DNA of 63,881 nucleotides, filler included, from Folioceros fuciformis (GCA_049999805.1; 16 parts of 16 records of this genome joined end to end with filler, not necessarily neighbours in it), one strand, 5' to 3'. Shown: positions 1 through 63,881, counted from the whole stretch's first letter. The notes: generated by a model from the sequence alone, not told the origin. Program-made: numbers and translations.

Positions 1-3000
1 CTCCCTGTACCTTGCAGAGGGTACTACCGTTGATCCCGGGGCTCCTGACAAGACATTCTCACCGGTGTCCGAGGCTAAAACTTGCTCCAGATATGGCTGC
101 TTATCGCTTTCGGTGTCAGCAATGAGTGATTCCAGCTCAAGGCGATTGTGCCCCATAATTGCTTCTTTCAGTAGACTAAAGCAGTCCTGCTTTCTGTCAA
201 CCCGACTGGCCGAGGGTACCAATTCCAATTCACGTGATTCTAGTTTTGCTTCTGATGTCCAAGTCCTGTGACTGTTGCAGATGTCCCTCAAGTCCACAGT
301 AGGGTCACCTGCATCCGGCTCCTTGAGAGCAGCTTGGGGCCTTCCTTTGCTTGCTGTTGCTGGCTTTTGGACTCTGGAAGGATTGGGCCAACATGAGATA
401 CAGTGGCATGCCTGGCAACTAACGTGACTTCCCAAGTTGAACCCATCCAATACCTCTCCAGGCAGACCTTGGGCCGACCCGAGCTCCCATCAACTTCGTT
501 CTCTGGCAAAGATATGGGCACAGGGCAGCCAGCATCCATAGTGATATACGCTGGTAACTGCCGGGGCTGTTGGCCTGCCTTCCTTGGTGGAATCTGTGCG
601 CTTGAGGTCACAATGTCTCGGCAAAATTTATGCGCTTTGTCATGGAGGATTGGTGGAGAGACCTTACTGCCACTCGCGACATCATTGTGTTCTGACGACA
701 CTGGAGCATTCCTTAAACCAGAGATCCTCGAGGAACTGATTGGCACATCCTCTTTAACCCTTTTCTTGTTAGCCAAGAACTCTCGCGATCGCGTAGAGGT
801 ATCCGAAATGTCCCCAAAATAGTCGAGACCACTGTCTGATGGCTGTGAAGGAGGCGACCGAGTAGTAGTCAGAAGAGCTTCAGCTGAGTTACCTGTCTGC
901 TCGCCGTTGGGCTCCATCTCATGCACTACTTCTTCCCCCGACGACGATGGTATGTTTCCGAGGCCACTGCACTGTGGTGCATGAGATCCTCCCAACGACT
1001 CATCTGGGCCGTTCTTCCCCTCGTCATGAGAAACACCGTGCTGACGGTCAGTTACCCCTGCATCAACGGAAGCAATATCAACAGAGATGACACAAGAGTC
1101 GATGTTTCCTTCAACCTGTCTTCATCTGCGTCTTGCAGGGCCTCCCCCCATGCATGGATACAATTGTTGGGTGGGCTGGCGACAACTATCTGTCCCTCTT
1201 CATTACCAGGCAACTGCTTTATGCGTAGAACTATGATACTTGCCTCTCCAGACTGAACTGCTGTTGAAGGAGGTTCCGCACTTATGATCCCATCTGCCTG
1301 ATTTGGAACATCTATTCCACCAAGCTCCAGCAATTTACCTTTAAGAATACTCAGCAGCTCCTCTGCCGCAGCATGAGGAGTAGTAGGAGTCTCCGTGTCA
1401 GAGGAATGCTCTTCTGGAGTTGGAGATCGAAGTGGCTCTTCTAGTAACCTCAACAGAATTTCCTCAGGTGCGAGTTCATTGGCATCAATCTCATGTTGAG
1501 CTTCCAAGGCATTTCTTGCTTCTATCTGCACATCGTTAACCAATATCCTCTCAAGTTTTGCTGTCCCGTCTTCTTGAGGAACTAAGTACCTAAGGTGCAG
1601 CTGCTCAGGGCGCTTGTCAGTGCTCGAAAGAAGAGGAGCCGTACCATACGATGTTTCTCCATGAAATGAATTCACCTCATCACCTCCCATGGCCAAGTAA
1701 TCTACATTCATTTCAGGCTCTTTAGATGCCAGTTGTTCCATTTGATGAAGAACAACGGCTGGTGTTGGCGACAAGGGCACAATGGCTGATGTCGGTGATG
1801 AGAGTACATCATCCTCCGTCTCTGGCACACCTCCATTCAATTCACTCCCCTCAAGGCTGGCATGATCTGAGTCAGATGCTCCTTTCGGTGTCCCTGTGGC
1901 TAATGACAACGGCACAGCAGGCGTTGTCTCTAAGACTTCTTCATTCAGTTCCCCTCCCCAACTGCTGGTCGTTTGCATGTATGCCTCTTCTTCGGGTAAA
2001 CTTGTGATTGACAGTCGGTGACCTGGAGTTACTTGCCCAGAGCTGCTTTCCGAGGACACCTGTCTAGCGGATACGGTATTTCCAATCTGTGACTCCAAAA
2101 TCTCTTCATCTAGTTCTCTTCCCCAACTGCTGGTCCTACTCATGTATGCCTTGTCTTCTGGTACACTTGTGATTGACAATCGGTGACCTGGAGTTTGGGC
2201 ATCTGGAGTTTGTTGCCCAGAGCTGCTTGCAGAGTACACCTGTCTAGTACGTGAGATCTTGCCGGTATGTGACACTCGACGATCCCACGCTGGGTCTGAT
2301 GGGTCAGAAAGCTTCCGACTATTCACAGCATCCAGGGAGTAGTCTATTCGTGACACTCCTTCCAAATGTCCCGACTTCAAGTCTGTCAGCAACCATGATT
2401 TAGGCTTTTCTTCGTTTACAGCAATTCTTTTCTCTCCAGACTCCTGCACCTTATACTGCCTACTTATTTCTTCAGTTGACTTTCCTCCCTTCACATAGCC
2501 TGTGGCAACTTCTAAGCGTACTGCCTCCTGAAGAGCTCCAATTCTTACCAAGCTTTTGCTTAAGGTCGCTTGCTCCTTACCAAGTTCCTCAGGGACATTA
2601 GGCTCATATGGTCCTTGAGGACCCCACGTTCCCCATAGACTCGTTTGGGTGGAAGAATCTTTGTATGCCGTGTCAGATTCCCTTTCACCCCCAGAACCCG
2701 TTGGACCTCCTGATGGCTGTGGTGGTCCCTTGTGGTCACCATCCTGCGTCTCTGGACATTCACAATACTTCCAAGTTTTAACTATGCGCTTCCCACAATC
2801 TTGGCAGAAATGCTGGTGTTCCAAGTAGCCTAGTTTCGGCTTCCCACAAATTTTACACAGTGGCTGCAATTGTCTGTCAGCATATTGGGCAGGATCAGAA
2901 CCAGATTCGTCAAGGGCCCCAGAGGGGCACACACAATGCGATTCCTCGTGATATTCAATGGCCATCTCCCCAAGGTTTGGACTGCCTTCCATTGAAGGCG

Positions 3001-5376
3001 GAGCAGTATCAAGTTGAACTTCATCTCCTACTACAGGTGAATCCCGTCCAGCTACAAGGCCACCTTCTTCATCATAAGGCACCCTCAGTGGTAAACTGCT
3101 GGAAGATGACTCAATGCTGTGTCTTTCATAAAAAGAGTCTGCTTGCCCGCGTAAATCTGCAGCTGCTTGCGATAAGCCTTCACTAGCTTCTTGATCCCGA
3201 TGATGGGGCACAAACAGGGGATTGACAATTGTAACATGTTGTGATTCATCGTCCGCTGTTGGTAGGAACTCAGAGGTTCCGTCTTCTTTGATGGGAGGCT
3301 TTGAGCTTCTCCCACACTTGTAACAGAGTCTCCTGAGGTAGTAACCAATTCCCTTAGTCTCATCGGTCTGAGTCAACTCATGTAACGCACTTTCTGAAAG
3401 CGTAGGGCTAGCCACGTCCTGTTGCCCGTCTGCCATGACTAAATCAGGGTGAGGTAAATTGCTATGTTCATTAGCGACCATGTTGGACATGTCCCAGTTT
3501 GCATGTCCTTCCTCCTCTGATGCCACGTATGGTAATGTTCCGGAGCTGATAGTCTGCGAATCGTGTTCCCAGAATGCATGTCCCACCCCCTCCGATCCTG
3601 AGCGGAGTGTTGATCCTGAGCCAATAGTCTTTGAGTCATGTCCCCAGTCAGGATATCCTATATCCTCTGATGCAATGTAGGGTGTTGTTCCTGACCTACT
3701 TGCCTGTGACTCACCACGGTCAGCATACTTGGCATCTGCCAATGCAATGCCTATCTCAGGCGGGTCACCCTGCCCTTGTTCTCCAGGTGAATTGAAACTG
3801 TAGTTGGGGACTGCTCCCGCTGAAATGTTATCGTAGTAGGAAACTCCTCCAGCAAAGTCAGCATAGATCTGAGGCTCGTCTCTGATGAGCATATCAGTAG
3901 AAGTTTGCCCGTCAGACTGGACTCGGGAATTCCCGATCTGCTCCACTGAAGATCGTGGTGGAAAAATTCCTGCTAAAAGACTAGAAAAAGCCAGACCGAG
4001 AATGCCAGAATCAGAAATTACACCAGCCCTTGGAATCGCAGTTTGATGTTGTCCATCAAGATCATCTTCCGTCTGTGAAGCCTTATCTTTAACTCTTGGC
4101 TGCAGAAACCCCACTTCAGGCTCTGAAACTTTGGCCTTCTTCCCGAAGTTCACCCCACACGCTGCATCATATGAATGCTTCCTTTTTATCATCTCAAAGG
4201 ATCTCATCAGCGACAGTTCAAGGCTTGCAATACGAGCTGCCTGACTAGCAGATGCTAACGGCTGAGATTCAATGTCATTGCCGATAGCTTGAGGTACCAC
4301 CCTTCCATCCACTATCTGAAAAGCCGCGAGAGACCCGGCTGTAGGATGTGATGACGGGGACCACATGTCGAATCTGGATGCTGTGGACGACGATACAGAG
4401 GATGCAGTCCTATGGCTACATTCGCCAGTACTATCGAGGGTACTGGTATATTTTGTCCTCATAGAAGATCGCCGAAAAGGAATCTCAGTAGTTTCCATCA
4501 AAGGGTGAGCTGTTGAGATCTGCACTTGAGCACCAGGGTTGCCGGTGGCCTGGTAAATGAGGTTCTCCACGTGGTAAAGCGAGTCCAGGGTCTTTCGCAA
4601 CTCTCCCTTCAAAGCTTGATCGGCAGGGTTCTCTTCAAGCATCTTCTTGAGCAGTCGCAGAGCCTCCAAATGCTCATTTTTTCGCTTCATCAGAGAGTCC
4701 TGGTCAACAAGCAGTTGCAGCTGGGATCAATTTGTCACTGCAGAAGGAACCCGCCAAGGAGACCAACCTGGTTAGGCATCGCAGTAAAATGCCGAGTGAA
4801 CTCTCGTGCCATTTGCCTTCTGTTGGCCAGAACCTGCTGGTGTTTCTGATACCACATGTACAAAACAAGAACAGCTCCCCCTAGCAGCGCCAGAACCAGC
4901 GGAAAGGCTACGGAATACGAAATGAAAGGCTTCTTCGTGGCTTCTGCGGAATGACCATGACACCTTGCCTCACTTCTCCCATGCTACCAATACCAAAAAA
5001 AAGGTCCAAAATTTCCAAACTAACCTGATAAAAATCTCGCATGGCGACCGACGACCTGTGCACCGAGGCCTAGGACATGAGATCGTGTCACGTTCTGCAG
5101 CTGATGCTGTGCAAAACCCTGATAGGACATCCTTCAAACATTGGCATGGAAATTTCAGCCTGTATCTGCCCCACTGTTAACCAAACTCTCCTTCAATGTC
5201 ACAGGATCCTTTGCAAGCTCAGTTGCGCGTTCACTCTACAGACGCAGAGTGGAATGAATTCCACTCTGCGGTGGTAGCATGAACAAACAAATGAACCAAC
5301 TCACGATCTGGAGAAGAAAAGTCCAACTACGATGACCTCCGCTGCCACTCATGGGCATGGGGCTGATGAGAGACAT
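1..5376 (-). CDS. Large multi-exon hypothetical protein (Ser/Glu-rich, probably mostly disordered, with Cys/His clusters and internal repeats); 3' end runs off the window
   Basis: 1212-codon ORF 1052-4690 is preceded by an acceptor (exon starts 4699). An in-frame upstream exon 4768-4845 (KHQQVLANRRQMAREF...) follows a 68-nt GT-AG intron. A phase-2 intron at 374-453 joins ORF 288-995 to a frame open to base 1. Candidate first exon 5305-5376 with a GTGAGT donor. Exon structure at ~1000-1250 and ~4850-5230 is unresolved. No family recognised. Confidence 0.6.
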
Positions 5377-5639
5377 GCAAACCAAAGCCCGTGCGACCGA
5401 ATCCAAACATCCACATCTCTGCCTTCACAATCCGGCCGTAGCCTTGCACTCTAGGCTTTGGGAAGAAAGAAATATGTCGAACCTTTCCACGTTTCGGACA
5501 AGGAACGAATCGTTCCACCCTGACAGATTCGGGAACACCTACCGATTCTGGCGAGCCCTAACAGAGGTTCATATTTATTTCCAGCCCTTCGCTAGTCGCC
5601 ATTCTTCTCGACGGACGTGGTTCTGTTTCGGCGGCTGCC

Positions 5640-6601
5640 ATGGGTATGCAGCACTCTGTGAAGTGTACTGGAAGCAGGAGCCGCCGGAGGCAAGGTTGTG
5701 GCGCTGACCGTCTCGTGGTGGTGCAGGTGCCTATAAGTACCTGGAGGAACTTTGGAGAAAGAAGCAGTCGGATGTGCTAAGGTTTCTCCTCCGTGTGAGG
5801 TGTTGGGAATACAGACAGCTGCCTGGCATTGTTCGGATCACTCGACCTTCTCGCCCTGACAAGGCTCGTCGTCTCGGTTACAAGGCTAAGCAGGTGCCAA
5901 CCTAACCCTCGCATGGGATTCAATCCATATCCGGCTGTTCAGACTTACATACCTTTCGTGCCTTTACTTTGAGACTGTGTTTTTGGTACCAGATCCAGCT
6001 TGCCAATTTGAACTGCACTTCGTTTATTTCATGCGTTCTCGTCATCTGATGTTGTGTCTTGATCAGGGATATGTTGTGTATCGCGTTCGTGTGCGCCGTG
6101 GTGGCAGAAAGAGGCCCGTTTCCAAGGGTATTGTGTACGGGAAGCCTAAGAACCAGGGTATCACGCAACTGAAGTTTCAACGTAATTTGCAGTCAGTTGC
6201 CGAGGAGCGTGCCGGACGCAAGCTTGGTGGCCTGAGAGTGCTGAACTCTTACTGGATAAATCAGGTAGATTTTCCGAATTGCGTGTTCGTGTCTTCTTCT
6301 CCCCTCCTGGCAAGAGACAGACGGTGAATTGGAGACATTTGTTTGGTATTGGCAGGATTCTACTTACAAGTACTTCGAGGTCATCCTGGTGGATGTTGCT
6401 CACTCAGTCATCAGGAAGGATCCACGAATCAACTGGATCGTGAATCCAGTTCACAAGCATCGTGAACTTCGTGGCTTGACCTCAGCAGGCAAGAAGCACC
6501 GTGGCTTGAGAGGTAAGGGTCATCTGTTCCACAAGAACCGGCCTTCTGTGCGGGCAACATGGAAGAGGAACAACTCACTATCGCTCAGGCGATATCGTTA
6601 A
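5640..6601 (+). CDS. RPL15: 60S ribosomal protein L15 (eL15), copy 1; exons 5640-5643, 5727-5893, 6067-6264, 6356-6601 (204 aa)
   Basis: Spliced translation [18 protein letters not shown]...[13 protein letters not shown]...[21 protein letters not shown]...SLRRYR. Canonical GT-AG introns; 615 nt in total. Confidence 0.98.
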
Positions 6602-7234
6602 GGCCATTTTTCAGGCGTAGTCAGTGTTGGAGATTCGGTTTGTAAGTTTTGCTCTGAGATTCAGAACGCTAATTTCCCCGTGCATCGGACAAGGCTTCTC
6701 ATTTTAGTTTCGTTGGATGCACTACGTTGCAAGTGCGGTCGCTTTTTTTCCGTGGACATTGAATCCTGGTTGGGGTGCTTCGGGCATGGCCGGCCTGGAG
6801 TCGTGTGGGCAGGTTAGTGCTATTCATCGGTTCGGTGTTTGCCTTGAATCGTTCTCGATGGAGAGGGTTGTTGCGTGTCCAAGAAACCAGGCCCGAAGAT
6901 CCGCTGCATCCGCCTGTCCGCATGAGGATACCGCTCAGACCATTGCTTGTTCTGGTTCTAGTATTCGGAACAGACCCGAGCATCACTCGTTTCTCCCGGT
7001 CAGAAAATGTTTGGCAGCGAAAGAGAAACATTCCACACAAAGACACGGGACATGAAAGTCACAGAGATCGAACACAGTCATATACGTTTCTGCTTTCCCA
7101 GCCCACCTATGCTTCCCGCTGGGGAGGACAGGAAAAGATACCTCTTCTCGTTTCGTCCGATTTCCGATTCAATCCGTACATGCCAATACTATACAAGCCT
7201 AGCGATTAGCATCTCCATATCCACCGTTTCTAGC

Positions 7235-7243
7235 AAACCCTAA
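7235..7243 (+). promoter_or_regulatory. Telo-box (AAACCCTAA) upstream of RPL15 copy 2
   Basis: Exact motif ~85 nt before the ATG. Telo-boxes are typical of plant ribosomal-protein promoters. Copy 1 has a degenerate GAGCCCTAA at the equivalent place. Confidence 0.55.
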
Positions 7244-7326
7244 CATTACTGGGGTTCATATTCATGTTCCCTTTCGTAACGAGGTCTCTCTTGGTGGACG
7301 CGGCGTAGGCAAGGGGTGCGGCGGCC

Positions 7327-8325
7327 ATGGGTATGCAGTCTGTCCAGCTGAATGGAAGCAGACGCTGATGTGTGGAAGGCTGTGTTGTTGACTGCCTGCG
7401 CGATGGTGCAGGTGCCTACAAGTATCTGGAGGAACTTTGGAGAAAGAAGCAGTCGGATGTGCTAAGGTTTCTCCTCCGTGTGAGGTGCTGGGAATATAGA
7501 CAGCTGCCGGGCATCGTTCGCATCACGCGCCCTTCTCGCCCCGACAAGGCTCGTCGTCTCGGCTACAAGGCTAAGCAGGTACTAACCTAATCCTCGCAAG
7601 GGTTTCAAGCCCTCTCCGTCTGGTCAGTCTGACATGTCTTTGGTACTTTAACCTGGAGACTGTGTGCTTGAGGCCGTGTGATTGGTATCACAGTACCAGA
7701 TTTGTTGTGCTGGATCTTGAGGAGTTTGCCTGGTTCTTTGTTCTGTTTTTCACTTCTTATTCTCCTCGTTGGATGTGATCTGGTCAGGGCTATGTTGTGT
7801 ATCGCGTCCGCGTGCGCCGTGGTGGCAGAAAGAGGCCCGTTTCCAAGGGTATTGTGTATGGGAAGCCTAAGAACCAGGGTATCACTCAACTCAAGTTCCA
7901 ACGTAATTTGCAGTCGGTTGCGGAGGAGCGTGCTGGACGCAAGCTTGGCGGTCTGAGAGTACTGAACTCTTATTGGATAAATCAGGTATGTCTTCCAAAT
8001 TGCTTTTTTGTGCCACTTGTTGGGTCTCTTCTTGCAAGTGACGGACGGTGGTAAGGAGATTATTTTCCGACATTGGCAGGATTCTACGTACAAGTACTTC
8101 GAGGTCATCCTGGTGGATGTTGCCCACTCTGTCATCAGGAAGGATCCTCGGATCAACTGGATCGTGAATCCAGTTCACAAGCACCGTGAACTTCGTGGCT
8201 TGACCTCTGCAGGCAAGAAGCATCGTGGCTTGAGGGGTAAGGGTCATTTGTTCCACAAGAACAGGCCGTCTGTGCGGGCAACATGGAAGCGGAATAACTC
8301 GCTTTCTCTCAGGCGCTATCGCTAG
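7327..8325 (+). CDS. RPL15: 60S ribosomal protein L15 (eL15), copy 2; exons 7327-7330, 7412-7578, 7788-7985, 8080-8325 (204 aa)
   Basis: Same exon lengths and intron positions as copy 1. Translation is identical by eye, with synonymous differences only. Confidence 0.98.
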
Positions 8326-8826
8326 GTCCTTCCCCAAGCCTACGGTATCTTGGGGAGTATTTTTGGTAGTCTAGCGCACTTTTTGTTCTCAGTTTGAGTC
8401 CCATGTTGGATCGGACAATGCAATTTAATGCCGTGTTGGTGGATGCCTTGGACATCTATTGAAATTACCGGAGTACTTCACATGGCTACAATGTCCGGTA
8501 GCGAAGCTGGCATGTCTAATTCATGGTTACGTGTCGTATGTAGCGGCTTACTCTGCGTGATGTGCCGCACTTCTCTATGGTACGCCGGGCTCACAAAATT
8601 TCGCCAAAGTCCATTGCCAGGACGTAGCTTGTAAGTCTCACGTTGCACTCCGAGTGGATCCGCATACAAAGGAAAAATCCCAGTGGACTGGGACAAGATT
8701 TATAGTTAGCCTTTCTACCTTTGCTTATGTTAGAAACGGGCAGGTTCTCTATCCTATCCAATTACACAACCATTATTCCGGACGCTGTTCTGTTCGGTCA
8801 AAATTGAATTTAACACAGAAAGTTGC

Positions 8827-10443
8827 TCAACTCTGCCCGTATGCTCTCTTAGCAGCACTCAATGTGTTGGAAAGGAGCATCGCTATTGTCATGGGCCCCA
8901 CACCACCCGGAACAGGAGTTATTGCTGACGCCACTTTCACCGCCTCCTCATAGCAAACATCCCCAACAAGTTTGTAGCCTTTCTTTGCAGAAGGGTCCTG
9001 AACAGCAGACAAACGAGACGATGAGATAGCACACACGCACATTTGAGAAGAGAGTTCAGTTATGCAAGCAAGGGGCATGACATCCGGAGTGCGTACCTCA
9101 ACTGCATTCATCCCCACATCTATGACAACAGCCCCCGGCTTCAACCAATCGCCACGGACGAGGTTCGCTACCCCTGCTGCAACTATCACGATGTCTGCAG
9201 TGCGCACTACTGCTGCTGGATCTGGGGTGTGCGAATGCACCACAGTGACGGTCGCATTATGTCTCTGGCAGAAGATAATTCGTGAGAGGTGTCAGAGAAA
9301 GCAATCAGTAAGCAGGGAGGAGAGCAAACGGCTGTACCTGTAACAGCATGGCAGCAGGTGTGCCAACAACCTTGCTCCGCCCAACTACAACTGCCCTTTT
9401 TCCAGCTATTTCAATGCCAGAACGGAGGAGTAGCTCGATGCATCCTCTGGGGGTACAGGGCACGAATAATGGGGTCCTGTCACTCATAGCCAGTTTCCCC
9501 AAATTGATGGGATCAAACCCATCAACATCCTTCTCAATTTTCACTGCTCCCAGTATCCTCTCTTCGCTTAAATGCTGCCAAGCAATTTACCACAACCGTG
9601 AGGGACAACGCCCATGGCCCCTCAGCAAGCAGGGAATAAGGATCAGGACTCATTAGTAGCTTCACCAATGCAGTTGTCTGTACCTCCCAAAACATGCTAA
9701 CGTAATCTCAATCCCGTAGGACACACTTACACGAGGGAGGGGAAGCTGCACAAGAATTCCATGAACGTCGGGGTCCTCGTTATACTCGCGTATGTGACGC
9801 AGCACTTCATCTTCTGACACATCCTCCGGCAAGTCCACACCGTAATTCACGATCCCAACCTCCGCACAAGTCCTCTTTTTGCTCCTCACGTACGTCTGGG
9901 AGTCCTTCCGGGTGCCGACGAGCACAACAGCCAACCCCGGAGCCTTCCCCACCGCATCTTTCAGCTTGGCCACCTCTTCGCCAACCTCTTGCCTCACCTG
10001 CTTCGAAATCGCCTTTCCATCAATAATTGCGGCCAGCTGCTCTGTTCTATCTACAAACAAAAGCACAAACGCACATAAGGGTTTTCTGCCAGATCCCGCA
10101 AGAACAAAGCAACGGACATACTAGCCCTCACAACAAGCAGCAACCTGGAATCGTCTTGGACAACGGAACCAGCGCGGGCAAACTCCGAACGCACGTTCCA
10201 CGACTCGGTATGATCCCAGCCGAGCAGAACGGGCATGGGCCATTGCTTCGAACCGCAAGTGGATAGGCCCGAATCAAACCCTACCCTGGACCCCGTGCTC
10301 GGCCGCGCCACAGAAGAAGAGCTGCACGTCGCGATGGGGCTGGTGCAAAGAACCTTGACGAAGAGATCTGGGTGCCTCCGTGCAGACACAGTGTGGTAAG
10401 CAGACAGCATCGCCACGCCCTTCAAGCCCGCGCTCATCGGCAT
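8827..10443 (-). CDS. FOLD: Bifunctional methylenetetrahydrofolate dehydrogenase/cyclohydrolase with N-terminal organellar transit peptide; exons 10443-10122, 10050-9731, 9574-9338, 9264-9097, 8997-8827
   Basis: Motifs [23 protein letters not shown] (YxxxK), [41 protein letters not shown] introns have consistent phases. The start codon and the exon-2 acceptor (tandem AGs) are less certain. Confidence 0.95.
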
Positions 10444-10935
10444 CCTTCCTCCCTGAGCCAGACGTACTCCGAGCTACAATCCCCTTTCAACAGAATTACC
10501 GTCCTTCAGAAGGGATGACGAGACAAACCAGAAACACGTTAATGAGTTTTGATCACGATTTTAGTCGTGAACAAGTTTTTTTTTTTTGAATAGTACACAT
10601 GAAACTGTGCTCCACTTCGGTTGGTTTCTCTACTCAACAATCAAGGTTCCTTCAAAGAGTCTCCGGAAGGAGTTAGAAAGTGAATGGGCCCGATTCCAAA
10701 TGACAAACGTGTTCGAGTCCTACTAGGACCAGCAAGAGCGCGCACAGGTGGAGAAACGCTAGGAAGGTTCGCCGTTTTTCAGAGAGGAAGACGCACGAGC
10801 CAAACCCTTTAGACCCTAACAGAATTCTTCGTTTTCTTCTAGAGTCCAGAGCTCGAGGCTCCGTCCCAGGCAGGCTGCTTCGCTTCGCCTCGAAACTCAG
10901 ATCGTGGAAATTGCGACGACGCAGAAAGTTTTCCT

Positions 10936-11795
10936 TCAATCAAGCCCCCGTTCAGTGCTCCAGCTGCATTTCCAAATTCCAACAACGTCATCAGCCAGCA
11001 GCATGCATGGCAGTAGTAGCAGCAGTCACATACATACATTTAGGGTGACAGCATTCGGATCACGAAAGGAAATCACAACTGTTACAAAACAAGAATCAAG
11101 ATGTACCTTCGGAGTTGCCTCTCAGCCTCCTGCCGAAGCATTATCTGGTGTTCGTGGAGGGAAAACAATTCGTCCTCCATCGGGACGGACGGAATCATAG
11201 AATCAAACAAGCCTTTGCCGCAAGAAAGGTGCAGCTGTCGCACTTCGCCATCTAAGGGAACTTGAAGCACCAGCTTATCTTCTCCTTCGAAAACAGGAAG
11301 CATGCCGCGCCTCCTCCACCGCATCTTGGTCGCCTTGATGACGGGAAGCACTCTCACGCCCGGTATCTCAGCATGCAAGACCATTTCATCCCTCTCCCGA
11401 CACAAACTACTGACAGAACAGGAAGAGTTGTCATCAACCTGTACCGAACCATCCGAGCTCGACACCGCCTCCTCTCCGCCAAAACGAGAAATCATCCCCG
11501 TCCACTTCCTCGCCACCTTACTTCCCTTGGCCAACGGCATCCTCTGCGGATTCCGTTCATTCTCAGAAGCGAGGGAATCGTCGAATTCAGAAAAACCGAT
11601 CCTTGCTCTGGCCCGCAAATCGATCAACGTCTCACTCCAATGTCCTCCACCTCGCATCACGCCGGACGTTGCTCCATTCAGGCTGCCAGCTCCTAACAGG
11701 ATTCCGAAGCACAAGGAGTGAGACATCGTGCTCGTGAATCCGCTAAGCTCTGGTGGCAGGACGGATGCACCGGACTCGTGGCTGGATGGATGCAA
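10936..11795 (-). CDS. Hypothetical protein; main exon ~11107-11795 plus a probable short terminal exon 10936-10963
   Basis: 237-codon ORF in a gene-dense contig, ending at an AG|GTACAT donor with a downstream TGCAG acceptor. No family recognised. Confidence 0.4.
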
Positions 11796-12088
11796 CGGGC
11801 GCGTCTATCGATGAACTCTGCTGCGCAATCGGGCGACGAACTTCAACAGCAACAGCGAACATGCTCGATTTGAGCTCCTTCAATTCTTACAAGAGACAGC
11901 GCACTCGCACAAGTACGCCGAGCCACGTACACCCCTGCTCGTTTTCTAATTCGATCTCCTCACGCGGCAACTCAGTCGGCAACTCGTTACCCGGCCGGCT
12001 CCCCTTCTTCCACGCACAAGCACAAACCGCCCCCGAGCTCTTCCTTCGCAGAAACTCGCTCATCCACAGCCAGTCAATATTCCCATGT

Positions 12089-12188
12089 NNNNNNNNNNNN
12101 NNNNNNNNNNNNNNNNNNNNNNNNNNNNNNNNTTAATTAATTAANNNNNNNNNNNNNNNNNNNNNNNNNNNNNNNNNNNNNNNNNNNN
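12089..12188. other. Artificial scaffold linker N44-TTAATTAATTAA-N44 (stops in all six frames). Also at 20355, 21755, 26253, 29067, 30174, 31377, 32882, 40274, 41650, 43476, 47284, 53255, 57912, 62614
   Basis: The same 100-nt block occurs 15 times. It is an assembly construct, not biology. Confidence 0.98.
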
Positions 12189-12389
12189 GACCAAACCTAT
12201 ACCCACTCTTATAACCAAACCAACTATTTCTTGGTCAATTAACCCAATTAGCACAAAGAAAAATAGGAAAAATGACCAGAAAATCAAGGAAAATTAGGGA
12301 AAATAAGTTGAAAAAGAAAACCAAACCATACCACTATTAACCCTTTTTCAACCAAAACAAACTACTACCCCAAACTTTGGAGGTTCACA
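12189..12389 (-). repeat. Repeat family R1 terminus (TGTGAACCTCCAAAGTTTGGGG...), copy 1
   Basis: Reverse complement matches 53097-53254 apparently exactly and is collinear with the copy starting at 49967. Confidence 0.9.
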
Positions 12390-13752
12390 CACATTAGTGA
12401 ATTGTTTAAGTGAAATTGTCATAATACATAAACCCATGTGCAATGGACGATTACTAAAGATTAACCCCCATTGGTACTGACAAATCCTTGTTTTTCCAAG
12501 ATTAAGCAAAGTAAATGGGGAATTATAAAAACGTGCAAAAAACCTGGTCGTGAAGGAATGTGACATGGGCACAAAGGGGTACAACTTGTAGTGGTAGATG
12601 GTATGTGTGCGACGGGTGTGAGAAGCGTGCACGTACAGCACTGCAAGTCGCCGCATGTCCTACAAGGGCAAGCATGCCGACTAAGAACATGCCATCTATA
12701 AAAGGGTACTAAAGGTGGAGAGGGTAACTAAGGTTTGCATGCCTAGTTGGACTCACTAGTGTAGGCAACTGGCATTGTTTCATGATCGGGCAATAGGAGG
12801 TTTTTTCATAAAAGGATGTGCATGATGGGATTCTAGTGATATAGAAATGATGGAGAAGGGAGGTCAAGTCATGTCTTAAACTAGAAAATACCATCATAAT
12901 GCTATCTTAAAGGTTATCATAACTCTTGGGCCATGGCACTAGTCATGTGAATGTGGAGGAGGAGCCACCCATGAAACGAGCCTGCTTATGGGTGGAGGAG
13001 GTAGAGGCACCCTTTGTGCCAACCCCCATGAATGTGAGCCCCTATAGCAAATGTATCTCGAAGGTGCAAGATTGGCATAACCTATTGTGGCAAAAGGTCC
13101 ACGAAGGTTTATAAATGTAAGTTGAGGCCAATGGTTTAGGTGGAGGCCTCAACTAAAGGCCACCTAATGCATAGTAAGTGGGTCCCTACCCCAACCCCAT
13201 AAGACTTATCATTGGACCATATAATAAAGGGAAGAATCAAGTAAAAAAATGTTATGTTGCGCGTTTTCTAGTATACTCACGTACTAGAGTATGCATGCTA
13301 CACTCTCATAAGCTACCTTGCCATCTCCGCAATTTCCAGCAATCACTTAACAGTATGGTTCTAGTCGCTTGCCCATGGTTTGGTGTGCTACAAGGGTTTC
13401 CCCATCATGAGGAGGAGTATATATATAGATAAATATAACTATAAATGGTTATCCACCACGAAGACATCTTGCTAGCTGCAAGTGGTTTAGGTCACAAAGT
13501 GCCTAGTTTAAACTCTTATTTTACCTTAAATAGCTATATCTTAGTTTTTAATATTTTGAAGCATTTCTAGAAGCCAATGCTCTTATTGATATGTAATCCC
13601 TAACTTATGTTATAATTGCCATGTACCTTGTATATTTACCTCATATGATTCAATGATGGAATTTTTTTATTATAGTATTATAATATATATTAGTTAGATA
13701 TTATACTAAAATGTATATTTTCAAACTAAGTTTTCATTTTGTTGTTTTGCAG

Positions 13753-13820
13753 ATGGTTTCCCGATATCAACCAAATCCTTATCACAATTTTCGTCATGCT
13801 TGTGATGTGTTACATGCAAC
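13753..13820 (+). CDS. CAPE: Isolated 68-nt exon of a class I cyclic-nucleotide phosphodiesterase domain (CAPE-like)
   Basis: TTTTGCAG| acceptor and |GTAAGA donor. Translates MVSRYQPNPYHNFRHACDVLHA(T), the NPYHNxxHAxDV metal-binding PDE motif. The CAPE assignment is inferred from the AC exon at 46559-47065. Confidence 0.8.
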
Positions 13821-14017
13821 GTAAGAAGATGTTGTGTTTTCAATCATGTGAAAACCATGTCCAACAATATATAAATATTTAAAATGTATTTTATATTCTT
13901 TTTACAATATCATTCATTATATCAATCACTTGTAAAGTTTATATTATTCCTTTGCACATTCCATTCCATTGATGGCTCCAACTCAAAGCAAATGAAAGTT
14001 GCGAGAAAGAAGAGAAA

Positions 14018-14182
14018 TGTAAAATTACACACTAATAATATATTCCAGAAAGTGTCATGTATATACCACATATACCAAAAGTCATGTCTCTTCAACTAAT
14101 GATACTAATAACCCTAACTCTAACTGCTGATACGTTTATAAGACATAAACCCTAATGGAATGGAACGGGGTTTATCCTAACA
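14018..14182 (-). repeat. 3' LTR (165 bp, TG...CA) with adjacent PPT
   Basis: Direct repeat of 20210-20354 with ~5 differences over 145 nt. CGCCCCCG (minus-strand G-tract) at 14183-14190. Confidence 0.92.
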
Positions 14183-17100
14183 CGCCCCCGTAAACGGAGC
14201 ACGCAGATAGATCAGATGTAGTGTGGTTGGTGCCATGGCAGGCTCTCTGTTTCAGTGCTTGTCACTCTGCACGTTTGCCATCGTAGTATTCCTCTTGTAT
14301 CAGTATCTGTGGGAGGAAGAAAAAAAAGGAGCAAAGGACGGACAAGAGGAAGAGCACGCCAGCTGCGTCACAACGAGTGGAGAGAATTCGCAATAGAGCA
14401 GAGATGGTAAGTTGCGAGCTGGGAGTGCCGGCTTTGGATCTCATTTGCCACAAGGGAAGGAGATGGAGAACCAGCACGGGGTGAGGAGGAAACACTGATG
14501 GACCACTTCAAGCATGCCGCTGCCAGTCCGCTACCTCAAGATGAGTAACTGACCACCTATAGAAAACTGCTAGAGCATGCGACTCAATGGAAGGTAAGAT
14601 TCATCCACCATGCTCTACAGCTAAAGTGAAGCAGCTAAGTGGTATTCGGACAAGCTTTAATGCCCATAGCCTCCTTGTGCAAATAATGCTTGTTAATGGG
14701 CAGATTCTTTGTCAATAGGTCTGCGGTGTTCAAGTCAGTGGAAACATACTGAATCCTCACTTGTTGTTGACTTACAAAATGCCTAATAAAGTGATTATGC
14801 ACTTCTATATGCTTTGTGCGAGCATGGAAGCAGGAGTTAGCAGTCATAGTGATGGTGGACATGTTATCACATTGTATAGGAGTTGACTATGACTGGGGAA
14901 ACCCAAGACCTTCCATAAAGCATCGCTCCCAAACTGCCTCCTTAGCTGCCTCGATCAAGTCTTTGTACTCTGCTTTTGTGGAAGACAGTGCGACCAAGAC
15001 TTGCTTCTTGGAAGTCCGGTGGATAGCAGTGCAAGACAACATGAAACAATAGGCAGAAATGCTTCGACGAGAGTCAGGGTTAGTGGCCCAATCTTCGTCG
15101 GCATAGCCACTCAAAGTAAGTTTCTCGTCAACTCGCCCCCAGAAGCAGATGCTGTGATTTATGGTGCCCCTTAGGTAATGAAGAATGCGCTTAACTGCCC
15201 CCCTGTGTGCTTGGCCAGGATTGTCCAGGAATTAGGAAACAGAGCTAACAGCAAACTGGATATCAGGACGAGTCTAGCAACGGAGGTAATTAAGACTGCC
15301 CACAGCATGTCTATAAGGAACGAGAGACATAACCTCCCGCTCAGCACCTGTATGTGGGCACTACTCAAGAGAAAACTTAGCTCTTGGAACACTAGGAGTG
15401 AACACGGGCCGAGCATCAAAAAGATTGAAACGGTAAAGAGTTTCAGCAATATACTTTGCCTGATGCAGCATAAGAGAATGACTAGAAGGATCTTGAACAA
15501 GCTGAACACCAAGCACATAGGTAAGTGCCCTAATGTCCTTCATATCGAACTTTTGCCTGAGCATGTCTTCAACCCATGCTAACAGCCTTGGATCATCAGA
15601 TACAAGAATGGCGTCGTCTACATACAATGCAAGTATGACCATATGTCCATCCTTGAAGTAGACGTATACGTTAGCATCACCAGGATTTTGTATAAAGCCG
15701 ATGGATTTCAGGTAAGCATCAATGGTCTTATACCATTCTCGTGCAGACTGTTTGAGGTCGTATATGGTTTTCTTGAGATGGCAAACCCAATCGGGGTGAT
15801 CAAGATCAACAAACCCTTCGGTTGCTCCATATAAATATCTTCCTCTAATTCCAGATAGAGAAATGCTGTGCAGACATCCATCTGTTGCAAATCCCAGGCA
15901 TTTGCTGCGGCCAAGTCCAGGATCATACGGATGGATTGAGTCTTAACCATAGGACTAAAGGTTTCTGTGAAGTCGACATCAGGAACTTGAAAAAAAACTG
16001 TGGGCCACAAGACGAGATTTGTATCTGACTATCTCACCACTGGCATTGAGTTTGTGTTTAAAAACCCATTTGCAACTAACAGCCTTGCGTCCTTCTGGCA
16101 GAGGACATAGCTCCCAAGTGTTATTTTTAACAAGGGAATCATACTCCTCTTTGATGGAGGGAATCCAGTGAAGTCTATAAGCTCCTGAAATGGCTTCATG
16201 GTAAGTCCGAGGTTCAGGCTTGATGTGAGAAGGAGCGGATGTAACATGAGCTTGAGGAAGACTCAAGATTGCAGCTTGGGGCTGCTGAAAATCTACGAAG
16301 GTATAGCAAGGTTCTTCCATTCTGATGGAGGAAGTCGTTGACGAGTGGAGTAACGACGTTCTTCTGGTGTGCAAACTCAAGAACTAGTGCTACAATAGGA
16401 CCCTCTTCAAGAGAATCGTGCAACAGATTAATAGAGTCACCTAGATCTGATCCGGCTAAGAATTCAGATGTGTCGTCTGCAAACCCCACTTCGCCTAGGT
16501 CATAAACGGGGTCCTAGAAATTTACACCACCGCCTTCAGAGTTTTCTGGTGCAGGGAGGTTGCGTGGAGGATCATCAAGTGGTACACGAGCTGCTACAGG
16601 TGCTGGATTGGCCAAAACAGGAGCTTGACTAATGGGGAAAGGACCTTCGTTAGCTAAAGCTGCGATTTGCAGGAAGTGTATTTGTAGCTGGAGCTGAAAC
16701 CTGAGTACTTTCAGGCAGGTCATCATGGGGAAATAGAGTCGGTTCGTCAAGGTCAGAGATCTCTACACGAGTTACTATAGGCTCTTGGCTTGAAAGTAGA
16801 AGGTCGAAATAGGGCTTAGTAGGGGACAGGAGCTCCTTAAAGGTAACACTGCGTGCAAAAACGGCATATTTGCTTTGAGGATCTTACAACTTGTATGCTT
16901 TAGCCTCTTTGCCATATCCTACAAAAAGAAAGGGTGTAGCTTGGTCTTCTAATTTCCTCCTCTTTTCTGCAGGGATATAGGTGTAAGCTGGAGAGCCAAA
17001 CACTTGCAAATGAAGAAGATTGGGCTTCCTTCGCCAAATCACGTCAAAAGGAGTTTGGCCTACAACTACGCTCGTGATGATCTTGTTAAGGATGTAAGTC

Positions 17101-20100
17101 GCCGTTACCACTGCTTCAGCCCAATAATATTTGCTGAGCCCAGACCATTCTAACATATTGCGTGTCATTCCCAACAGGGTTTGATTGCAGCGTTCAGCAA
17201 CGCCACTTTGCTGCTAAGTATACGGAACAATCAGTTGCCTGATAATCCCCCTATCCAGTAATAATTGGTTGAAATGGTAGTGGACAAACTCTGTCCCATT
17301 ATCTGTTTGAAGACACTTCAATAGGTAGCCTGTCTACCTTTGCACAATTTGAAGCCATTCCTGGAACACGCCAAAAGTGTCTAACTTCAAATGAAGTGGG
17401 TAAGTCCAAGAATATCTGCTGTAATCATCTATCAGGGTCAGATAATACTGAGCACCACCTAGTGAAGGGATGTGTATCTTGCCAGAGATGTCCGCATGAA
17501 CTAAATCCAGAATGTGGGAGGCCTTGTGAGCAACTGCCTTTGGAAAAGGAATCTCCTTTTGCTTGGAAATGACACAGGCATCACAAAGTGGCAAGTCTTT
17601 GAAGCATCTAGGCAGGGGTTCTTGGAAACATGTCATGTCAGACATGTTGACTAGCTTACCATGATTGGCGTGGCCTAGTCGAGCATGCCACAAACTGGCT
17701 TGAGCAGCTTGTGACAATTGGGCAACGTGAACAGTCTCTACAGGTATGGATCTAGATCCATTTGATACAGGTCATGCACTAAGTGCCCTTTTGCTACAAT
17801 ATGATCTGAGTTTCCTTTCCTTTTGAACAAATAGCTAGAGGAAGAAAACATCAGATCGTACTGCCTTAAGGACATAAGCTAACTGATGGAAATGAGGTGC
17901 TTGGCCATGTGAGGTACGTAAAGGACGTTATCCAAGTGGAGGACAGGTCCATCATGGAGCTTGAAATGACATGATCCAACACCTTTGATGCGAAGACCTG
18001 CTCGAGTAAGTTCATCTCCTAGCAGCACTTTGTCAGTAGGATGAGAGGACCGAAAGTGACTAAGGAGTGACTTGTCATTACAGATATGAGACGTTGCACC
18101 AGAATCTAAGTACCAATTATTAGGAGAAGAAACAGTAGAAGACACAAAACACATTGTCATCACCACAGGCGGTTTGTTCGACGAAGCTTGTCGATCTTTG
18201 GCAACCATGTGAGCTTCAGCCTGCCTTGAAGGCTTCTCAGTTCTGCGGGGTTCCCCAGACTTTTTCTTCCTACATTCTCTCTCCCAATGGCCTTGGGTGC
18301 CACACCAATGGCATGCGCCAGCCCGTTTACTGGTAACAAGTTTGGAAGGGCCTGCTCCGTATGATTTGTATTTATCCGAGTTTCTCCCTTTGGTGAACAG
18401 TACTTTATCTGTTTTGGTTCTGCCTCCATAGTGACCTGAGATTGCCCGGCTTTGCTCTTCCTGTAGGAGAGCTCCAACGACATCAGTGAAGTTGATGCGA
18501 ACAGCCTTGCTTGCGGCTACTGCCTTGTCAACTGCACGTATGGAAGCACCGAAGGTTTGGTAACTCGGAGGAAGGCTTGTGAGCAATTGGGCAACAGAGT
18601 CCAATTCGGAGAAGGCACACCCCAAGCTGATAAGTTGGGATCAGAGATTGCAAAACTTGAGGATGAAGGGAGCAACTTTCTCCCCTTCCTTCAGCCTTAA
18701 AGAGAAGAGCTCTCCACAAACAGCACACATGGTGAGAATGTTTTTCACGGCATATGTCTGAGTGAGCTGATTCCATATGTCCTCGACCTTGTTCAGATAA
18801 GCAACATCGGGCATGAGGACGGCATCCAAGCCACTAATCAAGTAAGCACGAGCGACATTATTAAGATGTTGCCACTTGTCCTTCTCGTCCTGTGTGGCTG
18901 ATGAAGGTGGTTTGGGCACCACCCCACTAACAACCCCCCATACGTGACGAGCTTCAAGTGCAGAAGTCATTCGCACGCACCAGACTTCAAAATGAGTACC
19001 ATTGAAGCGGTCTCGCTCTTTGAATTCTGCAATATATGAGGGAACCAGAGTGCTATGTTGTGGAGGACTTGCACCGGTGCCAGATTCGGACCCTGTGCCG
19101 GTGCCAGGGCTAGAGCCAGAGGCTGATGCTGTTCCTGCGGCTGCAACTGTTCCAGTGGAGTACGTTGTGCCGGAGGCGGAGCTTAAGACGGAGCTTGAAC
19201 CTATTGTTCCTGACATTGTGATCTTGTGTGTAGGGTAGTGAGTAACCAAGCGTGAGCGTATCCTGGTGAAGTCGCTGCTTTAACAGGGGATCGAGATGCC
19301 ACGGAAAAGAGGCAGTCAGATCAGGCAAGTGAGCATCAGGAGCAGCACGTTGGTTCGGGGAAGATGCCTTCTGGGAAGACGCGCCTTCTCCACAAGTGAT
19401 GTGGCGCGCAGGGCAGGTTGTTAGCACGACTGTTCCCGCCGCCACACGATGTTTGGATTCTCGCCACAAAATCACATGGGAGGAAGATTCCCTTGCTCCC
19501 GAGTGGGGACCCGTGAAAGGTACATGACAACGTCAATCATTGTTTCTGTGCTGTGACGCCTCTGATTTGTTGATTCAACAGTGAGATTCTGCACAAGAGA
19601 AAGCGAGAAGAGAATCTTGACTTTCCTCTTGTTGATTCTCGACCAGACGGCTTTCTCCAAATGACTGCTCGAGACCTTCGACCCGTGCGTTGAGAGAGTT
19701 AATGCGCAAGGCTAAGAAGACTCCTAGTGAATCTCTAACGCACGAAGCTAGTGAAAATTTTGCTTGTCTGTTCCAATTTCCTTCAACGACGTTACACCAA
19801 GAGACGAAGAGTTAGGCCGTAGTGGCAAGAACTCAACTCTCCTATTTGGTGGGGATTGGGGCAGCCTGTTGCGGCGATTCCGATGCCGGTATTGATTAAT
19901 GTCAATCACTCGGTCATCAATGTGCCTCCCACCCTGACGTGCCATAAACAACGAGATAAGTAAAACATTGAAGTTTTTGTTTATAGAAGATGGCGCAGCG
20001 GAATTGTATCTCCTGTCTTTTCCAATTCAGACATTGCAATACAGGTTGTGAGATTATGTTGGGCACACAATTGTAGCAATCGTCATGATGGCGGTGGCTG

Positions 20101-20197
20101 ATTATTGTGCCCAATTGTATGCCTCACAACTAGTATTGCCAACAATATTTTCAGAAGACGGACATAGATAGATAGAATAGGATCAGAGAACGAGGAT

Positions 20198-20354
20198 GCT
20201 CTGATACCATGTAAAATTACACACTAATAATATATTCCAGAAAGTGTCATGTATATACCACATATACCAAAAGTCATGTCTCTTCAACTAACCGATACTA
20301 ATAACCCTAACTCTACCTGCTAATACGTTTATAAGACATAAACCCTAACGGAAT
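20198..20354 (-). repeat. tRNA-iMet PBS (20198-20209) plus 5' LTR (20210 to gap)
   Basis: GCTCTGATACCA is the reverse complement of TGGTATCAGAGC and directly abuts the LTR copy. Confidence 0.92.
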
Positions 20355-20454
20355 NNNNNNNNNNNNNNNNNNNNNNNNNNNNNNNNNNNNNNNNNNNNTT
20401 AATTAATTAANNNNNNNNNNNNNNNNNNNNNNNNNNNNNNNNNNNNNNNNNNNN

Positions 20455-21754
20455 CTTTGCTTTAATCCATAAATAGTTTTAAGTAATTTGCATACTTTCT
20501 TAGGATATTTCTGATTAATAAACCCCTCTAGATGTTGCATGTATAGGGTTTCTTCAAGCTCCCCATGGAGAAAAGCAGTACACACATCCATTTGGTGAAC
20601 TTCTAAATTATACTCAGCTGCCAAAGCAAGGAGAATTCTCACAGATGGGGGTTTAACAACAGGTGAGAAAGTGTCACCATAGTCCAAAATAGGTATTTGG
20701 GTAAACCCTCTTGCTACAAGTCTGGACTTGTAACGTGCAACTGTGCCATCTGCTTTAAGCTTTGTTTTGAAAACCCATTTACAGCTGGTTGGTTTACGCC
20801 CTAGCAGCAAATCCTCTAACACCCATGTGTTATTCTTAACTAATGAATTGTATTCATCATCAATAGATATCCGCCACTTATCACCATCAGGACCATTAAG
20901 AGCCTCTGAATAGGATTGAGGATCAGGTCTCACCTCAGGTACATAAATTTAGCAACATGAGCTTGTCTGAAATCAATTGATTCATATGGTTTCTCTAACC
21001 AATTCTCACGTGTACGCCTCTCTCTCATAGGATAACAAGGTTGATCCTGGACAGGAGCTTGCTGAACTTGAGGTAAAGGTTCTGGCTCAACTTCAGCAGT
21101 ACTGTGAGTAGAATGTTGTCAGGCAACTGATCCTTCATCCTCAAAAGGATCTACAGGTTCTCCCACTTGTTGTATATTTTCCTCAATAGCTTCATGAACA
21201 TCTGTATTCTAAGCATCCAATTCCTCACCATTAGAGAGAGGAAACTCATCAAATTGATTAGGTTCAAAGTCATCTTTAGCAGCATCATCTTGAGGTTGAC
21301 TAACATGCTGCTGTGAATCCAAACCATCATCTAACTGAGATAGATCTTCATGAGAGTCTTTAACAGATGTTGAAGCTTCAAGGCGTGGTGAAGACAACTC
21401 CTCAAAAGTCACACTCCTAGCTAAGGTAATAGCTGAAGTCTTAGAGTCAAATAATTTATATGCCTTAGTTTCTTTAGAATAGCCTAGGAAAATTAGAGCC
21501 TTTGCCCTATCATCTAATTTCCTGCGTTTCTGTTTAGGAATAAGTGCGTATGCATGAGAACCAAAAACTCTGAGATGAAGCAAGCTTGGTTTTCTTCCCC
21601 AGAATGATTCATAAGGAGTTTTACCAGGCACAGACTTTGTCAAAACTTTGTTTAAAATGTAAGTTGCTGTAACTATGGCCTCAGCCCAAAAACGCTTTGA
21701 CAATCTTGCCCATGAAAGCATGCTTCTAGTCATTCCCATAAGTGTTTGGTTCTT
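20455..21754 (-). mobile_element. Copia integrase-RT fragment
   Basis: [55 protein letters not shown]. Confidence 0.93.
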
Positions 21755-22441
21755 NNNNNNNNNNNNNNNNNNNNNNNNNNNNNNNNNNNNNNNNNNNNTT
21801 AATTAATTAANNNNNNNNNNNNNNNNNNNNNNNNNNNNNNNNNNNNNNNNNNNNCCTAGGCCTCCTCCAGCTCACAGATCCCTAGGATCTTGCCCCTAGA
21901 TAGCTCCTTGATCACGGAAAGGAAAAAAAACAGAAGGAGGAGTAGCCGCCGCGTTTCCTCTCCCCCTTGGCAGCCTCACTACCTCTCCACTATCCAAGCT
22001 CGTTGCCTCTCCATTGTGGCAGCCTCCCTGCCTCCTGCAACTCACAGATCCTTGCTGTCTGTCCGTTCGACACAAATGGCTACTTTTACTAAGCTCCCAA
22101 GCACTTGAGAACTTAGAGTGGCTGCATGTCACATGAAAACTTGGAGCGCTTGCAGCCTGGTGACTTGGAGTTCTCGCATGCCACTTGGGGACTCAGAGTG
22201 CCGACATGCAATCTGGGGACTTAGGGTTCTTGCATGCAGCCTGATTTAGTAGGTTCTAGTTAGAAGAAAAAGCAGACCACGTTGGTTAGTCTAACTAGGC
22301 CTTAGCTTTAAATGTAGTTAGTTAACTAGCAAGCTAGCGAAAGGACACAACCCTTCGTAACCCTTTAAAAGCCCACCTATGAACCTTAATCTTAGTTGAT
22401 TGTTTATCATTCTTAGTAAGCATCTGCTTGATGCAAGACAC

Positions 22442-25298
22442 TGTCGTTCATTAGACTAACACACACCGGATCGCATAAGCGTCAGCACCAAAGATGTACT
22501 TGAGGGAAAACACGCGAGAGCGCGCGAAGCGTTCACGCAAATGGCAGTTACATACCGGTCATACACACGTACCCCTATATTTATATATAATAAAGTATCA
22601 AGTAACCTAACCCTAACTACATAGGCTAGCGAACTAGGGGGAACGCGAACCATACGCCAACACCCCCACTTGAGCTTCATCTCTAGTTTGCGATAACGCT
22701 CCTCCTCCGAGTCCTTACAGTCTTCCGCCAGCAACTGGAGAGCTTCATCTTAGTCTTGGCATGAATTGCCACCTTGATGGATTCAACTATAGCCGAGCTC
22801 AAGGTTTCCTGAGACGCAGCTGTACTTGAGTACCGCCCGCCACAGGAGTTGATCACCGCCGCTCTTATCTCGGACACAATTCATGATGAAGCCACTCTCT
22901 CGTTCTCCACTTATGAGCAGCTGAGCTTGCACCAACGACGCCTCTTGCCTATTGGGTCGAGCCAGGGCTGTACCCTGATCTGCAAAGGACCGAACTGGGC
23001 GCCGCCATCTTTCATCCGAATTCACTTGGAGCAGGGCAGGATCCCTAGTCTACTTGCATGTTTGTTGTGCAGCTCTTTCGACAGGGCCTTGTCAGAAGAT
23101 CGGCTAGATTCTTGTTTGTAGGGATGTAGATCACTTCCATTTGTCTCTCTGCTACAACTTCTCTAATAAAGTGATGATGTATGGCAATATGTTTGGTCTT
23201 TGAGTGAAACACCGGATTCTTTGTCAGCGCGATTGCGCCTTGATTGTCACAGTGGACAACCGTTGCTTCATTCTACAGCATGCCAATGTCAGATAAGTTC
23301 CTTCGAACCCATATTACTTCCTTTGCTGCCACCGTGAGGGCCTTGTATTCCGCCTCTGTGCTCGATGTTGACACTATTGCCTGCTTCTTACTCATCTAAG
23401 AAATCGGACCTCCTGCTAACATCAACACAAAAGCTGACAGTGGCTTTCTACTGTCCAGGTCCGATGCCCAATCGGAGTCACAAAATGGTGAGATCATTCA
23501 GTGTCACATTCGGTGAGATACCAGCAACATTTAGAGTGGGCAGTTTACTCCCTACAACACTAAGCTGGTAAATGTCATTCACCGCAAAACCTTCTGCAAG
23601 GGTTCCTTCTCCCTGCGAGCTGTCCACGATTGTGCACATATCTCCTTTGAAAGAAACCTGAATATGTCCTGCAGCTGTGAGCTTCCTGACGGACAGCAGG
23701 TTCTTGGTCACTGCAGGGACATGCAGCACATCAAACAGCACAAGCTTCCTACCATGGTGTAAATGCAAGGTAACTTTGCCCGTTCCTATGATGGGCAACG
23801 TGCTCTCATCTCCTAGTAGCACAGATTGTGCCTCTCGATAAGGCTTATACTCACTGAAACACCCTTTGTCATGACATATGTGTGCAGACGCCCCAGAGTC
23901 AATAAACCAAGCAGGAGTATGTGTGCCGGCTGTCGTCAAGCACACAGTCAAAATGACTTGAGATGTCTTCTTCTTGGGACCCTGCACAGTAAGTGCTTCA
24001 GGGGTCCCTGTGCCCTCCTTCCGAGGCTCTCCTGTCTTGCGTTTACGACAATCACGGGCCCAGTGCCCAAGTACTCCGCACCAATGACAGTTACCTGTCT
24101 TCCTCTGGCCGCCTGAAGTCTGACCAGGTCCACTAGCACTTGTTCTGCCACCACGATTTGCATTCCAGCCACCTCTGCCTCTTTTGTAGGTTTTACCCCT
24201 ACCTGCAAACAGGGCTTGCTAACCCTGAACTTGCTGTTTTCCAGATCGTGAAGACAACCATGTGGCTTCCTCCTGCAGCATCGCACTGATGACTCCATTG
24301 AAAGTCAGAGGATCTGCCTCGATCTTCAAGGCTTTGGATATTCTGGCCTCAACCTTTGCCATGGCCTGTTGACCAGTGACAAAAGGCCCAAAACTTGGTG
24401 GTAAGGAACTCAGCAACCTACAACTTGTGTCATAGTCTGAGACCTTTGTACCAATGGAACTTAATCTTGCACGAGCAATCCTAAATCTTCCGATATAGTG
24501 CTCAACCGTTTCCCCTTCTGACATCCACAAACTGTGGTACCTTGCAGATGCGGACATGGAAGCCGCCATGTCATGCAAAGCAAACATCATTTCAAGGTGG
24601 TTCCACATGTCCTGTGCAGAGTCGCCTGGTCCATCAGATGCATGACGCATCATCTCTGGGCCAAGGCCCGACCTTATCAGGTTTCGTGCTCTTATGTCCA
24701 CCAGCTGCCAAACAGGGAAGTCTGAAGAATCACCTTCTGGTTTGGGTGTTTCACCACTAACCAGTCTCCATAAATTTTTCTCTTCAAGTGCTCCTTGCAT
24801 CCTCATAACCCAGATATCATACTCTGATCCTGTGATCAGTCGGTCTTTTTCCTTAAAGCCACCACTTGTAAGAGATTGCAATGCAGTGAGCACCTCATCT
24901 CGAGCTTTCTCTTCATCGTCCATTTTTGGCCTCCAGAACCAAGAATAATCTTCGTGTGCCAAATTTGTGTTTACAGAGGCTTGATCCGAATCCACATCCT
25001 CATCACCTTGTGACTCATCATCAAGGTCAACAAGTCCGACCTCCTGAGCAAGTTTCCTTAGCCACTCTGGCGATGTGTAAGAACCTTCACCACTCATCAA
25101 TCAGCAGCTACCTGCATTATTTGATTCTACTTGCCTGGAAGAGCATACAGCACAAAACGAGTGATTGTGATTTAACACACAAGGTTGTGTTCTTCTTGAT
25201 GAGTCTTGCTGACTAGGTCTGGACAATATAGACAGCTTGACTTCTACTTGCTGCAAGTGAGACTCTAACCTAGCTACTTGGTCCACAAGACTGTCCAA
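22442..25298 (-). mobile_element. Internally deleted Copia (extended gag, zinc knuckle, protease, then a jump to an RNase H remnant, PPT and 3' LTR)
   Basis: gag ORF 24219-25100, CHWCGVLGHWARDC, WFIDSGASAH, SSTEAEYKAL..AAKEVIW near 23310-23365, and minus-strand GTGGGGG|TGTTGG at 22662. IN and RT are absent. The left LTR boundary is approximate. Confidence 0.8.
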
Positions 25299-25487
25299 GT
25301 AGAAAGATTCAGATAGAAATAGTCTAGTCTAGCAGCAGCATATATATAATAGACCTGTAAATAAAACCATACGTAAATAACTACAAACAATATATCCAAA
25401 GACTTGAAACCCTAACTGCCGGGTGTACATAAGGTGCCCGTGCATCTAATGAAATGCTTTTTCTCTCTCCTTTCAAAGATTTCTCTT

Positions 25488-26252
25488 TGGTATCAGAGTG
25501 AGGCTCTCACGAGATTGTGCACCCACACACTCAAATCCGGATGTAGCATGGCCAGATCCAAACCTGCCTAGCCACGCTGTGCACGGACACATGCACGCGC
25601 GCCAGACCCACACGCGTGCGCCCGTTTTTGGCGCCGCGAGCCCGTTTTTAAGAGGCGCCAGCAACGAAGGGGTGCATGTTCCGCTGGATTGCCCACAGAT
25701 CTGAGCGCGTGGACACAATCAGATGGTCGCCTGGTGTGCGCGCAGCCAGATCCATGAGCGTGCCCCGGTTGCACGCCTGCAGATCCAACGGCGGTGTCTG
25801 CAGATTAGTGCGGCGATGCCAAGGGTTTTGCAGCTGTCCTAGCATGCACGCTAGCAATCCGTTGAGCGCGCATGTGATTTGACAGGCGCGCGCCTACAAA
25901 CTTGTGTGCACTCGCCTCGGCGACTAGATTGGAGGACGTGCGAGATGGCAGCTGTGGGCGTTGTTGCGTTTTTCTTAGAACCCGAGCAATTCTGCAATTC
26001 TGCCCACATGAAACTCTGCCACCATGCCGCATCGAGGCAACTGTAGGAGGCACCATGCAACAGAGCAAGACGGGGATCCTACATCACATTTCCTATCAGA
26101 TATAGGAGAGGCTCTTGCGCGCTCACTTAGTCATGCAGGTCGGGGGAAGCCTCGATTACATCCGCCCTACACTAGCACCCCCTCATAAGCCTAACCCACA
26201 GTCACTCTTCTGTGCACGCTGTAAACAACTGGGACACCTAAGCACTAGAGCG
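25488..26252 (+). mobile_element. 5' internal part of another LTR retroelement: PBS, GC-rich leader and zinc-knuckle remnant
   Basis: TGGTATCAGAG at 25488-25498 and CARCKQLGH near 26210-26240. The LTR end CA is not clean. Confidence 0.5.
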
Positions 26253-26856
26253 NNNNNNNNNNNNNNNNNNNNNNNNNNNNNNNNNNNNNNNNNNNNTTAA
26301 TTAATTAANNNNNNNNNNNNNNNNNNNNNNNNNNNNNNNNNNNNNNNNNNNNATGTCAACCGCAGGCAGGAGGATCCCCATCCGAAGTGCCCACCCTCCT
26401 TCTAGTCCGGAGCCTGAAGACCTTCTTGGCCCTATGGTCCCCACTGGCCCTGCACCCAGACTCGGGAGGAAGCAGACCGGATGGAGCTGGTCCGCTTGGT
26501 GGCCGAGCAACATTACAACGAAAAGCACGGCATCGGACCTTCTGGTGTCAACCGACCTCCTTTGCCCAGAGGCCGAAAGAAGGGGAAAGGAACCCGCTAG
26601 CCTAGCCCACCTCCCATCGGAGTGATCCCCCCTTCGGCTCCCCGCCCAACTCCTACCCTAGCCCAGGAACAGGAGGATTGCCGGAGAACCCTCCCCCGAT
26701 CCATCGTCTTGGAGGATCTGATCGACGAAGGCATCATGGACCCAGAGCCCATGCAGAGGGCAATCTGGACATCTTTCGGGAGGGCCAAGCTACCTCCTAC
26801 CTACCGGTTTTATATCGGAGTAGCTTTGGAGGGAGCAACCCAAGCAGCCCAAGGAA

Positions 26857-27128
26857 TTGTGTTTGCAAACATGGCTGCGTTTAGCTTTGGAATGGATGCA
26901 TCCAAAGTGAACATTCATCCATTTCTTTCACCACTTGCAATCAATTTGCTCTTAGTACCATATTTCTCATAAAGCACCCATCTTTATTGAATTTTGTTTA
27001 GTTATCTATCCAACAGACAACAAATTTTTCATAATAGTTAGAACATGTAACACATCTTGCAAATGTAAAAAAAAAACTTCCCTGTGTAGCAACAATGCTA
27101 CCAATTCATCCCAACTTGGAGGTTTAGC
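26857..27128 (-). mobile_element. Short deleted Copia fragment related to 47852-49966
   Basis: KPPSWDELVALLLH and MFTLDAS..LNAAMF match peptides of the 47852-49966 element. Confidence 0.7.
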
Positions 27129-28351
27129 TGTGGCGGCCAAATCTCGGGGAGTGGGACTCCCTAAGCTCTGTCCTATAGTAGTGGCCACACTTATCCCATT
27201 GTTGTTAGTATAGAATGGGTTTCTATCCCATCAAAGGGTGGCTAGTGTTCCCAATGTGTAGTGTATGAGATGACTTCTCCCAACTCCACAACTCCACAAC
27301 TCCACAACTCCACAACTCTTATGTCCAACCCACCAACTCCTGTCCACCCAACTGCTGACCCTCTACTCCTAACCTCGCGACCCCTAGTTAGGGCTCGTCT
27401 AGCTGCTAACAGATAAGGTCTGTCACCCCTTACCTGACCACACAACCTCCCAATTCACACTTCTCATGTCTTGCAACCAACTCCTACCTAAATCGCTTCT
27501 GACTTTGCTATCTCCGGTTAGAGGTACTACTCAACTTCCAACAGACCTGCCAATTGCAGATAGGTCAAGATTGTCACTCCTACCCTGCCAACGGTTTAGG
27601 TCGCCATTTCTGACCTCTAGACAGATCTTCGCACTCACAGCTACTGTAGCTGTTACTGCCTACAGCCCCTCACTCTATGTGCTGGAATCCACAAGTTAGA
27701 ACCTACAGAAGGAAGGTACAACCAGGTTGCAACCCCCCTTCCTCAGATCCTGCCAGCACCACATTAGAAACACACACCAATTAGGGCAACATTGAGGAAA
27801 CATAGCCTCAGGCTCTTGGCCAAGCCTTGAGCACTCTCGATGCCTTGGAACTTGTGGAGGCAAAACCCCGGGCACTGATTGCCGACGGGTTCCACCTTTA
27901 GTGGCCACACTTATCCCACTGTCGTTGAGACATTGGGTTCCGTTCCCACGAAGGAGCGATGGGGTTCCTTGCTACTATGGATGGATGGTTGGACTCAATC
28001 GACTCGATGATGGATTCGAGGGCTCCCCTCTAGCTTCGATCAGGCGTAGGACAGGCCTCGCTGTCCAGCGGTCAGCTGCACCTCTCTTGGTGCCCACAAA
28101 CTCACTCCAGTCACTACAACGACCCTGACCTCTTAGATCTGTGACTTCCCTCACTCACTCACTCACTCTCTCGCTCCAACACCAACACCAGCAACCAACA
28201 ACGACACCACTACCTTCTACACTTCCCTACTAACTCCTCCTACTCGGCAAGAGTCATTAGACTAACCCCAAAGAAAAGAAAGAAGGGAACACACTCCCCT
28301 CTGGGATATCTCCTCCCCACAACCTTACCAGACGCCATGAAACATGACCGG
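27129..28351 (+). repeat. Repeat family R2, 'B' termini: diverged copy from 27129 (TGTGGCGGCC) and nested copy from 27853 (TGTGGAGGCAAAA)
   Basis: Shared TAGTGGCCACACTTATCCCA core. The 27853 copy matches 31209-31376 and 53355-53410 (rc). Confidence 0.75.
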
Positions 28352-29066
28352 TGTGGAGTGATTTCTTGCATCCAAGAACCACCCAAGGGGCCACACATTC
28401 CCCTATTGTCGTTGCAATCCTATGGTTCGCTCCCAAGGGAGTGAACTAGTGCCAAGGAACGCTACCTATCACACTTCTACCTATCAGCCGATCTATAGGT
28501 CTGTTCATACACTCATAACAAAAGGGCTAGAAGCCTAACCTACCCTCTAAGTCAGCTCACCCAACTCACACTCCTGTTTCTTCAGTCCTCCAGCTCTTCT
28601 TGATTCCCACTTCAATCCCTTCCTCCTTACTTCAGTCCTCCAAGATCCCCACTTCAGTCCCTTCCTTTTCACTTCAGTCCTTCACCCTCCACTTCAACAC
28701 GCACTCCTACCCTTCAGAAGCTCACTCTTCACTTCTATGCATCCCACTCCAACTCTTCCTCTCTTTTCTTCAGCTCTTCCCCCCCTAGAAATTAGGGCAC
28801 AATGGCTTCACTTCTTACAGCCTTCAAGCATAGTGCGGATCTAGGACTGGATAGCCCTTCAGCTCACGGTCCTGTTCCTTCACTTCAGCCAACCTGCGAT
28901 TCATGTAGCCCTTGCGGATCCGGCCACACGGATCTTGACAGCCCCGGGATCCCCACGTTCCCCTAGTGGCAAGGGGAATCAGGACTTTGGGTCGACCTCA
29001 ACCGGCTCAGCGCCCTAAGCCAGGAGTTCTACCCACAAAATCCGGGGACCTCACACCATAGACCGC
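28352..29066 (+). repeat. Repeat family R2, 'A' terminus (TGTGGAGTGATTTCTTGCA...), probable LTR
   Basis: Collinear with 40961-41649, 40374-40960 (rc), 30274-31079 (rc) and 58012-58133 (rc). Confidence 0.85.
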
Positions 29067-29166
29067 NNNNNNNNNNNNNNNNNNNNNNNNNNNNNNNNNN
29101 NNNNNNNNNNTTAATTAATTAANNNNNNNNNNNNNNNNNNNNNNNNNNNNNNNNNNNNNNNNNNNN

Positions 29167-30173
29167 ACTTCCTGCAACAGGAGACAGGCTATGTGGTGTT
29201 AGCTTTGTACGTAGACGACTGTATTCTACTTGGTACTGATCTTGAAGGTATCAACCGAGTTAGGTCTCTTATCTGGCAGATTTGATATGGTGGATGTTGG
29301 GGAACTCTCTTACTGTTTGGGTACTCAACTCCTGCGAGATAAGTCCAGTGGCACGCTAGTTATCCATCAAGAAAAATACATCTTTGATATGCTACATAAG
29401 TATAAGCTCACGGAGGCTAAACCTGCTGCAACTCCTATGGAAGCAGGTTGTAAACTCACACTGGAGCATTCACCAGTGACTGATTCAGAAAAACAGGAAA
29501 TGCAGGACGTACCTTATGCACAGGCGGTTGGCTCGCTGATTTTCTGCTCCAATAACACGAGACCAGACATAGCGTTGCCAGTTAGTACTACTTCACAGTT
29601 CCTTAAGCAACCTAGCAGAACACACTGGTCTGCCGTTAAAAGGATCCTACGGTACCTGAAGGGTACAAGTTGTCACGACATTCATTATACAAAGCAACAT
29701 CATGAAGGAGAGCCACTTACTTTGATAGGGTACTGTGATGCTGACTGGGCAGCAAATTCTGACTCCAGGAAGTCAGTGTCGGCTTATGTTTTTCTTCTGG
29801 CAGGCGGTGCCATAACCTGGTCTTCGAAAAAGCAAACCACAGTTTCGTTGTCCTCGACTGAATCAGAGTATTATGCTCTTACACAAGCAGCGAAGGAAGA
29901 AATATGGCTCCGGAGGCTACTAAAAAATTTGGGTCAAGAGCAGGTGCAGCCTACTACAATTCACTGTGATAGCACAGGTGCCTTGGCTCTGGTTGAAAAT
30001 CCAGTCTTCCATGCGAGGACAAAACATATTGAAGTGCACCATCATTTCATTCGTGAAGCAGTATCTTCTGGACAGGTGCATCTCGAATATATCCCTACAG
30101 ATTCGAATGCTGCAAATGTTTTAACGAAGGCTCTACCTAAGGGGAAACATGTGCAATTCAAAGAAGCCATAGG
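29167..30173 (+). mobile_element. Copia RT C-terminus and RNase H fragment
   Basis: YVDD near 29208, TRPDI, HWSAVKRILRYLKGT, GYCDADWA, SSTESEY, FHARTKHIEV. Confidence 0.95.
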
Positions 30174-30273
30174 NNNNNNNNNNNNNNNNNNNNNNNNNNN
30201 NNNNNNNNNNNNNNNNNTTAATTAATTAANNNNNNNNNNNNNNNNNNNNNNNNNNNNNNNNNNNNNNNNNNNN

Positions 30274-31079
30274 ATTGAGGGGGGAGGTTTTTTTTGGTGA
30301 GAGCTCCCTTGACCTTGTGTGCAGGCTACTGGGTTAGAGGTTTAACCCAGTGTGCAGATGTGCCTCGGCCTTGATTCCCCATGACACTAGGGGAACGTGG
30401 TGGCTCCCAAAATCACCGAGATCTTGGTGGCCAGATCCGCAGGGGCTGACCTTTCTTGCATGCTGGTTGGGTGGTTGGGGTACTTTGATGTCCCTAAGGG
30501 GTTTCCAAGGCGACAGATTGTAGGGCTGTGAGCCGAGTGGGCCATCCAGCCTAGGTTTGCACACCCTTGCCTCAAGGACTGCAAGTGAGGGGCTGCTGTG
30601 TTTCAAAATCGAGGAGTGAGACGTGATGGTGAAGGATTGAAGAGTTGGAGTGCTGGAGAAGTGCTGGAGTAGAGAGTTGTTGTGCTGAGGTGAGGAGCTT
30701 AGGTGCTGAAGTTCTCAATCAGCTGCTGAGGTCGCTGGCATTTAGGGCTGAGAGTGGAGGTTGAGGCCAGGGCTGGAACCTCCTCTCAGCTGTTGAGGTG
30801 GCTAATACCCGGAGCTAGGAGTGGGAGCTGAAGATGATGTTGAGTCCTCATTCAACTGGGGTTGTAGTTGGTGTTGAAGACAGGGTTCTGATCTTTTTGT
30901 TGTAGTGTGGTTAGGTCTAGGAGCTGGCTGATAGATAGGATCAGATGAGGGCAGAGTGGGGGAAATTGTAGGAAACCTTGACACTGGTTCACTCCCTTGG
31001 GAGCGAATCCTAGTACTACGACGATAATAAGGGGGAAGTGTGGCCCTTGGTGGTTCTTGGGTGCAAGTTCCACTCCACA
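30274..31079 (-). repeat. Repeat family R2, 'A' terminus, diverged copy
   Basis: Reverse complement begins TGTGGAGTGGAACTTGCACCCAAGAACC, as at 28352. Confidence 0.8.
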
Positions 31080-31208
31080 CTCCGCCAGGTGAGGGATGAC
31101 TTCGTTGACAAAGTGTGTTCCCCTGTCACTCACTAACTCCAAGGGAGAGCCATGACGGGCAATCACCTGCTCAAACAAGAACTTCGCTAGCACATGAGCA
31201 GTGTCTAC
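31080..31208 (-). mobile_element. Ty3/Gypsy integrase core fragment between two R2 termini
   Basis: AKFLFEQVIARHGSPLELVSDRGTHFVNEVI, homologous to 41750-42080. Confidence 0.85.
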
Positions 31209-31376
31209 TATGGAGGCAAAATCCCGCGCATTGATTGCCAACGGGTTCCACCTTTAGTGGCCACACTTATCCCACTATCGTTGAGACATTGGGTTTCGTT
31301 CCCACGAAGGAGCGATGGGGTTCCTTGCTGCTGTGGATGGAGGGTCGGACTTGATCGACTCGATGATGGATTCGAG
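31209..31376 (+). repeat. Repeat family R2, 'B' terminus
   Basis: Matches 27853-28020. Confidence 0.85.
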
Positions 31377-31476
31377 NNNNNNNNNNNNNNNNNNNNNNNN
31401 NNNNNNNNNNNNNNNNNNNNTTAATTAATTAANNNNNNNNNNNNNNNNNNNNNNNNNNNNNNNNNNNNNNNNNNNN

Positions 31477-32881
31477 GACAGAATGACGCACGAAATGGTG
31501 CTGAATCTCTATGTGTTTGGTACAAGCGTGAAAGTGGGGATTCCCAACAAGTGCAATTGTGGATTAATTATCGCAGAAGATAGTGGTAGGGTTGGGCTGT
31601 GCAACATGGAGACTAGCCAAGAAGCTGCGAGCCCATTCGGCTTTCTTAGCCGAATCTGTGAGAGCTTTATACTCTGCCTCCGTGGAGGACAGAGCCATGG
31701 AAACTTGCTTCTTTGTGCTCCATGTTATAGCTGCTCCAGAAAGAAAGAAACAATAAGCGGACAAGCTTCGTCGACTTTCTAGGTCCGAAGCCTAATCAGC
31801 ATCAGCATACCCTACTAATGTAGAACCATCTGGTATGTCCCCTCTGTAACACAAGCCATATGCAGAAGTGCCTTTGAGATAACGCAATATGCGTTTGACT
31901 GCGCTCCAGAGTTCTTTACCAGGCCGCTCTAAGAACTGAGCAACAAAGTTTACGGCATGTTGTATATCCGTGCGTGTCCAGCAAGCGATATAATTCAGGC
32001 ATCCAACTGCGTGACGATAAGGGACAATGAACATAGCTTCAGCCTCATTATCATCCTTGGGTGAATGCTCAGAGGTAAGCCTTAATCCAACATTTCCGGG
32101 AGTACTGACTGATCGTGCACTGTCCAAATTGAAACGTCGTAGGGTTTCATTGATGTATTTGGCCTGGTGCAGAACCAGAGTTTTATTACGTCTGTCACGC
32201 CACAGCTGAACTCTCAGGACAAATGTAAGTGTCCCGATGTCCTTCATGTCATACTGCTTGTGTAGCATTTGTTTGGCCCAGTCTAGCAGCTCACGATTGT
32301 CAGAAGCCAAGATAGCATCATCAACGTAGAGAGCGAGCAGGACAATGCGGCCACCTTTGAAATACACATAAACATTAGCATCGGCTGAATTCTGAATGAA
32401 ACCAATGGATTTCAGGTACGCATCTATGGTCTTATACCACTCACGGGCACTCTGTTTGAGACCATAGATCGTTTTCTTCAACTTACAAACCCAAGTGGGA
32501 TGTGTAGAATCTACGAAGCCCTCAGGCTGCATCATGAAAATGTCTTCTTCAAGCTTGCCATATAAGAAGGCTGTAGATACGTCCATTTGCTCCAAGTGCC
32601 AATCTCGAGAAGCAGCCAGTGCTAGGATGATTCTAATCGACTGATTTTTGACTACAGGATTGAACGTCTCAGTGTAATCTACACCAGGAACTTGAGAGAA
32701 ACAACTTGAGACAAACCCGCGAGCGACAAGTCTAGATTTGTATCTCGCGATTTCTCCTTGAGCATTAAGCTTATGCTTAAAAACCCATTTGCAGCTCATG
32801 GCCTTTCGTCCAACAGGTAAGGGACAAAGCTCCCAGGTTCCATTTTGTATGAGAGAATCATACTCATCCTTAATGGAGGGT
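31477..32881 (-). mobile_element. Copia RT and RNase H fragment
   Basis: 335-aa ORF containing CKWVFKHK, QMDVSTAFL, YGLKQS, LYVDD and GYADAD, followed by SSTEAEY. Confidence 0.96.
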
Positions 32882-32981
32882 NNNNNNNNNNNNNNNNNNN
32901 NNNNNNNNNNNNNNNNNNNNNNNNNTTAATTAATTAANNNNNNNNNNNNNNNNNNNNNNNNNNNNNNNNNNNNNNNNNNNN

Positions 32982-33738
32982 GGATAGGGAGGGGGAAGGA
33001 GAGGGGGAGATGGAGAAGGAGAAGGAGGCGGGGAAGCCTCATGCCGGCCAATCTGCGAGTGTGAGCTACCAGCACGAAATGCTGCTGGAGAGTAAGGTGC
33101 TGCCGTATCTGCGGAGCGAGCAGCTGCGGATCGAGTCCTCCATCGTGCCCGCGGGCCCGCTCAACAAGGAGATGGCAATTGCGTTGGGATTGCCCTCGGG
33201 GAATGTGGATATCTTGAGGCACAGATCGGCGCAGCGGGACGCCATGCCGGATTGGAAGCTCTTCCAGCTCTTTGATCAGCCGCCGGATCCCAAGAATTTC
33301 AAGGCCAGGCTGAGCTACACCAAGATGGACGTGAAGCAGAGTAGTCATATGAACGCGCTGCACCGCTTGGTGTACGGCAAGACGGCGGAGGAGTGCGGGC
33401 GGAAGGTGTGCAAGGAGTATGCCCGCGCTTATGCCATCGAGATGTGCAAGCCCTGCACGCTGCGCCTGGATTGGGCGCAGTTTGCGGTTGATAAGCGCGG
33501 CAAGAGAGCGCAGCGGCGGCAGGAGGCCCTGCCGCCTCAGGTGCTGGCTCAGGTGGCCATAGTTGCCAAGGAGGCCGATTTCGAACGGCCTCGACCGCAG
33601 TACGCGAGCCAGCAGCAGCGGGTCGGAGAGCCGCAGGAGAGGCAGCGGCCTGCGCTTCACAGGGTGGACGATTCTCGCCAATCCCGACTTGAGAGGGCCA
33701 AGAGGTTGCTTGGCTTCCAGCCGGCTTCGCCGCGGTGA
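32982..33738 (+). CDS. Hypothetical protein, intronless in view, possibly 5'-truncated by the gap (first ATG 33010)
   Basis: 242-aa ORF with a strong G/C third-position bias; the frame is open back to the linker. No confident family. Confidence 0.65.
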
Positions 33739-34108
33739 TTGCCGTGCTTTCTGGTACTCTTCGTGCGTCTGCGGATGGGAGCATGTGATGCGAGGGCTGG
33801 AGTAATCCGCCCCCGCCCTGGAGGCACGCAGTCAAGCATTTCGCTTGATTCAGGTCGGACCGCCATGCACCAGGGAGATCACTCTTGTTGCTGCTTCCTT
33901 GTCACCTCGAGGGGAGTACTGACAAAGCAACTAGCTAAGCTCTAAGCTAAGGTGATTGATATCCTCTACCGGCAGGATCAGTGTTGGAGGAAGGGAAGAT
34001 GTTTGCTAGCTCACATCCGACTCGAGGCACCTTGTCTAGCTAGGTCAGGAGCGTCCAGGGGTCGGCATCGCACCTGCTGCTACTGCTGCTGCGTCAGGTG
34101 CTAGGCCA

Positions 34109-34782
34109 TTATTTGTGCATCTGCAATTGGATGCTCAGCCTGGTCGCGCAGCAAACTCCTCCTCTATCCTTAGGGCTGCCAGCGGCCATGTCCAAGATTA
34201 CTAGATCACAGCGCCTCCTCGTGTTGGACTCTGCTCTTTTTCCTGTCTTCACGAACTCTGCGGCAATGTCGGCCTCATAGTGGCCTGCGTCATCCAGTCT
34301 CTTGTGTATACCACCATTATTCTCACGAGACCAAATGTTTGCTGATTCTTCTGTCCAGGTTTAGGGGCGAGCAGCCAGAGACCCCACAAGTACACCTTTT
34401 ACACACAGGAGTAGGCGTGTAAGGCGTGTGTTTGCTTGTGTGTGTCAGTAGACTACTCGCAGGTAGTACCTGAATTAGGAAACGCCTGCCTCTGCCGCCC
34501 TTGAACTCTTCCATCTTCCATGCATACTGTTGGGCTGAGGGCTTGGACTTTGTCAACTGCGTACAGTATGTATGTCGGAACATGAACACTCACGCGTGTG
34601 GCACGTACGCGTCTGGGGACGCGTACATACATACATTGATACATGTATACATCATCCAGTACATTGCAGTACACGGCACACCAATCCATGTACCTAGAGT
34701 TGCGACAGGTCCATAGTAACCTTGAATCCTCTGGAAGTCGAGTCGAGGGTCCTTGCTGCAAAGTTCCTTGTGCAACAACTTC
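34109..34782 (-). CDS. Probable exons of an unannotated multi-exon gene (34782-34694, 34556-34470, from 34350); further exons possible up to ~35800
   Basis: Three AG/GT-bounded segments splice with matching phases into one open frame: KLLHKELCSKDPRLDFQRIQGYYGPVATLVDKVQ...NSEESANIWSRE.... No homology recognised. Confidence 0.38.
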
Positions 34783-34876
34783 CTGATCGTTGAAAAGCGA
34801 GCAGAAGCCAGCCCATTTCCAGCCCATCTCCAGAATCCTCATGTGTACACGGACGGACACCATGCTATAAACTGCC

Positions 34877-34943
34877 ACTCGACTCAACTCAACTCGACTC
34901 GACTCGACTCGATCCCCGCACAGCATAGCATAGCATAGCACAG
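34877..34943. repeat. Compound pentanucleotide microsatellite (ACTCG/ACTCA)n plus (AGCAT)n
   Basis: Read directly from the sequence. Confidence 0.85.
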
Positions 34944-35904
34944 CTCAGCTGCTGGACGGGACAGGCAGACACCTGGTGTTGCTGTTGATCTAGTATGCGT
35001 GTTCCAGTATAAAGTGTCGCACAGCAATCATGCAGAACTTGGGAAGCACGGAGAGAGAAGAAGCCGAGTAGAGTACAGTACGATGAAGGTGCCAGGTACA
35101 AGAAGGTAAACAAACAAACTCCCTGTCTATCTTGCCTCCTGTCAAGCTTTCTTCCTTGTGAAGGCCGGGAGGGGAGAAGTTTCGGGAGATTCTGGTCCAT
35201 GGACTCCCGTCCCGTCTCCCATCCAAGATTTCCTCCGAGAGAAGACTGTTACACAACTGCTGAACAATGCTACAGTGATATCCTGTAAAGGGTCCCACGC
35301 GGCCGCTTTCTCTGAAGGGGCCTGTCATACTTCTCTGTTACGCTGATCCTTTTGCAGCCCCTTCTCATTTCAGCCAACAGCTCGGGAAGGGCTGATCGCT
35401 GGAGAACACGAGATGCACTGCATGTGGCCCAGCTTTTAAGCTGAGACAGAAATCTTCTCGGATTGCGCGGAGATTGAATGAACATCGCGGGCAACTTCCT
35501 ATTGACTAAAAAGGAGCACAAGGTAACCACCAGAGCCCAAGCGCCAAATTTACCAGCGCATTTTCCAACACGAAGGGGATAAAAGTTATGTATGTACAGC
35601 GCACTGAAAGGCAGCATTTTCCTGCCACCAGACACTTTAAATCCAGATCTAGGCGGGCTGGATGGAACTTGCGGAACACGAATCTGATGCACAGGGAACC
35701 ACTCCCATCAGTGACACACACACGTGGAACAGTAGACGGCTTCACTTACACAGGAGGAGCAACAAGTACACCTGCCCAAGAGGAAAAAATGGTAGGGCAT
35801 ATGCCTCGGGATTCAGAACTGGAATGCTTACTTCGTAGAGACCATGTCTGGGCTGGAAGCAGGTCTCAGAGTCATTGCATTTTGTGAGGTTGATACATGG
35901 TCGA

Positions 35905-36984
35905 TTACAGGAAATACTTCATCCGCACATCCCTCTTCATCGCATCGTACACTTCGCATACCTGAAAAACAAAACGTGCTATTCGGAGAACCCTACAGTA
36001 TCTGGTTACTGTGCTTCGGACATCCGGAACCTACCTGAAGCACCAAAGAGACGGTCCTTACCTGCTCACTGGATTCCACAAGCACGGGTCCGATGTTGAC
36101 AGAAATGTATTTGCCCTTCGCTGATACCTTTCGACTTACAAATTCCTGGACACATGCATTCTCAGGTCATCAGTACAGGGATCAAACCCTCTCCTTGTGA
36201 ATGCTTGCTATTCTACCGGCTCACAAATCCTGAACATGATACATCACAATCCTGAAAGGCCGGTACCTCTGGCACCGGATTTTGGAGGACAGACTCGACG
36301 GCCAGCACCATGGCCTGAACAAAATCATCCCCTCCAACACCGATAGCTGTAAACCCTCGTGTCATCGGGTACGAGTTAACCTGCGAAGCAAGACCTGACA
36401 TTGCATTATTCGGCCAAATTCCCCTCAACCTCACTTCCTCACAACAAGCAACGACAACTCGCATGCAAACCTTCTCATCGAGAACCCTCCATTCCTCTCT
36501 CCCAGACCCTTCAGACGCAGTGACTCCCATCACCATATTGGTGGTCTGGGCAAGCCTACCCTCAGCTTTGGACACCTCTGCACAGCAAAGCAATTCACCC
36601 GTTTCTCCACCACGGTAAGAGAGATCTCCACTCAACTTCCTCTCCCTCCCACCTCAACCCTAACGCAAACCTAAAAAGCACACCAAACTCCACCCCCGCG
36701 TTGCGCAAACTCCACCATCTCCACATCAAACAAACCAGCAAGTGCACATCGCTCTCCTACACACCTGTAATTGCCTTGAGAACTGCTTCCTGCGGAGGGC
36801 TCCTCCCGTCGCTGCTGCTCTGCCGGTACGTGCATCTGCACGCAAGCGTACTTGGATTCCGAGCAGCCCTGCACGCTCCCCTACCATTCACCAGTGAATG
36901 CAGTACCCTTGACCTGGGAGGCATAGCTGAGGTCGCAGTCCCCAGCCCTCCTCCCACCAGCGCACCACACTGGGCACCTCCCAT
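35905..36984 (-). CDS. DUF493 (YbeD/HP0495-like) plant protein with probable plastid transit peptide; exons 36984-36765, 36577-36471, 36380-36267, 36145-36062, 35961-35905 (193 aa)
   Basis: Spliced translation EAVLKAITEVSKAEGR...LDEKVNSYPMTRGFTAIGVGGDDFVQAMV.AVESV...SAKGKYISVNIGPV..SSEQVCEVYDAMKRDVRMKYFL resembles the plant DUF493 family as I recall it. 582 nt with consistent phases. Confidence 0.88.
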
Positions 36985-38153
36985 TCTCTCCTACCACTGT
37001 CCCAAACCCTCCACAGCCTGACCGTCCTCCCGTCGTGACCACTTCAGAGCAAGCACTTCACCACCCTGACATCTTCATCCTGAACGTACATTACACCTCC
37101 ACACCTCTCGCCTCCAGAGCGGCCAATTCGCGAACTCGAGCAACCACAATGGAATTGGGAGGAAGGCAAATTCGACGACAGCAGAACTGTGACCCCAGAT
37201 GTCAACAGCCCAAATATCTTCGTGTTTCATCAAACATCAATCACGATAAACCCCACACGGAGCCAATCCCTTTCCAAAGTCTGTAAAACGGGCACACATA
37301 ACGCTCGTCCAGAACGCTTTATATTATGGTTATTTTTTCGCATCTCATTTTCTATAATAAAGCCTTCATAGATATTATTTAATATATCAATGGACATTTA
37401 TAATAATATTCTTTGCGTCCATCCCTTTCATCTCATTTCTTAATTCAAATTTCCCAAATGGTGGAGGACTGGCAGGTACGGACTGAGTTTTCTTTTGCAT
37501 GGCCTCCATCTTAATCTGCATATGGCATCCCAAATATTCCTCCCCAGACTTATGGAAATTTTTATATCATTACATTTAAATATATTTTATATTTTATCTA
37601 ATATATCCAAAATCAATACTTTTTCATTGCTATGATTTTATATACATATATCAAGATTCTGACATAGTATATGTACTCAATCCAATTTCAACTAGTGCAT
37701 TTATTATTGGTTGGATTGGGAGTCCCGCTATTGTGGGACTTGTTGGGTTACGAAGAAACTAACTCTCTAATTGCTAGTAGGATTTTATATGTCATCCATG
37801 AGTATTACCCAATGCTAACCTCGGGAAGTGGGTGAGATGGAGGGCACCAAAGAATTGAGGGGATGAAAAGTTGAGATCATGATACAAGAAAGGACAAACT
37901 CCTTTCATCTTTTATTGGGTCTTTAGAGAAGCCTAATCTAACCACAATCAGACTTCATCTTTCAAAACATTCTGATAAGTGGGTTTGAAGACTAGGAAGC
38001 CCCTAGGTTTTTGTAATTTACAAGCGAAGTATCATGCAGTCTTATGTTTGCTACTTACCAAAAGAACTACAAGGAAACCTCTCATTAAAACACAAGATGG
38101 AAAACCCATCTATCCTTAGAGAGGGAGGTAAACCATGATAGGGACACTAGGGG

Positions 38154-38339
38154 CTAACCTCTAAGCCTAATGACTACCGATAGCATATAAAATATCATGG
38201 TTCGAGAGGAGAAAGCCTCTGCCTCTCCTACCAATGTTGTCATCCTCTTGTATATGGCATTAGGCAAGGCTCGCTGCAGAGCAATGGAAAGGTGTGTCCT
38301 ATAGTCTAGGGGTCTAGTGTCATGTGTGTAGCTCACCAT
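38154..38339 (-). mobile_element. Degenerate RLE-type (CRE/NeSL-like) non-LTR retrotransposon C-terminal remnant
   Basis: YRTHLSIALQRALPNAI resembles the R-x-SIALQR-x-x-A-x-AI motif that ends restriction-like-endonuclease non-LTR ORFs. Confidence 0.45.
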
Positions 38340-38822
38340 ATATCATGCATGAGAGCACTATACTTTTTTCAACAATTTTTAGTGTTGAGAGCCTATGATG
38401 GCTCTAAGCTTTGTGTACTTCTTGCAAAAGCTAGTTTCTCTTCATTTGAGCTTTTATTTCTATTATCATTTCAGTTCTGAATTTGGAGTTGAAGCTAATC
38501 AATTCGCAGTCTTGGATGTAGGCTTAGTCTCTTAATGTTGGAGCACCCATCTTGTACTCTAACCTGTCCCAAAAATGTGTACCGTCATGTTGCTAGGTGG
38601 CAAGAAGCAATATAAACATGCTCTATCATGCCACACATATGTGATCTTAGTTGAGTTATTGAAAGGAAGGCTTAGTACCATACTCACACCAACACATGAC
38701 AACATAAGTCGGTTCCTAACCTCTTGCTTAGTTTCATGATCTAGGGTTGATCTACTCCAAAGCTTGATTTGCTACAAGGCTAGACTTAAGATTGTAATGG
38801 CTTCCTAACATGGCCCCTCTTA

Positions 38823-38981
38823 ATGACTTAAGGATGCACTTGGCTTAATGTTAGAGGCATGGACATCATACAGCCATGACTTAAGGATGCACTTGGCTTA
38901 ATGTTAGAGGCATGGACATCATACAGCCATGACTTAAGGATGCACTTGGCTCAATGTTAGAGGCATGGACATCATACAGCC
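38823..38981. repeat. 53-bp tandem repeat, three copies
   Basis: ATGACTTAAGGATGCACTTGGCTTAATGTTAGAGGCATGGACATCATACAGCC at 38823, 38876 and 38929, with one mismatch in the third copy. Confidence 0.95.
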
Positions 38982-40373
38982 AAGTAAGACGTTGTCTTGG
39001 AAATAATGTGCTCTATTGCTACATAGGCAATTTCTTCTCTTTAAGGGAGCATCCTTAGTCCTTGCTCAACTAAGTTCAACTTACATTCAATCAAATTTCA
39101 ATCCATGGCAATGAGCTATTTGTTGCAAATGTGATTGTACAAAATGTATTGTGTATCAACCAAGATGTTATCTTGAACCCTCTAAGATGAGAATACAATG
39201 GCTTCAGTGCACAAATACTCACCTATGTAGGTTGGTTACTCCTTCATGCTCTTATTGTCAAGACTTACATGGTTGTGACTCACCTTCCTCTAGGTAAGTC
39301 ATCAAAGCTACTTAAGAGTGCCTACACTCTAGCAACCCTTGCTTAGGCCACATTCACTTGATGCCTCATATTCTCCTAGTCCAATGCAACCCTTGTTTGC
39401 TCCACGGTCATTTGATGCCTTGTATACTAGTCTTGTGCAATTAGTGTTGGCAACTATCTGGAGAATTATTGATCACCACCAACACCACCTAAACCCTAGC
39501 CCTTGAGCATCTTGTACAACCATAACCACTTATTACTTAACATTCAAACCAGAGGACAATAGGTGTGATGCGGTACCTTTGGAACATAATAGATGAAGAT
39601 CAAACATTTAGCAAAGCTAGGTTTGAGCATTTGTAAAGCAAGGACCCATAAATCTCATGTCACAAAACTGAGATTGAGCTATTATAAAGCAAGGATCCCA
39701 TAAACAGCTCTTACAAAGAGCATTAGCTAATAGGATCCATAAGCAATTCTTACAAAGAACGTTAGCTAACACAATTTTACAAGTGCAAGTCTTGCAACAT
39801 AACATAACTTAACATAACATACCATACCATAATATACCATACCATACGGGATGTTGGAAATGGTGAGGAGAGGCCGGCGAATATGGGTCATATTTCATAC
39901 ATAAAGTAGGGGAAAAAATGACGTAGCCAATGGAAGGGAAGGGTTGTAGACAGCAGAATTCCACAAGGATGGGGAGGGAGGAAAGTTTATGTATGTACAT
40001 ATTAGTAGAAAAGCTGACGTTGACTGCGGGCGTGGAAGGTCAACAGGGTTAGCGCGTGTAAACTGCGCGGGATGCCTTCGTCAACATGGACGCAACACGA
40101 GTCCGTGTGCGGTCCATGCGCTCTCTTGCGCGCATGGCCATACATGGCCATGCTCTGTCTAGGCCCAGTTGACACGAGCGGAGTCGCGAGTCAGGGCGAG
40201 TCGCTGGCTGGCGTTGCGACAAATGCACACCCAGCTCACATACCCAGACCCAGGCCCAAGCCCAGGCCCAGACNNNNNNNNNNNNNNNNNNNNNNNNNNN
40301 NNNNNNNNNNNNNNNNNTTAATTAATTAANNNNNNNNNNNNNNNNNNNNNNNNNNNNNNNNNNNNNNNNNNNN

Positions 40374-41649
40374 GGTTAGGTCAGAGAGAGGGGGTGGGGT
40401 AATTGATTCAGGTTAACCTTAGTAGACAGATATAGAGGGTAGGCAATATAAGAGGGGAGACCTGCCATTGAGAGGGGGCTGTCTACGATGTGATTTCCCT
40501 GGACCTTGTGTGCAAAACTCCTGGCTTAGGGCGCTGAGCCGGTTGAGACTAAACCAAGGTCCTGATTTCCCTTGCCACTAGGGGAACGTGGAGGATCCCA
40601 AGACTGCCAAAATCCGTGTGGCCGGATCCACAAGGGTTGAATGATTCACAGGCTGGCTGAAGTGAAGTGACAGGACCATGAGCCAGGAGGGCTATCCAGT
40701 CCTAGTATCCACACTACGCTTGAAGGCTACAAGGAGTGAAGCCGTTGTGTCCCAATTTCCAAGGGATAGCTGAAGCAAAGAGAGGAAGAGTTGGAGTGAA
40801 GTGCATAGAAGTGAAGAGTGAGTTGCTGAGGTGCAGGAGTGTGTGCTAAAGTGAAGGGTGAAGGGCTGAAGTGAAGAAGGAAGGACTGAAGTGGGAATCA
40901 TGAAGAGCTGAAGGACTGAAGATCTGGAGTGTGAGTTGTGTGGGCTGATTTGAAGATAGGTGTGGAGTGATTTCTTGCACCCAAGAACCACCCAAGGGCC
41001 ACACATCCCCTTATTGTCGTTGCAGTCCTATGGTTCGCTCCCAAGGGAGTGAACTAGCGCCAAGGAACACTACTTATCACACTTCTACCTATCAGCCGGT
41101 CTATAGGCCTGACCATACACACAACAAAAAGGGCTGGAAGCCTAGCCTAGTCCCAAATCAGCTCACACAACTCACACTCCTGATCTTAAGTACTTCAGCT
41201 CTTCAAGATTCCCACTTTAGTCCCTTCCTCTTCACTTGTATGCATTTCACTCTAACTCTTCCTCTCTTTTCTTTAGCTATCCCCTGGAATTTGGGACACA
41301 ATGGCTTCACTCCTTGCAGCCTTCAAGCATAGTGTGGATACTAGGACTGGATAGCCCTCCAAGCTCACGGTCCTGTCCCTTCACTTCAGCCAACCTGCGA
41401 ATCATTCAACCCTTGCGGATCCGGCCACACGGATCTTGACGGTCTTGGGATCTCCACGTTCCCCTAGTGGCAAGGGGAATCAAGACCTTAGTTCAGTCTC
41501 AACCGGCTCAGCGCCCTATGCCAGGAGTCCTACACACAAGGACCAGGGACATTGCACCATAGACCCCCCCCTCCTCAATGGCAGGTCTGGCCTCTTATAC
41601 TACCCCGGCCCAAGACCCCACCTCTATCTACTAGGTTAGCCTCAGTCCA
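40374..41649. repeat. Two R2 copies back to back: 40374-40960 (-) is interrupted by a copy starting at the 'A' terminus at 40961 (+)
   Basis: Long imperfect inverted repeat; TGTGGAGTGATTTC begins exactly at 40961. Confidence 0.85.
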
Positions 41650-41749
41650 NNNNNNNNNNNNNNNNNNNNNNNNNNNNNNNNNNNNNNNNNNNNTTAATTA
41701 ATTAANNNNNNNNNNNNNNNNNNNNNNNNNNNNNNNNNNNNNNNNNNNN

Positions 41750-42080
41750 AGCCCAAAGTGCTGAATGCAACTTGGTATCCCAATCGTACATGTGAGACAC
41801 AGTCACCTTGGTCAAGATGGTCCCCAAAAGACCATTGGTCTTCTCCGTCAACCCATTCGCCTTCGAATTGTAAGGAGTGGTCTTCCTATGACGAATGTTG
41901 AAGTAGGTGGTCAAAGCGGTGATGACTTCATTGAGGAAATGTGTACCTCTGTCGCTGACCAACTCCAACGGACACCCATAGCGTGTGATGATGTTCTCAA
42001 ACAGAAATTTGGCCACTATCGGGGCATCGTCCCGTCGGGTAGCCTCTGCCTCCACCATCTTGGTGTAGTAGTCCGTCGCA
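41750..42080 (-). mobile_element. Ty3/Gypsy integrase core fragment
   Basis: ATDYYTKMVEA, RYGCPLELVSDRGTHF, TTPYNSKANGLTEKTN, WDTKL..ALWA. Confidence 0.92.
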
Positions 42081-42083
42081 ATT

Positions 42084-43475
42084 TGAGGTGCTTTGCGGAA
42101 GCGTTTGATCAAAGTATAGTGCTTTACTAATTGATACAATTGATTACAAGTGATGGGCTTTTTATAGCCTGTGTCTGAAGAGTTGTACCACTTCGGTATG
42201 AGACACCAAAGGGTATGACTACGCTAGGTTATGCTAATCTAACCATAACCCAAGCAGTCTGTACTTCTAACTCTCCCTCTCAGACTAGTTGGGTTATCTA
42301 AATCTAAGAACTAATAATCACTTCCCGTTGGAGTATTGTATAAGTACTACGGTCTTCATCTAAACTCAACACACCGATCTTCACCAGTTGCAAGTTGGAT
42401 TGAAGCAAGCGGTCTACAATAGCTGTCAACTCTAAGTAACTGAACGTTCTGAGATAAGATGCACCTCACCAAGCTGCTACAGTCAACCAATCCAAGCCCT
42501 TCTCTGCGGAAGCAATGCTTGAACTTCGGCAAGGATTTTGTCAGTATATCTGCTGTATTGTCGTCTGTGGGTACATACTGTACCTTAACAATTCCTCTCT
42601 CAGCAACGTCACGAATATAATGGTGTTGAATCTCAATATGCTTTGTACGCGCATGAAAGATAGGATTAGCGATAAGAGCAATGGCTGACATATCACATGA
42701 AAGTGATGTTGCAGCTTGTTTTCTACAAGACCAATTAACAACAATGAGATACTTTTCCGGGTGTCAGCGTCTGAAGCCCAATTTGCATTGACAAAGCATG
42801 TCAGTAGCAGATGCTTCTTTCCGCTAGGCTTGAAGCAGAGGCCATAATTTGGAGTACCCTTGAGGTACCGCATGATACGCTTGAGAGCAACCCAGTGATC
42901 CTTTCCTGGATTCTCTGAGAATTGAGCAACAGCATTTACAGTATTTGAGATATGTGGTCTGGTTTGATTACTCAAGAACATGAGAGTACCAACTCCCATA
43001 CAATAAGGAATATTTTCCATCTCTTTCTTTTCTTGTGCAGATTGTGGACAGGTAGTAGATGAAAGCTTAACACCTACGGCGCTAGGTGTGGCTGCCGCAC
43101 ATGCATTCTCCAAATTGAAGCGTTTTAACATACCAGCTACATATCTTCCTTGATGGAGATAGATAGCTCCAGTGGCATCTCTATGTACATGCATTCCAAG
43201 AATATATTTAACTTTGCCGAGATCCTTCATCTCGAATTCTTTACTAAGGTCAGCTTTAATCTTGTTAACTAGTTCAATATTGTTGCCAGGAATAATTAAG
43301 TCATCAACATATAATGCAACCAGCACAAGAGAGCTGTCTTTGCGGAGTACATAGATATTAGTGTCAGCTTCACTTTGGATAAAACCTATCTTCTTGAGGT
43401 AAGTGTTCATTCTCTCATACCATAAACGTGGGCTTTGCTTTAGTCCGTAAATAGAACGAATAAGTTTACACACCT
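42084..43475 (-). mobile_element. Copia 3' part (RT, RNase H, PPT, probable 3' LTR ~42084-42272) inserted into the Gypsy integrase
   Basis: YGLKQS, LYVDD, TRPHI, FHARTKHIEI; minus-strand GAGAGGGAGAG near 42271-42281. Same family as 58134-62613. Confidence 0.88.
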
Positions 43476-43575
43476 NNNNNNNNNNNNNNNNNNNNNNNNN
43501 NNNNNNNNNNNNNNNNNNNTTAATTAATTAANNNNNNNNNNNNNNNNNNNNNNNNNNNNNNNNNNNNNNNNNNNN

Positions 43576-43607
43576 CAAACTACTACCCCAAACTTTGGAG
43601 GTTCACA
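43576..43607 (-). repeat. Repeat family R1 terminus, copy 2
   Basis: CAAACTACTACCCCAAACTTTGGAGGTTCACA abuts Copia RNase H coding sequence. Confidence 0.88.
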
Positions 43608-44084
43608 GCTATCGCGCTCACACAGAATCCCGTGTTTCACGCTCGCACCAAACACATAGAGCTGAAATTTCATTTTATACGGCAGCTGGTGGAGCAGGGC
43701 GATGTTCAACTTCATTATGTGCCGATAGATGATAACCCCGTGGATGCGCTGACAAAACCACTCCCGAAGCAGAAGCATGAGAAATTCAGAAGTGCGCTTG
43801 GGGTTTTGGAGGCGTGAGGCGTGTGCGTACGCAAGGTGAGCTTGAACGACGAGAGTGCATTGAGCGTTGGAGCGTGGAGTTTCGACGGGTAAGAAGGGAG
43901 AACGAAAAACTTAAATTAGACTAGCCTAGCAGTTCAAAAATAAAGGGAGTGAAAGAAACGTGTCTGAAGTGTGTGTTTCCTCATCGCTAGTAGTTTTAGT
44001 TAGCTTAGTTTAGATTAGGGTTACTGGCAGTTAGTCAACTGCTAACCGCCATGTGTTCATTATAAGAGGAATTTTCCCTTCTCA
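43608..44084 (+). mobile_element. Copia 3' end (RNase H C-terminus, 3' UTR, possible PPT and short LTR 43950-44084)
   Basis: NPVFHARTKHIELKFHFIR...DALTKPL; AAAGGGAG|TGAAAG...CTCA. The LTR limits are tentative. Confidence 0.7.
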
Positions 44085-45428
44085 ATACAGGTAGACCATG
44101 CATTCTTGATATTGCAAATTGCTCACAAGCAACCCACAACTTCAGCATAAGACACAAGGCTCATGTCAGAAATCGCATCCTGACTCTGTGGTGACATGGC
44201 TTGTGTCAATTTCTCCCCCACAGCTGATGGTGTGGTCACAGGACGAGCTGCATACAGATTAAATCGCTTCAAGATTTCCTTAAGGTACTTGGTCTGATGG
44301 AATATGATCTGACCTGCTTGCCTATTTCTAAGTATATGAATTCCTAAGCAAAACTGGAGTTCTCCGTGGTCAGTCATTTCAAACTCATGTCGTAACATGT
44401 CTTTAACTTTGTCCATCTGGCCTAGGTCATTACTCAATAAGACACAGTTATCAACATACAATGCCAAGATGACAAAGAGAGCACCTGAAGATAGAAGACA
44501 TTGGTATCTGCCAACCAGATCCTAGTAGCGTGCCCCTCCTTCTAAATGTCACGGAAGCATCCTAGTGCGCCTGTCGGATACCGATGCCAAGGCTAGATCG
44601 AACGCGCCGGTTTAAATCTCAGCCTCCCCTTACAGCGGAAGCATAAAAGCTAGAAGGATGAGACACCACCATCTCTGGTGGTGCCTAGCTTATCCAGGCT
44701 CCTGCCTGTGTTGCACTCGACTCGGCAGCCACTGGGTCCGCCACCTTCTGGCCGGCGCTCAATCCCATTGAGCACGATAATCTGCAAGAAAAGCCTCCTC
44801 CTGCGCTGCTCACCTGGTCGCCTCCTGCGCCTCCATCACCCGGAGCCACCGTTCGAAGAAATGGCTGTGTGGATGGCAGGTTGTACAGGCAGCGCGGGCG
44901 AGGTGGGGTAGAGACCCTAAACCCTAAAGCCGCATCTCTGTGACAAAGACTAGTAACTCTAGGGATGAATATATCCCAAGCAGCCAAGTGTGATTTGGTG
45001 GTTTTAGAGCTGTGTGTGCCATAGGTGGTCGCGGGTTCAAGTCTTGCTGCATGCATACCTCCACACCACATGTGTCTTATGTGGCCAACAAGATCCTCAA
45101 CCTCGTAGTTGGGGTCGCATCCTTAAATCGGATTTCGCCTTCCATCCCGTCTTCAGCTTTGCGATTCTCGGATGTAATCCCGCCTAGGCATTTTTTAAAA
45201 TCTTGTGTGGCTAGTGCATGGCTCTGATACCATGTAAATGGTGTGCAAGGTGTAGAGGTTGTGCGAGTAGTTGTTACCAAAATTGAATGAATAATACAAT
45301 GAAAATGTTTACAAAAATGTGTTTTTATACTCATGACCTAGATTCACGCTATTTCACTTCGACTAAACATATTTAATCTAAATTAAATGTATATAACCGT
45401 AAGTGTGATAGACCTTGTTATCTTAACA
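44085..45428 (-). mobile_element. Internally deleted Copia: 5' LTR (45233 to ~45428), PBS (45221-45232), leader joined directly to an RT fragment
   Basis: GCTCTGATACCA|TG; RT remnant ALYVDNC...EFEMTDHGEL..CLGI at 44123-44467. Confidence 0.75.
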
Positions 45429-46104
45429 CAAACGCTATTTAACGCCTACCACCATACCACTAGTTTAATTGTTAATAGATCATCTTTAATGCTTCTCCTT
45501 CTTCATTAGAAATTCTAACTTGGTATCACAACCACGTAGACACATGACTTTCGTGGCTGCAAATTTCTTGATCAGATCGATAAGGAGGTTGTTTTTGCTA
45601 TTAGAATGCTTAGTAGAAGATTGTTGCTCATAAACCTCTTGTCCAAAGGTTTTCATTATATCAACACCTCTCTTTGCATTCTCTAGTTCTAAACATCTAG
45701 TTTTGAATCCAAAATAATTACCCCATTGCCCTAGTTCTCAATATGAAATAAATCCTTGTGGCTATGAGAGGTATCCCCACTCCACTCCTCTTCTCGAGCC
45801 AACCATGGGGGCATCCATGTTATTCTCCCTAAGTAGGAGGGAGGGACAACAATTATTCAAGGTACATTTAACTTGCTAAGAAGGAAAGTAGGAAATGACA
45901 ATAGGAACATGTAATCAAGTACATGAGACCTAAATAAATTCTAGTAAGCAAGAGAGTCTAATTGTGTGTAAACTTGTAGTACTCAATGATGCTATGAAAA
46001 GTTCATAACTCGAGATACCCACGTTAGACATAGAAGATGAGAACCTGGTGAAAACGGTTACTCCCATAATGTACCCGGTTTAGTGATATCCATGATCATG
46101 AACT

Positions 46105-46290
46105 TCAAACATCCGCATAAACTATCATAACGTAGCCATCATAAACAACCTTGCATTCTAAGAGTGTATAACTACTAAAATTTTCCGCTACTTTCCTTGG
46201 AGGGTTAAGAATAACATGTTCGTAGATGGTACCCCAGGTTGGATCAATAACAACTATATGTGCAACAAAAACTTGATCCCCCTTGGTCAA
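46105..46290 (-). mobile_element. Degenerate RLE-type non-LTR endonuclease remnant
   Basis: TKGDQVFVAHIVVIDPT...K..Y resembles the PD-(D/E)xK 'D-V-x-I-x-D-P-T...K...Y' region of CRE/NeSL-like elements. Heavily decayed. Confidence 0.35.
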
Positions 46291-46558
46291 AAATTAATCA
46301 AGCCTAAGGGGTCACCCCATTAAGCAAGATGTAGGAAATTCCCTAATTGACAAAAATCTTCATCCCATAGCAATGGAGAACATGACATCTTGGACGGCAT
46401 ATATATATATTAGTGATATTAAAAACTTGTTGCAATTTATTTTAGATATCTTAAAAATTTATTAAAACTTAATTAAAATTTGAAGAAGAAATTTTATTCC
46501 ATTTGTCCCGAGTAAGAATAAAATTTATTCTTCATGTAATTTAATTAAAAATGTATTT

Positions 46559-47065
46559 TTATTTTTCTGTTAACTCACGATAACCTAACCAATTTAATGG
46601 AGATCAATAATTGTAAGATGCCATGTAACTCATCAATAATTGGTTTATCAGAGGGCCATAGTTGTAAGCACTCCTCTAACTTTTGTAGTGCAATATCCCA
46701 TTTGCCTTATATGTAGTTATCCACAGCAGACTCAAAGAGGTCTCGATAATCTGATGGGTGTCCTTTTAAATCTTGTTGAAATAATGGCAAATCATAAGTA
46801 TATAAAAATAATGGCTCCACACTTCCTTTTAATGTAACTCGATCAAGTTTTCTACAACAAGCTCTCAAACTGCTTTTTGTTAGATGAGAGATCACTGTCT
46901 CTGAAATCAAGATCATGACTCCATATTGTTTTGTTGCTGCTTCCAAGCGAGATGCCATGTTAACATGAGGGGAGAGATAGGAAGGATCAACTTTATGCGA
47001 AGACCCAATTGCTCCTTCAATTGCCCAACCTACATGCAATCCAAATCCCATGTGTATCCTATAAC
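46559..47065 (-). pseudogene. CAPE: Terminal exon of a class III adenylyl cyclase domain (CAPE-like) with two premature stops and a frameshift
   Basis: TTTTCAG| acceptor, then GYRIHMGFGLHVGWAIEGAIGSSHKVDPSYLSPHVNMASRLEAATKQYG...DRVTLKG. TAA at 46707-46709; the frame continues GKWDIALQKLEECLQLWPSDKP, shifts near 46640, then reads LLMSYMASYNY*SPLNWLGYRELTEK* (TGA 46604-46606, final TAA 46559-46561). Confidence 0.85.
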
Positions 47066-47383
47066 CTGAAAATGTGTGAACAAATATATTGATTTAAAAT
47101 AGTTCAAAGTAATTTGTTTGAAGAAAAACGCAATTACATATAGGATTATACTACGTAGCTTTTAACAAAATTGAATGTATTGAGATATTATGTTATCAAA
47201 GAGGAATGTGTAAGGTCCACAAAGATCGAAAGACTATTATGGGATTAGAATATTGAGGCGAATACGTCTCTGTGAGCCAAGGANNNNNNNNNNNNNNNNN
47301 NNNNNNNNNNNNNNNNNNNNNNNNNNNTTAATTAATTAANNNNNNNNNNNNNNNNNNNNNNNNNNNNNNNNNNNNNNNNNNNN

Positions 47384-47851
47384 GGGAGGGGAATGGGGGC
47401 GGCCGCAACCCCTGCCTCTAGCTCTAGCTAAGGCATGGCCTCCATGGCTGTTCATGCCAGCCAAGCAATCAGCCAGCCTATCATCAGACCCTGACCCCTG
47501 ACATTGACATACCCAGATGCCTGTTCCTATGTTCAAACCATTATATTATTATATTATTATATTATTATTATATTATATATCTTTAATTAATATTAAACTA
47601 ATCACCCAACCCTATGGCCTGGTACCAAACCTAAACCTTCCTAGGTCTGGGACCAGACCTATACCCACTCTCATAACCAAACCAACTATTTCCTAGTCAA
47701 TTAACCTAATTAACACAAAGAAAAATAGGAAAAATGACCAGAAAATAAAGGAAAATTAGGGAAAATAAGTTGAAATAGAAAACCAAACCATACCACTATT
47801 AACCCTTTTTCAACCAAAACAAACTACTACCCCAAACTTTGGAGGTTCACA
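47384..47851 (-). repeat. Repeat family R1 terminus, copy 3
   Basis: Collinear over its whole ~470 nt with 49967-50445; abuts Copia gag. Confidence 0.9.
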
Positions 47852-49966
47852 CTCTCCTTAAGTATTTCAGATGCTATGGTCATACAGATCACGGGATGTG
47901 AGTCTCCGAAGGATGCATGGGACATACTCATGAGGAACTATGGGAATATCACACATGCTAGGAAAATCGAGTTGAAGCAGCAGTTCAACAACTTGTCATG
48001 AGGTAGTAGATCCATACTCGTGTATACAGCAGAGGTGAAGACCATAGCTGATTAGTTTGCTACAATTGGTGCAAGAGTGAGAGAAGATGAGACGGTTGCA
48101 GTTACTATGAAGGGACTTAGCAAGGAATACAAGTCCTTTGACACATCAACCTCTGCGAGAGTTGAGTCCCCAAGTTGGGATGAATTGGTTGCTTTATTGC
48201 TGCATGAGGAAGTTAAGCTTGGTTTGAACACAGGTTCAGGTATGTCTCAAGGGAGAGACATTGTTTTGTTTTCTAACCAGCGTGGGAGAGGCCACAGAGG
48301 TCGTGGTTCATTCTGAGGTCGGGGTGATGCTCGGAACACGCAAAATCAATAAGACAATTGGCGTGGAGGAAATGCGCAAGGCCAGAGAGGATCTGGAAGT
48401 TTCAGAGGCGCAGGTAGAGCCCACAAGAGGAACAGATGGTTCTTTTCAATCTCCTGACCATTCCAATAGAGACAAGAAGTGTTACTACTGTGGAGAGGTT
48501 GGTCATATTGCTAAGGATTGCTATAAGCAGCAAGTAGACATAAGAGGAAAAGGAAGGCCGCATCGGAACTATGCCTCCTCTAGTAATGCTGGAAATGACC
48601 AGGAATAGGTTGTTTGCCATGCAACATCTCTCTGAACAGGATGGGCAGAATGATGAGAGATGGTACATTGATTATGGAGCATCAAACCACATGACTCCGC
48701 ATGGCGAGTGGTTTAACAAGATGGATTTAGGTCCTCATGGTCATGTGTGTACAGGAGATGACACACAACATGACATAAAGCATGAGGAATTGTTCCTCTT
48801 AGGATGCCAAATGGTCAGCAGAAGAGTCTGCAAGATGTGTTGCATGTTCCAAGCATTCCGAAGAACCTGTTGTCTGTTGGACAGATGGCTGAAAAAAATT
48901 TGCAGGTTCGATTCAATAAAGATGAATGCTTTATTGAAGAATATGACAGAGGGTGCAAACTGATTGCTAAATGTAGTAGGAATTGACGGATGTTTACTCT
49001 GGATGCATCCATTCTAGAGCTAAATGCAGCAATGTTTACAAATGATGCAGGTGCCATACATGATGTTGAAATATGGCATAAAAGGATTGGGCATGTGAAC
49101 ATAGAGAAGCTGAAATCTATGCAACATAAAAGCGTGGTGGAAGGATTGCCCAAGTTTAAGTATGCTGATCTTGGTCATGTGTGTTTTACATGTCAATTTG
49201 GAAAACAGTCAAGGTTTCCATTTGTGCGACACATGCAAAATAGCTCGAGACCTTTGCAATTGATACACTGTGATGTATGGGGTCCTTCACAGACTGCATC
49301 GTTTGGAGGAGCCCACTACTATGTCTCCTTCATTGATGATTTCAACAGGTACACGTGGCTGTACATACTGAAGCATAAGGATGAAGTGTTCGAGTCTTTC
49401 AAGGACTTCAAAAAGCATGTTGAAAATGAATTTTAGTTGCTCCATCTCTTGTCTAAGATCAGATGGAGGGGAAGAATATGTCTCAAATAAGTTTGACAGG
49501 TATCTTGCAGATCATGGTATACGAAGACAGCTGACTTGCAGATACACACTACAGTAGAATGGTGTTGCAGAGAGGAAGAACAAGGTAGTCATGGAAACAG
49601 CAAGGGCAATGCTGAATGAGAAGTGCTTACCTAATGATTATTGAGCAGAAGCCGTGATGACAACATTGTATGTACTGAATCAAAATCCTACTACAGGAAT
49701 TCATGATGCTACACCAAATTAGAGACTGTATGGCTATAAGTCGGATATTAGGCACTTGAAAGTGTTTGGGTGCATTGCATATGTGCATGTACCTGATGAT
49801 AAGCGTAGGAAGCTGGATCCTAAAGCAGTGAAGAGTATTTTTCTGGGGTATGCTCGAAATAGGAAGGCATATAAGTGTCGTGTGCCATCCACACATGAGA
49901 TCCGGATAAGCAGGGATATGGTATTTGATGAGTTAGCCTCCTGGTATAGCAACTCAGTTACACTAC
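47852..49966 (+). mobile_element. Decayed Copia gag-PR-IN (a different family from the other Copias here)
   Basis: CYYCGEVGHIAKDC, WYIDYGASNHM, WHKRIGH, IHCDVWGP, IDDFNRYTW, KVFGCIAYVHVP; multiple stops. Confidence 0.92.
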
Positions 49967-50941
49967 TGTGAACCTCCAAAGTTTGGGGTAGTAGTTTGTT
50001 TTGGTTGAAAAAGGGTTAATAGTGGTATGGTTTGGTTTCCTTTTTCTACTTCTTTTCCCTAATTTTTCTTTATTTTCTGGTCTTTTTTGTGTTAATTAAG
50101 TTAATTGACTAGAAAATAGTTTGTTTGGTTATTAGAGTGGATACAGGTCTGGGACCAGACCTGGGACAGTTTAGGTCCGGTACCGGGCCATAGGGTTGGG
50201 AAAGTTTGAGTCTAGGTCTGGTGATTAGTTTAATATCAATTAAAGATATACAATATTAAATGATTAAATAATGATAGAATATATAAAATAAAAAAATAAT
50301 GGTGTGAACATAGGAACGGGAATATGTGGGGTATGTTAGTGTCAGGCGTCAGGCTAGCTGATTGCCTGGCTGGCCTAAACGGTCATGGAGGCCGTGCCCT
50401 AGCTAGGGCTAGAGGCAGGGGTTGCGGCCGCCCCCCTCCCCCTCCCCTTTCTCCCTTCCTCCTTCATTCCCTGTTTGTCCCGCTTCCTCTTCTTCCCCTT
50501 CCCTCTCCATCTCTTTTATCCTGCTTCTTCTTTTGGATCCACATTGTAGGTAGACTGGGTGATGGGAATGAGGGCAAGCACAGAAGGAGTATGAGGCGAG
50601 CTAGAGGATTCGGCTGATGCAGGGCCAGGCCTGCCTCCATCTTCTCCCTAATTTCTTTTCCCGTTCCCCTCCTACCCTGTCCCGATTTCCTCCCCAATCT
50701 ACAGCCCTACTGCTAGATCGGCCTTGCTTCCGCTGTTGTCTCACTACTGGTGCTGCCATTTCCTCCTTCCTTCCTAATGTTTTAGGGACCGTATACGGTT
50801 TGTATATGTATCCCCCTTATATTTTATATGGTTTAGATATGTATTAATACGTATCAATATGTATACCATATACATATACCCATATTTCTTATCTTTTTAT
50901 TTTCCTAATTCCCCTTTTTCTATTTTCACCCCTATTTTTCT
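49967..50941 (+). repeat. Repeat family R1, longest copy (4), truncated at ~50941 where it is fused to Copia RT
   Basis: Begins TGTGAACCTCC. On the right, the minus-strand Copia frame (G*IVLHQTKY) extends to ~50942, so no second terminus is visible. Confidence 0.85.
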
Positions 50942-52914
50942 GGTATTTCGTTTGATGCAGGACAATCTAACCATGCGTCCTGCGCCTCAAGATCTGTATA
51001 CCCAGGCAAAACTGCAGATCACCCTGGTCGGTCATCTCAAATTCCTGGCATAACATGTCCTTTACCTTGTCAAGCTGACTAGTGCTATTGCTCAAAAGCA
51101 CACAGTCGTCAACATATAAGGCAAGAATTACAAACAGAGAACCATCAGCCAAGTAAAACACGTTGGTGTCTGAAGGTGATTGAGTGAATCCGAGGTTGCA
51201 TAGATACTTCATTATTCGTTTGTACCATGCACGTGGAGACTGCTTAAGACCGTGTATTGTCTTCAACAGCTTATAGACTTTCATGGAAGTTTTTGGACTA
51301 ATATATCCTTGTGGTTGATCCATGTAGAGCGTCTCCTCAAGTTCTCCGTGCAAAAACGCAATGCACACGTCCATTTGTTGTACCTCCAAGTCTTACTCAT
51401 ATGCCATTGCTAGTAGTATGCAAACTGAAGGAGGTTTGGCAGGTGGTGAAAAGGTATCACCATAATCGATTCCAGGAATTTGGCTGAATCCTCTAGCCAC
51501 CAATCATGACTTATAACGGGCAATAGTTCCGTCTGCCTTGAGCTTGGTCTTAAATACCCATTTACAGCTAATGGGCTTCCTTCCTTCAGGTAAGTCGACC
51601 AACTCCCAAGTTTTGCTCTTAATGAGTGAGGCATACTCATCATCAAAGAATTTGCGCCAATGAAGGCCATCAGGGCCATTGATGGCTTCATCATATGTCT
51701 CAGGGTCAGGCCGGACTTCAGGTACAGAAAAGTCTGCTACATGTGCTTGTGATCCCCTTCTAAAGTCTGTAGACTGCTATGGGGGCTCAGACCATTGCTC
51801 ACGAGGTCGTCTGTCCCTTGTGGGGTAACGAGATTCGGCAACAACGTCTAATTCAGTTGCTCCCACTGTTGAGATAGGGAGCACATCCTCATCATCCTCC
51901 AGCACTGAACTAGTGGAATCAGATTGTGCCTCCTGAACATCTAGGAAACCAACATGTAAGTCTGCCGCATTATCATCACTTGTAACATCATTGTCCAGTC
52001 CTTGTGACAGTCCTTCTTCATCAGAATCTGGATAGTCAGCTGGTTGTTGATTAGCAAGTTGTGGTGGAATTGCTGCAGGTACTACATGTTCTACAGCTTC
52101 AGCAGAGGGGTCTAGATCTGTACTTTCATCCTTATGATACACATGTGGGTCAGAATCGTCCATGACAGATGCACAAGTTCCGGAATAAGTCTTCAAACTC
52201 TTCCGTGGTGACGAAGGCTCGTCAAAGGTAACACTACTAGCTAACACCTTTTTCTTGGTTGCTGGCTCATATAGCTTATGTATGCCTTAGACACCTCAGA
52301 GTAACCAAGAAACAATAAGGGCCCCGCCCTATCATCAAGCTTACGTCGTTTCTGTTTAGGTATGCATGCATAGGCTGTGGATCCAAATACTCGCAAGTGA
52401 AGAAGACTCGGTTTCTTCTTCCAAAAGGCTTCGTAAGGAGTTTTACCAGGTACGCTAGTTGTCAACACTCTGTTCAGTATATAAGCAGCTGTTGTAAGGG
52501 CCTCTACCCAATAGTGTTTAGGCAATCCTGCCCATCCTAGCATACTTCTTGTCATGCCCATTAGTGTCTGATTCTCACGCTCGGCTACCCCATTCTGTTG
52601 TTGTGTATAAGGAATCGAGAACTGTCTCATAATTCCTTGTGCTTCAAACAGCTCATCATATTGGAGTCCAACAAACTCATCTCCGTTGTCAATGTGAAAG
52701 CACTTCACTAAGTTTCCAGTCTGTCTTTATACTATAGCAATCCAATTCTCGACACATTCAAAGGCATCATTCTTGAGGCGAAGTGTGTATACCCAAGTGT
52801 AACGTGAATAATCATATGTTAGTGTCAAGTAATACTCTGCCCCTCCTAGTTACTTAACTTGCAGTTTGCCTGCAATATGAGCATGGACAAGTTCTAACAC
52901 TGCATTTGCCCTCT
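50942..52914 (-). mobile_element. Copia integrase-RT fragment
   Basis: [37 protein letters not shown]. Confidence 0.93.
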
Positions 52915-53254
52915 TGTGAACCTCCAAAGTTTGGGGTAGTAGTTTGTTTTGGTTGAAAAATGGTTAATAGTGGTATGGTTTGGTTTTCTTTTTCCTAATT
53001 TTTCTTTATTTTCTGGTCATTTTTCCTATTTTTCTTTGTGCTAATTAGCTTAATTGACTAGGAAATAGTTGGTTTGGTTATTAGAGTGGGTACAGGTGTG
53101 AACCTCCAAAGTTTGGGGTAGTAGTTTGTTTTGGTTGAAAAAGGGTTAATAGTGGTATGGTTTGGTTTTCTTTTTCAACTTATTTTCCCTAATTTTCCTT
53201 GATTTTCTGGTCATTTTTCCTATTTTTCTTTGTGCTAATTGGGTTAATTGACCA
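52915..53254 (+). repeat. Repeat family R1 copies 5 (from 52915) and 6 (from 53097, nested in copy 5)
   Basis: TGTGAACCTCCAAAGTTTGGGG occurs twice, 182 nt apart; the two copies differ by a small indel and substitutions. Confidence 0.9.
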
Positions 53255-53354
53255 NNNNNNNNNNNNNNNNNNNNNNNNNNNNNNNNNNNNNNNNNNNNTT
53301 AATTAATTAANNNNNNNNNNNNNNNNNNNNNNNNNNNNNNNNNNNNNNNNNNNN

Positions 53355-53410
53355 GTGGCCACTAAAGGTGGGACCCGTCGGCAATCAGTGCCCGGGGTTT
53401 TGCCTCCACA
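53355..53410 (-). repeat. Repeat family R2, 'B' terminus
   Basis: Ends ...TTTTGCCTCCACA and abuts Copia RT. Confidence 0.85.
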
Positions 53411-56400
53411 AGGTCCCAAGCGTTTGCTGCAGCTAGAGCAAGTATCATGCGAATAGACTGGGTCTTCACCACCGGACTGAAAGTCTCTGTGAAGTCAATG
53501 CCTGGAATCTGGGACCCCTAGCCACAAGCCTAGACTTGTATCGAGCAATCTCACCCTGAGCATTTAATTTATGTTTGAAGACCCACTTGCAGCTGACAAC
53601 TTTCCGACCTTTAGGTAAGGGGCACAATTCCCATGTATCGTTCTTTATCAAGGAGTCATACTCGTCCTTGATCGAGGGGATCTAGTGTGCCTTGTCAGCG
53701 CCCGTGATTGCCTCCCGATATGACTTGGGTTCAGGCTTGATGAAGAGTGGATTGCTGACAGAAGACTTGGATTTTGGCAGGGCTACTCCAGCTCTAGGAC
53801 GTCGAAAGTCAAAAGAAGCATATGGAGGTTCTGTCCACTGCGCGGGAGGATTCCTGCTGCGCTGAGGATAACGACGTTCTTCAGGCTGGGTAACTACGGG
53901 AACTTCAGCCACATCATCATCGTCAGAAGCAGAACCAGGTAAATTATCATTCAAGTCTGAATCAGTGGAGTGGACAGAGATATCTTCTGCAGCTAGATCA
54001 TGTTGAGCCTCATCCTCTGCTGCAGGCTGTTCCCTGACATCATTAGTATCAGAATCTTGGTCTTCTGGAGCCAAGTGAGCAGGCAGTGCTTCATGAGCAG
54101 CTGGATCAGGAGCCTGAAAGTCTGCCATAGCAGGGTCATTGGCCTGTGGATGTGCAGGACCCGCTCCAGGGTTTTGCACAGCTGCAGGAGCCTCAATGAG
54201 CACGACTCCAGGTGTGTCGTCTTGTGGAAATTCGGATGAATCTTCCATGTTTGCCAAGTCCACATGAGTTACTCTTTCACTGTTGTCTGACATGTGATCA
54301 AAGTATGGCTTGGCAGGACACACAAGTTCCTTGAAGGTCACGCTTCTGGCAAAGACTGCTGTCGAGGTAAGGGGGTCAAGCAACTTATAAGCTTTAGCCT
54401 CTTCACCATATCCCACAAAGACAAGTGGGCGTGCTCTATCTTCTAATTTTCGTCGCCGCTCTTCAGGGATATATGCATATGCTGGGGAGCCGAATACCCG
54501 CAGATGCAGCAGGCTGGGCTTCCTTCGCCATATTACCTCAAACGGAGTTTGGCCATCCACAGCACTTGTAAGAAGCCTATTAAGAAGATAAGTCGCTGTA
54601 ACCACTGCCTCTGCCCAGTATGCTTTGCTCAAACCTGCCCATTCTAACATACTTCTCGTCATTCCTAGCAGAGTCTGGTTACGACGTTCAGCAACACCGT
54701 TCTACTGCTGTGTATAAGGTACAATCAGCTGTCGTACAACTCCCTTTTCCAGCAGAAACTGGTTGAAGTGAGCATGGGTAAACTCTCCCCCGTTGTCAGT
54801 ACGAAGCTGTTGGAGCAAGCATCCCGTCTGCCTCTCCGCCATCACCAACCATTCCTGAAAGACCTCAAACGTATCCGACTTCAACCGGAGAGGGTATGTC
54901 CAGGAGTATCTACTAAAGTCGTCAGTGATGGTAAGGTAATATAGGGCACCACCTAGAGAGGGGACATGAATCTTGCCTGAAATGTCCGCATGTACTAACT
55001 CTAGTACCTGTGATGCGCGATGAGCCACAGATTTAGGAAAGGGAATTTCCTTTTGCTTGGCTATGACGCAGGCATCACAAAGAGGTAAGTCTCGAAAACA
55101 TTTTGGCAAGGGCTCTCTATAGCAGTTCAAGTTCGACATTTTTAGCAACTTGTCTCGATTAGCATGACCTAATCTAGCATGCCATAAGCTGGCTTGAGCA
55201 GACTGTGATAGGTGGGCGGCATGCACAGACTCAGGGGGAATGCATGTGAGATCAAGCTGGTACAGGTCATGAAAGAGATGTCCTTTAGCTACGACCTGTC
55301 CATCCCCCCCTCGCTTCTTAAGTTCACAACTATGAGAAGTGAAGAGGAGGTCGTACTCTCTAGAAGACATGAGTTGACTGACTGAAAGGAGGTGCTTGGC
55401 CATGAGGGGAACGTGCAGGACGTTGTCAAGATGGAGGATGGACCCATCGTGCAACCGAAAACGACATGTGCCAGACCCAGCAATGTGCAGACCTGTACGG
55501 GTAAGCTCATCCCCCAGCAAGACCTTATCAGACGTGTGAGAAGGTCGATAGTGACTTAGTAGATTTCTGTCATTGCAGATATGGGAGGTTGCCCCAGAAT
55601 CTAAGTACCAACTATGAGGGGAAGGAGGACCTACAGACGATGCGAAACAAACTGTCATAACGACAGGAGGTTTGTTAGCAATTGATGAAGGCTTAGCGAC
55701 AGTGTGGGCCTCAGCCTGCTTAGGCTTCTCGACCTTACGAGCTTCGCCAGCTTTCTTTTTTCTGCAGTCCCTCTCCCAGTGGCCCTGGATGCCACACCAA
55801 TTGCAGGATCCAGGCCGCTTGCTGGAGGAAGGTCCAGAAGGTGAATCACCAGAAGGTGGCCTTCCCTTCTGTCCTTTATGCTGCTTCTGTCCTTTAGTAT
55901 AAAGGACCTTGTCTGTTTTTGTTTTGCCACCCTGTGGTGTAGAATGAAGCCGGCTTTGCTCCTCTTGCAGGAGGGCACCAATCACGTCCACAAGGCTGAT
56001 TTGTGGTGCCTTGCCAGCAGCTACAGCTTTGTCTGCCGCGCGAATGGAAGCTCCAAAGCCGGAAACGATAGTCTGGTAACTGGGTGGTAAGCAAGTGAGG
56101 AGTTGGGCGACAGCATCCAACTCAGGGAACTGAGATCCTAGGTTCAAGAGCTGAGCCCGTAACTGTCGAAACTTGACGACGAAGGGTCCCACCTTCTCGC
56201 CTTCTTTAAGTCTCATTGAGAACAGTTCTCCACGGATTGCACACTGTGTAAGTATGTCCTTTGCCTCGTACGTTTGTAGCAGTTGTGTCCAGATTTCGTT
56301 GGAGTCTTGCAGGTAAGCCACATCAGGTAGAAGTACCTCATCAAGTCCACTAATCAGGACCGCACGAGCAACATGATTCAGGTTGTCCCATTTTTCAATT

Positions 56401-57911
56401 TCATCCGCTGGAGCAGTTGATGCTGGTTTAGGAATGGAGCCACTAGCAATGCCCCACACGTGCCGCGCCTGCAGAGCAGCTGTCATGCGAACACGCCATC
56501 CATGAAATTTCGTGCCATTAAAGCGGTCTTTCTCCTTAAACTCCATAGAGAACGACGGTGCTGAAATCATAGGCACTGGTGGGAGAGGTAAGACAACCAC
56601 TCCTCCCCCTCCACCTCCTGCGCTACCTCCTCCTCTCCCTCCACTTCCGCCTCCTACCCCTGTGACCATGCTGACCTGCTTTGTGAAGAAAGGCTAATCC
56701 GGATGATCAGGCCGGAACAGGTTCTTCAAAAAGTGGGTCAAGATGGCTGAAAGGTGGAGCAACGAGCAAGGTGGAAGGGGTTTGCAGCGAGGTCAGATGC
56801 CACAGGACACCGCGATGGGTGTCGGTTGACGGTTAGAGTCAATGTATGGCTGACGTGGTGTTCTTCGCATGGCTGATTGCAGGGTCGCGTCCTGTGGATT
56901 CTTGCTGCGGGCAGACACCAGTGACTGAAGGCGCCTCCCGCCAGAAAGCACAGCGAACACGGAACCCCTATGCGCGCCCTACCGCGTTGAGGACAACGCT
57001 TGAAATCTGGGCTTCTCGCGAGCAGGGGCAAGCGCACGGAGCAGGTCTGTTGAGGCAGGATTCTGGCCCAATTCTTGCGCTGATTTCCTTTGCAATTCAG
57101 TCACGAGATCATTGAGTTTCCTGACATCCTCAATCAGCGTTGTCTGCTTGCTGCAGAAAGAGGTCAATCGCGGCTAAGGTTTCTTGATGACGCGCGGTGT
57201 GCACTTCACCCTGTCGAGAAAGCACAGTAAGCAAAGTTGATTCTGTGGTGTTCAACCTTCCACTCAGCACTCGGTAGGCTCCAACTATCTCCGGCAGGTT
57301 AGTGGCCCGAGATCGGAATGTTTCCCGCAAATCGTCCTCATACGAATCTCGAAATTCAGGATGTCTCTGTATGTGCACCCTGGTTGAAGTCCGAGATAAA
57401 GGCAATGTGTACAGTATATCTTCCTGGCCTGCATGATAGTTTCGTATGGTCCTGGAAGCCTGATCCTGATGCCTTGTTGTGGGTCGATTGCAGGATAACG
57501 GGGACGACTGCTCACCGCGGGAACGCCCCCGTCGTGTCATCTTTAGTTAGAGCGACATGATCTGCTGTATAGCGACAGTCAGATACGCGCAGCGAAAGTC
57601 TCTGATTTGCTGTCATGCGTGTTCTTAATCAGACTATCTTGCTAATATGGTAATGCAGGTAGTAAGAAAGATTTTCGACACATGATCCTGGAATCACAAT
57701 TTCTGTGATTCAAGGATTCTGTGTCCTATAATCTATTCTTACTACATTCGTCTATCATAGCCAAATACACTAATGCAGACAGTAAAATAAGATAATGTAT
57801 CATAGCCAAAGCTCTGATACCATGTTGATAAAATCAGATGTACTCATGCGCACAAAGTGCTGGTAATGAAAAAAAGTTATATTAATGAATATACAAAGTG
57901 TCTTATATATC
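53411..57911 (-). mobile_element. Relatively young Copia: 5' LTR (57823 to gap), PBS (57811-57822), upstream ORF, gag-PR-IN-partial RT
   Basis: 655-aa ORF 54702-56669 continues in the same frame through two TAG codons (54702, 53682). Contains CNWCGIQGHWERDC, WYLDSGATSH and TDNGGEF. Clearly related to 14018-20354. Confidence 0.96.
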
Positions 57912-58011
57912 NNNNNNNNNNNNNNNNNNNNNNNNNNNNNNNNNNNNNNNNNNNNTTAATTAATTAANNNNNNNNNNNNNNNNNNNNNNNNNNNNNNNNN
58001 NNNNNNNNNNN

Positions 58012-58133
58012 GTGTGATAGGTAGTGTTCCTTGGCACTAGTTCACTCCCTTGGGAGCGAACCACAAGACTGCAACGACAAGAAGGGGATGTGTGGCCCTT
58101 GGGTGGTTCTTGGGTGCAGGAAATCACTCCACA
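58012..58133 (-). repeat. Repeat family R2, 'A' terminus, inserted at the end of Copia RNase H
   Basis: Reverse complement begins TGTGGAGTGATTTCCTGCACCCAAGAACC. Confidence 0.85.
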
Positions 58134-61100
58134 TGTATCTACTACAATCCACCAAACCAAGCCCTTCGTTGTGAAAACAGTGTTTGAACTTAGGCAAGGA
58201 CTTGGTCAGGACATTTGCTGTGTTGTCGTCGGTAGGTATATATTGAACCTTGACGATACCTCTTTCAGCAGCATCCCTAATATAATGATGTTGAATTTCT
58301 ATATGCTTGGTGCGTGCATGGAAGACGGGGTTAGCACCCAAAGCAATTGCTGACATGTTGTCACAATGCAAGACTGTTGGCCCTTCTTGCTTCATACCCA
58401 AGTCTTCACAAAGCTTCCTTTCCCACTCAGCCTCCTTAGTGGCTTCGGTGAGTGCCTTGTACTCAGACTCTATGGAAGACAGGGAGATGGCTGCTTGTTT
58501 CTACATGACCAATTAACTACAGAGGAGTTGGCCAGAAACAATAAGCTGATATACTTTTTCGAGTGTCTACATCGGAAGCCCAATCTGCATCTACATAACA
58601 AGTTAGCTGCAGATGCTTCTTCCCGCTTGGCATATAGCAAAGGCCATAATTAGGTGTACCCTTAAGGTACCTCATAATTCGCTTGATAGCAACCCAGTGA
58701 TCCTTTCCTGGGTTTTCAGAGAACTGGGCAACAGCGTTGACTGTGTTGGATATATCGGGTCTTGTCTGATTACTCAGGAACATAAGGGTGCCAACTACCA
58801 TGCGATAAGGAATATTTTCCATCTCCTTTTTGTCTTCTTCATATTGGGGACATGAGGCAAATGAGAGCTTGACTCCAAACGCACCTGGGGTGGTTGACGC
58901 CCTAGCATTCTCCATGTTGAAGCGTTTGAGCATACCGTCTACATATCTCCCTTGGTGAAGATAGATAGCACCTGTGGTATCCCTATGTACATGCATGCCA
59001 AGGATATACTTAACCGTTCCCAGGTCCTTCATCTCGAATTCCCTGCTAAGGTTAGCTTTTATCTTGTTAACTAGTTCAACGTTATTGCCTAGAATGACAT
59101 CTATGTAGAGTGCAACTAGAACAAGTGAGCTATCCTTGCGTCGCACATAAATATTAGTATCTGCTTCATTTTGAACAAAACCTATTTTCTTAAGATATGA
59201 CTCCATTCTCTCATACCACAGTCGTGGGCTTTGCTTAAGGCCATAAATTGAGCGATTAAGTTTACACACCTTTTGTGGACAAGCCTTATCTTCATAATCC
59301 TCGGGTTGATCCATGTAGATCTCTTCCTTAAGATGACCATAGAGAAAGGCTGTACACACATCAAGCTGATAGATCAAGTTTAGTTCAGCACATAAAGCAA
59401 GGAGCATTCTAATTGATGCAGCCTTGACGATGGGTGAGTAGACCTTATCGCCTTGATAATCCACTCCCTCTTTCTGACTATATCCCTTAGCTACTAATCT
59501 CCCCTTGTAGCGAATTCGTGTCTCTACTTCCTGGAACTTAGTTTTAAGAACCCATTTGTACTTGACAGTGATCCTACCCTTAGGCAGACTAACCAAAGTC
59601 CAAGTGTTGTTTTTAAGTAATGAGTTGTACTCATCATCAATAGCCAGCTTCCATTTGGCTGCCTCGGGTCTCGAGTAAGCCTCCTATAAGGTGCAGCAGC
59701 AACACTTAAGGCATAGAGAGCATCCGAAGAATTAACATAGGTTAAGCTAGCTTGATTAAACTCAATATCAAATGGTTGTTCCTTCCAGAGATGCCTAGGC
59801 TGGCACACACGAGTAGGATATCTACGCTCAGGAGCAGCCGGGGGCCTAGGTAGGGATGGAGGAGTGACAGGTGCTTGAGGAATATCATGGGGCCCCATGT
59901 GTTCAAAATCAACATGCTCAACATCACCTTGTTCCGTACGTGGGTCCTCAGATACTACCTTGTGGTCTATTTCCATGTCCCCCTCTCGAGCAGGAACAGG
60001 TGACTCAGGAGCAGGCTGCACTTAGGGAGCAGGACCAGCAATAGGCGGCACCAGAACTGCTTGAGGGATAGGAGCCACAGGAGAAGGAGGAACACTAATA
60101 GTCGGAAAAGTAAAGGGATGAACAAAGTGATCAATAGAAGTATCACCAGAAGAGCGAGGAGTGCTCGAGCCAAAGAAAGCACCATCTTGCACGTCAAGAG
60201 GAGACTCAAATGACGTCGCAAGAGCAAGCACTATCTTAGCTTCATCAAAGGTGACAGTGCAGGCATAGATAGGAATCCGAGAGTCCAAATCCACGAGCTT
60301 GTAGGCTTTGCAGTCATCGCCATAACCAACAAACACCAACTTGCGAGCACGAGCATCAAGCTTGTCGCGAAGCTGTGGTGGGACAAGAACAAGGCAGGGC
60401 AACCAAAAACACAAAGATGTGAAATTAAAGGCTTGCTCCCATGCCAACACTCATAAGGAGTACGGCCAGAAACCGAATTGGTGAGGACTCCGTTCTTAAT
60501 ATACAGTGCAGTAGACACAGCCTCAGCCCAAAAGGACTTGGGCAGCTGGGACTGTGCCAGCATGGCACGAGCCATGGACATCAAATCGCCATTGGCCTTC
60601 TCAGCAATGCCATTCTGCTCAGAAGTGTAGGGCACTGTAAACTGACGCAAGACACCACCCTGCTCGCAGAAGTCGCAAAACTGATGGTTGTTTAGTTCTC
60701 CCGCATTGTCGGAGTGAATACACCGAAGTTTATGGCCAGTCTATAACTCAGCCATAGTAACAAAGGGTGAGAACACATTAAACGAGTCACTCTTAAGACG
60801 GATAGGAAAGGCAAACGTATATCGACTAAAGTCATCCACAACAGTCATAAAGTGATTTGCTCCGCCTAAAGACGAGACAAGTAGAGGACCACATAAATCA
60901 ACGTGGACCAAATCAAGAGGTGTCAAAGATCGACGAGCAGGAAGAGTAGGATAAGGGGAACTTTGTTGTTTAGCAAGGACACAAGCTTTGCAGAGAGGCT
61001 GTGTTGATGGAAGCTTAGGAAGTTTACCCCGATACAGGTCCTGCTGGGAGGTGGCAAGCAGTCGAGCAGGGTTGAGTTGACCGAGTCGGTAATGCCACAA

Positions 61101-62613
61101 GAGAGCTACACCTGGATGCGAGCTCCTATGAGGCTGGTCTCCTTGAGAGGAAACCACCGTAGAGGTAGCCGCTGAAGGCACGGGCTTGCCTGAAAAGACA
61201 TATAAATCATGACGAGGACGACCTTTAGCAACAATAATCTAGGGGTTAGAAGTCCGAGATAACAGACAATCTCCAGGGCCAAAGTTGAGGCGAAAGGATC
61301 CGTCCCGCATGAGCTGTCTAACAGAGATAAGATTCTTGGCCATCTGGGGAACACGTAGCACATTAGTAAGAAACAGCAAGGAACCATCATCCAAAGTGAA
61401 GGTGACGGAACCATGTCCCGCAATAGAAAGGCCAGAGTCATCCTCAAGTAGTACGAAACGCTGAGTATTAGCAGACGTTGCATACGTAGCGAACATCAAC
61501 TTGTGGCTACAAATATGCGCTAACGCGGCAGAATCTATCAGCCAGGAACTCTTGTACTCAAAGGTCACAAGACAAACAGTGAGAGCAACGCCAGGGATAG
61601 AATGGTTCTTGGCCTTAGTCAAAACCGCCATGGTATTTGCCGTGCGAGGTTCGCGCTTGGCCTCACCAGCTTGCTTCTTCCTGCACTCCCTTTCCCAATG
61701 ACCTGGGGATTGGCACTTATTGCACGTACCTTGCCGCCTTGGTGTCTTTGACGAAGAGGTTGCTGAGGAAGCAGGCTTAGGAGTACCTGTGGAGTTATTC
61801 CTTCGATTGTTATTATTATAAGAATTCTTACGCTACGATTGCTGTCCTTTGGAGACGAACATGACCCTCTCTCCTCCATGTTTGGAGGTCCCGACATTGA
61901 CCCTGGCAGACTCCTCTTGAAGGAGTGCTCCAGCGATCTCGGACACGGTGATGTTGGGAACCATACCCAACTACACAACCTGATGTGCATTTCTCACCGT
62001 TTGGTTTTGAGAGGAGACAAATGTCTGGTAGCTAGCCGGGAAGCTAGCCAATAACTAAACAGCAGCTTCAAATTCGGTCATGATTGTTCCAAGAGCAGCA
62101 AGCTGGGCTCGCAAATATCAAAACTTGCTAACGTGCTGAGCAACGCTGTCATTGGGGCCCATGCGCAAAGAATAGAATTCCAGGCGTACCGTGACCAGCG
62201 TCATCACGTTAGTGGACTGATAGATGTCAGTGATTTGCTTCCAAGCTTCAGTAGATGTGGACGCACCATCCGTGTGATGTAAGGTAACCTCGTCGAGGCC
62301 AGAGATCAACATCTGCATAGCCTGTTGATCTTGACGAACCCAAGCATCCATGGCAGCCGGATTAGCGGAGGGCTTGGGAATGGTTCCTTCCACAATGGGG
62401 AGAAGATCCCGAGTGCTGAGCGCAGTCTTCATGCGCTTTGACCACACCTCAAACTTCGTACCATTAAATCTATCCTTTTCCTTGAAGTCAGTATTGATAT
62501 GAACAATGTTGAAGTAAGGTTGAAGTGGGGGAATACCAGCTGGTGGTGGAGGCGGTGGGTTGCCTGCTGGGCCACCAGAAGGTGGTGGGTCAATGGTTTG
62601 CCCACCTGGAGGG
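58134..62613 (-). mobile_element. Decayed Copia gag-PR-IN-RT-RH; no LTRs in view
   Basis: WLIDSAALAH, LWHYRLG, VHVDLCGP, EQNGIAEK, YGLKQS, CYVDADWA, FHARTKHIEI; many frameshifts. Confidence 0.95.
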
Positions 62614-62713
62614 NNNNNNNNNNNNNNNNNNNNNNNNNNNNNNNNNNNNNNNNNNNNTTAATTAATTAANNNNNNNNNNNNNNNNNNNNNNNNNNNNNNN
62701 NNNNNNNNNNNNN

Positions 62714-63881
62714 CATTGCTGCTCTCTTTACCTGAAAGTTACAGGACTTTCGTGAGCAATCAAAGCTCGTCGCTACGAAATCTTGCCCAGGCAACTCCAG
62801 CAGGCCAAGCCCCTGCAGTCACTCTGTCTGACGTGATTGGAGCTCTTCTCGAGGAAGAGTCCACACGTAAAGCAAGCAGAGGTGGCAACTCCCTCCGAGG
62901 AGAGACTTCAAACCGAGCGCTCTACACAAACAGAGGCTCAAGGAAGCAACCACCCCATTAGCCTTGGCCAAACAACAGCAGTAGTGGCAATTACAAGAAG
63001 CGACTGGCAGCACCTTCAGCAAAGAAAAAAGATCCCTGCAACTACTGCCTAATCCTAGGCCACTGGGAGGCAGAATGCCGTAAGAAAAAGGCTAATGAGC
63101 CTCGTCGTACAGCACCACCTGAGTCCAATGTTGTTCACCACAAATCCAACATCATCCTAGCTGTCTGTATGGTGTCAACAACATCCAACAAACATGTCTG
63201 GTTCATAGACTCCAGGGCTTCATCCCACATCTGCCACTGCAGGAGGTCATTTTCTGAATATAGGAATGTCACACCTGGTCAGTTCGTACTTCATGGGGAT
63301 GATAGTGGTCTCCAGATCATAGGTATAGGGTCTGTCCCTGTCCTACTTCTAGATAGAACAACACTTGTTCTCACAGATGTCCTCCATGTGCCCGCCATGG
63401 TAAAAAACCTGGTGTCTGTACGTAAGCTAACAACACACAACTCTTTGGATGTCTCCTTTAGAGGTCTGCAATGCACTGTCACGGATCCCCAACACAAGAA
63501 CAAGGTTCTAGCAATAGGTGCTCCCTTTCACGATCTGTATCAACTAAATATTTCCTCCAAGCTGGGTCTCAAACCTGCATAAGCACAAGCCAACGTCAAT
63601 CTTGAAACCAGAAAGAAGGAGGCAGTCATGGTGTGGCACTGTAGACTTGCTCATGTAAATTTCGACAAATTGAAGGCGCTGGTGGCTAGTAACAACCTCT
63701 ACAGAGAGCAATTTGTGCTTCAGTTTGCAGAAAGATAGTTCTGTGAGTCGTGCGTGTTTGGCAAATACCATCGCCTGCCATACAAGGATGTGAACCCTAC
63801 TCGGGCCACCAAGGCACTAGAGCTGGTCCATACTGACCTATGTCCACAGCATCCCTAGGCGGAGCTCTCTATTTCCTAACA
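62714..63881 (+). mobile_element. Decayed Copia gag-PR-pre-integrase fragment
   Basis: LLSLPESY, CNYCLILGHWEAEC, WFIDSRASSH, WHCRLAH, LELVHTDL. Confidence 0.92.

What the first reader, a model, noticed from the sequence alone, without database searches (positions are those of the whole stretch)
46559..47065. CAPE-type adenylyl cyclase exon that appears to be pseudogenising
Seen: a class III AC terminal exon with an intact catalytic core (HVNMASRLE, TLKG) but three lesions within ~100 nt (TAA, frameshift, TGA) before a recognisable ...WLGYRELTEK* end. Established: CAPE (combined AC with PDE) occurs in streptophytes with flagellated sperm and is antheridium/sperm-associated in Marchantia and Physcomitrium. 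Inference: this is a dead or truncated copy of a sperm-motility gene. It could be a degenerating allele on a female (U) or accessory chromosome, a redundant duplicate, or a sign of relaxed selection on swimming sperm.
Basis: partly seen in the sequence, partly recalled or inferred. Interest (0 to 1): 0.75.

Follow-up and report, generated by a model that had tools for sequence, protein, structure and literature searches.

The report
Broken last exon of hornwort CAPE
This is the last exon of a hornwort copy of CAPE, the cyclic-AMP enzyme that liverwort sperm need to swim straight, and it carries two premature stop codons and a five-base deletion near its end, so it is probably a recently disabled gene copy sitting in transposon-rich DNA.

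Summary
On the minus strand, 47065..46559 is a splice-acceptor-bounded terminal exon that aligns to residues 1071-1240 of Anthoceros agrestis CAPE at 97% identity. It has exactly the three lesions described: TAA for Q1190 (46709-46707), a net 5-nt deletion near 46643-46634, and TGA for R1226 (46606-46604).

New context:
- The window is 16 short contigs joined by artificial linkers. The exon lies on a 3.7-kb contig, so the other exons cannot be expected beside it.
- A second, intact CAPE exon (PDE motif) lies on another contig at 13752-13823. A copia retrotransposon is inserted 193 nt after that exon.
- All five amino-acid differences from AaCAPE occur in functional orthologues, and the branch lengths are symmetric.
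- The published AaCAPE 3' primer differs at 3 of 25 bases, all silent.

So this copy evolved under constraint for most of its history and the lesions are young. The first stop removes a conserved, confidently folded tail.

Best reading: a recently inactivated CAPE copy from a close relative of A. agrestis. Copy number, chromosome and read support could not be tested. Assembly error or a truncated but working allele remain possible. Interest is modest.

The parts
46559..47065 (-). Terminal exon of a CAPE gene copy. It encodes the C-terminal part of the class III adenylyl cyclase domain plus the conserved tail, homologous to AaCAPE residues 1071-1240. It is 507 nt where an intact exon would be 512 nt.
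47066..47283 (-). Upstream intron fragment, AT-rich. The acceptor AG is at 47067-47066 after a ttttc tract. It is cut by the contig end at 47283.
46707..46709 (-). Lesion 1: in-frame TAA where AaCAPE has Q1190. It is the first stop and would remove the last 51 residues.
46634..46643 (-). Lesion 2: a net 5-nt deletion causing a frameshift between P1212 and M1217. Q1214 and V1215 are affected. The exact bases lost cannot be named without the AaCAPE nucleotide sequence.
46604..46606 (-). Lesion 3: TGA where AaCAPE has R1226, in the frame that carries ...MSYMASYNY*SPLNWLGYRELTEK.
46559..46583 (+). Site matched by the published AaCAPE-r primer (3' end of the CDS including the stop codon). There are 3 mismatches in 25 nt, all silent: stop TGA vs TAA here, GAA vs GAG, GGG vs GGT.
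44111..44494 (-). Partial Ty1/copia reverse-transcriptase relic about 2 kb downstream of the CAPE stop, on the same contig.
13752..13823 (+). Second CAPE exon on a different contig (12189-20354). It encodes MVSRYQPNPYHNFRHACDVLHAT, 22/23 identical to AaCAPE aa 62-84 (PDE domain, HNFRHA motif). It is intact, with an AG acceptor and a GT donor.
14017..20354 (-). Copia LTR retrotransposon inserted 193 nt after the PDE exon. The LTR pair is 14017-14161 / 20209-20354 (96.6% identical over 146 bp; the second copy is cut by the contig end). Internal gag, integrase and RT fragments lie at 14890-19532.
47284..47383 (.). Artificial linker (44 N + TTAATTAATTAA + 44 N) marking the contig boundary 218 nt upstream of the exon. 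The matching linker at 43476-43575 bounds the other side of the contig.

Best explanation
This is the genuine 3'-terminal exon of a CAPE gene copy (combined adenylyl cyclase and cAMP phosphodiesterase). It comes from a hornwort closely related to, but not identical with, the A. agrestis Oxford locus that was cloned as cDNA.

Shown:
- The copy kept its intron-exon structure, so it is not a retrocopy.
- It diverged from AaCAPE almost entirely by silent or tolerated changes.
- It carries TAA at codon 1190, a net 5-nt deletion about 24 codons later, and TGA at codon 1226.
- Copia retrotransposon sequence lies next to this exon, and a copia element is inserted 193 nt after the only other CAPE exon in the window.

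Inferred:
- The copy was under purifying selection, tail included, for most of the time since it split from the AaCAPE lineage.
- It was disabled recently. The stops most simply arose by C-to-T changes (CAA to TAA, CGA to TGA).
- Because the first stop is in the last exon, a transcript would probably escape nonsense-mediated decay. It would give a protein with PDE, membrane and cyclase core but without the last 51 residues.
- Those residues form a conserved helical module and terminal strand, so the product is probably impaired or inactive. That makes this a young pseudogene in repeat-rich, poorly assembled DNA.

Whether an intact CAPE exists elsewhere in the same genome is unknown.
For: Identity as CAPE:
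- 97% identity to AaCAPE over the whole exon.
- Sister to AaCAPE in a 16-row tree, support 94/79.
- An AG acceptor at the position where the homology starts.

Lesions: see the translations in three frames and the tblastn alignments.

Constraint until recently:
- All 5 amino-acid differences are states found in other CAPEs: C1140 in Physcomitrium and Selaginella, L1148 in Chara, D1169 in nearly all, S1183 in Ginkgo and Chara, L1215 in Selaginella.
- End branches are 0.013 (window) vs 0.017 (AaCAPE).
- The 23 residues right after the TAA are 23/23 identical to AaCAPE.
- The AaCAPE-r primer site, downstream of all three lesions, differs at 3/25 nt, all silent. Only 16 of 75 possible single changes there are silent, so P is about 0.01 for 3 of 3.

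Importance of the tail:
- The W.G[YF]REL.EK end is conserved from Cymbomonas to Cycas, and G574, W576 and D593 of Ceratopteris are invariant in 40 sequences.
- In an AlphaFold model of the Ceratopteris homologue the tail forms helices 557-573, 576-589 and 594-605 and strand 618-620, at block pLDDT 93-98.
- The stop maps to residue 573 (offset 617 from the ungapped alignment).

Against a generally error-ridden assembly:
- There are no frameshifts in the first 430 nt of the exon.
- The PDE exon is intact.
- ORFs of 1224, 663 and 388 codons occur on neighbouring contigs.

Transposon context.
Against: - No reads, depth or second assembly were available, so none of the three lesions is verified.
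- The contig is short (3.7 kb) and stands alone between linkers, the kind of piece where consensus errors concentrate.
- If this is the species' only CAPE locus, a dead gene conflicts with the male-sterile phenotype of Marchantia CAPE mutants in any sexually reproducing hornwort.
- If it is a duplicate, both copies must have been kept under constraint for a long time. That is unusual for Anthoceros genomes, which show no whole-genome duplication (PMC8075897, passage read).
- The silent-change argument rests on 3 differences and assumes the primer copies the A. agrestis genome exactly.
- No experiment shows that the tail is required.
- The link between the two CAPE exons on different contigs is not shown, and they are in opposite orientations in the window.
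Confidence: 0.55

Rival explanations
1. Assembly or base-calling artefact. The locus is the intact CAPE orthologue of this species. The two T-for-C stops and the 5-nt gap are consensus errors on a short, low-coverage or heavily methylated, repeat-flanked contig that polishing did not reach.
For: - The contig is 3.7 kb and bounded by linkers. The contigs in the window break at repeats; for example, 159 bp at the start of contig 2 is 100% identical to the end of contig 13.
- Apart from the three lesions, everything looks like a constrained, working gene.
- Both stops are the T-for-C type. My own knowledge, not tested here, is that this type can arise from miscalled modified cytosines in some long-read data.
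Against: - Three independent errors within 106 nt, two of which happen to create stops, are unlikely when the other 400 nt of the exon and the PDE exon are clean.
- A 5-nt deletion outside any homopolymer run is not a typical consensus error.
- Long intact ORFs on neighbouring contigs argue for good base accuracy.
Confidence: 0.18
2. Truncated but working allele. The TAA at codon 1190 is real and fixed, and the protein ending at ...AVDNYI keeps PDE and cyclase activity. The former tail has become 3' UTR, where the deletion and the TGA then accumulated harmlessly.
For: - All three lesions lie at or after the first stop, and the 119 codons before it are clean. This is the pattern expected if only the upstream part stays under selection.
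- The stop is 37 residues past the end of the Pfam cyclase match (AaCAPE 964-1152).
- A stop in the last exon should not trigger nonsense-mediated decay (general knowledge).
Against: - The tail is conserved to its last residue from prasinophyte algae to cycads, and it carries a precomputed Pfam family of its own (PF26726) in most hits.
- It is modelled as a well-packed module at pLDDT 93-98.
- Silent-only differences at the very end show that the tail was translated until recently.
- No full-length-tail-less CAPE turned up among the hits examined. The one short tail, Ginkgo Gb_03587, is a gene model, whereas the GbCAPE cDNA is 1259 aa.
Confidence: 0.12
3. Isolated exon relics. The two CAPE exons in the window are not parts of a gene but fragments that were duplicated or carried along by transposon activity or segmental rearrangement, and they are dispersed in copia-rich DNA.
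For: - Only 2 CAPE exons are detectable in the window, even with a very permissive tblastn.
- They lie on different contigs and opposite strands.
- No neighbouring CAPE exon lies within 1.5 kb upstream or 6.5 kb downstream of the PDE exon.
- Copia sequence adjoins both exons.
Against: - Both exons keep canonical splice sites and non-repetitive flanks that look like native intron.
- The missing downstream exon is explained by a copia element of at least 6.3 kb inserted in the intron and by the contig end.
- Fragments free of selection would not show silent-only divergence and a short branch.
Confidence: 0.08
4. Recoding. The two T-for-C stops are corrected in the transcript by hornwort-type U-to-C RNA editing, or are read through, so that the gene is functional.
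For: TAA for CAA and TGA for CGA are exactly the kind of genomic stops that hornwort organelles repair by U-to-C editing. This is general knowledge; no call tested it.
Against: - CAPE is a nuclear gene and such editing is known only in organelles.
- The 5-nt deletion cannot be repaired by base editing. It would replace the conserved ...MSYMASYNYRSPLNWLGYRELTEK end with an unrelated 20-residue tail.
- The gene's own terminator here is also TAA.
- CAA-to-TAA and CGA-to-TGA are also the commonest mutational routes to a stop.
Confidence: 0.01

Closest known systems
AaCAPE, Anthoceros agrestis (Oxford) CAPE, 1240 aa, LC588317 / A0A8D5GBY9 (Yamamoto et al. 2021, PMC8115329)
   Same: - 163 of 170 aligned positions in the terminal exon and 22 of 23 in the PDE exon are identical.
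- The exon starts at the same residue (G1071).
- The HVNMASRLE motif and the ...WLGYRELTEK end are the same.
   Different: - Two stop codons and a net 5-nt deletion in the last 51 codons.
- Five amino-acid substitutions in the terminal exon, plus A to S in the PDE exon.
- 3 of 25 silent nucleotide differences at the primer site, including the stop codon itself (TAA here, TGA in AaCAPE).
- So this is not the cloned A. agrestis locus.
MpCAPE of Marchantia polymorpha (Kasahara et al. 2016, PMC5159850; Yamamoto et al. 2024, PMC11032487)
   Same: - Same family and domain order.
- 80% identity over the terminal exon.
- It is the member with experimental evidence: adenylyl cyclase and PDE activity, antheridial expression, and a requirement for linear sperm motility and male fertility.
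   Different: MpCAPE is intact. No function has been tested for any hornwort copy, and the Marchantia mutants were cut inside the AC or PDE domain, not in the tail.
Cryptomeria japonica CAPE cDNA clones #1 and #2 (PMC8115329)
   Same: These are CAPE sequences carrying disabling changes. Clone #1 has a frameshift that separates the PDE and AC reading frames. Clone #2 has a 42-bp insertion in the AC region.
   Different: - They are transcripts from a conifer without swimming sperm, and the authors interpret them as possible splice variants.
- Here the lesions are in genomic DNA of a lineage that has swimming sperm, and they are confined to the tail.
Class III adenylyl cyclases with solved structures (OaPAC 4yus, bPAC 5mbd, CyaC 1wc1, CyaB 3r5g)
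   Same: The catalytic fold of the CAPE-type cyclase model matches them at Foldseek E 9e-13 to 1e-7.
   Different: They are 21-29% identical bacterial enzymes. I did not inspect whether any of them has a counterpart of the conserved CAPE tail.

Membership tests
CAPE (combined adenylyl cyclase with phosphodiesterase) | C-terminal class III adenylyl cyclase catalytic domain | tested here: met
   - Pfam Guanylate_cyc at 27.5 bits against a cut-off of 21.9, covering profile positions 98-173 of 183.
- Only the C-terminal half of the domain lies in this exon.
- It is identical to AaCAPE there except S1140C and V1148L.
CAPE (combined adenylyl cyclase with phosphodiesterase) | N-terminal class I PDE domain in the same polypeptide | tested here: inconclusive
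   - A PDE exon 22/23 identical to AaCAPE aa 62-84 exists at 13752-13823.
- It is on a different contig and the opposite strand.
- Physical linkage to the cyclase exon is not shown.
CAPE (combined adenylyl cyclase with phosphodiesterase) | [quoted passage not shown] | tested here: not met
   - No window sequence matches AaCAPE aa 85-1070, even with a permissive tblastn.
- This shows absence from the window, not from the genome.
CAPE (combined adenylyl cyclase with phosphodiesterase) | Placement inside the streptophyte CAPE-AC group, next to the hornwort member | tested here: met
   - Sister to AaCAPE with support 94/79.
- Path length 0.03, against 0.33 or more to any other CAPE.
- The deeper branches of that 16-row tree are unresolved.
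CAPE (combined adenylyl cyclase with phosphodiesterase) | Conserved C-terminal tail ending W.G[YF]REL.EK | tested here: met
   The tail is recognisable at the DNA level (25/27 residues in the shifted frame), but it is interrupted by the stops and the frameshift, so it would not be translated.
CAPE (combined adenylyl cyclase with phosphodiesterase) | Expression in antheridia or sperm, and cyclase and PDE activity | not testable with these tools
   No transcript data or assay for this organism was available.
Pseudogene (non-processed) | Disabling lesions relative to a functional homologue, with intron-exon structure retained | tested here: met
   Two in-frame stops and a net 5-nt deletion, with an AG acceptor and flanking intron retained.
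Pseudogene (non-processed) | Lesions real in the organism's DNA, and the locus not producing a functional product | not testable with these tools
   No reads, no transcripts, and no access to the rest of the assembly.
Pseudogene (non-processed) | Relaxed constraint (faster protein evolution, dN/dS approaching 1) | tested here: not met
   - The branch is no longer than AaCAPE's (0.013 vs 0.017).
- 3 of 3 nucleotide differences at the 3' end are silent.
- All amino-acid differences are tolerated states.
- This is compatible only with very recent inactivation.

The most novel reading that the evidence does not exclude
This is the only CAPE locus of the sequenced hornwort, and the lesions are real. 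The plant would then either make a CAPE lacking its universally conserved C-terminal module or make none at all. In the first case the tail would be dispensable. In the second, this lineage or culture would have lost straight-swimming sperm very recently, through relaxed selection on male function in a clonally propagated or effectively unisexual population. It would be caught at the first step of the CAPE loss that accompanied the loss of motile sperm in seed plants.
Probability: 0.15. Interest if true: 0.65.

Novelty: new member of a known kind. Interest (0 to 1): 0.3.

Why it matters
CAPE is so far the only adenylyl cyclase shown to matter for a land-plant function. Marchantia mutants have sperm that cannot swim straight and are male-sterile (PMC11032487). 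Its presence tracks motile sperm across streptophytes (PMC8115329).

A freshly broken copy in a hornwort would matter in one of two ways. It could be an ordinary young pseudogene in transposon-rich DNA, which is useful mainly as an annotation warning. If it is the sole copy, it would be a natural experiment on whether the conserved tail is needed, or on how quickly sperm genes decay when sex is not used.

The evidence here cannot tell these apart. It does show that the decay, if real, is recent, and that the tail was under selection until then.

Tried and rejected
- Other CAPE exons in the window. A permissive tblastn (word size 2, E up to 1000) with AaCAPE found only the terminal exon and the PDE exon. 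All other hits of 55% identity or more were 6-16 residues long and not collinear. The AaCAPE forward primer had 0 matches at up to 3 mismatches.
- Identifying the organism. Rfam gathering-threshold scan of the whole window: 0 matches. The 'near'-length protein search found nothing above 87% identity, so the window's own gene models are not in the protein collection. The 1224-aa ORF on contig 1 gave no Pfam hit, no atlas lead and no homologue.
- Copy counting. Copy number, chromosome assignment and read support stayed unchecked.
- dN/dS. The AaCAPE nucleotide sequence (LC588317) is not in any tool. The paper's supplement held no primers or nucleotide sequence ('primer' occurred 0 times). Only the 25-nt reverse primer in the Methods could be compared.
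- An intron that would splice out the TAA was rejected, because the homology runs collinearly and ungapped through the stop.
- U-to-C editing or readthrough was rejected because of the 5-nt deletion.
- A retrocopy was rejected because the intron and acceptor are retained.
- PMC12131699 was opened for 'CAPE', but the word there matched only an author name (Capella-Gutierrez).
- The local Pfam copy lacks PF26726, so the name of the tail family was not seen.

Full report
**What the window is.** The 63,881-base window is not one stretch of chromosome. It consists of 16 contigs of 1.0-12.1 kb joined by 15 identical linkers of 44 N + TTAATTAATTAA + 44 N. The finding lies on contig 12 (43576-47283, 3708 bp, 41% G+C). 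Anything beyond 47283 or before 43576 is therefore unrelated DNA. The absence of other exons next to this one says nothing about the gene.

**Check of the observation.**
- On the minus strand the sequence reads ...ttttcag|GTTATAGGATACACATG..., so there is an acceptor AG at 47067-47066. An exon runs from 47065 to the TAA at 46561-46559.
- The frame opening at the acceptor reads GYRIHMGFGLHVGWAIEGAIGSSHKVDPSYLSPHVNMASRLE...RVTLKGS...AVDNYI, then TAA. It continues GKWDIALQKLEECLQLWPSDKPI before running into unrelated residues and a TGA.
- A second frame carries ...QLLMSYMASYNY, then TGA, then SPLNWLGYRELTEK and the final TAA.
- Pfam recognises the adenylate/guanylate cyclase catalytic domain (27.5 bits, cut-off 21.9).
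- With the 118 residues before the first stop as query, 1572 of 1660 scored candidates had E of 1e-3 or better. The best was the 1240-aa Anthoceros agrestis CAPE (E 1.5e-68, 97% identity).
- The next hits, at 75-84% identity, were Riccia, MpCAPE, a Ginkgo model, Physcomitrium, Selaginella, Cycas and two ferns, followed by Chara at 69%. The exhaustive representative search gave the same top hit (E 4.9e-69).
- tblastn of AaCAPE on the window aligns aa 1071-1213 to 47066-46638 (138/143) and aa 1214-1240 to 46642-46562 in another frame (25/27).
- The exon is 507 nt where an intact one would be 512 nt, so the frameshift is a net 5-nt deletion. It is not in a homopolymer run.

**A second CAPE exon.** The same tblastn found a second piece of CAPE on contig 2.
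- It lies at 13752-13823 on the plus strand and is bounded by ...ttttgcag| and |gtaagaag.
- It encodes MVSRYQPNPYHNFRHACDVLHAT, 22/23 identical to AaCAPE aa 62-84 in the PDE domain. This exon is intact.
- An LTR begins 193 nt after this exon. Its partner lies at the contig end (14017-14161 vs 20209-20354, 96.6% identical). Copia gag, integrase and reverse-transcriptase fragments lie between them.
- So a copia element of at least 6.3 kb sits in what should be the next intron, and the contig breaks inside its LTR.
- The start of contig 2 is another repeat shared with contig 13.
- On contig 12 a partial copia RT relic lies about 2 kb beyond the CAPE stop.
- A very permissive search found no other CAPE exon in the window.
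- This CAPE copy thus lies in copia-invaded DNA that the assembler could not join.

**How this copy has evolved.**
- In an alignment with twelve CAPE-type sequences, all five amino-acid differences from AaCAPE are states seen in other species: C1140 in Physcomitrium and Selaginella, L1148 in Chara, D1169 in almost all, S1183 in Ginkgo and Chara, and L1215 in Selaginella. At 1169 and 1183 it is AaCAPE that is unusual.
- In a maximum-likelihood tree of 16 rows the window exon is sister to AaCAPE (support 94/79). The end branches are 0.013 and 0.017. Their distance of 0.03 is about a third of the Riccia-Marchantia distance. On this measure the window copy has not evolved faster than the expressed gene.
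- The only AaCAPE nucleotide sequence I could reach is the reverse PCR primer printed in the Methods of Yamamoto et al. 2021 (PMC8115329; abstract, five sections and Methods passages read). It covers the last 25 nt of the CDS.
- That primer matches 46559-46583 with 3 mismatches: the stop codon (TGA in A. agrestis, TAA here), GAA/GAG and GGG/GGT. All three are silent.
- Only 16 of the 75 possible single changes in that stretch are silent, so three of three has P of about 0.01 under unconstrained change.
- This stretch lies downstream of all three lesions. The differences from A. agrestis therefore accumulated while the tail was still being translated and selected.
- Likewise, the 23 residues directly after the TAA are 23/23 identical to AaCAPE.

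Two conclusions follow. First, the window is not the cloned A. agrestis Oxford locus. It is either the orthologue of a close relative or an old, long-constrained paralogue. Second, the lesions are young relative to that divergence.

**What the lesions would do.**
- The first stop falls 37 residues after the end of the Pfam cyclase match in AaCAPE (964-1152) and removes 51 residues.
- That tail is conserved to its last residue from the prasinophyte Cymbomonas to Cycas (W.G[YF]REL.EK). It carries its own precomputed Pfam family (PF26726) in most hits. It also contains three of the invariant columns of a 40-sequence alignment.
- I modelled the Ceratopteris homologue with AlphaFold, using that 40-sequence alignment (623 aa, mean pLDDT 81.8). 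The tail forms helices 557-573, 576-589 and 594-605 and a terminal strand 618-620, at block pLDDT 93-98.
- With the ungapped offset of 617, the TAA maps to residue 573. It would delete two helices and the terminal strand.
- The catalytic part of the model matches solved class III cyclases: OaPAC at E 9e-13, and also bPAC, CyaC and CyaB.
- That the tail is required for activity is an inference from conservation and packing, not a tested fact.
- Because the stop is in the last exon, the transcript would probably escape nonsense-mediated decay (general knowledge).

**Weighing the readings.**
- Best reading (0.55): a real, recently inactivated CAPE copy in repeat-rich DNA.
- Main technical rival (0.18): assembly error on a short orphan contig. 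Against it, the other 400 nt of the exon and the PDE exon are clean, ORFs of 1224, 663 and 388 codons occur on neighbouring contigs, and the indel is 5 nt long.
- Truncated but working allele (0.12): it fits the fact that every lesion lies at or after the first stop. That clustering is weak statistically (P 0.11 or, post hoc, 0.027), and the tail's conservation argues against it.
- Dispersed exon relics (0.08): these would not show silent-only divergence.
- RNA editing of the two T-for-C stops (0.01): an attractive thought in a hornwort, but it cannot repair a 5-nt deletion and is unknown for nuclear genes.

**What stayed open.**
- I could not count CAPE copies, place the contig on a chromosome, compare sexes, or see reads or transcripts.
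- The evidence for constraint until recently argues against long-standing relaxation.

**Context from the literature.**
- In Marchantia, CAPE mutants make normal-looking sperm that swim in circles or not at all, and the mutants are male-sterile (PMC11032487, passages read).
- Anthoceros genomes show no whole-genome duplication (PMC8075897, passage read).
- Hornwort accessory and sex chromosomes are discussed in PMC12409103 (passages read), but nothing there bears on CAPE.

**Verdict.** This is a new, apparently broken member of a known gene family, of modest interest unless it proves to be the organism's only CAPE.

Noticed in passing
window 1-63881; linkers at 12089-12188, 20355-20454, 21755-21854, ... 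62614-62713: The window is a chain of 16 separate contigs (1.0-12.1 kb) joined by 15 identical 100-nt linkers (44 N + TTAATTAATTAA + 44 N). Adjacency across a linker carries no biological meaning.
   Followed up: yes
window 13752-13823 (+), contig 2: An intact 72-nt CAPE exon from the PDE domain (MVSRYQPNPYHNFRHACDVLHAT, 22/23 identical to AaCAPE aa 62-84). It has canonical AG and GT flanks and lies on a different contig and strand from the finding.
   Followed up: yes
window 14017-20354, contig 2: A copia LTR retrotransposon inserted 193 nt after that PDE exon. The LTR pair is 96.6% identical over 146 bp and the contig ends inside the second LTR. The internal ORFs are broken into many pieces.
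   Followed up: partly
window 1055-4726 (-), contig 1: A 1224-codon open frame (serine-rich, partly repetitive) with no Pfam hit, no protein-atlas lead, and no homologue at E of 1e-3 or better among proteins of 673-2142 aa. It could be an orphan gene, a large exon, or an unclassified element.
   Followed up: partly
window 12189-12390 vs 47651-47852, 49967-50152, 52915-53254: A roughly 200-bp repeat family at the start of contig 2, with four copies on contig 13. One copy is 100% identical over 159 bp at the very end of contig 13. This indicates that the assembly broke at repeats.
   Followed up: partly
contigs 4, 8, 13, 14, 15, 16 (e.g. 23481-25100, 48228-52726, 53685-56693, 58520-61832, 62962-63579): Most contigs of the window carry Ty1/copia gag, protease-barrel, integrase or RT fragments. 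The longest is a 663-codon gag-to-integrase frame at 54705-56693. The window is essentially a sample of copia-rich, unassembled DNA.
   Followed up: partly
window 46559-46561: This copy terminates with TAA, whereas the A. agrestis primer implies TGA at the same position. That is a stop-for-stop substitution.
   Followed up: yes
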